Shown here: in pieces, positions 1 to 43,942 of the stretch
Position numbering within the stretch: the first letter of the stretch is position 1
Layout: each line of letters starts with the position of its first letter
Assembly: GCA_018057015.1 (NCBI GenBank)
Contig: JAGPES010000001.1
Span: forward strand, 1 to 43,942
Direction: 5' to 3'
Length of the DNA: 43,942 nucleotides
Source: Pseudomonadales bacterium
GTDB taxonomy: Bacteria; Pseudomonadota; Gammaproteobacteria; Pseudomonadales; UBA5518
Notes under the pieces: generated by a model
What the model saw: the letters and a program-made list of their open reading frames with translations, nothing else
Databases searched by the model: none
What the model was told of the DNA's origin: nothing
Translations under genes and position numbers: made by a program

Positions 1-824
1 AGATCCGGTTCCGGCGCACTGGCCATCGGCGTGCCCGGCTTGGCGCGGAAGTTCTGCACGATCACTTCCTGCAGGTTGCCGTATTCGCGGTGGATCGCGC
101 GCAGCGCCAGCAGCGACTCGACGCGCTCGGTGCGCGTCTCGCCGATACCGATCAGGATGCCGGAGGTGAAGGGCACGCGCGCCTGGCCTGCCAGGCGCAT
201 GGTCCGCAGGCGCACCGACGGCGCCTTGTCGGGCGAACCGTGGTGCGGCATGCCGCGGCCGCACAGCCGCTCGGAGGCCGACTCCAGCATGATGCCCATC
301 GAGGGCGCGAGCGGACGCAGCATCGCGATCTCGCGCTCGTCCATGTTGCCGGCATTGATGTGCGGGAACAGCCCGGTCTCCTCCAGTACCGCGCGCGCCA
401 CGTGCGCGAGATAATCCAGCGTGGTCGCGAACCCCAGCCCGTCCAGCGCCTCGCGCGCGGCGCGGTAGCGCAACTCGGGCTTCTCGCCCAGGGTGAACAG
501 CGCCTCCTTGCAGCCCAGGCGAGCGGCCTCGCGCGCGCTGGCGAGCACCTGGTCCAGCGGCATGTAGGGCGAGTCGATGCGTTTGGGCGTCTGCGCGAAC
601 GTGCAGTAATGGCAGACGTCGCGGCAAAGGTGCGTCAGCGGGATGAACACCTTGCGCGAATAGCTGATGACGTTGCCGTGCGCGGCATCGCGCAGCCCGG
701 CAGCGACCTGCATCAGCGCGGCGGTGTCGTGGATGCCGGCCAGCGCCAGCGCCTGCGCGTCCGACAGACCGTCCGCGCAACGGGCCGCTTCCGCCAGCGC
801 ATCCAGGGGATTCCTGCTCAGCAT
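1..824 (-). CDS. cofG: FO synthase radical-SAM domain, CofG type (stand-alone CofG or N-terminal half of FbiC); runs off the window edge
   Basis: Not in the ORF track because it is open at the window edge. My minus-strand translation from ATG 824..822 gives MLSRNPLDALAEAARCADGLSDAQALALAGIHDTAALMQVAAGLRDAAHGNVISYSRKVFIPLTHLCRDVCHYCTFAQ...GILIGIGETRTERVESLLALRAIHREYGNLQEVIVQNFRAKPGT. Radical-SAM CxxxCxxC motif CRDVCHYC lies at nt 603-626. The gene starts 18 nt downstream of the cofC stop. Confidence 0.85.
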   Translation of the reverse strand, partial: MLSRNPLDALAEAARCADGLSDAQALALAGIHDTAALMQVAAGLRDAAHGNVISYSRKVFIPLTHLCRDVCHYCTFAQTPKRIDSPYMPLDQVLASAREAARLGCKEALFTLGEKPELRYRAAREALDGLGFATTLDYLAHVARAVLEETGLFPHINAGNMDEREIAMLRPLAPSMGIMLESASERLCGRGMPHHGSPDKAPSVRLRTMRLAGQARVPFTSGILIGIGETRTERVESLLALRAIHREYGNLQEVIVQNFRAKPGTPMASAPEPD

Positions 825-842
825 CTGCACGTCGGTACTACC

Positions 843-1556
843 TCAAAAGGTGTGGCCAATGCCCTCGTCGCCACGACGCCGAAGCAGGCGCGTGGTATGG
901 GCTCCGCCGGCATTCTCTGCGCTTTGGCAGATGGCGACAAGCTCCGCCAGGTCGTCGGGATGATCGATGTCCTGCCCCAGACCCGCCCCGTCGTGCTCGG
1001 CCCAGCGCACGCCGGCCGCGCGCGCGGCTTCGTGATGACGCGCGCGACTGCCGGCGCCGAAACGGTACGGCAGCGCATCGGGCGGCGTGCTGAGCAGGCA
1101 ATTGCTGCCCTCGCGGGCGCGGTCGGTGACCAGGGTGGCGAGCGGCGCGCCGCGCGCGCCCAGCGCCGCGAGGTGCGCCTCGATCAGCGCGCGCAGTTCC
1201 GCCGCGCGCGCCAGCGGCAGGTCGGCGTGCATCACCAGCACGTGCTCGGCCCCCTGCGCGCGGACGTGCCCCAGGGCCTCGGTGAGCGCCGCGTTCAGCG
1301 GATCGGCCGCCGCGGGCGCGGGCCGGAACAGTGCCACGCCGTACTCGGCCGCCAGCGCCGCCACGTCCGCGTCGTCGGAAACCAGCACGATGCGCGCCGG
1401 CGCCACCGGCACCGCCTGCAGCGCCTCGATGACGTCGCGGGCCATCGCCTCGACGAGCTCGCGCCGCTGCAGCGCCACCAGTGCGCCGGACAGGCGCTCC
1501 TTGGCGCGGCCCAGGTTCTTCAGCGGCACCAGCACCCACAGCGCGGGGGGGATCAT
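843..1556 (-). CDS. cofC: CofC/FbiD guanylyltransferase of F420 biosynthesis (2-PL, PEP or 3-PG specificity unknown), 237 aa
   Basis: Last 237 codons of track ORF 843..2543, from internal ATG 1556. The sequence MIPPALWVLVPLKNLGRAKERLSG...HVLVMHADLPLARAAELRAL looks like the CofC nucleotidyltransferase fold. The start overlaps the cofD stop as ATGA. The upstream part of the track ORF is Arg/Ala-rich read-through overlapping cofD in another frame. Confidence 0.8.
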   Translation of the reverse strand: MIPPALWVLVPLKNLGRAKERLSGALVALQRRELVEAMARDVIEALQAVPVAPARIVLVSDDADVAALAAEYGVALFRPAPAAADPLNAALTEALGHVRAQGAEHVLVMHADLPLARAAELRALIEAHLAALGARGAPLATLVTDRAREGSNCLLSTPPDALPYRFGAGSRARHHEAARAAGVRWAEHDGAGLGQDIDHPDDLAELVAICQSAENAGGAHTTRLLRRRGDEGIGHTF

Positions 1557-2503
1557 GGACCGAGACTGTCCAGCAGCCCGAGCACGTCGGCGGCGAGGCG
1601 GCGCTTGCTGCCGGCATCCGTCATCACCGTATCGGTCACCAGCACGCGCATGCCCAGCACGCGGATCGCTTCGGCCTGGGCCTCGTCCTCGCGGTCGATC
1701 ACGAAGGCATCGGCAAGCCCGCGGTAGTGGCGCGCGACTTCCAGCGCCGAGACCGGCAGCCCGAGTTCGGCCATCATCTTGGCCGCCGGACCCTTGATCG
1801 CGCGTCCGCCCACGATCGGCGACACCGCGATCACGGGCAGCGCCGCGAGCCGCTCGCGCAGGCCCGGCACGGCCAGCACCGGGTCGACGCTGAGCCAGGG
1901 ATTCGAGGGGCAGATCACCGCGACCGGCCGCGTCGATGCCTCGAGCCATTCGCCGATGGCGGGCGCCGGCCGCGCCGCCGCCGCGTTGTCGAAACGCACG
2001 CCACGCACCAGCGGCTCGCAGCGCTCGCGCACGAAATACGCCTGGAAGGCGAAGCTGCCGCGATCGGTGTCGACCAGCGTGCGCACCGGCGCATCGCTCA
2101 TCGGCACGACCGCATGACGCACGCCGAGCGCCGCGCCGAGGCGCGCCGTCGCCTCGCTCAGGGTGAGCCCCGAGCGCAGCAGCGCGCTGCGCTGCAGGTG
2201 CGTGGCGAGATCGCGGTCGCCGAGGCGGAACCAGTCCGGGCCCCCGAGCGCGCCCAGCGCCCCGATGCACTGCCAGGTCTCGCCCGCGAGGCCCCAGCCG
2301 CGCACCGGGTCGGCGCGGCCCGCCAGTGTGTACAACAGCGTGTCGATGTCCGGGCTGATGTGCAGCCCGAGGTGCTCGAAGTCGTCGCCGGTGTTGGCCA
2401 CGATCAGCAGCTCGGCCGGATCGAGCAGCGCCGCGAGGCCGAAGGCCAGCTTGGCGCCGCCCACGCCGCCCGAGATCGCGAGGACGCGGCGCGCGCTGTT
2501 CAC
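1553..2503 (-). CDS. cofD: 2-phospho-L-lactate transferase CofD/FbiA, 316 aa
   Basis: ORF 1553..2503 reads VLAISGGVGGAKLAFGL...IVANTGDDFEHLGLHISPDIDTLLYTLAG..., typical CofD motifs. GTG start 2503 overlaps the cofE TGA as GTGA. Confidence 0.9.
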   Translation of the reverse strand: MNSARRVLAISGGVGGAKLAFGLAALLDPAELLIVANTGDDFEHLGLHISPDIDTLLYTLAGRADPVRGWGLAGETWQCIGALGALGGPDWFRLGDRDLATHLQRSALLRSGLTLSEATARLGAALGVRHAVVPMSDAPVRTLVDTDRGSFAFQAYFVRERCEPLVRGVRFDNAAAARPAPAIGEWLEASTRPVAVICPSNPWLSVDPVLAVPGLRERLAALPVIAVSPIVGGRAIKGPAAKMMAELGLPVSALEVARHYRGLADAFVIDREDEAQAEAIRVLGMRVLVTDTVMTDAGSKRRLAADVLGLLDSLGP

Positions 2504-3261
2504 TGGCGGAACAGGTCGCGCTCGCGCGCGCGCAGCAGGGCACCCATCCCCTCGCCGGAGGGCTCGAGCTTCGCGCCGCGCACCAGCACCGCCGGGATCG
2601 CCTCGTCGGCCTGCCCCATCACGAAGGAAGCGGCGGCCGCCAGTTCGTCGGCCACCGCGATCTCGGTGATCTCCAGCTTGCGCCCGAACAGGTCCGGCGC
2701 GCCGATGCGGTTCACCACCGGCTTGAAACCGGCGCAGCCGATCGCGAAGCCGATGATGCCGTTGCGCCAGGCGCGTCCGGCGCTGTCGTTGATGATCACG
2801 CTGACGTCGCAGCCGGTGTCGCGCCGTGCGCGTTCGCGCAATTGCCGCGCGCTGGCATCGGGATCGAGCGGCAACAGCAGCACCTTGTCCGGGTCCGCCA
2901 CGTTGGAGCGGTCCACGCCCGCGTTGGCGTGCACGTAGCCGAGACGGTGCTCGACAATCAGCGCACCCGGGCGCTGGCGCATCACCTCGCGCGATTCCGA
3001 GAGGATCACCTCGACCAGCCGCGGGTCCTTGTCGGCGGGCCCGGCGAGCGCCAGCGCGCGTGCCGAAGGCACCACCTCGTCGAGGCGGACGTAGCGGTTC
3101 TCGGCCTTGGAGACGATCTTCTGCGCCACCACCAGCAGGTCGCCGTCACGCATGCCGCCCGCGCAACGCGCCGCCGCCGCGAACAGCATCGCGGCGATGT
3201 CGTCCCCGGGCTCCACCAGCGGCAGCCCGGTCAGCGGGACCAGCGCGAGCGTGCTACTCAC
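2500..3261 (-). CDS. cofE: F420-0:gamma-glutamyl ligase CofE, single-domain, 253 aa
   Basis: ORF 2500..3261 reads GDLLVVAQKIVSKAENRYV...HANAGVDRSNV...VIINDSAGRAWRNG, which are CofE signatures. GTG start 3261 overlaps the fno stop by 8 nt. At 253 aa it has no FbiB-type C-terminal nitroreductase domain. Confidence 0.9.
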   Translation of the reverse strand: MSSTLALVPLTGLPLVEPGDDIAAMLFAAAARCAGGMRDGDLLVVAQKIVSKAENRYVRLDEVVPSARALALAGPADKDPRLVEVILSESREVMRQRPGALIVEHRLGYVHANAGVDRSNVADPDKVLLLPLDPDASARQLRERARRDTGCDVSVIINDSAGRAWRNGIIGFAIGCAGFKPVVNRIGAPDLFGRKLEITEIAVADELAAAASFVMGQADEAIPAVLVRGAKLEPSGEGMGALLRARERDLFRQ

Positions 3262-3946
3262 CGGCCGAATCGAGGCCGGTGATGCGGATGCCCGCGTGGC
3301 ACTTGAAGGCGCGGTTGATGTTGATGATCACCGAGGTCAGCGCCTCGGCGGCGGCGGCGTTCGCGATCGGGCCGGCGTGGAAGCCGCGCATGCCGCAGGC
3401 TTCGACCAGGCCGATCACCGCGGCGCGCGCGTCCTTGTCGTTGCCCGAGACCAGCACGTCGCACTCGATGCCGTGGCCTTCCTGCAGGTGATGGGCGGCG
3501 ACGTTCTGGAACGCCGACACGACCTTGACCGAGTCGCCGAGCAGTTGCTGCGCGGCCATGCCCGCGGAACCTTCGGGGGGCATCTGCACCGTGCCCACCT
3601 TGGGCGGCATCAGCGGCACCGTCACGTCGACCAGTATCTTGCCGTCCAGCGCCGGGCGCACGTGCTCGAGCGTGCTCTTCTGGTGCGCGAACGGAACGGT
3701 CAGCACCACGATGTCGGCGGCGCGCGCCGCATCGAGGTTTTCCATGGCGGCCACGTCGAGCTGCGTCGCACCCCACTCCGCCATGACCTGCCTGAGTTCC
3801 GCGAGCGCGGCCTCGGCCTTCTCCAGCGTCCGCGAGCCGATGATCACCGCGTGCCCGGCCTGGGTCCAGCGCCGAACCAGGCCCGTGCCCAGCGCGCCGG
3901 TGCCGCCCAGTATCGCAATCCTCTTCGAACCTGCCGTCTCGCTCAT
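3254..3946 (-). CDS. npdG: NADPH-dependent F420 reductase (Fno/NpdG), 230 aa
   Basis: ORF 3254..3946 has Rossmann motif IAILGGTGALGTGL and a C-terminal part (VSAFQNVAAHHL...GPIANAAAAEALTSVIININ) typical of the NpdG/Fno family. It is the first gene of the F420 operon. Confidence 0.85.
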   Translation of the reverse strand: MSETAGSKRIAILGGTGALGTGLVRRWTQAGHAVIIGSRTLEKAEAALAELRQVMAEWGATQLDVAAMENLDAARAADIVVLTVPFAHQKSTLEHVRPALDGKILVDVTVPLMPPKVGTVQMPPEGSAGMAAQQLLGDSVKVVSAFQNVAAHHLQEGHGIECDVLVSGNDKDARAAVIGLVEACGMRGFHAGPIANAAAAEALTSVIININRAFKCHAGIRITGLDSAGE

Positions 3947-4006
3947 TCAACCTCCAGGGTGTCCGTGTATCGAATAGCCGCACCGCTGCGCCGTGCACCG
4001 GGGTGG

Positions 4007-4028
4007 CTATAATGGCGCGCCATTCTAG
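4007..4028. promoter_or_regulatory. 22-bp near-perfect palindrome carrying two opposed -10-like hexamers in the fno / SDR divergent intergenic region
   Basis: CTATAATGGCG|CGCCATTCTAG has 10 of 11 arm positions complementary. TATAAT lies on the plus strand at 4008-4013 and TAGAAT on the minus strand at 4027-4022. It sits 45 bp upstream of the SDR ATG and 61 bp upstream of the fno ATG. Confidence 0.35.
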
Positions 4029-4072
4029 TCGCAAGCAGCGGCACAAGTGAATTCTCGACCGCGGAGGGTGAA

Positions 4073-4846
4073 ATGCAGGACAAGCTGGACATGCAGGGCA
4101 AGGTTGTGATCGTCACCGGGGGCGCCAAGGGCGTGGGCGCCGGCATCAGCCAGTGTTTTCTCGAGGCTGGCGCGAGCGTGGCCGTCGTGGGGCGCACGCC
4201 GCCCGAGCGCCTGCCCGCCTGCGGCGCCAACGAGGCGAGCTTCTGGCAGGCCGACGTGCGCGACTACGACCAGCTCAGCGCCTGCACCGACGCCATCGTC
4301 GCCCGCTACGGGCGCATCGACGTGCTGGTCAACAATGCCGGCGGAGCTCCGAACGCCGACGCCGCGACCGCCTCGCCGCGCTTCTCGGAGTCGATCATCC
4401 GGCTGAACCTGCTGGCCCCGCTCAATTTCTCGCAGCTCGCCAACCGCGTGATGCAGCAACAGCAAAGCGGCGGCACCATCATCAACATCGCCAGCGTGAG
4501 CGCGATCCGGCCCTCGCCCGGAACGGCCGCCTACGGCGCGGCGAAGGCGGGCCTGGTGAACCTGTGCACCTCGCTCGCCGTGGAATGGGCGCCGAAGGTG
4601 CGCGTGATCGCGGTGATCTCGGGGCTGGTGGTGACCGAGCAGGCGCACCTGCACTACGGTGACGACGCGGGCATCGCGGCGGTGGGCCGCACCATTCCCC
4701 TCGGCCGCATGGCCGTGCCGGCGGATATCGGCAATGTGTGCCTGTTCCTGGCCTCGCCGCTGGCGAGCTACATCTCGGGCAGCGCGATCACGGTGCACGG
4801 GGGGGGCGAGGCGCCGGCGTTCCTCACGGCGTCGAACGCCGGCTGA
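4073..4846 (+). CDS. SDR family oxidoreductase, 257 aa
   Basis: ORF 4073..4846 has TGGAKGVG, NNAG and YGAAK motifs. RBS GGAGGGTG precedes the ATG. Confidence 0.85.
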   Translation: MQDKLDMQGKVVIVTGGAKGVGAGISQCFLEAGASVAVVGRTPPERLPACGANEASFWQADVRDYDQLSACTDAIVARYGRIDVLVNNAGGAPNADAATASPRFSESIIRLNLLAPLNFSQLANRVMQQQQSGGTIINIASVSAIRPSPGTAAYGAAKAGLVNLCTSLAVEWAPKVRVIAVISGLVVTEQAHLHYGDDAGIAAVGRTIPLGRMAVPADIGNVCLFLASPLASYISGSAITVHGGGEAPAFLTASNAG

Positions 4847-4855
4847 GCGCGAGCC

Positions 4856-5425
4856 TCAGCGCAGTCTCTTCGGCGGCCGGCCGCGGCGAGCCGGCGTTGT
4901 GGCCGGCTTGCGCGTAGCGGGCTTGCGCGAAGCGGGCTTCGCGGCGGCGCGAGTCGCCACCTTCCTGGCGCCGGCAGGCTTGTCACGGGTCTTCGGCTCT
5001 GCCCTGCCCTTGCGCAACGACAGGCCAGACACCTTCTGCGCCAGCGCATTCACCTGGCGCGCCAGCGCATCCAGGCGCGTGTGCACGGCATCGTCGACGC
5101 CCATGCGCTCGCGCACGCGCCCGATCATTTCCTCCACCGTCCGCGTGTTGCTGCCGGCCGCTTCGCTGATGCGCTCGCGCGCCTCGCTGATCCTGTCCTT
5201 CGCCTCGCTGATGCGTTCCTTCAGCGCCTCGCGGCTGTGATCCTCGATCGACTGCCCCTTGCTCACCAGGTCGTGGAAGAACTTCGAGGCTTCCTGGCTC
5301 GCCTTGTCGATCTGCCCGTGCGCGTCCTCGACGCTCTTGCCGTAGGCGCCGAGCCCGGCCAGCCAGATCTTGCGCGCCACGGTCTCGCCGCTCTCGGCCG
5401 GTTTGCGCTTGCGTGTACGTGCCAT
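4856..5425 (-). CDS. phaF: Phasin (PHA granule-associated protein, TIGR01837-like) with a histone-H1/AT-hook-like basic C-terminal tail; PhaF-like, 189 aa
   Basis: ORF 4856..5425 has the N-terminal phasin signature KIWLAGLGAYGKSVEDA...SKFFHDLVSKG. Three 7-aa repeats follow (KERISEA KDRISEA RERISEA). The tail is KPAGARKVATRAAAKPASRKPATRKPATTPARRGRPPKRLR. RBS is GGAGGA. Confidence 0.8.
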   Translation of the reverse strand: MARTRKRKPAESGETVARKIWLAGLGAYGKSVEDAHGQIDKASQEASKFFHDLVSKGQSIEDHSREALKERISEAKDRISEARERISEAAGSNTRTVEEMIGRVRERMGVDDAVHTRLDALARQVNALAQKVSGLSLRKGRAEPKTRDKPAGARKVATRAAAKPASRKPATRKPATTPARRGRPPKRLR

Positions 5426-5536
5426 CGCTCAATCCTCCGTTGTGTGCCCGGCCCCGTCGCCGCGGCCGCTGCATTTTCCGACCCCGGCATGCTAACGGCT
5501 GGAATTGGAAACGACATACTAGTAACGTTCGGACAA

Positions 5537-6211
5537 ATGAAAACACGCGACCGCATCATCCACGTCAGCCTCGAGTTGTTCAACCGCGAGGGTGAGCCCA
5601 ATGTCACCACGGTGGACATAGCCAACGAGCTAGACATCAGCCCCGGCAACCTCTACTACCACTTCAAGGGCAAGGAAGAACTGGTGCGGGAGCTGTTCGA
5701 GCGCTTCTACGAGCAGTTCAACGTGATCCTGCGCGCGCCCGTGCAGAACCCGCTGCGCATGGAGGACAACTGGTTCTACCTGGTGGTCGTGTTCGAGCAC
5801 ATGCACGCCTACCGCTTCCTGTACGGCAACATCTCGCTGATCCTGCAGCGTTACGAGCAGATCCAGCGCCCGTTCCGGCGCCTGATCCACATGAAGCAGG
5901 ATGCCGCGCGTGCCATCTGCTTGCAGCTGCGCAAGGCCGGCATCATGGAGATCGACGACGGGAGCGTCGACATGCTGGCGCGCAGCATCGCGCTCACGAT
6001 CACCTACTGGTTCAACTTCGACAGGCTGCTGGGGGACCGTCCGGGCCAGGACGAGGACCTGATCCACGACGGAGTGCTGCAGGTTCTGTCGCTGATCGCG
6101 CCCCACCTCGGCACGATGCAGCAGGAATTCATGGACACCGCGCACGCGATCCACTCGCGCCTCGGCCGCGCCGCGGCGCAGGCAACGCGCCCCAGGGGAG
6201 GCAAGAGATGA
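5537..6211 (+). CDS. TetR/AcrR family transcriptional regulator (PhaD-like by position), 224 aa
   Basis: Internal ATG 5537 of track ORF 5081..6211. The sequence MKTRDRIIHVSLELFNREGEPNVTTVDIANELDISPGNLYYHFKGKEEL is a TetR helix-turn-helix. The gene is divergent from the phasin gene. The upstream part of the track ORF is antisense to the phasin. Confidence 0.85.
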   Translation: MKTRDRIIHVSLELFNREGEPNVTTVDIANELDISPGNLYYHFKGKEELVRELFERFYEQFNVILRAPVQNPLRMEDNWFYLVVVFEHMHAYRFLYGNISLILQRYEQIQRPFRRLIHMKQDAARAICLQLRKAGIMEIDDGSVDMLARSIALTITYWFNFDRLLGDRPGQDEDLIHDGVLQVLSLIAPHLGTMQQEFMDTAHAIHSRLGRAAAQATRPRGGKR

Positions 6212-6915
6212 ACCGCACCGCTGCCCTTTGCCGCGCCACGGCCGCCCTGTGCGTGCTGCTGCTGTTCGCCGCTCCGCTCGCCACGAAATCCGGCCTGGTG
6301 TCGTGGAAGCTCGGGCTGCCGCTCACCGCGCTGGCCTTTCTCGGCGGCGCCGTTCTGCTGCTCGTCTCGCTGGTGCTGCTGGCGCTGCCGGCGTGGCGCG
6401 CCGTGCGCGCACCGCTCGCGGCGAGCGCCGTGCTGGCCGCGCTGCCCGCACTCGCCGGCGTCGCCGTGATCGCGCCCGGGATCGGGCTGCCGGCGATCCA
6501 CGACGTCAGCACCGATATCGCCGATCCGCCACCGTTCGTGGCACTGCTGGCCCTGCGCGGCCCCGGCGCCAACCCGCTGGTGCGCTCGCCCGAGGTCGAT
6601 GCCGCGCAACGCGCCGCCTGGCCCGGGCTGGTCGCGCTGGACTCGCCGCTGCCGCCGGCGCAGGCGTTCGAGCGCGCCGCCGCAACCGCGCGCGAGCTCG
6701 GCTGGCAGGTTCACGCAGAAGATGCGGCGGCCGGCCTGATCGAGGCCAGCGCGAGCACCTTCTGGTTCGGGTTCGTCGACGACGTCGTGATCCGCGTGCG
6801 AGCGCACGCCGGCGGCTCGCGCATCGACCTGCGCTCGGTGAGCCGCGTCGGCCAGGGCGACCTCGGCGCCAACGCCAGGCGCATCGCGCGCTTCATCGAG
6901 CGCTTCCCCCCCTAG
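6208..6915 (+). CDS. DUF1499 domain membrane protein, 235 aa
   Basis: ORF 6208..6915 has N-terminal hydrophobic segments, then FWFGFVDDVVIRV...RIDLRSVSRVGQGDLGANARRI, typical of DUF1499. The start overlaps the TetR stop as ATGA. Confidence 0.7.
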   Translation: MNRTAALCRATAALCVLLLFAAPLATKSGLVSWKLGLPLTALAFLGGAVLLLVSLVLLALPAWRAVRAPLAASAVLAALPALAGVAVIAPGIGLPAIHDVSTDIADPPPFVALLALRGPGANPLVRSPEVDAAQRAAWPGLVALDSPLPPAQAFERAAATARELGWQVHAEDAAAGLIEASASTFWFGFVDDVVIRVRAHAGGSRIDLRSVSRVGQGDLGANARRIARFIERFPP

Positions 6916-7361
6916 CCGACGCGGATCTCGATGCTGCGCCTGCCGCCGGCGGCACGCTTGGCGATGGCGACCGAGAGCACGCCGTCCTCGACCCGCGCCG
7001 TGATGCGCTCGGGGTCAGCGAGCTCGGGCAGCGCGAAGCTGCGCGCGAAGCGCCCCCCGGTGCGCTCGCTGCGGTGCCGGTGGCCCTCGGCGGCCTCGGC
7101 GCGCGGCAACTCGCGGTGCCCCTGGATCGTCAGCACCCCGTCCTCCACGCCGACGCGAACGTCCTCGCGCTTGACGCCGGGTATCTCGGCATCGATCAGG
7201 TAAAGCTCCGCGGTCTCGGAGATATCCACCAGCGGCCGCCAGTCGGCGGTCGCGATGTGCTCGGATCGCCCGTGCGCGAGCGGCTGCACCGCCGCGCTGC
7301 GCCCGTAGCGCGCGAGCAGCTCTTCGATGTCACGCAGCGGATCCCATTGCGAACTGGCCAT
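6912..7361 (-). CDS. Hsp20/alpha-crystallin small heat-shock protein, 149 aa
   Basis: Last 149 codons of track ORF 6912..8243, from ATG 7361 with RBS AGGAGG. The sequence WRPLVDISETAELYLIDAEIPGVKREDVRVGVEDGVLTIQGHR...RFARSFALPE...ITARVEDGVLSVAI is an alpha-crystallin domain. Confidence 0.9.
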   Translation of the reverse strand: MASSQWDPLRDIEELLARYGRSAAVQPLAHGRSEHIATADWRPLVDISETAELYLIDAEIPGVKREDVRVGVEDGVLTIQGHRELPRAEAAEGHRHRSERTGGRFARSFALPELADPERITARVEDGVLSVAIAKRAAGGRRSIEIRVG

Positions 7362-7438
7362 CACACGCCCTCCTGCAATTGTGGCAATCGTCCGATGTCG
7401 ACTATCCGCCGCCCCAGGCGCGTGATCGTTGACTCGCG

Positions 7439-9010
7439 TCAATCCGGCACCACTCCTGCCGGCCCGATGCGCGCGAGCAGCTCGTGCACCGCGGCCGCCC
7501 CGCAATCGGCGACGCGCAGCGTCCCGGGCTCCGCGGCGGGATCGGGAAACTCCGCGCTGGCCAGTTGCGCGGCGAGTACCTCGAGGTCGGCCTCCGAGGG
7601 ATCGCTCGCCGCGCGCCGGCGCGTCTCGATGCGCCGCTCCAGCTCGGCGCGCGGCGCCTCGCACAACAGGATGTGGAAGTCGACCCCGAGCGCCTGCGCC
7701 ACGCGGCGGAAATCCTCGCGATGCGCGCGCTTGATGAAGGTCGCATCCACGATCACGGGAAAGCCCGCCGCGATGACCTCCGCCGCCAGCTCCGCCAGCC
7801 GCGCGAAGGTGCGCGCGCTCGCCTGCGGCGTGTAGATATCCGGGGTGCCGGCCGCCTCGCGGCTGCTCGCCTGCGGCGCCAGCCCGTGCAGGCGCTTGCG
7901 CTCGACGTCGGAGCGCAGGCGGATCGCGCGCGCCTCGCCCGCCAGGGCCTCGGCCAGCGTCGACTTGCCGGAGCCCGACACGCCGCAGGTGATCGCGAGG
8001 AACGGCCGGCGCGTGCCGGCACAGCGCTCGGCGAGCGCGAGGTAGCGCCGGCAGCCCAGGTGCGCGGCACTGCCGCTCGCCACCGGCGGCCGCCCCGCGC
8101 CCAGCACGCTCACCTTGGCGCGCACCATCGCGCGGTAGGCGCAGAAGAAGTCGAGCAGCGCCAGCCCCGCGTAATCGCCGCTGCGCTCGAGCCAGGCATT
8201 CAGTGCCACGAAGCCGGCGGCGCCGTGGCCGCGGCTCTCGCAATCCATCACCAGGAAGGCCATCTCGTTCATCACGTCGATCCAGCTCAGCGCCGGATTG
8301 AACTCGATGGCGTCGAAGGCGAGCGCGCGTCCCGAGAGCAGCACGATGTTGCCCAGGTGCAGGTCACCGTGGCACTCGCGCACCAGGCCGCCCGCGTAGC
8401 GCGCCCACAGCAGCTGCTCGTGGCGGTGGAAATCCCGCCACGCCTGCTCCTCGAGGCGGTTGAGCTGCGCGATATCCCCGCTCTCGCGCAGGTATGGCCG
8501 CACCTGGCGAAAGTTCTGGTTGATCGCGTCGCGCACCCTGCCCGGGGTGCCACGCCCATCCTCGTGCCCGGGGCCGGCCACCGGCAGCCCGTCGTGGATT
8601 GCCGCGATCTCGGCGCCGAACCGGCGCCAGACCGCGATCCCCGGATCGGCGCGCGCGACCACGTCGGCGAGCAGCGCGTCGTCGGGGAACTGCCGCATGC
8701 GCACCGCGTACTCGATCACCTTGCCCGCCCCGCCGATCTCGGGCCCGTCCGCCGAGGCGGTGATCGCGACCACGTCGAGGTACAGCTCGGGCGCGTAGCG
8801 CCGGTTCACGCGCAGCTCCTCCTCGCAGAAGCGCTGGCGCAGCGCGAGCGTGGAGTAATCCAGGAAGCCGAGATCGAGCGGCTTCTTGATCTTGTAGGCA
8901 AAGTCCCCGGTCAGCAGCACCCAGGAGATGTGCGTTTCGACCACGCGTACCGGCCCGGCCGGATGCGGGAAGGCGCGCGCCTCTCGCAGCCCGTCGATCA
9001 GCGCGTTCAC
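7439..9010 (-). CDS. Bifunctional protein: N-terminal aminoglycoside-phosphotransferase-like kinase fold plus C-terminal P-loop (AAA_33-like) kinase domain, 523 aa
   Basis: ORF 7439..9010 with a GTG start and RBS GAGGCGG. The kinase catalytic loop is HGDLHLGNIV. The Walker A motif is GVSGSGKST in the C-terminal third. Confidence 0.8.
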   Translation of the reverse strand: MNALIDGLREARAFPHPAGPVRVVETHISWVLLTGDFAYKIKKPLDLGFLDYSTLALRQRFCEEELRVNRRYAPELYLDVVAITASADGPEIGGAGKVIEYAVRMRQFPDDALLADVVARADPGIAVWRRFGAEIAAIHDGLPVAGPGHEDGRGTPGRVRDAINQNFRQVRPYLRESGDIAQLNRLEEQAWRDFHRHEQLLWARYAGGLVRECHGDLHLGNIVLLSGRALAFDAIEFNPALSWIDVMNEMAFLVMDCESRGHGAAGFVALNAWLERSGDYAGLALLDFFCAYRAMVRAKVSVLGAGRPPVASGSAAHLGCRRYLALAERCAGTRRPFLAITCGVSGSGKSTLAEALAGEARAIRLRSDVERKRLHGLAPQASSREAAGTPDIYTPQASARTFARLAELAAEVIAAGFPVIVDATFIKRAHREDFRRVAQALGVDFHILLCEAPRAELERRIETRRRAASDPSEADLEVLAAQLASAEFPDPAAEPGTLRVADCGAAAVHELLARIGPAGVVPD

Positions 9011-9018
9011 GAGCCGCC

Positions 9019-9768
9019 TCAGGACAGCGTGGCGCCGTCGACGCGAATGTCCTCGCCGTTGACGTGCGCGCCGTCCTCCGAGGCGAGCATCGCGATCACG
9101 CCGGCCACGACTTCCGGCCCCTTCGGTCCGCTGAGCGAGCTGCAGCGCGCCATCCAGCTGAAATCGGCGCCACGGGGCATGCGCGAGGACTTCGACATCG
9201 GTGTCGCGATGTCACCGGGGCAGACGCAATTGGCGCGCAGTCCGGCGCGGGCGTACTCGACCGCGATGGTGCGCGTCATCGCGAGCACGGCACCCTTGGA
9301 CGCCGAGTAGGCGCCGCCCCACGGCAGCCCCGCCAGCGACGAGGTCGACGCAGCATTGACGATGTTGCCCCTGGTCGCGAGCAGATGCGGGATCGCCTCC
9401 CGGCACATCATGAAAGTGCCGTAGAGGTTGACCTCGACGATGCGGCGAAAATCGGCGAGCGCGATCTCGTGGAAGTGATCGAAGCGCAGGATGCCGGCCA
9501 TGTTGCTCAGGTGGTCGATGCGCCCGCAGGCGTCGACGCAGCCCTGCACGCAGGCGCGTACCGCGGCCTCGTCGCTGACATCGCAGGCGTGCGCCTCGGC
9601 ACGCCCGCCCGCGGCCTCGATCTGCCCCTTCGTTTCGTTGACACCCAGCTCGAACAGATCCACGCAGAACACGTGGGCTCCCTCGCTCGCCAGTCGCAGC
9701 GCCACGGCGCGCCCGATGCCCGAACCCGCGCCGGTGACCAGCGCCACCTTGCCCTCGAATCTGTTCAT
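9019..9768 (-). CDS. SDR family oxidoreductase, 249 aa
   Basis: Internal ATG 9768 of track ORF 9019..9909. The sequence reads MNRFEGKVALVTGAGSGIGRA...YSASKGAV. The stop lies 8 nt upstream of the kinase start. Confidence 0.85.
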   Translation of the reverse strand: MNRFEGKVALVTGAGSGIGRAVALRLASEGAHVFCVDLFELGVNETKGQIEAAGGRAEAHACDVSDEAAVRACVQGCVDACGRIDHLSNMAGILRFDHFHEIALADFRRIVEVNLYGTFMMCREAIPHLLATRGNIVNAASTSSLAGLPWGGAYSASKGAVLAMTRTIAVEYARAGLRANCVCPGDIATPMSKSSRMPRGADFSWMARCSSLSGPKGPEVVAGVIAMLASEDGAHVNGEDIRVDGATLS

Positions 9769-9970
9769 GTCCTGCTCTCCCGGCGCTTGCCGCAACGTAT
9801 GGGTAATTTTTCGCATGGTAATGGATTGCGCCCGAAAAACCATTCGCAACAGGCAGTTGGCGCTGACCGCTATTGTTAATTCGTGCCGAGCCAAATTGTC
9901 ATTGCGCATCCGCCCCCAGGGCTTAACATCGACCGTCTACCCAACCGGCTGTTCTGCCCAAGGATGCAGT

Positions 9971-11164
9971 ATGGAAGAACTGGAACAGTTTCGCGTCGAG
10001 GTTCGGGAGTGGCTCGAGGCAAACTGCCCTGCCTCGCAGCGCCTGCCCATCACGTCCGGGGAACAGTACTGGGGCGGGCGCAACGGCAGCTTCCCCTCAG
10101 AAGACGCGCGCGTGTGGTTCGAACGCATGCTCGCCAAAGGCTGGACCGTGCCCGAGTGGCCGCGCGAGTACGGCGGCGGCGGGCTCGATGCACAGCAGGC
10201 GCGCATCCTCAAGAAGGAGATGGCGCGCCTGGGTTGCCGCACGCCGCTCTATGGCCTGGGTATCTGGATGCTCGGACCGGCGCTGCTGGAATACGGCAAC
10301 GAGGAGCAGAAGCGCGTGCACCTGCGTGCCATCGCCGAGGGACGGCTGCGCTGGTGCCAGGGTTACAGCGAACCGGGCGCGGGTTCCGATCTGGCGAGCC
10401 TGCAGACACGCGCGGAAGACCGCGGTGACCACTTCCTCGTGAACGGCTCCAAGATCTGGACCTCGCAGGCGGATCGTTCCGACTGGATCTTCTGCCTGGT
10501 GCGCACCGACCCCCAGGCACGCAAGCAACAGGGCATCAGCTTCCTGCTGATCGACATGGCCACGCCGGGCGTCTCGGTATCACCGATCGAGCTGATCAGC
10601 GGCAGTTCCGAGTTCTGCCAGACCTTCTTCGACAACGTGCGCGTGCCCAAGGAGAACCTGGTCGGCGAGCTGAACGCCGGCTGGAGCGTGGCGAAGGCGC
10701 TGCTCAAGCACGAGCGCAAGCTGATGTCCGAACTCGGCAGCGAGTCGGCGAGCGCCGAGTACCAGCCGATCGAGTGCGCGCGGATCTATCTCCCGCTCGA
10801 GGAGGGACGAGTGGCCGACGCGGTGATGCGCGACGCGCTCGCGCGCCACGAGATGCAGATGCACGCCATCGGTCTCACGCAGCTGCGCATACTCGAGGAA
10901 TCGCGCGCGGGCACCGGCACCGGGCTCACCCCGCTGATCATGAAGTACTGCGGCACGGAGGAGGAAAAGCGCAAGAAGGAGCTGATGCTCGCGATGATGG
11001 GCAGCCAGGGCCTCGGCTGGGAGGGCGAGGAGTTCAACGCCGCCGAGATCGACACCGCGCGACAATGCCTGTTCTCGAAGGCGATCAGCATCGCCGGCGG
11101 CACGACCGAGGTGCAGCTCAACATCATCGCCAAGCGCGCCCTCGACCTTCCCGGCGTCACCTGA
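9971..11164 (+). CDS. Acyl-CoA dehydrogenase family protein, 397 aa
   Basis: Internal ATG 9971 of track ORF 9491..11164. Motifs WCQGYSEPGAGSDLASL, FLVNGSKIWTS and the C-terminal IAGGTTEVQLNIIAKRAL are ACAD signatures. Confidence 0.9.
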   Translation: MEELEQFRVEVREWLEANCPASQRLPITSGEQYWGGRNGSFPSEDARVWFERMLAKGWTVPEWPREYGGGGLDAQQARILKKEMARLGCRTPLYGLGIWMLGPALLEYGNEEQKRVHLRAIAEGRLRWCQGYSEPGAGSDLASLQTRAEDRGDHFLVNGSKIWTSQADRSDWIFCLVRTDPQARKQQGISFLLIDMATPGVSVSPIELISGSSEFCQTFFDNVRVPKENLVGELNAGWSVAKALLKHERKLMSELGSESASAEYQPIECARIYLPLEEGRVADAVMRDALARHEMQMHAIGLTQLRILEESRAGTGTGLTPLIMKYCGTEEEKRKKELMLAMMGSQGLGWEGEEFNAAEIDTARQCLFSKAISIAGGTTEVQLNIIAKRALDLPGVT

Positions 11165-11188
11165 AGCATCCGCACCGGAACCGACCAC

Positions 11189-12328
11189 ATGGCACTCACA
11201 CTGAACGAGGAGCAGCGCCTGCTGCGCGAAACGGCCCGGGAATTCCTCGGCGCCAACGCCCCGGTCACCGCGCTGCGCGCGTTGCGCAACTCGCGCGACC
11301 CGCTCGGCTACTCGCGCGAGCTGTGGGCGCAGATGGCCGCGCTCGGCTGGGCCGGGATCATCGTCCCGGAGGAATTCGGCGGACTGGGCTTCGGCTTCGC
11401 GGGGCTCGGCGCGGTGATCGAGGAGACCGGCCGCACGCTCACCGCGTCACCGCTGTTCGCGACCTGCGTGCTCGGCGCCTCGACCGTGCTGCTGGCCGGT
11501 TCACGGGCGCAGAAGGAAGCGGTGCTGCCGCGCGTCGCGCGCGGCGAGCTGTGCCTCGCGCTGGCGCTGGAGGAATCGCATCGCCACGATGCGCCCGGCG
11601 TGCGCCTCGAGGCGACTCGCCACGGCGAGGGCTTTCGCCTCAACGGCAGCAAGCAGTTCGTGCTGGACGGCCACAGCGCCGACCAGCTGGTGGTGGTCGC
11701 GCGCAGCCGTGGCGAGCCCGGCGAGACGGACGGCATCAGCCTGTTCCTGGTGGACGCCAACGCGCCCGGCATCACGCGCAGGCGCTCGATCCTGATGGAC
11801 AGCCGCAACGCCGCGCGCATCGAGTTCCTCGACGTCGACGTAAGCGCCGATGCGCTGCTCGGCGCCGAAGGCGGGGCCTGGCCGGCGCTGGAGCAGGTAC
11901 TCGATCGCGGTCGCGCGGCCATCGCGGCCGAAATGCTCGGCGGCGTGCAGGAGACCTTCGAGCGCACCGTCGACTACCTCAAGCAGCGCGAGCAGTTCGG
12001 CACGAAGATCGGCACCTTCCAGGCGCTGCAGCACCGCGCCGCGCACATGTTCTCGGAGATCGAGCTGCTGAAGAGCGCGGTGCTCGACGCCTGTTCCGGC
12101 GTGGACGCGAACCCGGCCCTGCTGCCGCTGTCGGCGAGCCTCGCCAAGGCGAAGGCCAACGACACCTTCGAGCTGGTCAGCAACGAGGCGGTGCAGATGC
12201 ACGGCGGCATCGGCACCACCGACGAGCTCGACATCGGGCTGTTCCTGAAACGCTCGCGCGTGGCGATGCAGATCCTCGGCGACGCGCGCTTTCACCGCGC
12301 GCGGTATGCAACGTTGCGGGGATTCTGA
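11189..12328 (+). CDS. Acyl-CoA dehydrogenase family protein (probable partner subunit), 379 aa
   Basis: ORF 11189..12328 begins 24 nt after the preceding ACAD. Motifs are FRLNGSKQFVLDG, REQFGTKIGTFQALQHR and VQMHGGIGTTDELDIGLFLKRS. Confidence 0.9.
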   Translation: MALTLNEEQRLLRETAREFLGANAPVTALRALRNSRDPLGYSRELWAQMAALGWAGIIVPEEFGGLGFGFAGLGAVIEETGRTLTASPLFATCVLGASTVLLAGSRAQKEAVLPRVARGELCLALALEESHRHDAPGVRLEATRHGEGFRLNGSKQFVLDGHSADQLVVVARSRGEPGETDGISLFLVDANAPGITRRRSILMDSRNAARIEFLDVDVSADALLGAEGGAWPALEQVLDRGRAAIAAEMLGGVQETFERTVDYLKQREQFGTKIGTFQALQHRAAHMFSEIELLKSAVLDACSGVDANPALLPLSASLAKAKANDTFELVSNEAVQMHGGIGTTDELDIGLFLKRSRVAMQILGDARFHRARYATLRGF

Positions 12329-12340
12329 TTCACGCGCTTG

Positions 12341-12545
12341 TGTAGGTCCGAATTTATTCGGACAGGTGCCTGCCCAAAGGCACTTGTCAGCATGAATGCT
12401 GACCCACAGGTGCCTGCCCAAAGGCACTTGTCAGCATGAATGCTGACCCACAGGTGCCTGCCCAAAGGCACTTGTCAGCATGAATGCTGACCCACAGGTG
12501 CCTGCCCAAAGGCACTTGTCAGCTACAATGCTCACCCACAGGAAA
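12341..12545. repeat. REP array: one plus-strand REP (tGTAGGTCCGAATTTATTCGGAC) followed by four tandem 44-bp units, three identical and one decayed
   Basis: Units at 12363-12406, 12407-12450 and 12451-12494 are identical: CAGGTGCCTGCCCAAAGGCACTTGTCAGCATGAATGCTGACCCA. The fourth unit at 12495-12538 is degenerate. Each unit holds two hairpins (GTGCCT/AGGCAC and GTCAGCAT/ATGCTGAC). Read on the minus strand each unit starts GTGG + palindrome. Confidence 0.85.
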
Positions 12546-12582
12546 GCAGCATTCCCACAAGGGTTCAGCGTGCCGCCGCTAT

Positions 12583-13290
12583 CTATGGCGCATCCCGTCG
12601 CCGGGCTAACGCCCACGGCAGCTGCAGCAGCACGAAGCCAGCGAGCGCCACGGCCATCATCGCGCCGATGCGCCAGGGCCAGGGACCCAGCAGGTCGAGC
12701 AGCGTGGGTTGCGGCAGTGTCACCGGGCCGACGTAGCCGTAGTTGAAGCCGGTGAGCAGGTCGAATGGCAGGATCAGCGCGAGGTACAGCAGCGCCAGCG
12801 CGTAGGCCTGCGCGCATTCGCGCCAGCCCGGCCGGAAACCCTCCACCGCGAGCGCATAGACGGCGGCGCCGGTGATGTTCGCGTGCGGTACCCAGAACAT
12901 CCAGAACACGATGCTGGCCGGCCCGTGATGAAGGTCAGGCGTGACGATCGCCTGCACGCTGAATGCAAGGCCCCAGAAATACAGCACCCCGAGCAGCAGC
13001 CGCGAGCGCCGCCACAGCGCGAGTGGCGCCAGGATGCCGGCGATGTCGCAGATCTGCAGCGGCAGGTTCTCGGAGGCCACGTAGACGCAGGGCAGCAGCT
13101 GCCCGCCGTTGGCAATGCCCCAGGCGAGCGCCATCGATGCGCAAAGCCACGCCCGCCAGCGCGCCTCCAGCGCGCCGCCGGCCACGCGCCGCCCGCCGGC
13201 GACCAGCGCCAGCCAGGCGGCGGCAAAGAACAGCACCGTCGCGAGGTGCAGCGCAGAGAAATTCTCGAAGCGGGCCGCCCACTCAGGCAT
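12583..13290 (-). CDS. TIGR02206 / YwaF (TMEM164-like) family integral membrane protein, 235 aa
   Basis: ORF 12583..13290 is polytopic and hydrophobic. It carries motif LPLQICDIAG (family-typical LPLH/Q-x-C as I recall it) and FWGLAFSVQAIVTP. Confidence 0.6.
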   Translation of the reverse strand: MPEWAARFENFSALHLATVLFFAAAWLALVAGGRRVAGGALEARWRAWLCASMALAWGIANGGQLLPCVYVASENLPLQICDIAGILAPLALWRRSRLLLGVLYFWGLAFSVQAIVTPDLHHGPASIVFWMFWVPHANITGAAVYALAVEGFRPGWRECAQAYALALLYLALILPFDLLTGFNYGYVGPVTLPQPTLLDLLGPWPWRIGAMMAVALAGFVLLQLPWALARRRDAP

Positions 13291-13311
13291 CGCGGGTGCG
13301 CGCCGCGCGCC

Positions 13312-13485
13312 TCATTCTTCCATCAGGTCGAAGTCGAACTTGCTGATGCCACAATCCGGGCACTCGAAATCCGCGGGGACATCCTCCCAGCGCGTGCCCG
13401 GCGCGATGCCCTTGTCCGGCAGGCCGAGGGCTTCGTCGTAGATGAAGCCGCAGATCACGCATTCCCATTTCCTGTAGGCGCTCAT
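13312..13485 (-). CDS. Rubredoxin, 57 aa (absent from the supplied ORF track)
   Basis: My translation is MSAYRKWECVICGFIYDEALGLPDKGIAPGTRWEDVPADFECPDCGISKFDFDLMEE. It has two CxxCG knuckles (CVICG, CPDCG) and a conserved aromatic core. RBS GGAGTG lies 5 nt before the ATG. Track ORF 13283..13492 is the wrong frame. Confidence 0.9.
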   Translation of the reverse strand: MSAYRKWECVICGFIYDEALGLPDKGIAPGTRWEDVPADFECPDCGISKFDFDLMEE

Positions 13486-13504
13486 GTATCACTCCGTCCG
13501 AAAA

Positions 13505-15034
13505 TCATGTGCGTTCGCGGGCCCGGCGCGGCTCCCGCGCGCGCGCGTGCAGCCGGTCCAGGCAGGCACGGAACGTCCGGCTCACCGCCGTGGTGTTCTT
13601 GATCATCTCGAGGTAGGGCCAGGTGATGCGCGCACCGATCGCCACGAACGCGGTCTCTTCCGCGTGGGACTGGTCGCTGAAAAGCTTGAAAACGTGCGCC
13701 GGGCTGCGCGGCGGAACCAGTGTGATGTCGCCGCGGTAATCCTGGATCAGCACGGAGCGCAGCTTGTCGATCGCGAAGTTGACGTTGTCGAAGGGTATGC
13801 CCTTCTGCACCAGCTGCATGGAGAAATTGGTGGTCTCCTTGAACAGGCGTGTCGCGTACTGCCGCGCGAGCGAGCCGGCGTCGTTGCCCTGCTGGGCGCG
13901 GCGCGAGGCGAAGGGCAGCACCAGCGGGTTCACAAGGCTCACGATCGAGTGGTTCACGCCGTAGAGGCGCGTGAGACGGCGTATCGGCAGGTCGTCACCG
14001 ATGGATCCGTCGAGGAACTTGCGGTTCTTCAGGTAGGGGATGATCTCGCCGTTGATGGTCTTGGCCAGCAGCTCGACGGGGGGCAGCAGGAAGGGCGCCG
14101 CGCAGGAGGCTCGCACCGCGCTGTTGATCACCACGTTCGGCGATGTGCGGTGATTCAGCAGTCGCCCCTCGTCCAGCGGATCGTAGGCCGAGACCGTGAT
14201 GTTGATCGCGCGGCCGCTGTGACGGAACGCCTCCTGGAAGCTCATCTCCCGGATGCGCTCCTTCAGCTTGGCGCTGAAGTGCTCGACGTCGAAGAGGTAA
14301 CCCCGCGGTGGCGAGTTCCACTTGATCAGCCCGACCAGCGACTCGCGGTGCGTCATCACCTCGCGCAGTTCCTCGTCGTTGTGCGTGCCGAGCATCGCGG
14401 CGACGATCGAGCCGGCGCTCGAGCCCGAGATCACGTGCGGCAGCAGGCCGTTCTCCCAAAGCGACTTGACCACCCCCATGTGGTAGATGCCGAGCGCGGC
14501 GCCGCCGCTCAGCATCAGGCTGGACTGGCCGAAGGTCTGGCTGGTGGCCTCGAAGTACTCGATCTTCTCGGCCAGGGAGATCTCGCCCGACTCGTCGTCG
14601 CAGAGCCAGTCCAGCGACTCGCAGACTTCGTCCAGGTAATGCTCGATCAGGCGCTTGGTGCCGAAGCGCGTGAACCGGTAGAGCATCGGGTTGGAAATAT
14701 TGCCGAGGTTCCCGTGCAGGCCTTCCTGCAGGATGAACATCAGGCGGCGCAGGTAGCCCCCTTCGCGGGCGCCGAGAATCTGCGCCAGGCGGCGCTGGAT
14801 CAGCTTGTAGTCGTAGAACGGCGAGGCATCCGCGAACTTCCACTCCTCGAGCCCCGCCTCCTTGTCGTAGCTCATCGCCGCTTCGCGCCAGCCGCCGTAA
14901 CTGGTGGCGCCCTCCATGGCCTCCTCGAGGCGCGCGAGGCGGCGGTTGCGCCGCCCGAGGAGGGCAAAATCCGGCAGCGCTTCGGCAAGCGCGCGCATCG
15001 CCGGCCGGATCACCAGCCGCCCCGTCAGGGGCAT
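13505..15034 (-). CDS. Patatin-like phospholipase/triacylglycerol lipase with N-terminal DUF3336-type region, about 509 aa (start uncertain: 15034, 15100 or TTG 15160)
   Basis: Track ORF 13505..15160. The oxyanion motif is SGGAALGIYHMG, the nucleophile is GSSAGS (GxSxG) and the Asp dyad is FLDGSIGDD. The N-terminal region YGGWREAAMSYDKEAGLEEWKFADASPFYDYKLI is typical of DUF3336 lipases. Confidence 0.85.
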   Translation of the reverse strand: MPLTGRLVIRPAMRALAEALPDFALLGRRNRRLARLEEAMEGATSYGGWREAAMSYDKEAGLEEWKFADASPFYDYKLIQRRLAQILGAREGGYLRRLMFILQEGLHGNLGNISNPMLYRFTRFGTKRLIEHYLDEVCESLDWLCDDESGEISLAEKIEYFEATSQTFGQSSLMLSGGAALGIYHMGVVKSLWENGLLPHVISGSSAGSIVAAMLGTHNDEELREVMTHRESLVGLIKWNSPPRGYLFDVEHFSAKLKERIREMSFQEAFRHSGRAINITVSAYDPLDEGRLLNHRTSPNVVINSAVRASCAAPFLLPPVELLAKTINGEIIPYLKNRKFLDGSIGDDLPIRRLTRLYGVNHSIVSLVNPLVLPFASRRAQQGNDAGSLARQYATRLFKETTNFSMQLVQKGIPFDNVNFAIDKLRSVLIQDYRGDITLVPPRSPAHVFKLFSDQSHAEETAFVAIGARITWPYLEMIKNTTAVSRTFRACLDRLHARAREPRRARERT

Positions 15035-15192
15035 CTCGAATATCGATGAAGACTGTCTGTCCGTTCGCTGGCGCAACTTGTTGCCTCCCCGGGGGAACAT
15101 CACGGCTTGTCCATTATGGCACGTGAACCCGATTGGCAACCGACCCGGGAACGCGCACAATCTTGATGTGAATCAGGTCCGGGGAGCAGGCA

Positions 15193-15471
15193 ATGAGCCG
15201 CATCTACATCCAGCGCGATCACGAGCTCGACAACCGGACGCTGCGCAAGCGCGCAGAGAGGCTCGCCAGGCAATTGCAGGACGAGTTCGGGGGCGACTAC
15301 CGCTGGGAAGGCAATACGGTCCACTACAACTATTCCGGTGGCATCGACGCGCGCCTGACCCTGCAGGACGACGACATCCTCGTCGACGTGAAGCTCGGGG
15401 TGCTGATGCTCTTGCTGAAGAACCGCCTGCAACAGGAAATCGAGCGCTACCTCGACAAGCATCTCGCCTGA
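15193..15471 (+). CDS. Putative polyhydroxyalkanoic acid system protein (TIGR02610, PHA_gran_rgn), 92 aa
   Basis: ORF 15193..15471 reads MSRIYIQRDHELDNRTLRKRAERLARQLQDEFGGDYRWEGNTVHYNYSGGIDARLTL...VDVKLGVLMLLLKNRLQQEIERYLDKHL, which matches my memory of this about 90-aa family. RBS is GGGGAG. The gene is divergent from the lipase gene. Confidence 0.7.
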   Translation: MSRIYIQRDHELDNRTLRKRAERLARQLQDEFGGDYRWEGNTVHYNYSGGIDARLTLQDDDILVDVKLGVLMLLLKNRLQQEIERYLDKHLA

Positions 15472-15480
15472 TACGGCCCA

Positions 15481-17646
15481 TCACATCGGCCGCAATACCC
15501 CGCGTTCTTCCAGCTCCAGCAGCAACAGGTGCTGCAGCAACTTGTCCTTCGGCGTGTCCGGATGCGCCAGCCCGATCCGCTCGAGGTAGGGACGCGCCTG
15601 GTCTTCGTCGACGTCGGTCATGAACGAGCGGATCACCGCGCGCAGCAGGTGCGCGGGCTGCTCCATCAGGGCCTTGATGTCCTTCAGGCTGCCGCCCAGC
15701 GCGACCTCCTCGGGCGTGAAATCGGTCCCCAGCGGAAAGGCCGGGAAATAGCCGCGCTTGCGCCACGGACCCAGCGCCCCGGCGATGCGCTCGGGAAGGT
15801 TGTGGCGCTGCGCGTCCGGGATTTCCCAGTCGGGGTCGATCTTGCCCGCGTGCCGCGCGGCCTGCAGCAGCTCGGGCTGGAAGCGCGAATCGGCGATGCC
15901 GAGCAGCGCCTGGATGATCTCCTCGTCGCTGCGCCCGCGAAGATCCACTGCGCCGTACTCGGTGACCACGACGTCGCGCAGGTGGCGCGGGATCGTGGTG
16001 TGCCCGTAATGCGGCACGATGTTCGAACGCAGCGCCTTTGCTGCACCGCGCGTGGCGCGGATGCAGATGATCGAGCGCGCGCCGGGCAGTTCGTGGGCCT
16101 GGGCGACGAAGTTGTACTGCCCGCCGACACCGCTGACCACCTCGCCGCTCTCGAGTCCGTCGGAAACGACCGCGCCGCCGAGCGTGACCATCATCCCGGT
16201 GTTGACGAAGCGCGCGTCGCGCCGCTGCGCCTCGCGCAGCACCGGGTCGTCGATGCGGTTGATGCGCCGCACGCTGTCCATGCCGATCAGCTCGGATTCG
16301 GCACGCGGCATCGCGGCCAGCGCCTGGTAGAAATCACGCGGCCCGAGGAAGAAGCCCCCGTGCATGTGGACGCCACCGAGCAACTGCTCGCCGAGCGCGA
16401 ATGCGCACACGACCTGCAGCGCAGCCGCATCGTCGATGGCGGCCGGGCACTCCCGCCCTGCGCGCACCAGCAGGCCGTCGCGCCAGTCGACCGCGGCATC
16501 GAACACGCCCCACTGCTTGAGGAAATCCACGTCGGACGCCGCGAGCGGCGAGCCGATCACGCCATCGTCGCGCAGCGCCGCCAGCAGTGCGGCGTCCGGC
16601 CGCTCCGAAGCGCTCCGGTTCAGCGCTCGCTGCAGGCCGGGGTGATCGTAGACGCGGCGCCGCACGATGCCGGCGCGCATCAGGTGCAGGAAGCCGTTGA
16701 CGAACATCTCGCTGCAGCCGTAGATGCCCTGCTCGAAGCGCCCCAGGCCGCCGATGCGCCCGACGAGCTCGGGATCGGTACCGAGCGCCGCAACCACCTC
16801 GCGATACGCAGGGTTCTCCTCGTGGCGCAGGCGACTGGCGTAGACGATCGCGTCACCGAGCGAGCCGATGCCGATCTGCAGCGTGCCGCCGTCGCGCAGC
16901 AGCGCGCTGGTGTGCACCCCGATCGCGAAGTCGGTGACGCCCACCGAGAGGTTGGGCGCGGCGAACAGGGTCTTGTCGTACTCCGGATTGACCAGCAGCG
17001 CGTCGAAAGACTCCGGCTCGACCAGCGCGCGGTTGTACATGAACGGCATTTCCGCGTGCACCTGGGCGATGGCCATGCAGGGTGCGCCACGCTGGCGCTG
17101 CGCGGCCAGCCAGGGCAGCAGGTCGAGCGAGGTGTCCGTGTTCGACGACAGGCTCAGCATGCGCCGCCCGTCGATCTCGCGGCTCGCGACGAGTTGCACC
17201 AGCACGTTCAAACCGCGGTCGACCAGGTCGCGCGAGGCGAAGGTGTAGTTGCTGGACACATAGTCGCGCTGTGCCTGTGCCACGCCCTTCATCGAGCCGG
17301 CGCGGAAATAGAACTCGTGCACGCGCACATTCGGCGGCAGGCTGCCCTCGCGCAGCGCCGCCATGTACTCGAGTTCCTCGTAGCTGCCGAACTGCCGTTC
17401 GATGAACGGGCCGAGAAAACGCTCCTCGAGCTCGGAACCGGGTCGCGGCTTCTCGAGCGACAGGCCCGTGAACAGCGTGAACTCGATTTCCGGGTCCGCC
17501 AGCGCGCGGCGGTAGAAGGCGTTAAGCAGCTGGTTCGGCTTGCCGATCCCGATCGGCGCCCCCACCATGAGGCGCTTGCCGACACGCGCGATGGTGGCCT
17601 CCACGCATTGCTCCACCGTGCGGTATTCGATCGCGGACGATGCCAT
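15481..17646 (-). CDS. Acetyl-CoA hydrolase/transferase family protein (long form), 721 aa
   Basis: Internal ATG 17646 of track ORF 15481..18045. Motifs are VGAPIGIGKPNQL, GTLQIGIGSLGDA, CSEMFVNG and SGVGGQYNFV, characteristic of the CoA-transferase fold. The upstream 133 codons of the track ORF overlap DUF4124 on the opposite strand. Confidence 0.8.
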   Translation of the reverse strand: MASSAIEYRTVEQCVEATIARVGKRLMVGAPIGIGKPNQLLNAFYRRALADPEIEFTLFTGLSLEKPRPGSELEERFLGPFIERQFGSYEELEYMAALREGSLPPNVRVHEFYFRAGSMKGVAQAQRDYVSSNYTFASRDLVDRGLNVLVQLVASREIDGRRMLSLSSNTDTSLDLLPWLAAQRQRGAPCMAIAQVHAEMPFMYNRALVEPESFDALLVNPEYDKTLFAAPNLSVGVTDFAIGVHTSALLRDGGTLQIGIGSLGDAIVYASRLRHEENPAYREVVAALGTDPELVGRIGGLGRFEQGIYGCSEMFVNGFLHLMRAGIVRRRVYDHPGLQRALNRSASERPDAALLAALRDDGVIGSPLAASDVDFLKQWGVFDAAVDWRDGLLVRAGRECPAAIDDAAALQVVCAFALGEQLLGGVHMHGGFFLGPRDFYQALAAMPRAESELIGMDSVRRINRIDDPVLREAQRRDARFVNTGMMVTLGGAVVSDGLESGEVVSGVGGQYNFVAQAHELPGARSIICIRATRGAAKALRSNIVPHYGHTTIPRHLRDVVVTEYGAVDLRGRSDEEIIQALLGIADSRFQPELLQAARHAGKIDPDWEIPDAQRHNLPERIAGALGPWRKRGYFPAFPLGTDFTPEEVALGGSLKDIKALMEQPAHLLRAVIRSFMTDVDEDQARPYLERIGLAHPDTPKDKLLQHLLLLELEERGVLRPM

Positions 17647-17806
17647 GGCATTACCCCTGCTGACATGGTTGTGCCGTGATAGTAGAGTCGTGCGCGGCCA
17701 CACGGCAACCGGGCCGGTTCGCGATCTCGCTCCCGCTTGATCCGGATCAGTCGGGAGGCCGGAGCCGCGCGCAGGGGCTCGAACTGCACAGGGTGAGGAG
17801 ATCGGG

Positions 17807-18316
17807 ATGGACACGGCGCGAACACGGCGCTCACGGTCGCTGCGGATGCTGGCAATCGCGCTGGCGGGCGCGCTGCCTGCCCTGGGCGCGACCGTGTACA
17901 GGAGCGTCGATGCCGAGGGCAAGGTCAGTTTCTCGGACACGCCGCCCGCAGCCGGCACCGCCACCGAGGTGATCGAAACGCGCGACACCCACACCAGCCC
18001 CGATCCCGACTCGGCCGAAAGGCTGCAGCAGATGCGCGAGACCACCGACCGCCTGCGCGCCGACCGGCTGGCACGCGAGCGGGAGCGCGCGCTGCCGCCG
18101 GCCCCGGCCTACCCGGGCTATCCGCCGCAAGACGACGCGCAACTCGGCGACGAGGAGCGCTGGCTGCTGCCGTATTACCCGCCCTACCGGCGCTGGCACG
18201 GCGGCGGGCATCGTCCCCCGCCGCGACCACCGTATGCCGAACCCGAGCCCCTGCCCTCCGGCACCCGCTCGCTCAGTCCGCGCGGACTGAATTCGCGCCT
18301 GCGCGACGCACGCTGA
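17807..18316 (+). CDS. DUF4124 domain secreted protein with a Pro/Tyr-rich C-terminal region, 169 aa
   Basis: ORF 17807..18316 with RBS GAGGAG. A signal peptide LRMLAIALAGALPALGA is followed by VYRSVDAEGKVSFSDTPP, the DUF4124 signature. Confidence 0.7.
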   Translation: MDTARTRRSRSLRMLAIALAGALPALGATVYRSVDAEGKVSFSDTPPAAGTATEVIETRDTHTSPDPDSAERLQQMRETTDRLRADRLARERERALPPAPAYPGYPPQDDAQLGDEERWLLPYYPPYRRWHGGGHRPPPRPPYAEPEPLPSGTRSLSPRGLNSRLRDAR

Positions 18317-18325
18317 GCGCAGCCT

Positions 18326-19801
18326 TCACGCCAGGCTGAAGCGTCCGGCCGCCACGCGCACCTCGCGCCCGCAGCACTCCTCGCTCTCCAGCCGGTCCAT
18401 CAGCGCCTGGTCCGGGGTATTGGCCAGGGTGCGCGTCCCGTCGGGCTGATCGAGCAGCGCCACGCCGCAGACGCGCGCATCGTTGTGGTACATCACCGTG
18501 TAGCCGCAGATGCGCGCCACGCCGTCCGCGGGCGGAACCACCGTGCGTGGCGGCGATTCCGCGGCGACCTCCGCGCTCACGTCGGCGAACACGAAGCCGC
18601 GCGGACCCGGATCGGCCGACCACACGCCGAAGCCCTGCTTGGTCAGGTACCCCGACACCGAGCTCACCAGCCCGCTCGCGCCGGGCTTCTCGCGCAGCAG
18701 TTCCGCCATGCGCGCGGTGGCCTGCAGCACGTAGTTGTTCAGCGGTCCGCCTGCGAAGGGCATGCCGCCGGTCACGGTCCAGTCGCGATCGGCCGGAATG
18801 CCGAGTTCCGTGGCGTAGAGTTCGACCGCGATCGGGAAGCAGGAATAGAGCTCGACGAAGTCGAGCGCGCCGGGCGCGAGGCCCGTGAGTTCCAGCGCGC
18901 GCTGTCCGGCGATGCGCGCCCCGGGCAGGCGATGCAACTCGGGGCGCTCGGACAGGGCGAGCATGTGGTTCGATTCCGTGCTGGCGCGCGGAAACACCCA
19001 GCGATGGCGCGCAATGCCGAGCGCCTCGGCGCGCGCCGCCGAGCACAACAGCAGCGCCGCGGCCTGGTCCACGTTCCACGAGGTGTTGTGCAGCCTGGTG
19101 TACGGGAAGGCCAGCATGCGGTTGCGCGGCGTGGCATCACGGATCTCGGCGGGCGCGACGCGCTCGCGCTTCCAGGCGTGCGGGTTGGCCGCGGCGATCT
19201 CGCTGAAGCGGCTGTACATCGCCGCCATGCGGTCGCGGTGCTCGGCCACGCCCAGGCCCTGTGCGGCGCGAAAGGCGCTCTCCACCAGCGCGTAGTAGCC
19301 CACCGGCATCATGCCGAGACCGGAGTCGATTTCCAGCGGCAGTTGCAGTTCCTCCTGCGGCGTGAGTACCTCGTCCGGCGCCTCGTCGAAGGGCGTCTCG
19401 GCGGCCTCGGTGCCCGCGATCTGCGCCTGCAGCGCGCGAAAGCGCGCCTCGCCACCGACCACTATCGCGGTCTCGATCTCCCCGGCCGCGATGCGCGCGC
19501 AGGCATCGCCGATCAGCGTCTGCTGCAGGATGCCGACCTTCGCGTAGACGGTGCGCGCGGCCTCCGCGCCGATCGCGCGCGCGATCATCCGCGCCGGGTC
19601 GGCGTAGCCCCAGAGCCCCTGCGGCACGCTGATCAGCGCGGCCTGCGACGGCAACAGCGGCGCGCCACAGTCGGCGCCGGCGGCGCGCACGGCGTCGATC
19701 ATCAGCTGTATCGCCTCGCGTGCCTTCGCGGGATCCTTTTCCTTCTGCTCGACGATGCCGATGCCCACGAGCACCGGCGTGCGTGGATCGATTCCCTTCA
19801 T
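18326..19801 (-). CDS. Thiolase-like protein with extra C-terminal domain (TLP1-like); catalytic Cys/His apparently missing, 491 aa
   Basis: Internal ATG 19801 (RBS AGGGAG) of track ORF 18326..19846. The sequence looks thiolase-fold (IVVGGEARF, VDQAAALLLCS, FVELYSCFP, TGGMPFAGGPLNNY). By-eye alignment puts Gly where the nucleophilic Cys should be (YAKVG vs VNKVC), GGP where GHP is expected, and no C-terminal CxG. About 100 extra residues follow the thiolase core. Confidence 0.7.
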   Translation of the reverse strand: MKGIDPRTPVLVGIGIVEQKEKDPAKAREAIQLMIDAVRAAGADCGAPLLPSQAALISVPQGLWGYADPARMIARAIGAEAARTVYAKVGILQQTLIGDACARIAAGEIETAIVVGGEARFRALQAQIAGTEAAETPFDEAPDEVLTPQEELQLPLEIDSGLGMMPVGYYALVESAFRAAQGLGVAEHRDRMAAMYSRFSEIAAANPHAWKRERVAPAEIRDATPRNRMLAFPYTRLHNTSWNVDQAAALLLCSAARAEALGIARHRWVFPRASTESNHMLALSERPELHRLPGARIAGQRALELTGLAPGALDFVELYSCFPIAVELYATELGIPADRDWTVTGGMPFAGGPLNNYVLQATARMAELLREKPGASGLVSSVSGYLTKQGFGVWSADPGPRGFVFADVSAEVAAESPPRTVVPPADGVARICGYTVMYHNDARVCGVALLDQPDGTRTLANTPDQALMDRLESEECCGREVRVAAGRFSLA

Positions 19802-19846
19802 GTCTGCTCCCTTGCTGCTGCTCGTTGAACGGGTGGACGGCCGCAC

Positions 19847-20740
19847 TCAGAGCGCGGCGACGATGCGGTCGCGATACCCTGCCACCAGCGCCCGCAGCCC
19901 CGCGGGGGTGGTATCGCCGGCCTCGTAGGCGGCAATGATCAGGCGGTTCGCGCCGGCATCGCGGTAGGCACGCACGAGCCCCAGGTCCCAGGTCGCGCCG
20001 TGGCGCCAGCTGGCGGGCCACACCGTGACCGAGAAGCCCTCGAGGCTGCGCCCCGCGCCCGCCGCGGTGGCGCGGATCGTCGCCAGGCGCGCCGCGAGGT
20101 CATCGGGGGAGATCACGTAGGGGTAGAAGCCCTCGCCGCGCAGGCCGGCACGACGCGCCGCCGCCTCCGAGCTGCCGCCGATGTAGAACGGAATGCCGCC
20201 CGGCTGCACCGGCTTGGTGTCGCAGAACACCCGCTCGAAGCGCACGAAGTCGCCGCGGAACGTGGCCGGGTCGTCGCGCCACAGCGCGCGCATTGCGTCG
20301 AGGCATTCGTCCAGGCGCCGCCCGCGAGCGGCGTAGGGCACGCCCACCGCCTCGTATTCCTCCTTCTGCCAGCCGATGCCGATGCCGACCTGCAGGCGAC
20401 CGCCCGAGAGCGCATCGAGCGTGGCCAGGCGCTTGGCCAGCATCGCGGCGCTGTGCTGCGGACCGATCAGCACCCCGGTGGCGAGCCGCAGGCGAGCGGT
20501 GCAGGCGGCGGCGAAGCTCAGCCACTCGAGCGGATCCGGCATCATGGTGTCGGGGACCACCGGCGCGCGGCCGTCCGCGGAATACTCGTAGCGCGGCTCG
20601 TAGTCCTCGGCCATGATCACGTGCTCGGGCATCCACACCGATTCGGCGCCCTCCTCTTCCAGCATCGCGAGGAAGCTGCGCACCCAGCGCGGGTCGGTGC
20701 TGAAACGCCGGTCGCAGATCGGGATCACGCCGAAATGCAT
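19847..20740 (-). CDS. LLM-class (luciferase-like) probable F420-dependent oxidoreductase, Rv2161c/TIGR03619-like, 297 aa
   Basis: Internal ATG 20740 (RBS GAGGAGAGG) of track ORF 19847..20794. The sequence reads MHFGVIP...EEEGAESVWMPEHV...GGRLQVGIGIGWQKEEYEAVGVPYAARGRRLDECLDAMRALW...FYIGGSS. Confidence 0.75.
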   Translation of the reverse strand: MHFGVIPICDRRFSTDPRWVRSFLAMLEEEGAESVWMPEHVIMAEDYEPRYEYSADGRAPVVPDTMMPDPLEWLSFAAACTARLRLATGVLIGPQHSAAMLAKRLATLDALSGGRLQVGIGIGWQKEEYEAVGVPYAARGRRLDECLDAMRALWRDDPATFRGDFVRFERVFCDTKPVQPGGIPFYIGGSSEAAARRAGLRGEGFYPYVISPDDLAARLATIRATAAGAGRSLEGFSVTVWPASWRHGATWDLGLVRAYRDAGANRLIIAAYEAGDTTPAGLRALVAGYRDRIVAAL

Positions 20741-20763
20741 CGTCCTCTCCTCGTCGCACCCGT

Positions 20764-21738
20764 TTACAGCCAGCGCACGCGGCGGAATGCCCACAGCAGC
20801 CCGGCGGCGATGGCGACCATCGCGCCGAGCAGCACGAAGTAACCCGCATCCGAATGCAGCTCCGGCATGTGGTCGAAATTCATGCCGTAGATGCCCGCCA
20901 GGAAGGTCAGGGGCAGAAAGATCACCGAGGCAATCGTCAGTGTTTTCATGATCGAATTCAAGCGGTGGCCGTTCAGCGAGATGTAGCCGTCCATGAGGTC
21001 GCGGGAGAGTTCCTGCATCAGCGCCGAGAGGCTGGTGAGACGCTCCATGTGCTCGAATACATCCTGGAATTCATGCCCGGAGTCGGCGTTGAACAGCGGC
21101 GATTGCGCGTGGCGCAATTCGTCGAGGCAGGCCTGCTGGTAGCCGAAGGTACGGCGCAGCTTCTTCAGCCTGCTGTTGTAGTTGACGAGTTCCAGCAGCA
21201 CGGTGTCGTCGGCGTGCCCGGCGAGCGACTCTTCCAGGGCGTCGAGCCGGCTCTCGAGACCCAGTATCACCGGCGTGTAGCGGTCGACGATGCGCCGCAG
21301 CAGGCGATAGCACAGATGCACGCTGCCGCGCCCGGGCCCCACGGCGCCCTCGGCCACCGCCGACCACAGCGCGAGGATGCTGGGCGACGGCAGCGCGTGC
21401 ACCGTGAGCAGGAAGTTGCGTCCCACGAACATCGAGATGTGGACCACGGACAGGTTGTTGATGTCCGCGGTCTCGGCCGTGAAACCCTTGAACAGCACGA
21501 AGAAGTAGTCGTCGAACCACTCGAGTTTCGGCGGGTGGCGCTCGCGCAGCGCATCGCTGGCGGCCAGCGGGCTGATGCCGAAGCGCTCCGTCAGCAGCGC
21601 ACGCGCGGCCTCGACGGCGTGGCAGTCGATGTCGACCCAGAGCAACGCATCGCCGACCGGATCCCAGGCATCGATCAGCGCCGCATCACCGCAGCGCGGC
21701 GCTCCGACCGGCGACCCTTGCAGCAGCACGTTGATCAT
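20764..21738 (-). CDS. corA: CorA family magnesium/cobalt transporter, 324 aa
   Basis: Internal ATG 21738 (RBS GGAGAA) of track ORF 20764..21798. It has the YGMNF (GMN) motif and two C-terminal TM helices. The first 20 codons of the track ORF lie inside the REP array. Confidence 0.9.
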   Translation of the reverse strand: MINVLLQGSPVGAPRCGDAALIDAWDPVGDALLWVDIDCHAVEAARALLTERFGISPLAASDALRERHPPKLEWFDDYFFVLFKGFTAETADINNLSVVHISMFVGRNFLLTVHALPSPSILALWSAVAEGAVGPGRGSVHLCYRLLRRIVDRYTPVILGLESRLDALEESLAGHADDTVLLELVNYNSRLKKLRRTFGYQQACLDELRHAQSPLFNADSGHEFQDVFEHMERLTSLSALMQELSRDLMDGYISLNGHRLNSIMKTLTIASVIFLPLTFLAGIYGMNFDHMPELHSDAGYFVLLGAMVAIAAGLLWAFRRVRWL

Positions 21739-21753
21739 GCGTTCTCCGTCGCC

Positions 21754-21912
21754 CTGTGGGTCGGCATTCATGCCGACAGGTGCCCTGTGGGTCGACATTC
21801 ATGCCGACAGGTGCCCTGTGGGTCGGCATTCATGCCGACAGGTGCCTAGCTGAACCCAGCTGTCGCCATGAATGGCGACCCACAGATGGCGACCCACAGA
21901 TGGCGACCCGCA
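21754..21912. repeat. REP array: three tandem 31-bp units (CTGTGGGTCGGCATTCATGCCGACAGGTGCC), one inverted REP with a different stem, then 14-bp partial repeats
   Basis: Units lie at 21754-21784, 21785-21815 (one substitution) and 21816-21846. An inverted GTCGCCATGAATGGCGACCCACAG follows, then ATGGCGACCCACAG repeated about 2.5 times. It has the same GTGG head, 8-bp stem and TTCA/TGAA loop design as array 12341-12545. Confidence 0.85.
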
Positions 21913-21932
21913 ATCGGAACGCTGGAAGGGGT

Positions 21933-23468
21933 CTATGCGTTCAACAGCTCGCGCAGCTGGTACTTGAGCACCTTGCCGGCGGGGTTACGCGGCATCTCGT
22001 CGACGAAGTGCAGCCGCAGCGGCAGCTTGTAGCGCGCGAGCTTCTCCGCGGCGAAGCCGCGCAGTTCCTCCAGCGTGAGCGTGCTGCCCGGCACCAGGCG
22101 CACCACCGCTGTCACGGCCTCGCCCCACTTCTCGTCCGGCAGGCCGATGACCGCGACCTCGGCAATCGCCGGATGCTCGTAGAGCACGCTCTCGACTTCC
22201 GCCGGGTAGACATTCTCGCCACCGCTGATGACCATGTCCTTGACGCGGTCGCACAGGTACAGGAAACCGTCGGCATCGAAGTAGCCGACATCACCGGTGT
22301 GGAACCAGCCTTCCGCGTCGATGGCCTCGCGCGTGGCCTCGGGACGGTTCCAGTAGCCCTTCATGACGTTGGGCGCGCGCACACAGACCTCACCGCGCTC
22401 GCCGTGCGCGAGCGGGTGGTTCTGCGCGTCGACCACGCGCACATCGCCGTAGAGCGGCGGCTGGCCCGCGGATCCGAGCTTGGTCGCGATCCAGCGGCTG
22501 CCGAGAAAGCTCGCGAACGGCGCGGTCTCGGTGAGACCGTAGCCCTGGCACAGGCGGATGCCGCGCGCCTGGTAGATGCGCAGCAGCGCCTCGGGCACCG
22601 GCGCGCCGCCGCAGACCAGCACCTCGACGCTGGCGAGATCGGCGCTGGCGAATGCCGGGTGCTGCGCCATGAACAGGAACATCGCCGGCGCGCCGAACAT
22701 GGTGGTGACGCGGTAACGCGCGATGTCCTCCAGCACGCGGCCCGGATCGAAGCTGCGGTGCAGGATCACGTGCCCGCCGCCCTGCAGCCCGATCAGCGTG
22801 GTGACGTTCAGACCACCGATGTGGAACAGCGGCGCGGCGGTGAGGCTCACCTCGCCGGCGAAGTTCTCCGGCCCGAAGCGCGCGTTCACGTTGTTCCAGA
22901 AGATATTGCCGTGCGTCAGCATCGCGCCCTTGGGCCGCCCGGTGGTGCCCGAGGTGTACATGATCAGCGCCACGTCATCGGCCTCGACGCGTTCGGCCGC
23001 GGCGAGCGGCAGCACGTGCTCCGTCAGTTCCTCCCGCCCGGTCCATCCCGGCGCGCCCGATTCGGCGCCGACGAACTCCCGGCAGCAGAGGCGGTCGCGT
23101 ATGCCATCGATCACGGCCCTGTGCGCGTCGTCGACCACCAGCGTGTGCGCGCCCGCGTCGTTGATGATGAACTCCAATTCCGCGCCGGTGAGGCGGAAGT
23201 TGAGCGGCACGAAAATCGCGCCGATCGCCGTTGCCGCAAACAGCGTCTCGAGGAACACCGGATGGTTGTGGCCGAGGAAGGCAACGCGGTCACCGCGGTT
23301 TACGCCGCGCTTGCGCAGCGCGCTCGCCAGGCGGCGGATGCGGTCCGCGACGGCCGCGTAGCACAGCGTCTCGCCTTCGAAACTGATCGCCGGCAGCTGC
23401 GGCACCAGCGCCGCGCGCCGCAGGATCATCGCCCCGAGACCCACGTCGGGCAGCGGCATCTCACGCAT
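21933..23468 (-). CDS. FadD-type long/medium-chain fatty acid-CoA ligase (AMP-binding), 511 aa
   Basis: ORF 21933..23468 has YTSGTTGRPKG, GYGLTE, TGD and GKVLK motifs. ATG 23468 overlaps the RND stop by 8 nt (ATGCGTGA). Confidence 0.9.
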   Translation of the reverse strand: MREMPLPDVGLGAMILRRAALVPQLPAISFEGETLCYAAVADRIRRLASALRKRGVNRGDRVAFLGHNHPVFLETLFAATAIGAIFVPLNFRLTGAELEFIINDAGAHTLVVDDAHRAVIDGIRDRLCCREFVGAESGAPGWTGREELTEHVLPLAAAERVEADDVALIMYTSGTTGRPKGAMLTHGNIFWNNVNARFGPENFAGEVSLTAAPLFHIGGLNVTTLIGLQGGGHVILHRSFDPGRVLEDIARYRVTTMFGAPAMFLFMAQHPAFASADLASVEVLVCGGAPVPEALLRIYQARGIRLCQGYGLTETAPFASFLGSRWIATKLGSAGQPPLYGDVRVVDAQNHPLAHGERGEVCVRAPNVMKGYWNRPEATREAIDAEGWFHTGDVGYFDADGFLYLCDRVKDMVISGGENVYPAEVESVLYEHPAIAEVAVIGLPDEKWGEAVTAVVRLVPGSTLTLEELRGFAAEKLARYKLPLRLHFVDEMPRNPAGKVLKYQLRELLNA

Positions 23469-25860
23469 GCGCGGCAGCCTCCTTCGGCTTGGGCAGCAGG
23501 AAATGCGCGAGCGCCGGCATCAGCACCAGCGCGCCGACCATGTTCCACAGGAACATGAAGGTCAGCAGGATCCCCATGTCGGCCTGGAACTTGATCGGCG
23601 AGAAGGCCCACGCCACCACGCCGGAGGCGAGCGTGACACCGACCAGCGCCACCACGCGACCGGTAAAGGCGAGCGCCGCCGCGTAGGCCTTTTCCAGCGG
23701 CAAGCCCTGCCGGGTCTTGGCCAGCGTCACCGTGAGCACGTAAAGCGCGTAGTCGATGCCGATGCCGACGCCGAGCGCGATCACCGGCAGCGTCGCCACC
23801 TTGACGCCGATGCCGAGCACCACCATCAGCGCCTCGCAGAGAACGGACGTGACCATCAGCGGGATCACCGCGCACAGCACCCCGGCAAACGAGCGGAAGG
23901 TGATGAAGCTGAGCACGATCACCGCCGCGTAGACGTAGATCATCATTTCGCGATTGGCCTTCTTCACCACGATGTTGGTGGCGGCCTCGAAACCCGCGTT
24001 GCCCGCCGCGCCGAGAAACTGCACCTGGTCGCTGGACCATTCGGCGTTGAACTCCGCCAGCGTGTCGACCACGGACTGCAGCGTCTTCGCCTTGTGATCG
24101 GACAGGTAGACCAGCAGCGGCGACAGCGAGCACTCGGGGTTGACCAGCCGCTGGTCAACCAGCTCGACGGCGGCATAGTTGATCGAGGACTGGTTGCGAT
24201 TGAGCGAGCGCCACTTGATGTAGCCCTCGTTCAGACCCGCCAGCAGCTGCCGCGTGCCGGTGTTCATGCCAACCACGTCCTCGACTTCGGGCAGCTGGCG
24301 CAGCCTCCACTCGAGCTCGTCAGCCAGGCTGAGCGCCTCGTAGTTCGTACAGCCGTCCTGCGGGGTCTTCACGATGACCGCGAAGATGTCGCTGGACACC
24401 GAGTAGTGCTCGATCATGAACTTGACGTCCTGGTTGTAGCGCGAATCGGGCAGCAGCTCCGGCGCGCCCGGATCGAGGTCGCCTATCTGCAGGTCCTCGG
24501 CGACGAACAGCGCCCCCACGGTCAGCGCGGCGGCGATAAGAATCGCCGCTGTCGCCCACGGACGGCGCGTGAATCGCAGCAGGAAGGCCCACAGTCCGCG
24601 CAGCTCCCCGTGCGACTCCTGCTCGTGGCGCACGGCGCGCGCCGCCGCGCTCGTGGTGACCCCGAGATACGACAGCGCCACCGGGATCATGATCAGGTTG
24701 GTGAAGATCAGCACCGACACGCCGATGCTCGCGGTGATCGCCAGGTCCTGGATCACGGGGATCGTGATGATCAGCAGCACCAGGAAGCCCACGCCGTCGG
24801 CGGCGAGCGCGGTGAAGCCCGCGAGGAACAGGCGGCGGAAGGTGTAGCGCGCGGCCACGTACTTGTGGCAGCCGCGCCCGATGTCCTGCAGCACGCCATT
24901 GAGCTTCTGCGCGCCGTGCGAGATGCCGATCGCGAACACCAGGAACGGCACCAGGATCGAATACGGGTCCAGCTCGAAGCCGAAGGCCGTGAGCAGGCCG
25001 AGTTGCCAGATCACGGCGGCAATCGTCACGCCCAGCACGATCAGCGTGCTGCGCCAGCAGCGCGTGTACCAGTACAGCAGCGCCACCGAGATCACCACCG
25101 CGACACCGAAGAACATCATCACCGCGACCAGGCCTTCGACGAGGTCGCCGACGATCTTCGCGAAGCCGGTGATGTGGATCCGGATGCCGTCGCGCTGGAA
25201 CCTCTCGCGTATCTCTTCCAGGCGCTGCGAGAACTCGAACAGATTGATTGGCTCGCCGGTTTCGGCATCGGTCTGCGCGATCGGGACCAGGATCGCCGCC
25301 GAGCGCAGGTCATTGGCGACGAGATTGCCCACGAGACCGGCGCGCTCGACGTTCAGCTTCACCAGCTCGATCGACGCCGGCGAACCGTCGTAGTCGGGCG
25401 GTATCACCGGCCCGCCCTCGAAGCCTTCCTCGGTCACCACGCGATAGCGTGTGTTCGGCGTCCACAGCGACTTCATGCTCTCGCGCGCCACGCCGGGCGT
25501 GTAGAACACCTCGTTGCTGATCTCCTGGAATGTCGTGAGGAATTCGGGCGTGAAGATCGACTCGTCGTCGGTTTCCACCGCCACCCGCAGCACGTTGCCC
25601 AGCCCGCGCAGAAATTCCGCGTTGGCCTTGTAATTCTGCACGTAGGGGTGATCCGTCGGCAGCATCTTCTCGAAACTGCCCAGCATCTGCAGCCGGGTCG
25701 CGGCGATCCAGCCGAGCACGACGGTGATCACCAGGAAAGCGACGAATATCGCGCCGCGGTTGTTGAAAACCAGCCGCTCGATGAGGTTCCCGGACTGCGC
25801 GTCGAATTGCGCGAGCTCACGGATCGGCGGGAAGTCGTCGGTCTGCTCGACGTAGGCCAT
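23461..25860 (-). CDS. RND-superfamily transporter of the MMPL/HpnN-like (lipid) type, 799 aa
   Basis: ORF 23461..25860 with RBS GGGAGAA. It shows duplicated 1+5 TM topology with two large extracytoplasmic loops. No membrane-fusion or OMF gene is adjacent. Confidence 0.85.
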   Translation of the reverse strand: MAYVEQTDDFPPIRELAQFDAQSGNLIERLVFNNRGAIFVAFLVITVVLGWIAATRLQMLGSFEKMLPTDHPYVQNYKANAEFLRGLGNVLRVAVETDDESIFTPEFLTTFQEISNEVFYTPGVARESMKSLWTPNTRYRVVTEEGFEGGPVIPPDYDGSPASIELVKLNVERAGLVGNLVANDLRSAAILVPIAQTDAETGEPINLFEFSQRLEEIRERFQRDGIRIHITGFAKIVGDLVEGLVAVMMFFGVAVVISVALLYWYTRCWRSTLIVLGVTIAAVIWQLGLLTAFGFELDPYSILVPFLVFAIGISHGAQKLNGVLQDIGRGCHKYVAARYTFRRLFLAGFTALAADGVGFLVLLIITIPVIQDLAITASIGVSVLIFTNLIMIPVALSYLGVTTSAAARAVRHEQESHGELRGLWAFLLRFTRRPWATAAILIAAALTVGALFVAEDLQIGDLDPGAPELLPDSRYNQDVKFMIEHYSVSSDIFAVIVKTPQDGCTNYEALSLADELEWRLRQLPEVEDVVGMNTGTRQLLAGLNEGYIKWRSLNRNQSSINYAAVELVDQRLVNPECSLSPLLVYLSDHKAKTLQSVVDTLAEFNAEWSSDQVQFLGAAGNAGFEAATNIVVKKANREMMIYVYAAVIVLSFITFRSFAGVLCAVIPLMVTSVLCEALMVVLGIGVKVATLPVIALGVGIGIDYALYVLTVTLAKTRQGLPLEKAYAAALAFTGRVVALVGVTLASGVVAWAFSPIKFQADMGILLTFMFLWNMVGALVLMPALAHFLLPKPKEAAAHA

Positions 25861-25878
25861 GCGTTTCTCCCGTCTCCG

Positions 25879-27021
25879 TCAGGGTTGTTGTGCCGCGGCC
25901 ACCGCCGCGGGCAGGCGCTGCACGCGAAGGCCGAAGCTCCCGCTCATGATCAGCTCGCCCGGACGCCCCTCCAGCAGGTCGCTCACGGGTTTGGGATCCT
26001 CGACGGGCAGCGGCGTGAAATTCACGCCCTCGTCCACGCTCAGGAACAGGTTTCCTTCCTGGGTCGCGATCACCACGCGACCGTCGGCAAGCACGGTTCC
26101 GGCCACGACGGAGCTGGTCTGGGGCTTGTTGGCCTCCTGCCAGGTGAGGCCGCGATCGGTCGAGCGGAACACCAGCCCGCGTAAGCCGCCGGTCACCAGC
26201 GTGCCACCCCGCGTGGCGAGGAGCGTGAACATGCTGCCGTCGTAGGGGAAATCCAGTCGGCGCCAATGCCCCGTGGACGGATCCAGCGTCAGCAGCGTGC
26301 CCATTTCGCCGGTCAGGAACTCCTGTGGCGCGACAGCGTCCGTCGCCGCGACGTCGCCAGCGGCCGGCGCAGGCGCGAGCGCCGCATGGTCGAACAGGTG
26401 CACGAGCTGATCGAGATCCAGCAGCTCCATCACCGGAAACCACGACTCGCCGCCGTCCTCGGTGCGGAACAGCAGGCCGTAGGCGCCGGCAGCAAAGCCG
26501 CTCCTGGCATCGTCCATGACGACCCTGAAGAAGGGACGATCCGCGGCCTGCTCGGTCGCGAGCGTCATCTCGTCGACCAGGAAGGCGAAGCGCTCGTTGT
26601 CGGGCTCCTGCTCCTGCTTCTTGCGGTAATGGTCGAGCCCGATCTGTGCGAGCCGCACGCCGTCGAGCTGCTTGACCCAGGACTTGCCGCCATCGCTGCT
26701 GTGCAACACCACGCCGTCATGGCCGACGACCCAACCCTGCTCCGGCGTCGGGAACGCCGCGTCGAGGAGGGAGGAACGCACCGGCACCGATTCGGCCTGG
26801 ACCCAGCTCTGCCCGAAATCGTCCGAGTACAGGATGTGCCCGCGGATGCCGGTGGCGAACACGCGATCACCCGCGCGGGTGAGCGAGTACACCAACGCGC
26901 GCTCCGCCAGCGGGGACTGCACCGCGGGAAGTTCGAGGACATCGTAGCGCTTCGTGTCCTGCGCTGCGGCCAGCGGTGCCAGCAGGCAGGCTGCGCAGAC
27001 GAGGGCGGCGAGTTTTTTCAT
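25879..27021 (-). CDS. Ycf48-like / BNR-repeat beta-propeller protein, secreted, 380 aa
   Basis: ORF 25879..27021 has signal peptide MKKLAALVCAACLLAPLAAAQD. It carries repeated SxDxGxSW motifs (YSDDFGQSW, HSSDGGKSW, RTEDGGESW, RSTDRGLTW). Confidence 0.75.
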   Translation of the reverse strand: MKKLAALVCAACLLAPLAAAQDTKRYDVLELPAVQSPLAERALVYSLTRAGDRVFATGIRGHILYSDDFGQSWVQAESVPVRSSLLDAAFPTPEQGWVVGHDGVVLHSSDGGKSWVKQLDGVRLAQIGLDHYRKKQEQEPDNERFAFLVDEMTLATEQAADRPFFRVVMDDARSGFAAGAYGLLFRTEDGGESWFPVMELLDLDQLVHLFDHAALAPAPAAGDVAATDAVAPQEFLTGEMGTLLTLDPSTGHWRRLDFPYDGSMFTLLATRGGTLVTGGLRGLVFRSTDRGLTWQEANKPQTSSVVAGTVLADGRVVIATQEGNLFLSVDEGVNFTPLPVEDPKPVSDLLEGRPGELIMSGSFGLRVQRLPAAVAAAQQP

Positions 27022-27130
27022 GATTCTTGTTACTCCCGAAACCAGGCTCCGGGCCGCATCACGCGTCCCGGCGACATCGGCACCACGCGCGCGCCGGCCG
27101 CCCCGACCGGCGACCGGCGCGCCGCACGGA

Positions 27131-28504
27131 TCAGCGCACGCCCGTGCGCGCGATGCCCTGCGATGTGAAGAACTGCTCGGACTCGTCGAAACCCTGCGTG
27201 AAGGTGCCCGGGTTCGGCTTGGTATTGATGCTGTAGATGCCCGCCTTCAGGTCGTAGGCGCCAAGGGCCGTGTTGCCGGGCGCCGGAATGTCCCACTGGA
27301 TGAAGGGGTACATCTGCTGCACCCGCCACAACTCGCCCTGCCCGTCCCACAGGTCGCCGAGCAGCGCGGTCCAGCTGTCCTCGTCGATGTAGTAGCGGCG
27401 CTTGCCGTAGATGTGGCGGCTGCCGCTCTTCAGCGTGCCCTCGACGACCCAGACGCGGTGCTTCTCCCAGCGCACGAACTCGGGCTTGAAGAAGTGCTTG
27501 TCGAGCAGGTCCAGGGCCGTCTTCTCGAACACGAAGGTGTTGCAGTTGTAGGGGATCAGCATTTCCTGCTTGCCGACCAGCTTCCACTCGAAACGCTCCG
27601 GCGAGCCGTTGTACATGTAGGAGTCGTCGTAGGTCGAGGTGCCCGCGGTGGAGGGGTTCGGCGTGTCGAAGGACACCGAGGGCGCCTTGCGCACGCGGCG
27701 CTGGCCCGTCAGGTACTGCCACGCATCGCGGCCCTTGCCGGCCGTGTAGTCGGCGCCGGGCTCGTGCACCAGCAGGATCTCGCCGGCACGGCGCGGCGGT
27801 GCCAGGTAGTCGATGCGCAGGTAGGCGTAGCGCAGGTCGGTCGAGCCGTAGTTGCGCTTCTTGTAGTGCTCCATGAACATGGGGTATTCGAACCAGTTGT
27901 CGGCGCTGGCCGCGAGCACGGGCTTGCCGTTGGCGTCGACGTAAAAGCTGTCGTAGCGGTAATAGGACTGGACACCCTGGAACCGGATCATGTGGTTCCA
28001 CAGCACTTCGAGACCGCTCTGCGGAACCGGGAAGGGCACGCCCGGCACGTTGCCCTCGATCATCTGCCCGTCGGCGACCAGCTTGGCGCCCGTCGCGTTC
28101 TGCTTCGTGGCGTCGTAGTACCACTGCGGCTGCGAGACGTTGCGGTGCGTCGGGTAGACATCGAGCCGGAAGCCGTCCTTGCCGTAGCGTTTCAGGATCG
28201 CCTGCGTCCCTTCGGAGAGGATATCGGCGTACTGGGCCATGTTGTCGACCGTGACCTGGTAGATCGGCTTTTCATCCGGGTAGGGGTTCGGGTACTCGGT
28301 ACCCGGTTTCCAGCCGGCGGGCACCGTCACGCCCTTGCCGTCCCACGCGGGGATCGAACCGTCGGCATTGCCGGCCTTCTCGGCGCCCACCGGCGTGAGC
28401 TCGGCACCGAGGCGCGCTGCCTGGTCCGCACCGACCGCGGCGTGCAGCACCGTGGAGGAAGCGGCGCCGATCAGCGCCGCCGCGAATATGCTTTTTATCT
28501 TCAT
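27131..28504 (-). CDS. DUF1329 domain protein (LolA-like fold family), secreted, 457 aa
   Basis: ORF 27131..28504 with RBS AGGAGC and signal peptide MKIKSIFAAALIGAASSTVLHA. Length and the motifs ...VYPTHRN...NHMIRFQG...YNCNTFVFE...KHRVWVVEGTLK match my recollection of DUF1329. Confidence 0.75.
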   Translation of the reverse strand: MKIKSIFAAALIGAASSTVLHAAVGADQAARLGAELTPVGAEKAGNADGSIPAWDGKGVTVPAGWKPGTEYPNPYPDEKPIYQVTVDNMAQYADILSEGTQAILKRYGKDGFRLDVYPTHRNVSQPQWYYDATKQNATGAKLVADGQMIEGNVPGVPFPVPQSGLEVLWNHMIRFQGVQSYYRYDSFYVDANGKPVLAASADNWFEYPMFMEHYKKRNYGSTDLRYAYLRIDYLAPPRRAGEILLVHEPGADYTAGKGRDAWQYLTGQRRVRKAPSVSFDTPNPSTAGTSTYDDSYMYNGSPERFEWKLVGKQEMLIPYNCNTFVFEKTALDLLDKHFFKPEFVRWEKHRVWVVEGTLKSGSRHIYGKRRYYIDEDSWTALLGDLWDGQGELWRVQQMYPFIQWDIPAPGNTALGAYDLKAGIYSINTKPNPGTFTQGFDESEQFFTSQGIARTGVR

Positions 28505-28533
28505 GACGCGAATGCTCCTGTGAAAATCCGGGC

Positions 28534-30450
28534 TCAGAAAGTGCGCTTGACGGTGAACGAGACGTTGTCGCGGTCGATCAGGTTGCCGAGGCTGCCGCGG
28601 TCCTGGTCGCCGAAGAACACGTTGTACTTCAGGTCGATGTTCCAGACCTGCTGGTAATCGAGCGCCAGGCCGATCGAGGCGATGCCGAGCGACTGGTCGC
28701 CGCCGCCGCGCAGGGGCGAGTGGCCGTTGATGCCGTAGGACAGCGACATGGGCAGCCTAAGGTCGAGGCTGGGCGCCACCTGGAACCACTGCGGCGAGAA
28801 CACCGCGTAAATCGAGGTTGCGACGTCGTTTTCGTCGATGAACGAGTTGGCGATCTGCTCGTTGTCGCCGTAGCTCAGCAGCGACGTGGCCGTGAATTCC
28901 ATCGCGTAGGAGCCCCCGTCCCACAACGCGTTCGGATTCAGGAAGCCCAGGCCGTTAACCACCAGGCTCATCACGTCGCCGGTCGCGCCGGCGTAGTTGC
29001 TGCCGTTGTCGGCGCCATCGAAGTCGAAGTTGGCGTTGGCGCTCGAGAAACCCGCGCCCTCGAGCGTGCCCGCGACCGCGCCCGCCAGCGCCCCGAAATT
29101 GGGATAAGGTTCGGTGCGGAGCAGGGTCGCCCTGCCGAAGTCGATCGCGACGTCGTGGCGGTAGGCGAGGTCCATGCCGAAAGAGATGCCCGCGATCTCC
29201 TTGCCCAGGCTCATGCCGAACAGCTCGTTGTCCTCGCGGTAGGTCCACTTGAAGCGACCGATACCGACCGCGGGGTAACCGCCCCCGGTGTAGTAGCCGA
29301 ACTGGTCCGGTTTCTCGCCGCCGGCAAAAGCCGGCCATAAATTGACCAGCAACTGCGCCGTTGCGCTGGTCGGCGCCAACGCGGTGGCGTACTGACCGAC
29401 ATTGAGCGCACCGATCACGCCTTGAGGCGCCTTGTCGTGGTAATTGAGGAAATACAGGCCCAGTTCGAGACCGTCCTCGAACACGTACTGCATGCCCAGG
29501 CCCCATTCCCCTTCTTCGGGCTCCTCGGAACTGTTCTGCACGAAACCGGTGCGCGGCGAGATGAGCGCGCGCGTGACCGGATCCACCTGCCCTGCGACCA
29601 GCGTCGCGAACTCCGCCTGGTCCATCGAGATCTCCGTCAGCGTGAAGTAGCTGCCGGGCGCGGGGTAGCGCGTCGGTTCCCACTCGAAGGAGTAATAGCC
29701 GACCAGTGACAGGTTGGAATTGATCTGGAACGAACCCGACAGCTTGTTGGTCGGCAGGAATAGCTCCTTGGCTTCCGACCCGGGCACCCCGAGCCCCTTG
29801 GCCTGGTCGATGGGCGCCATCGCGCCGGCAATGCCGTTGGTCGCGCCGGATGCGAACAGGCTCTGTCCCCAGTACAGCGTGTGGCGCCCGGCGCGCACGC
29901 TGGCCTCCCCGCTGCCGACCTGGAAGTTGGCGAACACGAAGGCATCGAGCAGTTCGCCGCCCCGGTATGCATAATCGTCGGCGTAGTCGTTGAACTGGCC
30001 CGGACGCACCGTGAGGGAGCCCCAGGTGTCGGTGTAATTGCCGTTGATCCGGTAGTCCTTGTTGACGCCCGGATGGTCGCTGTCGCCGCTGTAGGCGTGG
30101 TCGTACCACCCGGCACCACTCACGCGGAAGCCGAAACGCTTCTTCCACACCAACTCGAGCTCCGAGAGCAGATCGGCGCGATTGCTCACGACGCCGGTGT
30201 CGAAGGCCAGGTTCGCGTCATCGAACAGGGAAGGACTCGCACTGTTCGTGATATCCGAATCCTGATCCTCGACACGGACCATCAAGTTGTACTTGGCGGT
30301 ATTGTCCCAGCGCACCTCGAGGTCGCTGTTGCCCGTGTCGAACTGCATGGCCCAGCCGTGGCCGGCCGTCATCATTGCCGCAACCGCTATGGCGCGGCTC
30401 AACGCGCGTCGGCGTGTCGTGGCCTGCAGAGTGCATTTGGTCGTGTGCAT
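28534..30450 (-). CDS. DUF1302 domain outer-membrane beta-barrel protein, 638 aa
   Basis: Internal ATG 30450 (RBS GAGGGAGA) of track ORF 28534..30816. A signal-like N-terminus ends AGHGWA. The body has alternating beta-strand-like sequence and the C-terminus ends ...VSFTVKRTF (terminal aromatic, OMP-like). Confidence 0.8.
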   Translation of the reverse strand: MHTTKCTLQATTRRRALSRAIAVAAMMTAGHGWAMQFDTGNSDLEVRWDNTAKYNLMVRVEDQDSDITNSASPSLFDDANLAFDTGVVSNRADLLSELELVWKKRFGFRVSGAGWYDHAYSGDSDHPGVNKDYRINGNYTDTWGSLTVRPGQFNDYADDYAYRGGELLDAFVFANFQVGSGEASVRAGRHTLYWGQSLFASGATNGIAGAMAPIDQAKGLGVPGSEAKELFLPTNKLSGSFQINSNLSLVGYYSFEWEPTRYPAPGSYFTLTEISMDQAEFATLVAGQVDPVTRALISPRTGFVQNSSEEPEEGEWGLGMQYVFEDGLELGLYFLNYHDKAPQGVIGALNVGQYATALAPTSATAQLLVNLWPAFAGGEKPDQFGYYTGGGYPAVGIGRFKWTYREDNELFGMSLGKEIAGISFGMDLAYRHDVAIDFGRATLLRTEPYPNFGALAGAVAGTLEGAGFSSANANFDFDGADNGSNYAGATGDVMSLVVNGLGFLNPNALWDGGSYAMEFTATSLLSYGDNEQIANSFIDENDVATSIYAVFSPQWFQVAPSLDLRLPMSLSYGINGHSPLRGGGDQSLGIASIGLALDYQQVWNIDLKYNVFFGDQDRGSLGNLIDRDNVSFTVKRTF

Positions 30451-30577
30451 GGACGCATCTCCCTCGAGGTTATTGTTGGCTGCAACGCCTTTTGTAGCGG
30501 ATTCTAGCCGTGACTGCGAGCGATTCCTTGATCCAGATTGTATCCGGGCCCGATTCTTCTTCCCTTCGCGGCACCGC

Positions 30578-32392
30578 TCAATCCCCCGCAAACGGTGCCA
30601 CCCCCAGCCGTTCGAGCGCTTCGTGCGAGTATGGCACGTAGCCGCCGGCCGCATCGTCGAGCACCAGCAGCGGATCCGGGACGCGTGCCGGATCGTAGCC
30701 CTCGCGCTGCAGGTCGACCTTGCGCAGCTTGAAGGTGGCGGTGATGTCGGCCTGGGGGCTGAGGCGCAGGAACAGCGGTATGGCGTAGAACGGCAGGCGC
30801 GCACGGCAATGGGCATGGAATGCCGCGGCGTCCAGCGTGCAGCCCGGCTGCATCACCAGCGCCGCCATCCCGGCGCGGCCCTCCTGCCCGGGCACGTGCA
30901 CGCCGTAGACATTGATGGTCTCGATGCCCGGGAAATCGCCTATGGCGTCCGCGACCTCCTGGGTCGAGACGTTCTCCGACTTCCAGCGGAAGGTGTCGCC
31001 GATACGGTCCACGAAGAAGAAGTAGCCGTCATCGTCGTAGCGCATCAGGTCGCCGGAGCTCCACCAGGCATCCCCGGCCACGAAGACGTCGCGCAGGATC
31101 TTCTTCTGCGTGTCCTCGGCCGAGGTGTAGCCCTCGAACGCCGCGCCGTACATGCCGGGTGCGGGAGAGCTGATCAGCCCCAGCACTTCCCCGATTTCCC
31201 CCGGATGGCAGGCAATCATGAAGCCGGCGGCATCGCGCAGGTGCGCGCCTCTCTCGATGTCGTAGCGCGCCAGCCTGAGGTTGCTGCGTTCGAAATACGG
31301 GATGCGCCCGCAGGAGCCGATGCGGTTGTCGAGGTTCATCAGGTTGGTGTTCGCCTCGGTCGAGCCCCAGCCCTCGAAGATCTGCGCCACGCCGAAGCGC
31401 GCCTGGAAGCGCTCCCACACGTCCGCCGACAGGCCGGCGCCGGTCATGGCGCGCAGCGTGTGCTCGCGGTCGTCGGATCGCGGCGGCTGGTTCAGCAGGT
31501 AGCGGCAGATCTCGCCGATGTACTGGCACACCGTGACGCGATGGCGACGCACCTCGTCCCAGAACGCGCTGGCACTGAAGCGCCGGCGCATCACTATCGC
31601 CGCGCCCGCGCTGAGGGCATTCGCCGTGAGCGACATGCCGGCCGCGCTGTGGTAGAGCGGGAGCACGCAATAGAACACGTCCTGCCCGGTCGCCTTCACC
31701 GTCACGCGCATCTGCTCGCCGGAGCTCAGCCAGCGCCAGTGGCTGTTCAGGGCCGCCTTCGGCAGGCCGGTGGTGCCGGAGGTGAAGACATAGACCGCGG
31801 TGTCGCGGCAGCGGATCCCGGCGCGCGCCGCGCGCGGCAGATCCTCCGCGCCGGCCTGCGCGGCGCGCGCGGAGAAATCCAGCGCGCACAGCGCGACGAG
31901 TTCCGGCGTCGCCGGATGCAGCGCATCGGGCCAGCGCCACAGCGGCACGCCCGCAGCGCGCGATTCCGCCACCGTGAAACGCGCCAGCGCCTCGTCGCCC
32001 ACGATGCAGGCCTTCGCCCCGGTGATCGCGAGCGCGTGCGCGAGCGGCCGCCCGCTGATGTTCGTGTTGAGAAAAGCCGGCTTGATGCCTGCCTTCACCA
32101 GCCCGAACCACACCACGAAGAATTCCGGCCGGTTGTCCAGCGACACCGCGCAGGTGTCGCCCCTGGCGAGCCCCAGCGCGAGCGCGGCATGGGCCACGCG
32201 GTTGGCGCGACGGTTGACCTCGGCGTAGCCGAGCGTGTCGTCGCCGGCGATCAGGAAGGGGCGCTCGCCGCAACGGGCGACGATCTCCTCGAACTTGTCG
32301 GCGATGGTGAATTCAGCGGCGGGATCCACGGTCATGGCGGCCTGGACGCGAAGGTCCATGATCGCCTGCGTCTGTTCGCGCGGAACCACCAT
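30578..32392 (-). CDS. FATP/FadD6-type (very-)long-chain acyl-CoA synthetase, 604 aa
   Basis: ORF 30578..32392 with RBS GAGGAAAGGGG. Motifs are FTSGTTGLPKA, EGWGSTE, SGDL, YFFFVDRIGDTFRWKSENVST and TFKLRK, characteristic of the FATP-like clade. Confidence 0.85.
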   Translation of the reverse strand: MVVPREQTQAIMDLRVQAAMTVDPAAEFTIADKFEEIVARCGERPFLIAGDDTLGYAEVNRRANRVAHAALALGLARGDTCAVSLDNRPEFFVVWFGLVKAGIKPAFLNTNISGRPLAHALAITGAKACIVGDEALARFTVAESRAAGVPLWRWPDALHPATPELVALCALDFSARAAQAGAEDLPRAARAGIRCRDTAVYVFTSGTTGLPKAALNSHWRWLSSGEQMRVTVKATGQDVFYCVLPLYHSAAGMSLTANALSAGAAIVMRRRFSASAFWDEVRRHRVTVCQYIGEICRYLLNQPPRSDDREHTLRAMTGAGLSADVWERFQARFGVAQIFEGWGSTEANTNLMNLDNRIGSCGRIPYFERSNLRLARYDIERGAHLRDAAGFMIACHPGEIGEVLGLISSPAPGMYGAAFEGYTSAEDTQKKILRDVFVAGDAWWSSGDLMRYDDDGYFFFVDRIGDTFRWKSENVSTQEVADAIGDFPGIETINVYGVHVPGQEGRAGMAALVMQPGCTLDAAAFHAHCRARLPFYAIPLFLRLSPQADITATFKLRKVDLQREGYDPARVPDPLLVLDDAAGGYVPYSHEALERLGVAPFAGD

Positions 32393-32487
32393 CAGCCACC
32401 CCTTTCCTCTTGTTTTTCCGGATCATAACCCAGCGCCACCAAACGCCCAATAGCCGTGCCATGGGTCCTCGTGCACGGCCGTCGTGC

Positions 32488-32919
32488 TCAGCCGGGGGCA
32501 GCCGTGCTCCCGCGCGAGGTGTGCTCGAGCACGATTTTCCAGTCGTCGCCGGCCAGGTGACGACAAACGAGACTGAATGCCCCCTGGACCAGGAGCCCGG
32601 GAAACCGGTGCGAAAAGGTACCGACCGCAATCACGCTGCTCGCGTCGCATGGCCGCAGCACCACGTCGTGGAGCGCGAAGCGCCCCATGGCCTGCGGATC
32701 GGGCCAGGTCTTGCGATAAAGAGCGGCGACCGCGCGCCAGCCATGGTGATTGACCTCCCCGTGCGAGAGCACCAGCGCATCGTCGTTCCAGTACGCTCCG
32801 AGGTAGGCCTCCATGTCGCCGCGATTCCAGTCGGCCTCGAGCTGTTGCAGCAGGCGCTGTACCTGTGGCCGCGCCGCGGCAAAGGGCACCGGAGGAACGC
32901 CGTTCGTCGAATCATGCAC
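32488..32919 (-). CDS. NTF2-like (SnoaL/DUF4440-type) small protein, 143 aa; GTG start inferred
   Basis: C-terminal part of track ORF 32488..33084. GTG 32919 overlaps the SDR stop (GTGCATGA). The sequence reads ...QVQRLLQQLEADWNRGDMEAYLGAYWNDDALVL...WKIVLEHTS. Confidence 0.55.
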   Translation of the reverse strand: MHDSTNGVPPVPFAAARPQVQRLLQQLEADWNRGDMEAYLGAYWNDDALVLSHGEVNHHGWRAVAALYRKTWPDPQAMGRFALHDVVLRPCDASSVIAVGTFSHRFPGLLVQGAFSLVCRHLAGDDWKIVLEHTSRGSTAAPG

Positions 32920-33856
32920 GTTGCAGTTCCCCCTCGAGCAGTGCCACCAGTTCCGCGGGCGTGCCGACGGACGCGCGTGTCCGCGCAAAAACGTGCGCCG
33001 GTCGTGCCTTGCGATCGAACCAGACCAGCTCGTCCTGCGTCTGCGCCGGGCGTCGCGCGGCCAGCCAGAGGGCCGTGTCCGCACCCTGCGCCTCGTCGCG
33101 CAGCACGCAGCGCAGCAGCCGGCGGAACCGCGGCAGCGAGGTCCTGACGCCCTCGGTGTCGGACCACCCCGGATGCATGGCGTAGAAGCGCACGCCCCGC
33201 TCGCGGTGGCGATCGCGCCACCAGTCGGTCAGCACGACCTGGGCCCGCTTGTGCAGGCCGTAGGCGAGCACCCCGTTGTACGCCTGCGCCGGCATCCTGA
33301 GCGCCTCCACCATCAGTGGCACGTTGTACATGCCGCCGGAGGACATGTTGATGACCACGCCGTCGCGCGCGAGCAGATCACGCGTGAGCAGGTCCTCGGT
33401 GAGCAGGTAGTGATTCAGCAGGTTGGTTGCAAGGGACGCCTCCCGGCCTTCCACGGTCAGCGTGTAGTCGTCGAGCAGCACCCCCACGTTGTTCAGCAGC
33501 ACATCGATCCGCTCGCCGCGCGCGGCCAGCGCGCAAACCAGCGCCCGCACCTGGCGCACGAGCGCGAGGTCCGCGACCACCGGCTCGATTGACGCCGGTG
33601 CCTCGCCTGCGAGCGCCTGCAGCTTGCCGGCGTTGCGCGCCACCGCCAGCACGCGCGCGCCGCTGCGTGCCGCGTGCAGCGTCGCGGCCCTGCCGATGCC
33701 GCCGGAGGCCCCGGTGACCAGCCAGGTCTGGCCGGAGAAATCGGGCGCGAACGGCGGCCACGACAGGCGCCGCGCGTGATAGCCGATGCTGCTGAAACTC
33801 GGCAGGAATCGGCCGTAGAACGATACGATCTTGCGCAATTGCCGGAGGTCCGTCAC
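32912..33856 (-). CDS. SDR family oxidoreductase (DHRS12-like long form), 314 aa
   Basis: C-terminal part of track ORF 32912..34120. GTG 33856 overlaps the amidohydrolase TGA as GTGA. Motifs are VTGASGGIGRA, NNVG and YGLHK. Confidence 0.8.
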   Translation of the reverse strand: MTDLRQLRKIVSFYGRFLPSFSSIGYHARRLSWPPFAPDFSGQTWLVTGASGGIGRAATLHAARSGARVLAVARNAGKLQALAGEAPASIEPVVADLALVRQVRALVCALAARGERIDVLLNNVGVLLDDYTLTVEGREASLATNLLNHYLLTEDLLTRDLLARDGVVINMSSGGMYNVPLMVEALRMPAQAYNGVLAYGLHKRAQVVLTDWWRDRHRERGVRFYAMHPGWSDTEGVRTSLPRFRRLLRCVLRDEAQGADTALWLAARRPAQTQDELVWFDRKARPAHVFARTRASVGTPAELVALLEGELQRA

Positions 33857-35577
33857 AACTGCCCTGCCACCAGGCGTCCATCCTTGACCGTGGCAACCAC
33901 CTTCAGCCCGCGCAACCGCTGCGCCGGCACCGTCAGCGGGTTGGCGTCGAGCACCACGAAATCGGCCTGCTTGCCGACCGTGATCGAGCCCTTGCTGTCC
34001 TCGTCGCGGTAGAGCCACGCCGCGTCGATGGTCAGCGCCTCCAGTGCGCGCTGCGCCGGGACGCGCTCGCCGGCACCGATCACGGCTCCGCTGCGCGACT
34101 GTCGCGTGACCGCAGTCCACAGCATCATCGCCGGATCCAGCGGCGTCACCGCATAGTCGGTGTGGTTCGAATAGCGCACCCCCTTCTCGTGAGCGGTTTT
34201 CAGCGGACTCAGAAAGAACGCGCGCTCTTCACCCAGGTTGCGCACGTGCACATCGCCCCAGTAGAACGCGTGGTTGCTGAAAAACGAGGCGCCGATGCCG
34301 AGCCGCGCGTAGCTGTCGAGCTGGTCGGGACGCACGAACTGCGAGTGGATCACCACGTCGCGACGATCGTCCGCCGCCTTCGCGCCGACCTCCTGATGCG
34401 CGCGGATCACCATGTCGATCGCCGCATCGCCGTTGGCATGCGTCCACACCGGCACACCGGCCGTCCAGGCGCGAGCGAAGATCGCTGCGTAATCCGCCGG
34501 CGCGATGAACGGCTTGCCGCGCCAGTCCACTTCGCCGCCGGGACCGTGCACATGCATCGGTGCGGAGAAATACGCGGTCCTTCCCTGCGGCGAACCGTCG
34601 GTCAGCACCTTGATGCCCCCGAGCTTCAGGTGCCCCTCGTAGCGGCCGAAGCGCTGCGCGAGCGCGGCATCGAGTTCCTGCGGCCGCATCACCACCGGCA
34701 GCGCCACCACGTCCAGCCACAACGCACCGGCGTCCGCCGCGCTGCGCAGCGTCGCAAGCAATGCGGGGTCCGTCGCGCCGTCCTGGATCGTGGTGTAGCC
34801 ATTCTGCGCATAGAGCCGTTGCACCGTGTCGAGTGCCTGCAACTGCTGTTCATGGGTCGGGCGCGGCAGCGCTCCCATGGCGCCGATCATGGCCGTTTCC
34901 ATCAGCAGCCCGGCCGGCTCCCGGGATCCCGTCTTGCGCGCGATGACGCCACCCTCGGGCGTCGGCGTTTCCCCGTCGATGCCCGCGAGGGCGAGGCCCG
35001 CGGAGTTGAGCACCGCGCCATGCCCCGAAACGTGCATCAGCAGTACCGGATTGTCCGGAAAGGCAGGATCGAGATCGTCGCGGGTGACATGGCGTTTCTC
35101 GGCCAGGCCTTCGGGATCGTAGCCATAAGCCAGGATCCACTGGCCGGGCGCAACGGCCTGCTGTGCCGCGTGGCGGCGCAGCGTTGCCACGAGAATGGCA
35201 ATGGTGTCGACCGCGCCGACGGGCGGCACCGACACGTTCGCCCAGTCCGCCAGGGTCAGCGCCTGGCTGATGTGACTGTGCCCGTCGATGAAACCGGGCA
35301 GCAGGGTGTTGCCGCCGAGCGCCACGACGCGCGTGCCCGCGCCGGCCCAGGCGCGGTGGATTTCCTCGCGCGACCCGAGCGCCACGATGCGCCCCGCGCG
35401 CACCGCGACCGCCTCGACCTGCGGTCGCGCCGGGTCCATGGTGAGGACGGTACCGCCCTCGTAGAGGGTATCGGCCGCCTCCCCCCGGGCGACTCCTGCG
35501 CACGCGACCCCGGATGCAAGCAGCAACGCCGCGATCATCGGGCCGATGAGACGATTCGTTTTGCGCCGGCTGCTCAT
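33853..35577 (-). CDS. Amidohydrolase family (YtcJ-like, Amidohydro_3) metallohydrolase, exported, 574 aa
   Basis: Internal ATG 35577 (RBS GGAAGGA) of track ORF 33853..35637. The signal peptide is MSSRRKTNRLIGPMIAALLLASGVACAG. The metal motif is PGFIDGHSHI, and THANGDAAID and HSQF also occur. Confidence 0.85.
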   Translation of the reverse strand: MSSRRKTNRLIGPMIAALLLASGVACAGVARGEAADTLYEGGTVLTMDPARPQVEAVAVRAGRIVALGSREEIHRAWAGAGTRVVALGGNTLLPGFIDGHSHISQALTLADWANVSVPPVGAVDTIAILVATLRRHAAQQAVAPGQWILAYGYDPEGLAEKRHVTRDDLDPAFPDNPVLLMHVSGHGAVLNSAGLALAGIDGETPTPEGGVIARKTGSREPAGLLMETAMIGAMGALPRPTHEQQLQALDTVQRLYAQNGYTTIQDGATDPALLATLRSAADAGALWLDVVALPVVMRPQELDAALAQRFGRYEGHLKLGGIKVLTDGSPQGRTAYFSAPMHVHGPGGEVDWRGKPFIAPADYAAIFARAWTAGVPVWTHANGDAAIDMVIRAHQEVGAKAADDRRDVVIHSQFVRPDQLDSYARLGIGASFFSNHAFYWGDVHVRNLGEERAFFLSPLKTAHEKGVRYSNHTDYAVTPLDPAMMLWTAVTRQSRSGAVIGAGERVPAQRALEALTIDAAWLYRDEDSKGSITVGKQADFVVLDANPLTVPAQRLRGLKVVATVKDGRLVAGQL

Positions 35578-35602
35578 CTTCTCGATCCTTCCATCTGGTT
35601 TT

Positions 35603-36715
35603 TCAGCGCAGGGACGTGAAGGGAACCACCTCGGCACGCGGTGTTTGCACCGGCCCCGCCGGCAGGAAGTAGCGCCAGAACACCAGGCCGAAGGCCTGGC
35701 CCTCGGTGTCGAGCCAGTTGGGACAGCCGGGATCCCGGTGCGCCAGCACCATGCGGAAAGTGCCGTCGGTCTCCAGCCGCGTCTGGCGGCGGTTCAGCGA
35801 GACGCTGCGGTTGGCGTAATCCAGCGTCTGCTGGAAGCGGTTCCACAGGCTGACGTTGGCGAAGCGACAATCGGGCCAGCGCCCGGTCATCACCAGCGCC
35901 TGGTCGGGTCCGAGAAAGAACGGCGCCATCGAGTAGTACGCGTCGAAGGCGGCGAGTCCCATGTCGCCCGGCGGCACCGGCGCCACGAACTGGTTGGGAA
36001 CCAGCGACAGGAAGGACGGCGGCTCGCGCTGCGTCATCGGCGGCTGCAGCAGGGTGCGGCTGCGCACGAACTGCGCCACGCGGCGGATGCCGGCCGCCAC
36101 GTCCGCGTCGCCGGCCGGTGCCGGCGGCGCGCTCACGTCATCTGCCGTGATCGAGAGCCGCGGACCGCGCGCGGGATCGTCCGCGGCGGTCTGCGCTTCT
36201 TCGTAATAATGACGCGTGGTGATGCGCGAGACGCCCGCCGGCAACGCCAGCCAGTTGCGTGCGGCCGGTGCCCCGCCGAGGCGGATCGCGAAGTTCCCCG
36301 CGGCATCGACGTCGAACATCGTGTCGTTGATCACGCCCGCGGTCTGGCTGCCGAGACTGCCGTCGGCGGTGCCGATCTCGAGCGTGATCGAGACGTACAC
36401 CGCGCCGTCCATGTTGCCGCGCACCGTGTAGACGTGGTCCGCGCTGACCGGCGCGTCGAAGTAGATGGCGTCGGCGTTGTCGCCGGTGAACTTGCGCGAG
36501 GGCGTGACGATGCGGCGGAACTGCGGGTGCGCCGGATCGCTCTCGAACATGCCGACCAGCCCGCCCTCCAGCATGTGCATGAGCGCGCGGTGGGCGCCGG
36601 CAACGTCCTCGGCCGAGGCCAGGTTCCACTCGGGGCCGGCCCAGCGTTCGTCGGCCTCCTGCAGCAGGGCGATCAGTTCGCGCAGCGCCTGGCGGGATTC
36701 GGTCTGGATGCTCAT
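35603..36715 (-). CDS. DUF1214 domain protein, 370 aa
   Basis: Internal ATG 36715 of track ORF 35603..36790. The motifs NADAIYFDAPV..., YVSITL, RHYYE, WPDCRFANVSLWN and WLDTEG fit my recollection of DUF1214. The assignment is not verified. Confidence 0.6.
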   Translation of the reverse strand: MSIQTESRQALRELIALLQEADERWAGPEWNLASAEDVAGAHRALMHMLEGGLVGMFESDPAHPQFRRIVTPSRKFTGDNADAIYFDAPVSADHVYTVRGNMDGAVYVSITLEIGTADGSLGSQTAGVINDTMFDVDAAGNFAIRLGGAPAARNWLALPAGVSRITTRHYYEEAQTAADDPARGPRLSITADDVSAPPAPAGDADVAAGIRRVAQFVRSRTLLQPPMTQREPPSFLSLVPNQFVAPVPPGDMGLAAFDAYYSMAPFFLGPDQALVMTGRWPDCRFANVSLWNRFQQTLDYANRSVSLNRRQTRLETDGTFRMVLAHRDPGCPNWLDTEGQAFGLVFWRYFLPAGPVQTPRAEVVPFTSLR

Positions 36716-36820
36716 TGTTGTCGTTCCTGGCGGAATGGGTCGGGCGAGCATCGCACGCCGCGCCGCGCAATTCACCTTACAACCCGGCAACCTGGCCCCG
36801 TTTGCTGCGCGATAGCGAGC

Positions 36821-37561
36821 CTACGGGAGCGCGCCACGCACCACGCAGAAACGCTGCCCGGTGGGTGCCTCCATCACCCACCAGCTGTGCACCTGCGCCA
36901 CGCGCGTGGCGCCCAGCGCCTCGAGGCGGCGCACTTCGGCCTCGACGTCCTCGCTGGCGATGTCGAGGTGCACGCGGCTGGGGTGATCCACCGCCTGCAC
37001 TTCGATGTGCAGTCCGCCGGCATCGACGAGGCGCACGTACTTGCCCCCCTCCTCACCGGGGAGCTGGCGCATCGGCATGCCGAGCGCCGCGCTCCAGAAT
37101 GCGGCCGCCGTGTCCAGGTCGGCGTCCTGGCAGTCGATGATGAAGCCGGCCAGGCGGCTCGGCGCCAGCGCGGGGATATCCGTGATCGCCGCGCGCGGCA
37201 AGCGGTCGCGCGTGTCGAACCACGGCAGGCGATCGGCGAAGTACACGTGCGCCTGGGGCTCGAAGCGCTCCGGTTCGTCGAAGGCGTTGAGGTAGAGGTC
37301 GATCTCGCCGGCGCGGCGCTCGCTCTGGTAGGAGATCGGCGTGCCGCAATGCGCGCAGTGGCGCCGCGTGACGCCGGGCGAGGATTCATGGCTCGCGGGG
37401 GTGCCCTCGAAGTGCACGCGATCGAGCGCGAAGTTCACGAAGCACGCGACCGGCGAGGCCGTGTGGCGCCGGCAAAACCCGCAGTGGCAGTAGGCGACCC
37501 ACTGCGGCTCGCCGTCGGCGACGAAACGGATCCGGCCGCACAGGCAGTGACCGCTGGCCAT
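36821..37561 (-). CDS. Fusion protein: N-terminal GFA/CENP-V zinc domain plus C-terminal VOC (glyoxalase-like) domain, 246 aa
   Basis: ORF 36821..37561. The GFA cysteine pattern is CLCGRIRF...YCHCGFCRRHTASP...HCAHCGTPI. The VOC-like half is LAGFIIDCQDADLDTAAAFWSAALGM...HLDIASEDVEAEVRRLEALGA...WWVMEAPTGQRFCVV. Confidence 0.7.
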   Translation of the reverse strand: MASGHCLCGRIRFVADGEPQWVAYCHCGFCRRHTASPVACFVNFALDRVHFEGTPASHESSPGVTRRHCAHCGTPISYQSERRAGEIDLYLNAFDEPERFEPQAHVYFADRLPWFDTRDRLPRAAITDIPALAPSRLAGFIIDCQDADLDTAAAFWSAALGMPMRQLPGEEGGKYVRLVDAGGLHIEVQAVDHPSRVHLDIASEDVEAEVRRLEALGATRVAQVHSWWVMEAPTGQRFCVVRGALP

Positions 37562-37636
37562 GACGCTCTCCTTCGAATTGCCGCGCGGCCCATGCTACGC
37601 TCGCCGCCAACGCCAATAAACACGCAGGAGCCCCCC

Positions 37637-38017
37637 ATGAGCGCCAACTCGGAAGTCATCGACCGTTTCATCGCTGCCTGGAAGACCAGGGACGTCGATC
37701 GCATCGTCAGCTTCTTCCACGACGACGCGGTCTACACCAACGTGCCGATCGACCCGCCCAACCGCGGCATCGAGCAGATCCGCGCCATGATCAGCGGCTT
37801 CCTCGGCATGGCACAGGCGATGGAGTTCGTGGTGCACCACAGCGCGGAGAACGCCGCGGCGGGCATCGTGATGAACGAGCGCACCGACCGCTTCCAGCTC
37901 GGCGAACGCTGGGTGGAACTGCCGGTGATGGGCGTGTTCGAGCTGCGCGACGGCCGGATCCAGGCCTGGCGCGACTACTTCGACCTGGCCCAGTTCCAGA
38001 ACGGCATGGCGGGCTGA
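37637..38017 (+). CDS. Limonene-1,2-epoxide hydrolase-like (SnoaL/NTF2 fold) protein, 126 aa
   Basis: Last 126 codons of track ORF 35546..38017, from ATG 37637 with RBS AGGAG. By-eye matches to LEH catalytic positions are VYTNVP (Tyr/Asn), ERTDRF (Arg-x-Asp) and WRDYFD (Asp). Confidence 0.7.
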   Translation: MSANSEVIDRFIAAWKTRDVDRIVSFFHDDAVYTNVPIDPPNRGIEQIRAMISGFLGMAQAMEFVVHHSAENAAAGIVMNERTDRFQLGERWVELPVMGVFELRDGRIQAWRDYFDLAQFQNGMAG

Positions 38018-38056
38018 AGAGGGTGTCGTAAAACCTTGCACGACCTCGACCGACGC

Positions 38057-38110
38057 GGTGCAGGAGCGCGCCATGCGCGCGATATCGCGGCCATGGGCCG
38101 CTCCTACACC
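38057..38110. repeat. Inverted REP doublet of a second REP family (GTGYAGGAGCGSSCCATGSSCGCGAT)
   Basis: GGTGCAGGAGCGCGCCATGCGCGCGAT|ATCGCGGCCATGGGCCGCTCCTACACC consists of two 26-nt REPs head to head, each with an internal 6-bp stem. They lie between the convergent LEH-like and TonB-receptor genes. 9-bp inverted repeats AGAGGGTGT / ACACCCTCT flank the doublet at about 38021 and about 38151. Confidence 0.75.
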
Positions 38111-38222
38111 CGATAAGCACCGTGCTCGTGCGGTCGGACGACGTTTCGCTACACCCTCTGAAGGGTCTGCACAGCCGGATGCCGGACACACCGGCAGCTT
38201 CGGGCAGTCGCGGGCCGCGCGC

Positions 38223-40430
38223 TCAGAACGTCCAGTCGGCGCCGAGGTAGGCTGTGCGCGGCATGTTGGCGCGCGCGCCGTCGGGTTTGCGCGACACGAT
38301 GACCTGCTCGTCGAACAGGTTGTTGACCTTCGCGTAGACGCGCAGCCCCTCGAACAGGCGATAGCCGGCCGTCCAGTCCACCAGGAACAGATCGTCGGTG
38401 AACAGGAAGCGGTCGTCCACGCCGGCGCGGTCGCAGGTGGTGGTGCTGCAGGTCCGGTCGATGTACGAGGCGTTCAGGTAGCTGTCCCACCCCGACGGAT
38501 GCACCAGGCCCAGGCTGAGGGCGGCGACCTGCTCGGGGATATCCGCCAGGTTGTCGCCTTCGAGCACATTGCGGGTCGCGGAATCTTCGGTCACCTCGGC
38601 GTCGGTCCAGGTGTAGGAGAGGCGCAGCGGCCACGTGGTCCCCGCCGGACCGCCGAACCCGGTGTTCAGGCCGATCTCGACGCCCTGGATTTCCGCCTCG
38701 CCGAGGCTCTCGGTCCCGACGGTCAGGCCGCCCGTGCAGGGATTGGCCACGGAGCAGTTCTTGATGGTGTTGCGGTAGTCGCTGTAGAAGAAGATCGCAT
38801 CGGCGCTGTAACGCTCGTCGGTGAAGCGCACGCCGCCCTCGTAGTTGAGGCTCTCCTCGGCCTCGGTGCCCTCCACCGAATCGGCGCCCGGCGGCGCGAA
38901 GCCTTCGTGCACGCCGGCCAGCAGCTGCCAGTGGCCGTCGAGGTCCCAGGTGGCGCCGAGCCCCAGGCTGGTCTCGTTGCCGAGGCGGTTGCCCTTCACG
39001 GCGGGCGCGCCGGCGCGCGCCGGATCGCTGCTCCACTGGCGGTTGCGCGTCTCGATGTCCTCGACGCGGATCAGCGGCACCAGCGTCAGCGCGCCGTGCG
39101 TGATGCGGTCCAGCAGCCAGAAGGAATCGGCGTCGCCGGTGCCCACGGCATTGTTGGAGGCCGAGGTCGGCGCCAGAGTGCCGACGTAGACGAGTTTGCC
39201 GGCCACCTGGTTGTAGCGCTCCACCGGGTGGTAGCGATCGATCTCGTCCTCGTGCCGCCGCGCCCCGAACTCCAGCTCGTGCTCCCAGCCGCCGGTGGCG
39301 AAGCGGGCATCCAGCGTGAACTGCAGCCCCTCGGCCTCGTATTCGCGGTTGTTGTGCTTGATATCGACATTGTTCACGTCGAGCGTGCCGTCGAGCCAGC
39401 CCTGGTAAAGCGGCGCCGTCGCCGCGCCGGTGTTGATGGCCGAGATCATCCCGCTCATCGACTGCGCGTTCACGCGGTCGAGCTTGAACCAGTCGCGCTC
39501 GAATTCGTTGCGATACCACAGCAGGTTCAGACCCAACTGCTCGCTGAACTCGAAACGATAACGCGCGCTGTAGCCCTGGTGGTCGTTCGTCATCTCGTCC
39601 AGCGCCGACAAGCCGTAGCGGCGATCGGCGTCGGCACCGAAATCCGCGTCGCTCAGCCCAAGGTACGAAGCGTTCGACGTCTCCTCGGAATACTGCAGCT
39701 TCACGTCCAGCTGCTGGTGGAAGCGCGCGCCCTCGGCCGAGTTCAGCCGCGCCTTGGCGACGTAGTCCTCGATCTCGAAGCCGGTGTCCTTGCCGCTGCG
39801 ATCGATGTCGTGGAATCCGTCGGCCTGGTGCTGCACCGTTTCCAGCAGCCAGCCGTACTGCTCGGCGCTGGCGCCGTAGTTGCCCATCACGCGCTGTTCA
39901 CCGTTGCCGCCGAATTCGCCGAGGACGCGCCCCCCCGCGGCGCGCGGGATCGGGGTGGACACCATGTTCATCGCGCCGCCGACCGTGAACGGGCCGTAGC
40001 GCATGGTTTCGGGGCCCTTCAGCACCTCGATGGCGGACATGCGACCCGCCGTGGGGAAGTAATACGCGGCCGGATCGGCGTAGGGCGCCGGAGCGACCAG
40101 CACGCCGTCTTCCATCAGGCTGATCTTGCTGCTGCGCTCGGCGCCGGAACCGCGGATGCCGATGTTCGGCCTGAGGCCGTAGCCCTCCTCCTCGCGCAGA
40201 TACACGCCGGGCACCGCGCGCAGCACCCGGTTGATGTCGGTCTGGGAAAACTTCCTCAACTCCTCGGCATTGATCGCATGGGCCGAGCCGGTCAACCGGT
40301 GCGCCTCGGCTCGCTGGCCCACGATGCGGACCTCCTCGATCACCGACGACGGCGCACCCGCCGCCGCGATCATCGCCACCGGAGCCGCCGCGGCCGTCCC
40401 CAGGATCCAGATACCCCTGACCTTGCGCAT
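38223..40430 (-). CDS. TonB-dependent outer-membrane receptor, 735 aa
   Basis: ORF 38223..40430 with RBS AGGGGAG. After a signal peptide, plug-domain motifs appear (VPGVYLREEEGYGLRPNIGIRG...ISLMEDGV...IEVLKGP). The C-terminus is YLGADWTF. Confidence 0.9.
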   Translation of the reverse strand: MRKVRGIWILGTAAAAPVAMIAAAGAPSSVIEEVRIVGQRAEAHRLTGSAHAINAEELRKFSQTDINRVLRAVPGVYLREEEGYGLRPNIGIRGSGAERSSKISLMEDGVLVAPAPYADPAAYYFPTAGRMSAIEVLKGPETMRYGPFTVGGAMNMVSTPIPRAAGGRVLGEFGGNGEQRVMGNYGASAEQYGWLLETVQHQADGFHDIDRSGKDTGFEIEDYVAKARLNSAEGARFHQQLDVKLQYSEETSNASYLGLSDADFGADADRRYGLSALDEMTNDHQGYSARYRFEFSEQLGLNLLWYRNEFERDWFKLDRVNAQSMSGMISAINTGAATAPLYQGWLDGTLDVNNVDIKHNNREYEAEGLQFTLDARFATGGWEHELEFGARRHEDEIDRYHPVERYNQVAGKLVYVGTLAPTSASNNAVGTGDADSFWLLDRITHGALTLVPLIRVEDIETRNRQWSSDPARAGAPAVKGNRLGNETSLGLGATWDLDGHWQLLAGVHEGFAPPGADSVEGTEAEESLNYEGGVRFTDERYSADAIFFYSDYRNTIKNCSVANPCTGGLTVGTESLGEAEIQGVEIGLNTGFGGPAGTTWPLRLSYTWTDAEVTEDSATRNVLEGDNLADIPEQVAALSLGLVHPSGWDSYLNASYIDRTCSTTTCDRAGVDDRFLFTDDLFLVDWTAGYRLFEGLRVYAKVNNLFDEQVIVSRKPDGARANMPRTAYLGADWTF

Positions 40431-40500
40431 CGTGATGTCTCCCCTTGCACCCGTTTAGTGTTCCGGCGTCAGGCCGGTTTACAGGGGGGCAGACTAGCAG

Positions 40501-40538
40501 ACTAAATCTAAATGCGAAACATTATTATTTAGATTAGT
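40501..40538. promoter_or_regulatory. AT-rich inverted repeat (candidate operator) upstream of the TonB-dependent receptor gene
   Basis: ACTAAATCTAAAT-N13-ATTTAGATTAGT has 12/13-bp arms with one bulge. It sits in an AT-rich patch of an otherwise GC-rich window, 71 bp upstream of the receptor ATG. The loop and inner arms (CTAAATAATAATGTTTCGC on the minus strand) match a Fur-box consensus at only about 11 of 19 positions by eye. Confidence 0.35.
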
Positions 40539-40551
40539 GATTCGGTGGCCT

Positions 40552-42885
40552 TCATTGCTGGCGCTTCTGCGCCGCCAGCAGCAGTTCGCCCAGCGTGCCG
40601 GTCCTGGGCGCGTTGCCGCGCGGCTCGTCGCGGCGCGGCTGCTGCGGCGGGTTCGGACGTACCGGCTGTTGTGGTCGGGCCGAGCCGCGTTTCTGCCGCG
40701 GCGCGCCCTCTGCCGGCACCTCGTCGTCGAGGCGCATGGTCAGGCCGATGCGCTTGCGCGCGATGTCGACCTCCAGCACCTTCACCTTGACCACGTCGCC
40801 GGCCTTCACCACCTCGCGCGGATCCTTCACGAAACGGTTGCTGAGCGCCGAGACGTGCACCAGCCCGTCCTGGTGCACGCCGACATCCACGAAGGCGCCG
40901 AAGTTGGCAACGTTGGTCACCGTGCCTTCCAGCACCATGCCCGGCTGCAGGTGCTTCAGCTCCTCGACGCCTTCCTTGAAGGTCGCTGTGCGGAACTCTG
41001 GCCGCGGGTCGCGTCCCGGTTTTTCCAGCTCGCGCAGGATGTCGCGCACCGTGAGCTCGCCAGCCTGGGCGGTGACGAACTGGCACGGATCGAGGCCGCG
41101 CACGCGCTCGGCGTTGCCGATCAGTTCTGACACGGAACAGCCCTGCGCCGCCGCGATGCGCTCGACCACCGGATAGGACTCCGGATGCACCGCCGAGGCG
41201 TCGAGCGGGTTGTCGCCGCGCGCCACGCGCAGGAAGCCCGCGCACTGCTCGAAGGTGCGCGCGCCGAGGCGCGGCACCTGGCGCAGCGCCGCGCGCGAGC
41301 GGAACGGCCCGTGCTGGTCGCGGTGCGCCACGATGGCCTGCGCCAGCGAGCCGCCGAGGCCCGAGACGCGGCTCAGCAGCGCGGCCGAGGCGCTGTTGAG
41401 CTCGACACCCACGCTGTTCACGCAGTCCTCGACCACCGCGTCCAGGCTCCTGGACAGCCTGAGCTGGTTCAGGTCGTGCTGGTACTGACCGACACCTATC
41501 GACTTCGGTTCGATCTTCACCAGTTCGGCCAGCGGGTCCTGCAATCGGCGCCCGATCGAGATCGCGCCGCGGATGCTGACGTCGACGTCGGGGAACTCCT
41601 GCGAGGCCAGCTCGGAAGCCGAGTACACCGAGGCGCCGGCCTCGCTGACCACCACGCGGGTGAGCCCTAGCTCGGGGTGCGTGGCGATCAGTTCCGCGGC
41701 CAGCTTCTCGGTCTCGCGCGAGGCGGTGCCGTTGCCGATCGCGACCAGGTCGCTGCCGTGCTTGCGCGCGAGCGCGGCCAGCGTCTCGAGCGACTGGCGC
41801 CACTTGTTCTGCGGCACGTGCGGATAGATGGTGGTGTATTCGAGCAGCTTGCCGGTACCGTCGAGCGCCACCACCTTCACGCCGGTGCGCAGCCCGGGAT
41901 CCAGCCCGATGCAGGCGCGATGACCCGCGGGTGCGGCGAGCAGCAGATCGCGCAGGTTCGCCGCGAACACGCGTATCGCCTCGGCCTCGGCCGCCTCGCG
42001 CAGCTCCGTGAGCAGCTCGCCCACCACGTGCACCGAGAGGCGCACGCGCCAGGTCCAGCGTGCCACTTCCATCAGCCAGGCATCTGCCGGCCGGCCCTTG
42101 TCGCCGATGCCGGCATGCGCGGCGACCAGTCCCTCGCAGGGATGTGCGCTCATCTCCGCGGCACCGGGCAGGTCTATGGCCAGGTACAGCACGCCCTCGT
42201 TGCGGCCGCGGAACATCGCCAGCGCCCGGTGCGAGGGCACCTTCGCCAGCGGCTCGCTGTGCGCGAAGTAGTCGGCGAACTTGGCGCCCTCGGCCTCCTT
42301 GCCCTCGACCACGCGCGCCTGCAGCTGCCCGTCCTCGCGCAGCAGCCGGCGCACACGGCCCACCAGCTCGGCGTCCTCGGCGAAGCGCTCCATCAGGATG
42401 TGGCGCGCACCGTCCAGCACGGCCTTGGCCTCGGTGAAGCCGGCCTCGGCGTTCAGGAAGGCCGCCGCCTCGGTCACGGGATCGCGCGTGGGATCGGTGA
42501 GCAGCAGCTCGGCGAGCGGCTCGATGCCCGCCTCGCGCGCGATCTGCCCCTTGGTGCGGCGCCTGGGCTTGTACGGCAGGTAGAGATCCTCGAGGCGCGC
42601 CTTGGAATCGGCCTCGCGGATCGCGGCCTCGAGTGCGGGCGTCATCTTGCCCTGCTCGGTGATGCTCTTGACGATCGCCTCGCGACGATCCTCGAGCTCG
42701 CGCAGGTAACCGAGGCGCTGCTCCAGCGCGCGCAGCTGCACGTCGTCGAGCCCCCCGGTCACCTCCTTGCGGTAGCGCGCCACGAAGGGCACCGTGGCTC
42801 CGTCATCGAGCAACCCCACCGCCGCGGCGACCTGGTTGACGCCAACGTCAAGTTCCGCGGCAATGCGCTCTTGTATCGACAACAT
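40552..42885 (-). CDS. tex: Tex transcription accessory protein (S1 RNA-binding domain protein), 777 aa
   Basis: Internal ATG 42885 (RBS GAAGGAAG) of track ORF 40552..43098. The N-terminus is [49 protein letters not shown] YqgF/HhH middle region follows. The C-terminal S1 domain is [31 protein letters not shown]. Confidence 0.95.
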
Positions 42886-43099
42886 GCGGGTGCTTCCTTC
42901 TGCAAGGGCGCGGATTATGCGGCCCGGGGCAGGCTCTAGCGAGACTTGTGGAAACCAGCGCCTTTGGGTAGGAACGGATGGCATCGCGGCGCAACAGCAG
43001 CGGTGATGCCGCCGGTCGCGAACCCCGCCGTCAGCGGCTACTTTTGTTGCGATCACCGGGAACGGCGGCGTACGTGCACGCGTGAATACCGTGCGCACG

Positions 43100-43389
43100 T
43101 CTGCCGATTTGTCGAACCGGGGCGTTCTCCGTTCTAGTCCCCATATGTGCCATAAACGAAAACGGGCCCCGCTGGGACCCGCTTTCGTTTATGGCGCACC
43201 CGGAGAGATTGACTCGCGCCATCCCTGGCGCGCGCCCTTCGGGCGCCTGCGCTGCGCTACGGCGTCCAAATCGGCAGTCCTGCCGATTTGTCGAACCGGG
43301 GCGTTCTCCGTTCTACTCCCCATATGTGCCATAAACGAAAACGGGCCCCGCTGGGACCCGCTTTCGTTTATGGCGCACCCGGAGAGATT
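43100..43389. repeat. About 110-bp direct repeat (43100-43210 and 43280-43389, 180-bp period) containing the last 19 nt of tRNA-Arg plus its about 91-bp hairpin trailer
   Basis: The two copies differ by one substitution (TAG/TAC) and one C indel. Each ends with TGGCGCACCCGGAGAGATT, the complement of AATCTCTCCGGGTGCGCCA at the tRNA 3' end. Each contains a roughly 25-bp imperfect hairpin (TGTGCCATAAACGAAAACGGGCCCC / GGGACCCGCTTTCGTTTATGGCGCA). Confidence 0.9.
43192..43267 (-). pseudogene. Decayed tandem copy of tRNA-Arg (3' 19 nt intact, 5' acceptor/D region recognisable, anticodon and T arms destroyed)
   Basis: The minus-strand 76-mer is GGACGCCGTAGCGCAGCGCAGGCGCCCGAAGGGCGCGCGCCAGGGATGGCGCGAGTCAATCTCTCCGGGTGCGCCA. 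The functional gene is GCACCCGTAGCTCAGTTGGATAGAG...GGGAGTTCGAATCTCTCCGGGTGCGCCA. The 5' 16 nt match at about 13/16 with one indel and the T-arm region is partly similar, but no cloverleaf can be drawn. Confidence 0.45.
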
Positions 43390-43447
43390 CGAACTCCCGA
43401 CCCCCTAGTTCGTAGCCAGGTACTCTATCCAACTGAGCTACGGGTGC
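43371..43447 (-). tRNA. tRNA-Arg (anticodon ACG), 77 nt with encoded CCA
   Basis: The reverse complement is GCACCCGTAGCTCAGTTGGATAGAGTACCTGGCTACGAACTAGGGGGTCGGGAGTTCGAATCTCTCCGGGTGCGCCA. It folds as a 7-bp acceptor, a D arm, the anticodon stem CCTGG/CTAGG with loop CTACGAA, and a T arm with TTCGAAT. It closely resembles enterobacterial tRNA-Arg(ACG). Confidence 0.95.
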
Positions 43448-43458
43448 GAAGGCCGCGT

Positions 43459-43487
43459 ACTATATGGAGCCGGTCCGGCTTCGTCAA
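43459..43487 (-). promoter_or_regulatory. Sigma70-type promoter for tRNA-Arg
   Basis: The minus strand reads TTGACG (43487-43482), a 17-bp spacer, then TATAGT (43464-43459). The -10 element ends 11 nt upstream of the mature tRNA 5' end. Confidence 0.6.
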
Positions 43488-43566
43488 CCTCGCCGAAACG
43501 AGAAGTTTTACCCGCGCATCGCGTCTAGAATCCGGGGACAAGAATGTGACTGGAGTTCCGGCACCG

Positions 43567-43942
43567 ATGGACACCAAGAAAGCCCCGCTGTGGGACCTCC
43601 CGGTTCGACTGTTCCACTGGTCGTTGCCCGTGCTGCTGTTGACGGCGTGGCTCAGCGCCGAGTTCGACGCGCTGGATATCCACGAGTGGTGCGGCTACAC
43701 GGTGCTGGTACTGGTGGGTTTCCGCATCGTGTGGGGCTTCATCGGCAGCCGGCACGCGCGCTTCAGCGACTTCGTGCGCTCGCCGGCGGCCGCGATTCGC
43801 TACCTGCGCGGACGCGAACCCGAACGCGAAGGCCACAACCCGGCCGGTGCCTGGTCGGTGCTGGCGATGCTGGCACTGTTGCTGGTCCAGGGCGCGACCG
43901 GGCTGTTCAACTCGGATGACATCAGCTTCGAAGGACCACTGG
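43567..43942 (+). CDS. Cytochrome b561 / Ni-Fe hydrogenase b-type cytochrome family membrane protein, N-terminal 125 aa (runs off the window)
   Basis: Not in the track because it is open-ended. My translation from ATG 43567 is MDTKKAPLWDLPVRLFHWSLPVLLLTAWLSAEFDALDIHEWCGYTVLVLVGFRIVWGFIGSRHARFSDFVRSPAAAIRYLRGREPEREGHNPAGAWSVLAMLALLLVQGATGLF. The conserved His-containing helices are typical of PF01292-type proteins. Confidence 0.8.
   Translation, partial: MDTKKAPLWDLPVRLFHWSLPVLLLTAWLSAEFDALDIHEWCGYTVLVLVGFRIVWGFIGSRHARFSDFVRSPAAAIRYLRGREPEREGHNPAGAWSVLAMLALLLVQGATGLFNSDDISFEGPL

Follow-up and report, generated by a model that had tools for sequence, protein, structure and literature searches.

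A probable F420 biosynthesis and reduction operon of a common non-actinobacterial type in an uncultured gammaproteobacterial genus with many predicted F420-using enzymes

The stretch of DNA analyzed here (the window; 43,942 nucleotides) is a whole contig of an uncultured MAG, which is 88% complete, comprises 587 contigs, and shows 4.2% contamination. Positions 1-3946 hold five consecutive minus-strand open reading frames, each of which scored above the curated NCBI cut-off of its F420 family in a profile search (Table 1), as expected from a preliminary description of the same DNA that had recognized five F420 genes joined by overlaps of 8, 4, and 4 nt. These overlaps were recovered between fno and cofE (3254-3261), cofE and cofD (GTGA, 2500-2503), and cofD and cofC (ATGA, 1553-1556), respectively. 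The 18-nt gap described before the fifth gene applies if fbiC starts with the ATG at 824, but shortens to 12 nt with the GTG start at 830. A GGAGG sequence is located 8 nt upstream of the fno ATG (3946), and the divergent intergenic region upstream of fno, 126 nt in length, contains the sole sigma-70-like match in positions 1-6300, where 0.4 matches would be expected by chance.

Table 1. Features of the F420 locus and of a predicted client gene in the window, with family-model scores and the respective cut-offs
Feature	Position	Strand	Evidence (score versus cut-off)
fno (npdG), NADPH-dependent F420 reductase, operon gene 1	3254..3946	-	TIGR01915, 200.9 bits versus 149.8
cofE, F420-0:gamma-glutamyl ligase	2500..3261	-	TIGR01916, 275.7 bits versus 180.65
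cofD, transferase for 2-phospho-L-lactate (or analogue)	1553..2503	-	TIGR01819, 284.5 bits versus 257.45
cofC, guanylyltransferase activating the side-chain precursor	843..1556	-	TIGR03552, 135.1 bits versus 105
fbiC 5' part (CofG domain), cut by the contig end	3..830	-	TIGR03550, 314.1 bits versus 213.35
Promoter-like site TTCACT-18-TAGAAT	4022..4051	-	Consensus match only
SDR oxidoreductase (PRK07856 type), divergent neighbor of fno	4073..4846	+	NF005893, 385.4 bits versus 255
F420-type luciferase-like (LLM) oxidoreductase	19847..20740	-	TIGR03619, 244.9 bits versus 166.9

The Fno product also matches the Pfam family F420_oxidored and is 83-91% identical to its counterparts in genomes of the same genus. 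Its equivalog-level match, together with its location at the first position of the operon here and in more than 40 other loci, provides a genomic tie to F420. CofE is a single-domain protein of 253 amino acids (Pfam F420_ligase, 254 bits) that aligns to positions 11-243 only of the 449-position FbiB model NF009810 and carries no nitroreductase domain. For CofD, TIGR01819 was the sole NCBIfam match at E ≤ 0.001 and no YvcK-type model was matched in this search, which removes the earlier concern that the gene could be a YvcK-like paralogue.

The fifth gene had been taken for cofG, and its CRDVCHYC motif is indeed present at 603-626 in the CofG domain. However, the best model for this radical-SAM gene is the bifunctional CofGH/FbiC family (NF006687, 386 bits, positions 33-292 of 849), and the window ends inside the reading frame. 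A second contig of the MAG, C455, overlaps the first 192 nt of the window (97.9% identical), and the reading frame runs on into it; the translated overlap comprises 63 amino acids with three substitutions. C455 encodes the CofH domain (TIGR03551, 481.9 bits versus a cut-off of 374.1), which the preliminary description had proposed to look for beyond the window edge, and also carries genes for an F420-type LLM and a SnoaL-like protein. Given that the CofG frame runs on into the CofH domain, the gene is predicted to encode a fused CofG-CofH FO synthase (FbiC) of ~826 amino acids, and a stand-alone cofG is ruled out. Both CxxxCxxC motifs are intact, the second being CYFKCQFC, and the FO synthase is complete in that its two domains, one in the window and one on C455, both exceed their cut-offs. 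Since the two contigs disagree at 4 of 192 nt, the fbiC halves could stem from strains that differ slightly; in same-genus genomes, fbiC is fused and uninterrupted.

The preliminary description overrated the rarity of this operon, which is widespread and well conserved. Identical gene order was found in more than 40 named loci of Gammaproteobacteria, Alphaproteobacteria, and Acidobacteriota, a collection that omitted close relatives of the source genome, and the same order is seen in Halieaceae and Spongiibacteraceae; the frontal position of fno is conserved in dozens of genomes. All 16 genomes of the genus have CofD, as do 16 of the order's 45 other genera. The seven-gene layout fno-cofE-cofD-cofC-fbiC-LLM-SnoaL-like is uninterrupted in two genomes of the genus (G011 and G005), which share the two genes behind fbiC with the window genome. 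Both genes are missing from this position in G003 and in other families, and we therefore rejected them as conserved biosynthetic parts. The flanking SDR, phasin-like, TetR, and acyl-CoA dehydrogenase genes are syntenic with three same-genus genomes at 58-86% identity.

In a tree of concatenated Fno, CofE, and CofD sequences, the genus is monophyletic (support of 100) and nests among Spongiibacteraceae, Halieaceae, and Pseudomonadales MAGs, in keeping with the gammaproteobacterial context assumed earlier. Just two changes are needed for the Gammaproteobacteria on this tree. Recent horizontal transfer into the source organism, for which a phylogenetic check had been suggested, is thus unsupported, and the operon appears to have passed mostly vertically through the gammaproteobacterial order, being lost repeatedly. 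At the level of phyla, branches are mixed, with Acidobacteriota and Alphaproteobacteria interleaving, as would fit older transfers known from published work.

The SDR gene lies next to fno in divergent orientation, both in the genus and in seven other families; in loci of the genus, Halieaceae, Halioglobus, and Spongiibacteraceae, its identity is 65-86%. It was detected in 10 of 17 CofD-positive and 4 of 29 CofD-negative genera (p = 0.002). The SDR is associated with the operon, but not exclusive to it: given its occurrence in four genera without CofD and its absence from seven with CofD, it is not a strict pathway component, and an obligatory role in F420 metabolism is unsupported.

The LLM gene in the window, previously named as a candidate client, passes the cut-off of its F420-type family and is one of ~20 predicted F420 clients in the source genome. 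A genome-wide search for LLM, FDOR, and Fgd families, as recommended in the preliminary description, recovered, with scores exceeding the respective cut-offs, 13 F420-type LLMs (11 TIGR03619, one TIGR03617, and one TIGR03857), six FDOR-A proteins (TIGR00026), and one PPOX-class protein (TIGR03618). None of the genome's LLMs qualified as an Fgd equivalog (best TIGR03554 score, 71 bits versus 420). Among 61 genomes of the order, TIGR03619 occurs in 29, all of which have CofD, and TIGR03619 and TIGR00026 occur in 14 of 17 CofD-positive and none of 29 CofD-negative genera (Fisher's exact test, p = 2.8e-9). On the basis of this phylogenetic profile, members of both families are predicted to be F420-dependent. 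Genomes of the genus each carry 6-18 TIGR03619 LLMs and 2-8 Ddn-like FDOR-A proteins, and many of the client LLM and FDOR-type reductases adjoin acyl-CoA or lipid catabolic (beta-oxidation-like) genes; the neighbors of the LLMs include genes for enoyl-CoA hydratase, family III CoA-transferase, acyl-CoA dehydrogenase, aldehyde dehydrogenase, and an OYE-type reductase.

The identity of the genes, the continuity and conservation of the operon, and its co-occurrence with predicted client enzymes are direct observations, and we consider it very probable that they describe a functional operon of the widespread non-actinobacterial type, which would both synthesize and reduce F420. In the proposed pathway, the radical-SAM domains of FbiC would make the deazaflavin FO, while CofC would use GTP to activate a three-carbon phospho-acid, which CofD would then move onto FO; the single-domain CofE would attach the glutamate tail. 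Fno would load the hydride of NADPH onto F420, and the resulting F420H2 would feed the ~20 LLM and FDOR-type reductases. F420 production, the direction in which electrons flow, and the precursor of the side chain are inferred from the genes. Among the families searched (those of the operon genes, LLM, FDOR, and Fgd), Fno was the sole F420 reducer recovered. That NADPH keeps F420 reduced via Fno is plausible, given the missing Fgd equivalog and the conserved fno-first order.

Two features bear on the side chain. CofC aligns to the solved structures 7P97, 6BWG, and 2I5E, which places Gly167 opposite S162 of the Mycetohabitans enzyme (7P97) and G163 of the M. tuberculosis enzyme (6BWG), Ser170 at the conserved carboxylate-binding Ser position, and a Glu at the helper position H145. 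Ser or Thr at the S162 equivalent marks CofC enzymes that accept 3-phosphoglycerate (3-PG) (PMC8764529). With Gly at this diagnostic residue, the marker for 3PG-F420 is absent and classical F420 is the expected product. Searches for a dehydro-F420 reductase (FbiB's C-terminal domain, or FbiE) using TIGR03553 found none in the MAG, 88% complete, where the best score was 28 bits, and no score above 55 bits in eight near-complete relatives; non-F420 control genomes gave comparably weak matches, whereas an FbiE-like protein of Chloroflexota, used as positive control, scored 144 bits. Because no such reductase was found, the side-chain precursor is probably 2-phospholactate (2-PL). The single-domain CofE and the non-3PG CofC would fit the archaeal-type 2-PL route; the FO synthase is fused, unlike in archaea.

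No source of 2-PL is known from any bacterium. This favors an alternative in which the operon is functional via phosphoenolpyruvate (PEP): CofC and CofD would produce dehydro-F420-0, to be saturated by an unrecognized reductase non-homologous to the FbiB C-terminal domain and FbiE. Candidates would be the conserved SDR divergent from fno or some different enzyme. No 2-PL-forming kinase has been identified in any organism (PMC8498797), PEP turnover by Gram-negative CofC enzymes amounts to 3.5-30% in vitro, and neither the sequence of CofC nor in vitro assays reveal whether 2-PL or PEP is used in vivo (PMC8764529). The location of the SDR next to fno and its enrichment in CofD-positive genera would fit such a role, but its distribution, with both CofD-negative carriers and CofD-positive genera that have none, speaks against it. 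Likewise, the Chloroflexota operon retains its FbiE-like gene between cofE and cofD, whereas TIGR03553 scores are weak here and in relatives, so that the dehydro-F420 reduction step looks more like a loss than a replacement. We regard the PEP route as possible, though rather unlikely. Considerably less probable is that the cluster makes the Mycetohabitans-type derivative 3PG-F420. This compound is known from another proteobacterial class with a likewise single-domain CofE and no dehydro-F420 reductase (PMC8498797), and the top-scoring solved structure for our CofC is the 3-PG enzyme 7P97. However, this match is weak (60 bits), reflecting bacterial ancestry and not specificity, and the residues equivalent to S162 and H145, here Gly and Glu, argue against 3-PG (PMC8764529).

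Fragmentation and contamination of the MAG, the location of the operon at a contig end, and three CofD-positive genomes of the order with zero detected clients could suggest that the genes are relics, serve to make FO only (such as for a photolyase antenna), or belong to a contaminant contig introduced by binning. Such explanations are difficult to reconcile with reading frames that are all open and translationally coupled, with flanks that are syntenic in three same-genus genomes, and with the operon's presence throughout the 16 genomes of the genus, accompanied by 6-18 TIGR03619 copies in each. Furthermore, cofC, cofD, and cofE are required only beyond FO. We consider this group of explanations the most improbable of all, and a functional F420 operon continues to be our preferred reading.

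The cluster itself is standard and its type already known and common; automatic pipelines would annotate it, and the find, while sound, is ordinary and incremental. A more far-reaching reading, which we offer tentatively and hold to be doubtful as a whole, is that these Cellvibrionales-like Gammaproteobacteria are heavy F420 users that make classical F420 by a route undescribed in bacteria and employ F420H2, regenerated from NADPH by Fno alone, as a hydride donor of low potential in the catabolism of acyl-CoA, lipids, or hydrophobic compounds. As part of this same reading, the route could be a true 2-phospholactate pathway with a new 2-PL-forming enzyme, or a PEP pathway with a reductase unrelated to the FbiB C-terminal domain and FbiE. 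If correct, it would assign a defined physiological role to F420 in Proteobacteria. The uses of F420 in this phylum and side-chain assembly without the FbiB reductase domain are open questions of the field (PMC8498797). The genus offers a clean comparative case for both, as it combines a mostly vertically inherited operon, no recognizable dehydro-F420 reductase, a non-3PG CofC, Fno as the single F420 reducer recovered in these searches, and an expanded set of predicted clients. Our literature search for F420 in Gammaproteobacteria, Halieaceae, and Cellvibrionales returned nothing specific, and cultured Halieaceae and Spongiibacteraceae relatives would be reasonable organisms in which to test the role of F420 and the origin of its side chain.

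Among the closest known systems are the Gram-negative clusters of Paracoccus denitrificans and Oligotropha carboxidovorans, for which a stand-alone CofE and a fused FbiC are reported (Ney et al., 2017, as cited in PMC8498797). As far as these clusters are described there, they share with ours the fused FbiC, a CofC of the 2-PL/PEP type, CofD, the single-domain CofE, and Fno, without the nitroreductase domain of FbiB. The host here belongs instead to the Gammaproteobacteria (GTDB Pseudomonadales, close to Spongiibacteraceae and Halieaceae), which go unmentioned in the text of the 2021 F420 review (PMC8498797). F420-producing Alphaproteobacteria are said to have both Fgd and Fno, unlike the source genome, where the search for an Fgd equivalog was negative, and the Alphaproteobacteria tested to date contain F420 in trace amounts only (PMC8498797), in contrast to the ~20 clients predicted here.

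With the actinobacterial pathway (FbiC, FbiD, FbiA, and FbiB of Mycobacterium), the operon shares a fused FbiC, the homologous pairs CofC/FbiD and CofD/FbiA, and many LLM and FDOR-A (Ddn-like) clients; it differs in its compact, fno-headed organization without Fgd and in a CofE that lacks the C-terminal nitroreductase domain for dehydro-F420-0 reduction. Mycetohabitans (Paraburkholderia) rhizoxinica is likewise a proteobacterial host; its CofE, too, has a single domain, a dehydro-F420 reductase is lacking, and no F420 reducer other than Fno is known. However, 3-PG activation is not expected here, where Gly replaces the diagnostic Ser of CofC, and many canonical F420 clients accompany the operon, whereas M. 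rhizoxinica has none (PMC8498797). Finally, Chloroflexota (Anaerolineae/Thermomicrobium-type) carry a homologous fno-cofE...cofD-cofC arrangement; tblastn gives 42-57% identity for Fno, CofE, and CofD, and these proteins share one tree with those of the gammaproteobacterial operon. In these bacteria, a PPOX-class gene and the FbiE-like nitroreductase gene are inserted between cofE and cofD and FO synthesis is encoded elsewhere, whereas the gammaproteobacterial operon dispenses with FbiE and includes fbiC.

The window is all of contig C54 in a fragmented metagenome-assembled genome (MAG), which has 587 contigs totalling 3.8 Mb (about 69% G+C), with 88% completeness and 4.2% contamination. Positions 3-3946 are filled by five minus-strand open reading frames, each scoring above the curated NCBIfam cut-off of its own F420 family, with consistent Pfam matches, and the five genes of the preliminary description are thus borne out. 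The concern that CofD might lie closest to a YvcK-type paralogue is not upheld, since the protein passes TIGR01819 and had no YvcK-type match in the NCBIfam profile search. The coordinates also reproduce the described overlaps (8 nt for fno/cofE, GTGA for cofE/cofD, ATGA for cofD/cofC), while the reported 18-nt gap downstream of cofC holds for an ATG start at 824 and becomes 12 nt with a GTG start at 830. A GGAGG ribosome-binding site and a sigma-70-like site, the only such site in the first 6.3 kb, lie upstream of fno. CofC is by far the fastest-evolving operon gene: within the genus its identity is 52-65%, whereas Fno keeps 83-91% and CofE 76-88%.

Features of the F420 locus and associated genes (window positions unless a contig is named)
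Feature	Location	Strand	Profile	Score vs cut-off (bits)
fno	3254-3946	minus	TIGR01915	200.9 vs 149.8
cofE	2500-3261	minus	TIGR01916	275.7 vs 180.65
cofD	1553-2503	minus	TIGR01819	284.5 vs 257.45
cofC	843-1556	minus	TIGR03552	135.1 vs 105
Radical-SAM gene (CofG domain)	3-830	minus	TIGR03550	314.1 vs 213.35
CRDVCHYC radical-SAM motif, 5' part of fbiC	603-626
Sigma-70-like site	4051-4022
SDR, divergent from fno	4073-4846	plus	PRK07856-type	385 vs 255
Thiolase-like protein, after the LLM	18326-19774		PRK08257-type	362 vs 757
LLM	19847-20740		TIGR03619	244.9 vs 166.9
F420-type LLM, 3' of fbiC	C455		TIGR03619	197 vs 166.9
SnoaL-like protein, after the LLM	C455
LLM/SnoaL-like pair	C455, 1891-3271 (the two genes above)
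Further LLM/SnoaL-like pairs	C135 and C413

The last operon gene, previously taken for a stand-alone cofG, is instead the 5' part of a fused fbiC: its best model is the bifunctional CofGH (NF006687, model positions 33-292 of 849), and it runs off the contig. CofH, for which a search past this edge had been proposed, was found in the same MAG on the overlapping contig C455 (481.9 bits vs 374.1). Over 192 nt, the start of C455 aligns at 97.9% identity (4 mismatches) with the reverse complement of the window's start, and the two share a reading frame (63-amino-acid overlap, 3 substitutions), which places an assembly break inside fbiC. The break is probably due to strain variation, and the overlap suggests two co-assembled strains at this point. 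The joined FbiC would comprise about 826 amino acids, with CYFKCQFC as its second radical-SAM motif. Synteny within the genus counts against a binning artefact: two near-complete genomes (G011 and G005) carry fno-cofE-cofD-cofC-fbiC-LLM-SnoaL unbroken, flanked as in the window by the divergent SDR, a phasin-like gene, TetR and acyl-CoA dehydrogenases, and a third (G003) has the five core genes with the same flank.

All 16 genomes of the genus have CofD, as do 16 of the 44 further families sampled in the order; CofD, TIGR00026 and TIGR03619 are absent from the sole other genus of the family (G016, 90% complete). Among 546 CofD relatives in named genomes, the best 80 are 50-61% identical and come from Gammaproteobacteria (Halieaceae, Halioglobus, Spongiibacteraceae, OM182, K189A, Azotimanducaceae and "Pseudomonadales" MAGs) and, beyond these, from Alphaproteobacteria, Burkholderiales, Acidobacteriota and Chloroflexota. 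When the window's proteins were mapped onto these loci, most proteobacterial and acidobacterial cases showed fno-cofE-cofD-cofC-fbiC, a standard arrangement. The genus forms a single clade (support 100) in a tree built from concatenated Fno, CofE and CofD (68 rows). Its closest company there is one Spongiibacteraceae MAG and a second family from the order, with Halieaceae adjoining; one branch separates all Gammaproteobacteria except one Woeseiaceae MAG. This placement confirms the gammaproteobacterial context proposed earlier, and the nesting within its own order does not support recent import; the operon is therefore an old, mainly vertical and repeatedly lost trait of the order.

Two CofD loci deserve separate mention. 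In one same-genus genome (G006:C21:194409-195306) the CofD match is split between reading frames, with adjoining pieces that cover model positions 2-219 and 220-298, which suggests a frameshift or sequencing error. A contig labelled 'MAG: Klebsiella pneumoniae' (L008, CAMCBY010000091.1) carries cofE-cofD-cofC-fbiC and an LLM without fno, its CofD being 58% identical; the label looks wrong.

The genus keeps the SDR and fno as a divergent pair, and so do Halieaceae, Halioglobus, Spongiibacteraceae and seven further families in the order. The SDR occurs in 10/17 CofD-positive vs 4/29 CofD-negative genera (p = 0.002) and adjoins fno in most of the former that bear it. A role as an obligatory F420 component is not supported, the SDR being present without the operon in the four genera lacking CofD.

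The luciferase-like oxidoreductase (LLM) previously put forward as a candidate F420 client passes TIGR03619 and is one of many predicted clients. Above cut-off, TIGR03619 has 11 LLM members in the genome; TIGR03617 and TIGR03857 add one LLM each, TIGR00026 adds six Ddn-like FDOR-A proteins as well as two fragments, and TIGR03618 adds one PPOX-class protein. TIGR03619 copies number 6-18 per genome in the genus vs 1-9 in other families. TIGR00026 and TIGR03619 co-occur in an identical 29 of 61 order genomes, all 29 with CofD, and in 14/17 CofD-positive vs 0/29 CofD-negative genera (Fisher p = 2.8e-9). Three CofD-positive order genomes (G018, G023 and G031) have neither client family. Fno was the only F420 reducer found of the two searched for (Fno and Fgd), with no Fgd equivalog among the genome's LLMs; Betaproteobacteria are likewise reported to have Fno only (PMC8498797). 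Enoyl-CoA hydratase, family III CoA-transferase, acyl-CoA dehydrogenase, aldehyde dehydrogenase and OYE-type reductase genes adjoin the LLMs, which fits the lipid-metabolic setting suggested before. The thiolase-like neighbour in the window scores far below the cut-off of its 'acetyl-CoA acetyltransferase' profile. Four LLMs in the genome, including the one 3' of fbiC, are paired with a small SnoaL-like (NTF2-fold) protein, and the two may form a recurring two-protein module.

CofC enzymes that activate 3-phosphoglycerate are marked by Ser or Thr at the position of S162 in the Mycetohabitans protein (PMC8764529). In the CofC of the window the equivalent residue is Gly167, as in 2-phospholactate (2-PL)/PEP enzymes, and Glu stands in place of the helper residue H145, making 3PG-F420 an unlikely product. 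A PEP route requires a dehydro-F420-0 reductase. CofE is single-domain, and no such reductase was detectable: the best TIGR03553 match in the genome reaches 28 bits, and those in eight near-complete relatives 55 bits at most, the same level as in control genomes without F420, with a Chloroflexota stand-alone nitroreductase as positive control (144 bits). A 2-phospholactate-type route is the most economical reading, the alternative being a PEP route with an unrecognised reductase.

Taken together, the sequence evidence supports a genuine operon and the earlier interpretation that this organism probably makes F420. The operon type is common and already known: a 2021 review describes variably distributed F420 genes and fused FbiC in Proteobacteria, with production demonstrated biochemically in Alpha- and Betaproteobacteria and a role that is not known (PMC8498797). 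Its text leaves Gammaproteobacteria unmentioned, and our literature search on F420 in Halieaceae or Cellvibrionales found nothing specific. What is new is one more lineage with predicted F420 production, an unusually rich predicted client set and a familiar side-chain question. The same choice, 2-PL or PEP with an unrecognised reductase, arises for Paracoccus and Oligotropha, whose CofC favours 2-PL in vitro, by an assay unable to settle which substrate is used in vivo (PMC8764529). In the homologous Chloroflexota operon (L005, an Anaerolinea MAG, region 5002-5989), cofE and cofD are separated by two additional genes, encoding a PPOX-class F420 enzyme (TIGR03618, 77.5 bits) and the FbiE-like nitroreductase that served as our TIGR03553 control, and its FO synthase lies outside the cluster.

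Follow-up and report, generated by a model that had tools for sequence, protein, structure and literature searches.

The four middle genes of a six-gene cluster in the window (the whole 43,942-nt stretch of DNA analyzed here, from the Pseudomonadales bacterium assembly GCA_018057015.1, JAGPES010000001.1:1-43942) are, judged by protein family and gene order, a member of the AmeABCD-type tetrapartite HAE3-RND systems, which have already been described; the locus reveals no new system. A sequence-only reading of the same DNA had presented these genes as a candidate undescribed trans-envelope lipid system; they instead correspond to AmeABCD, defined in Castellaniella defragrans (Puentes-Cala and Harder 2018; PMC6394551), to a cofit cluster reported by Price et al. 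(2016/2018) and to PP_ genes of Pseudomonas putida. We consider it an evenly balanced proposition that the AmeABCD-type conduit has here been recruited into a fatty-acyl catabolic array and imports acyl lipids, with formation of CoA esters as the trap.

Organization of the Locus

The cluster (21933-32392) consists of six co-directional genes, all on the minus strand, with an acyl-CoA synthetase at either end (herein ACS1 and ACS2). In transcription order, and with the array that follows, the features are:

30578-32392, minus strand: ACS1, FATP-type long-chain acyl-CoA synthetase (604 aa, no TM segment; NF006134, FATP2)
30451-30577, minus strand: spacer between ACS1 and the DUF1302 gene (127 nt, conserved)
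28534-30450, minus strand: DUF1302 outer-membrane beta-barrel, AmeA-like (638 aa, C-terminal Phe; PF06980)
27131-28504, minus strand: DUF1329 periplasmic LolA-like protein, AmeB-like (457 aa; PF07044)
25879-27021, minus strand: Ycf48-like BNR beta-propeller, AmeC-like (380 aa; PSII_BNR)
23461-25860, minus strand: HAE3/MMPL-type RND inner-membrane transporter, AmeD-like (799 aa; MMPL Pfam, fold matches)
21933-23468, minus strand: ACS2, FadD13/FadD5-like fatty-acyl-CoA synthetase (511 aa; NF004837)
12583-21798, minus strand except one small plus-strand gene: downstream array, context rather than core (CorA, LLM-class oxidoreductase, PRK08257 thiolase-like protein, CoA-transferase-domain protein, plus-strand PHA-granule-associated gene, patatin/DUF3336 lipase, TMEM164-related acyltransferase)

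The intergenic gaps are, in transcription order, 127, 29, 109 and 18 nt, followed by an 8-nt overlap between the stop of the RND gene and the start of ACS2 (ATGCGTGA), exactly as the sequence-only reading had given them, and a GGAG/GAGG-like site precedes each of the six starts. The co-directional array extends beyond these genes, from ~34120 down to ~12583, and the catabolic neighbors of the cassette comprise a pimC/pimD-like ACAD pair, thiolase-like and CoA-transferase-like genes and a patatin lipase. No PKS or lipid-synthesis gene is present in the 44-kb window.

The host lineage belongs to uncultured Gammaproteobacteria related to Halieaceae. At 94.2% nucleotide identity (with 93 gap openings), the window represents, as far as sequence can tell, a sister strain or species of the related locus L001, the genes of which are fragmented. 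The 127-nt spacer shows few changes in an alignment of the window with L001, L002 and a more remote relative, L086; it probably serves as an internal promoter or operator, and its conservation suggests that ACS1 is a separate transcription unit. Scans for sigma-70 promoters and intrinsic terminators across the cluster returned nothing above shuffled expectation, with no sigma-70 consensus in the spacer, and Rfam gave no match in the spacer, its only match being a distant tRNA-Arg.

Family and Fold Assignments

All of the family assignments made previously agree with Pfam. The DUF1302 protein matches PF06980 over residues 18-638 (362 bits) and ends in ...VKRTF, the outer-membrane-protein-like terminal Phe pointed out earlier being conserved in 90% or more of 60 homologues. 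Its AF2 model (pLDDT 89.1, pTM 0.84) is a large barrel that starts at about residue 35, after an unstructured or helical leader, and is matched by Foldseek to chitoporin, OccAB1-4, OccD/K, OmpF and AlgE at query TM-scores of only 0.35-0.38. Membership in the FadL family (defined by a FadL/Toluene_X domain and a 14-strand barrel with a hatch) is not supported: the protein has no FadL-family Pfam match, and FadL structures are absent from its 50 best fold matches. An identity with Marinobacter AupA/AupB was likewise rejected, AupA being FadL-like and unrelated.

The DUF1329 protein matches PF07044 (419 bits) and carries a hydrophobic, signal-peptide-like N-terminal segment (residues 6-24) with no lipobox Cys. 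The LolA-like character proposed for it is backed by a real though marginal signal (LolA_like, 30.6 bits; cut-off 30), and a profile search against solved structures gave a single match, a LolA-like lipoprotein sorter, at an E-value of 0.47; sequence searches returned no solved relative for DUF1302 or DUF1329. With >7000 homologues of DUF1329 and ~1,270 representative DUF1302 clusters at 50% identity (E up to 1e-10), both families display heavy paralogous expansion, which is typical of substrate-specific uptake components and which we count toward import.

The propeller (PSII_BNR, 54 bits; Ycf48 structures 5ojr and 2xbg at E 2e-15) also begins with a hydrophobic, signal-peptide-like segment (residues 4-22), in keeping with the signal peptides assigned earlier to this protein and to DUF1329, and its gene lies immediately upstream of the RND gene in every untruncated locus.

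The RND protein has the duplicated 1+5/1+5 TM layout (12 TMS) that had been recognized, with two periplasmic loops of ~185 aa each. It matches the MMPL Pfam at 48.5 bits, and among NCBIfam models it scores highest with TIGR00921 HAE3 (138 bits, short of the curated cut-off of 352). The predicted structure is of moderate confidence (pLDDT 70.8), and its Foldseek top 50 consists of MmpL3/4/5, HpnN, NPC1/NCR1, NPC1L1, Patched and Dispatched, all of them lipid or sterol RNDs, so that NCBIfam, Pfam and fold neighbors alike uphold an MMPL/HpnN-type rather than an AcrB-type transporter. An HAE1 (AcrB-type) tripartite efflux pump was rejected: there is no ACR_tran Pfam match, the protein has 799 aa versus ~1040 aa, AcrB is not in the Foldseek top 50, and the cassette neighbors include no membrane-fusion or TolC-like gene, as the sequence-only reading had also remarked.

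Fold class, size, two periplasmic domains and a TM10 Asp-Tyr relay are common to the window RND, HpnN and MmpL3/4/5, the pair D703-Y704 being invariant and aligned to the Asp-Tyr pair of MmpL5; however, the sequence similarity is remote (E 1e-5) and covers the C-terminal TM bundle only, and the HpnN/MmpL systems operate without DUF1302, DUF1329 or propeller partners. A profile search of the PDB yielded fewer matches, not more. In TM4 the window RND has Ser-His where the MmpL proteins have Asp-Tyr, a putative positional equivalence; because BLASTP of the N-terminal against the C-terminal half was not significant, the TM4/TM10 equivalence is a matter of motif inspection only. The presence of NPC1, NCR1 and NPC1L1 among the structural neighbors invites comparison with the eukaryotic NPC2-NPC1 pair, in which an RND protein takes lipid from a soluble beta-sandwich carrier to the membrane; this is an analogy only, and DUF1329 has no sequence-level relationship to NPC2.

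Both synthetases match the AMP-binding Pfam (191 and 308 bits). ACS1 exceeds the cut-off of NF006134 (710 bits; cut-off 625), and its best PDB relative is FATP2/SLC27A2 (9vzp, E 8.8e-127; next family 1.4e-33), a full-length match above other adenylating enzymes that places it in the FATP/very-long-chain acyl-CoA synthetase family and bears out its earlier FATP-type label. ACS2 matches NF004837 (517 bits; cut-off 476), 8weu (8.7e-136) and Mycobacterium tuberculosis FadD5 (8r2q, 1.4e-106); its likeness is to CoA ligases of the FadD13/FadD5 type, and its C-terminal domain is complete.

Conservation of the Cassette and Its Flanks

The window contains every gene-level element of an AmeABCD-type cassette: DUF1302, DUF1329, a Ycf48-like propeller before the RND gene, an HAE3-type RND and the characteristic gene order. 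Of 78 related genome loci, 21 share this A-B-C-D order exactly, and three others keep the BNR-RND pair with DUF1302 cut or rearranged; among four plasmid loci, the cassette is contiguous in three (plasmids of Azoarcus, Pseudomonas and Paraburkholderia). The core of four genes is conserved across genomes, and its carriers include the cultured Pseudohalioglobus lutimaris (L019/L089).

The acyl-CoA synthetase bracket, which the sequence-only reading took to be hard-wired at both ends, is lineage-specific, and the FATP-type gene is patchier than the FadD-type gene. Its downstream half stands among close relatives: ACS2 directly follows the RND gene in nine of the ten loci whose RND is at least 69% identical (range 69-99%), and the genes of the window's downstream array also follow ACS2 in L083-L088. 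Its upstream half holds in only some of those loci, ACS1 preceding the cassette only in L001, L002 and L086/L087. At RND identities of 65% or lower (~24 loci), the flanks are absent throughout; no Halieaceae orthologue has an ACS2-type gene directly after the RND gene, and Halieaceae and plasmid cassettes are flanked by neither synthetase. Because most cassettes lack these flanks, they have no bearing on the general function of the system.

The same distribution bears on the view that the cassette simply landed in a lipid-catabolic neighborhood and that the synthetase genes are functionally unconnected with it. The absence of such flanks from the great majority of cassettes would fit this view, as would the restriction of ACS1 to some close relatives, the unrelated genes that take its place in L084 and L085 and the lack of both synthetases in L005. 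We nevertheless regard incidental adjacency as very unlikely, given that, beside a variable upstream flank, the 8-nt RND/ACS2 overlap is kept over 69-99% RND identity and that cassettes of Azoarcus, Paraburkholderia and pseudomonads repeatedly have AMP-binding or CoA-ligase genes nearby.

Comparison with Described Systems

Compared by published families and gene order, AmeABCD agrees with the window cassette in its four families and in their order; it has an RND of ~790 aa, a propeller assigned to COG4447 (Ycf48-like) and no MFP/OMF, and it too lies inside a catabolic cluster for hydrophobic substrates. It differs from the window in that this cluster serves monoterpene, not fatty-acyl, catabolism and that ameD has no coupled acyl-CoA synthetase gene. 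Cofitness links the same four families in P. putida and Shewanella (Shewanella amazonensis Sama_1588-1591; Price et al. 2016/2018). The P. putida equivalents are PP_0765/PP_0766 and PP_2018/PP_2019, and in pseudomonads the genes form two split loci with a LuxR-type activator, whereas the window cassette is contiguous, has ACS2 overlapping the RND gene and has no adjoining LuxR gene; many pseudomonads carry the DUF pair near CoA ligases (Thompson 2020). AlphaFold-Multimer predicted contacts of PP_0766 with PP_0765, of PP_0766 with PP_2019 and of PP_2018 with PP_2019, that is, an outer-membrane pair and an inner-membrane pair with DUF1329 as bridge (Foldy 2024), and the published ipTM for DUF1302-DUF1329 is 0.84. 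A novel transport system has already been proposed from such AlphaFold-Multimer work (2024, 2026), and our literature searches found no newer biochemical work on the system beyond the papers cited.

The window has in common with FadL-FadD and with Mce1-FadD5 of M. tuberculosis a genetic tie between an acyl-CoA synthetase and a route, putative here, of fatty-acid uptake; unlike these, it has no FadL-family barrel and no Mce/YrbE proteins, DUF1302 being a much larger barrel than FadL, with porin/Occ-like neighbors. FadD-type adjacency is also common to the mycobacterial FadD-MmpL-PKS lipid-export loci, but the window does not fit that type: those loci include PKS and biosynthetic genes, which are absent from the window. 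The FadD of those loci is a FAAL; ACS2 matches CoA-ligase models.

Direction and Cargo of Transport

We hypothesize that the DUF1302 barrel and its LolA-like partner DUF1329 would form an outer-membrane module, that the MmpL/HpnN/NPC1-like RND, presumably proton-driven in view of its Asp-Tyr pair, would form an inner-membrane module with the Ycf48-like propeller on its periplasmic face, and that both together would carry hydrophobic molecules across the Gram-negative envelope. In the Halieaceae-related lineage this cassette appears to have been placed within a catabolic gene array for fatty-acyl compounds and lipids, with the RND gene translationally coupled to the FadD-type ACS2 and the FATP-type ACS1 placed upstream. 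Because of this coupling, the upstream ACS1 and the surrounding array, long-chain fatty acids or fatty esters are the most likely cargo. The direction is most likely inward: molecules would pass from the outer-membrane barrel to DUF1329, on to the RND/propeller and into the inner membrane, conversion to CoA thioesters would trap the acyl chains in the cytoplasm (vectorial acylation), and the thioesters would feed the neighboring acyl-CoA dehydrogenases and thiolase-like enzymes. The RND-ACS2 overlap and adjacency, the FATP-type ACS1 and the catabolic neighbors support import. Against import counts that we know of no bacterial RND protein working as an importer.

Published phenotypes can be read in both directions. 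P. putida mutants did not grow on Tween 20 or butyl stearate and were unaffected on laurate and myristate (Thompson 2020), and deletion of a Delftia DUF1329 gene impaired growth on phenanthrene; both phenotypes, together with the catabolic contexts of cassettes elsewhere, speak for import. AmeABCD, in contrast, was read by its authors as an export/tolerance system because the ameABCD deletion mutant accumulated more Nile Red, and the same deletion lowered limonene tolerance (PMC6394551). Applied to the window, an efflux or tolerance pump would have the RND draw hydrophobic compounds (free fatty acids, detergents, terpenes or aromatics) from the inner membrane and send them out via DUF1329 and DUF1302, which would protect the cell during their catabolism, the adjoining synthetases merely sharing the same catabolic regulon. 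Outward pumping is canonical for RND transporters, and a study of Betaproteobacteria placed the four genes among those for coping with solvent stress, controlled by phenol-responsive regulators. Because Tween 20 is a detergent, the P. putida phenotype on it could be sensitivity rather than failed uptake. However, growth on butyl stearate, which is no detergent, also needs the system, and it is not obvious what an efflux pump would gain from translational coupling of its RND gene to an acyl-CoA synthetase. The increase in Nile Red was a small one, confined to CCCP-treated cells, and the poor growth of ameB and ameABCD mutants on monoterpenes as sole carbon source fits failed uptake equally well (PMC6394551). 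We therefore think efflux rather unlikely as the function here.

Export of a self-made lipid was suggested in another form by Price et al. (2016/2018), who proposed export of an envelope (cell-wall) component from pleiotropic phenotypes and cofitness, a proposal that counts against import. The synthetases would then activate fatty acids for an envelope lipid, wax ester or triacylglycerol sent to the outer membrane or outside, much as in mycobacterial FadD-MmpL loci or HpnN. The nearest structural relatives of the RND, MmpL3/4/5 and HpnN, are indeed lipid exporters, Delftia outer-membrane vesicles and nanopods contain DUF1302 and DUF1329 proteins, one Halieaceae cassette (L091) has a WS/DGAT gene two genes upstream, and the window itself holds the TMEM164-related acyltransferase and the PHA-granule-associated gene. 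Yet no PKS, acyltransferase cascade or other biosynthetic genes adjoin the cassette, its neighbors being beta-oxidation-type enzymes and a lipase, and ACS2, with its complete C-terminal domain, resembles CoA ligases. Cassettes in other taxa often lie inside catabolic clusters for hydrophobic substrates (aromatic, monoterpene, benzene), and the occurrence of multiple paralogous cassettes in one genome disfavors a single housekeeping lipid. Lipid export thus appears distinctly improbable.

Implications for a Possible RND-Dependent Route of Lipid Uptake

The DUF1302/DUF1329/Ycf48-like/HAE3-RND system is widespread and recurs in terpene, aromatic, PAH, benzene and fatty-ester degradation clusters. 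What this locus offers is a natural clue: within a beta-oxidation-type array, the RND gene has the gene of a fatty-acyl-CoA synthetase translationally coupled to it. This points to a cargo of fatty-acyl compounds and gives the import hypothesis a concrete, testable form. Its most specific form, in which a bacterium takes up fatty acyl lipids by an RND-dependent route from an outer-membrane-barrel-docked LolA-like carrier through an NPC1-like RND/propeller to the inner membrane, where the coupled acyl-CoA synthetase traps them, we advance tentatively, as possible rather than likely. If true, it would constitute the first bacterial RND-family importer and a third lipid-uptake route beside FadL and Mce.

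Organization and Family Assignment of the Cluster

The cluster occupies the minus strand of the window and comprises, in gene order:

30578-32392, minus strand: ACS1, FATP-type acyl-CoA synthetase
28534-30450, minus strand: DUF1302 protein
27131-28504, minus strand: DUF1329 protein
25879-27021, minus strand: BNR/Ycf48-like propeller
23461-25860, minus strand: RND transporter
21933-23468, minus strand: ACS2, FadD-type acyl-CoA synthetase

The overall span, the intergenic gaps (127, 29, 109, and 18 nt) and the 8-nt overlap shared by the RND stop and the ACS2 start (ATGCGTGA) all match the six co-directional genes described in the sequence-only reading, and the co-directional array extends well past the end given there. 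Pfam likewise agrees with every family call, placing the DUF1302 protein in PF06980 (362 bits), the DUF1329 protein in PF07044 (419 bits, with a marginal LolA_like match of 30.6 bits against a cut-off of 30), the propeller in PSII_BNR/BNR, the RND in MMPL, and both synthetases in AMP-binding; Ycf48 structures match the propeller at 2e-15. Among NCBIfam models, ACS1 falls within the long-chain acyl-CoA synthetase equivalog NF006134 (710 bits, cut-off 625) and ACS2 within NF004837 (517 bits, cut-off 476), and the top model for the RND, HAE3 (TIGR00921), is sub-threshold. The closest solved relative of ACS1 is human FATP2 (E = 8.8e-127; next family, 1e-33), and ACS1 is, judged by sequence, FATP-type; ACS2 matches 8weu at 8.7e-136 and Mycobacterium tuberculosis FadD5 at 1.4e-106 and resembles FadD13/FadD5-type fatty-acyl-CoA synthetases.

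The outer-membrane-like terminal Phe proposed for DUF1302 is present (...VKRTF) and is retained in at least 90% of 60 homologues. Signal peptides had been claimed for DUF1302, DUF1329, and the propeller; hydrophobic N-terminal leaders, lacking a lipobox, were seen on the latter two. The DUF1302 structure model is a confidently predicted large beta-barrel (pLDDT 89.1, pTM 0.84) whose closest solved folds are chitoporin, the OccAB/OccD/OccK channels, OmpF, and AlgE, at a query-normalized TM-score of only 0.35-0.38, and the protein is therefore without a close solved relative. The DUF1302 family comprises ~2,075 representative clusters at 50% identity (E up to 0.001).

An RND Transporter with an Asymmetric Motif Pair

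The RND has the duplicated 1+5 transmembrane layout anticipated for it (TM1, a ~185-aa periplasmic loop, and TM2-6, followed by TM7, a second loop, and TM8-12), and, as had also been noticed, the genes neighboring the cluster include neither a membrane-fusion nor a TolC-like protein. Its sequence likeness to HpnN, Patched, and MmpL3 is remote and restricted to the C-terminal TM bundle. The best 50 structural matches of its AlphaFold2 model (pLDDT 70.8, pTM 0.63) are lipid or sterol RNDs only (MmpL4/5, MmpL3, HpnN, NCR1/NPC1/NPC1L1, Patched, and Dispatched), with no AcrB-type pump among them, and the predicted fold thus agrees with an assignment to the MMPL/HpnN type rather than to AcrB. Two motifs mark the TM bundle:

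24916-24924, minus strand: TM4 motif, S314-H315
23749-23757, minus strand: TM10 motif, D703-Y704

D703-Y704 does not vary among 35 homologues and lines up with the MmpL5 Asp-Tyr pair, and TM10 of cassette-linked RNDs retains the MMPL-type G-x-G-x-D-Y. TM4, in contrast, carries an invariant FAIG(V/I)SHGAQK, with Ser-His where MmpL proteins show Asp-Tyr, and we infer that this Ser-His occupies the equivalent position. Both motifs are kept down to 46% identity, plasmid copies included, and the TM4 motif is conserved in plasmid-borne and paralogous cassettes at 46-55% identity. Cassette-linked RNDs carry an asymmetric pair, Asp-Tyr in TM10 versus Ser-His in TM4.

The Four-Gene Core Is Widespread and Already Described

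The sequence-level description of the cluster was accurate; however, the claim that the system is undescribed was wrong, as several earlier studies report the four-gene core. In Castellaniella defragrans it was given the name AmeABCD by Puentes-Cala and Harder (2018), who described a tetrapartite RND transporter representing a new HAE3 sub-lineage whose members are always accompanied by DUF1302, DUF1329, and COG4447 partners (PMC6394551). Cofitness links the four genes in Shewanella amazonensis, Kangiella aquimarina, Pseudomonas stutzeri, and P. fluorescens strains, according to Price et al. (preprint 2016; Nature 2018). P. putida needs PP_0765/0766 and PP_2018 to grow on both Tween 20 and butyl stearate, and PP_2019 to grow on Tween 20, the genes being dispensable on laurate or myristate, and the DUF pair lies close to fatty-acid CoA ligases in many pseudomonads (Thompson et al. 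2020). Co-folding of the four proteins in the Foldy paper (2024) led to the proposal of a novel hypothesized substrate transport system, in which DUF1329 is predicted to touch both barrel and RND and the propeller to bind the RND; ECLIPSE (2026) gives a predicted DUF1302-DUF1329 interface an ipTM of 0.84. The cassette is also controlled by phenol-responsive regulators in Betaproteobacteria, and its expression is high in a Desulfobacterota strain that degrades benzene; in Delftia deletion of DUF1329 lowers growth on phenanthrene and outer-membrane vesicles contain DUF1302 and DUF1329 proteins. The window cassette is very likely a member of this AmeABCD-type system.

Among 78 genome loci retrieved by the DUF1329 profile, the order DUF1302-DUF1329-BNR-RND is identical in 21, and three more hold BNR-RND plus a truncated or relocated DUF1302; the remainder have the DUF1302-DUF1329 pair alone (3/78), tandem DUF1329 genes (14/78), or a lone DUF1329 (37/78). 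The propeller gene is immediately 5' of the RND in every untruncated RND homologue. Contiguous cassettes also occur on plasmids of Azoarcus sp. KH32C, P. aeruginosa, and Paraburkholderia sprentiae. On the Azospirillum sp. B510 plasmid pAB510c (L082, 7277-19290), the DUF1302-DUF1329 pair stands apart from a YCF48-related/MMPL pair, with ~6.6 kb of same-strand aromatic ring-cleavage genes between them (including Rieske, VOC, and fumarylacetoacetate hydrolase genes), so that the two halves of the transporter enclose a catabolic operon. One gammaproteobacterial lineage (L011, 1225-14924; L090, 1-12499) carries two complete cassettes back to back and divergent, with RNDs 64-65% and 46-47% identical to that of the window, the second ordered BNR-RND-DUF1302-DUF1329.

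The window, from an uncultured gammaproteobacterium, is closely related to the MAG MFD00905.bin.3.260; at 94% nucleotide identity the two are different contigs. The wider relatives are Halieaceae. In the public sister MAG (L001, CAWFXU010000021.1, 8035-16572), the genes for DUF1302, the propeller, the RND, and ACS2 are fragmented, and 19.7 kb of alignment to the window opens 93 gaps, most likely reflecting long-read indel error rather than pseudogenization. Halieaceae genomes also encode numerous DUF1329 genes, solo or in tandem, that share 53-60% identity with that of the window (L008-L010, L012, L018, L022, L024, L092, L093, and about 40 other loci), with no DUF1302, propeller, or RND gene within 10 kb; at the two loci whose neighbors were examined (L092, L093) they occupy a conserved site beside ppnP and a UvrD-like helicase gene. 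These may be orphan carriers for transporters encoded elsewhere.

The Synthetase Bracket Is Lineage-Specific

The synthetases had been considered hard-wired at both ends, which holds for ACS2 among close relatives but not beyond them. ACS2 lies directly 3' of the RND in 9/10 loci with RNDs 69-99% identical to that of the window (L005, at 70%, is without it), and the 8-nt overlap is kept in annotated loci L083, L084, and L086-L088, with a 75-nt gap in L085. No synthetase adjoins any of the ~24 loci whose RNDs are at most 65% identical; Halieaceae orthologues are flanked instead by SDRs, an AraC or LysR regulator, and an ExbBD/TonB set. ACS1 is found 5' of the cassette only in L001, L002, and L086/L087, unrelated genes taking its place in L084 and L085. 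The bracket is thus lineage-specific, with AMP-binding genes loosely recurrent near cassettes in Azoarcus, Paraburkholderia, L058, and L091. That the adjacency is incidental, as its patchiness at greater distances might imply and its persistence among close relatives does not, is improbable.

The 127-nt ACS1-DUF1302 spacer (30451-30577) holds a CGGGCCCG palindrome and repeated GAATCG motifs; its strong conservation in relatives where ACS1 is present, which exceeds expectation for noncoding DNA, suggests a promoter or operator ahead of DUF1302.

Beyond ACS2, relatives encode CorA, an LLM oxidoreductase, thiolase-like and CoA-transferase-like proteins, and a patatin lipase. In the window, an LLM-class oxidoreductase (19847-20794) exceeds the cut-off of TIGR03619, an F420-dependent subfamily, F420 being unusual in gammaproteobacteria; a cytochrome P450 gene interrupts the array directly ahead of this gene in L085. 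An 854-aa protein (15481-18045), conserved 3' of ACS2 in relatives and there called at ~721 aa, has an acetyl-CoA hydrolase/transferase C-terminal domain at residues 568-730 only, with no family match for its first ~560 residues. Turnover of neutral or storage lipids beside the cluster is suggested by three genes at 12583-15471: one for an integral-membrane acyltransferase related to TMEM164 (TIGR02206, 128 bits), one for a patatin lipase whose N-domain is DUF3336, and a small gene on the plus strand with a PHA-granule-associated product (TIGR02610). A 485-aa plus-strand ORF with coding-like GC3 (1481-2938) matches no Pfam family (E up to 0.001).

Cargo and Direction of Transport

In this genome a fatty acyl lipid is the most plausible cargo, since translation of the RND gene is coupled to that of a FadD-type synthetase, a second synthetase, of FATP type, is encoded upstream, and the genes around them are of a beta-oxidation-like or lipolytic, not a biosynthetic, kind. 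We favor import, with conviction and doubt in equal measure, because the P. putida growth defect is ester-specific, cassette contexts are catabolic, and paralogues have expanded; the cassette would bring the cargo in and CoA trapping would follow. NPC2-NPC1 provides a precedent for an RND taking lipid from a soluble carrier. The main rival, somewhat unlikely, is that the system serves efflux or tolerance, the role claimed for AmeABCD, whose deletion led to poorer growth on nonfunctionalized monoterpenes and slightly higher Nile Red accumulation, read by the authors as export (PMC6394551). Export of a self-made lipid is improbable in this catabolic setting, although Price et al. proposed that their cofit genes export a cell-wall component.

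The window cluster adds a member to a system already studied genetically; its clade-specific link to acyl-CoA synthetases sharpens an existing hypothesis and creates no new one.
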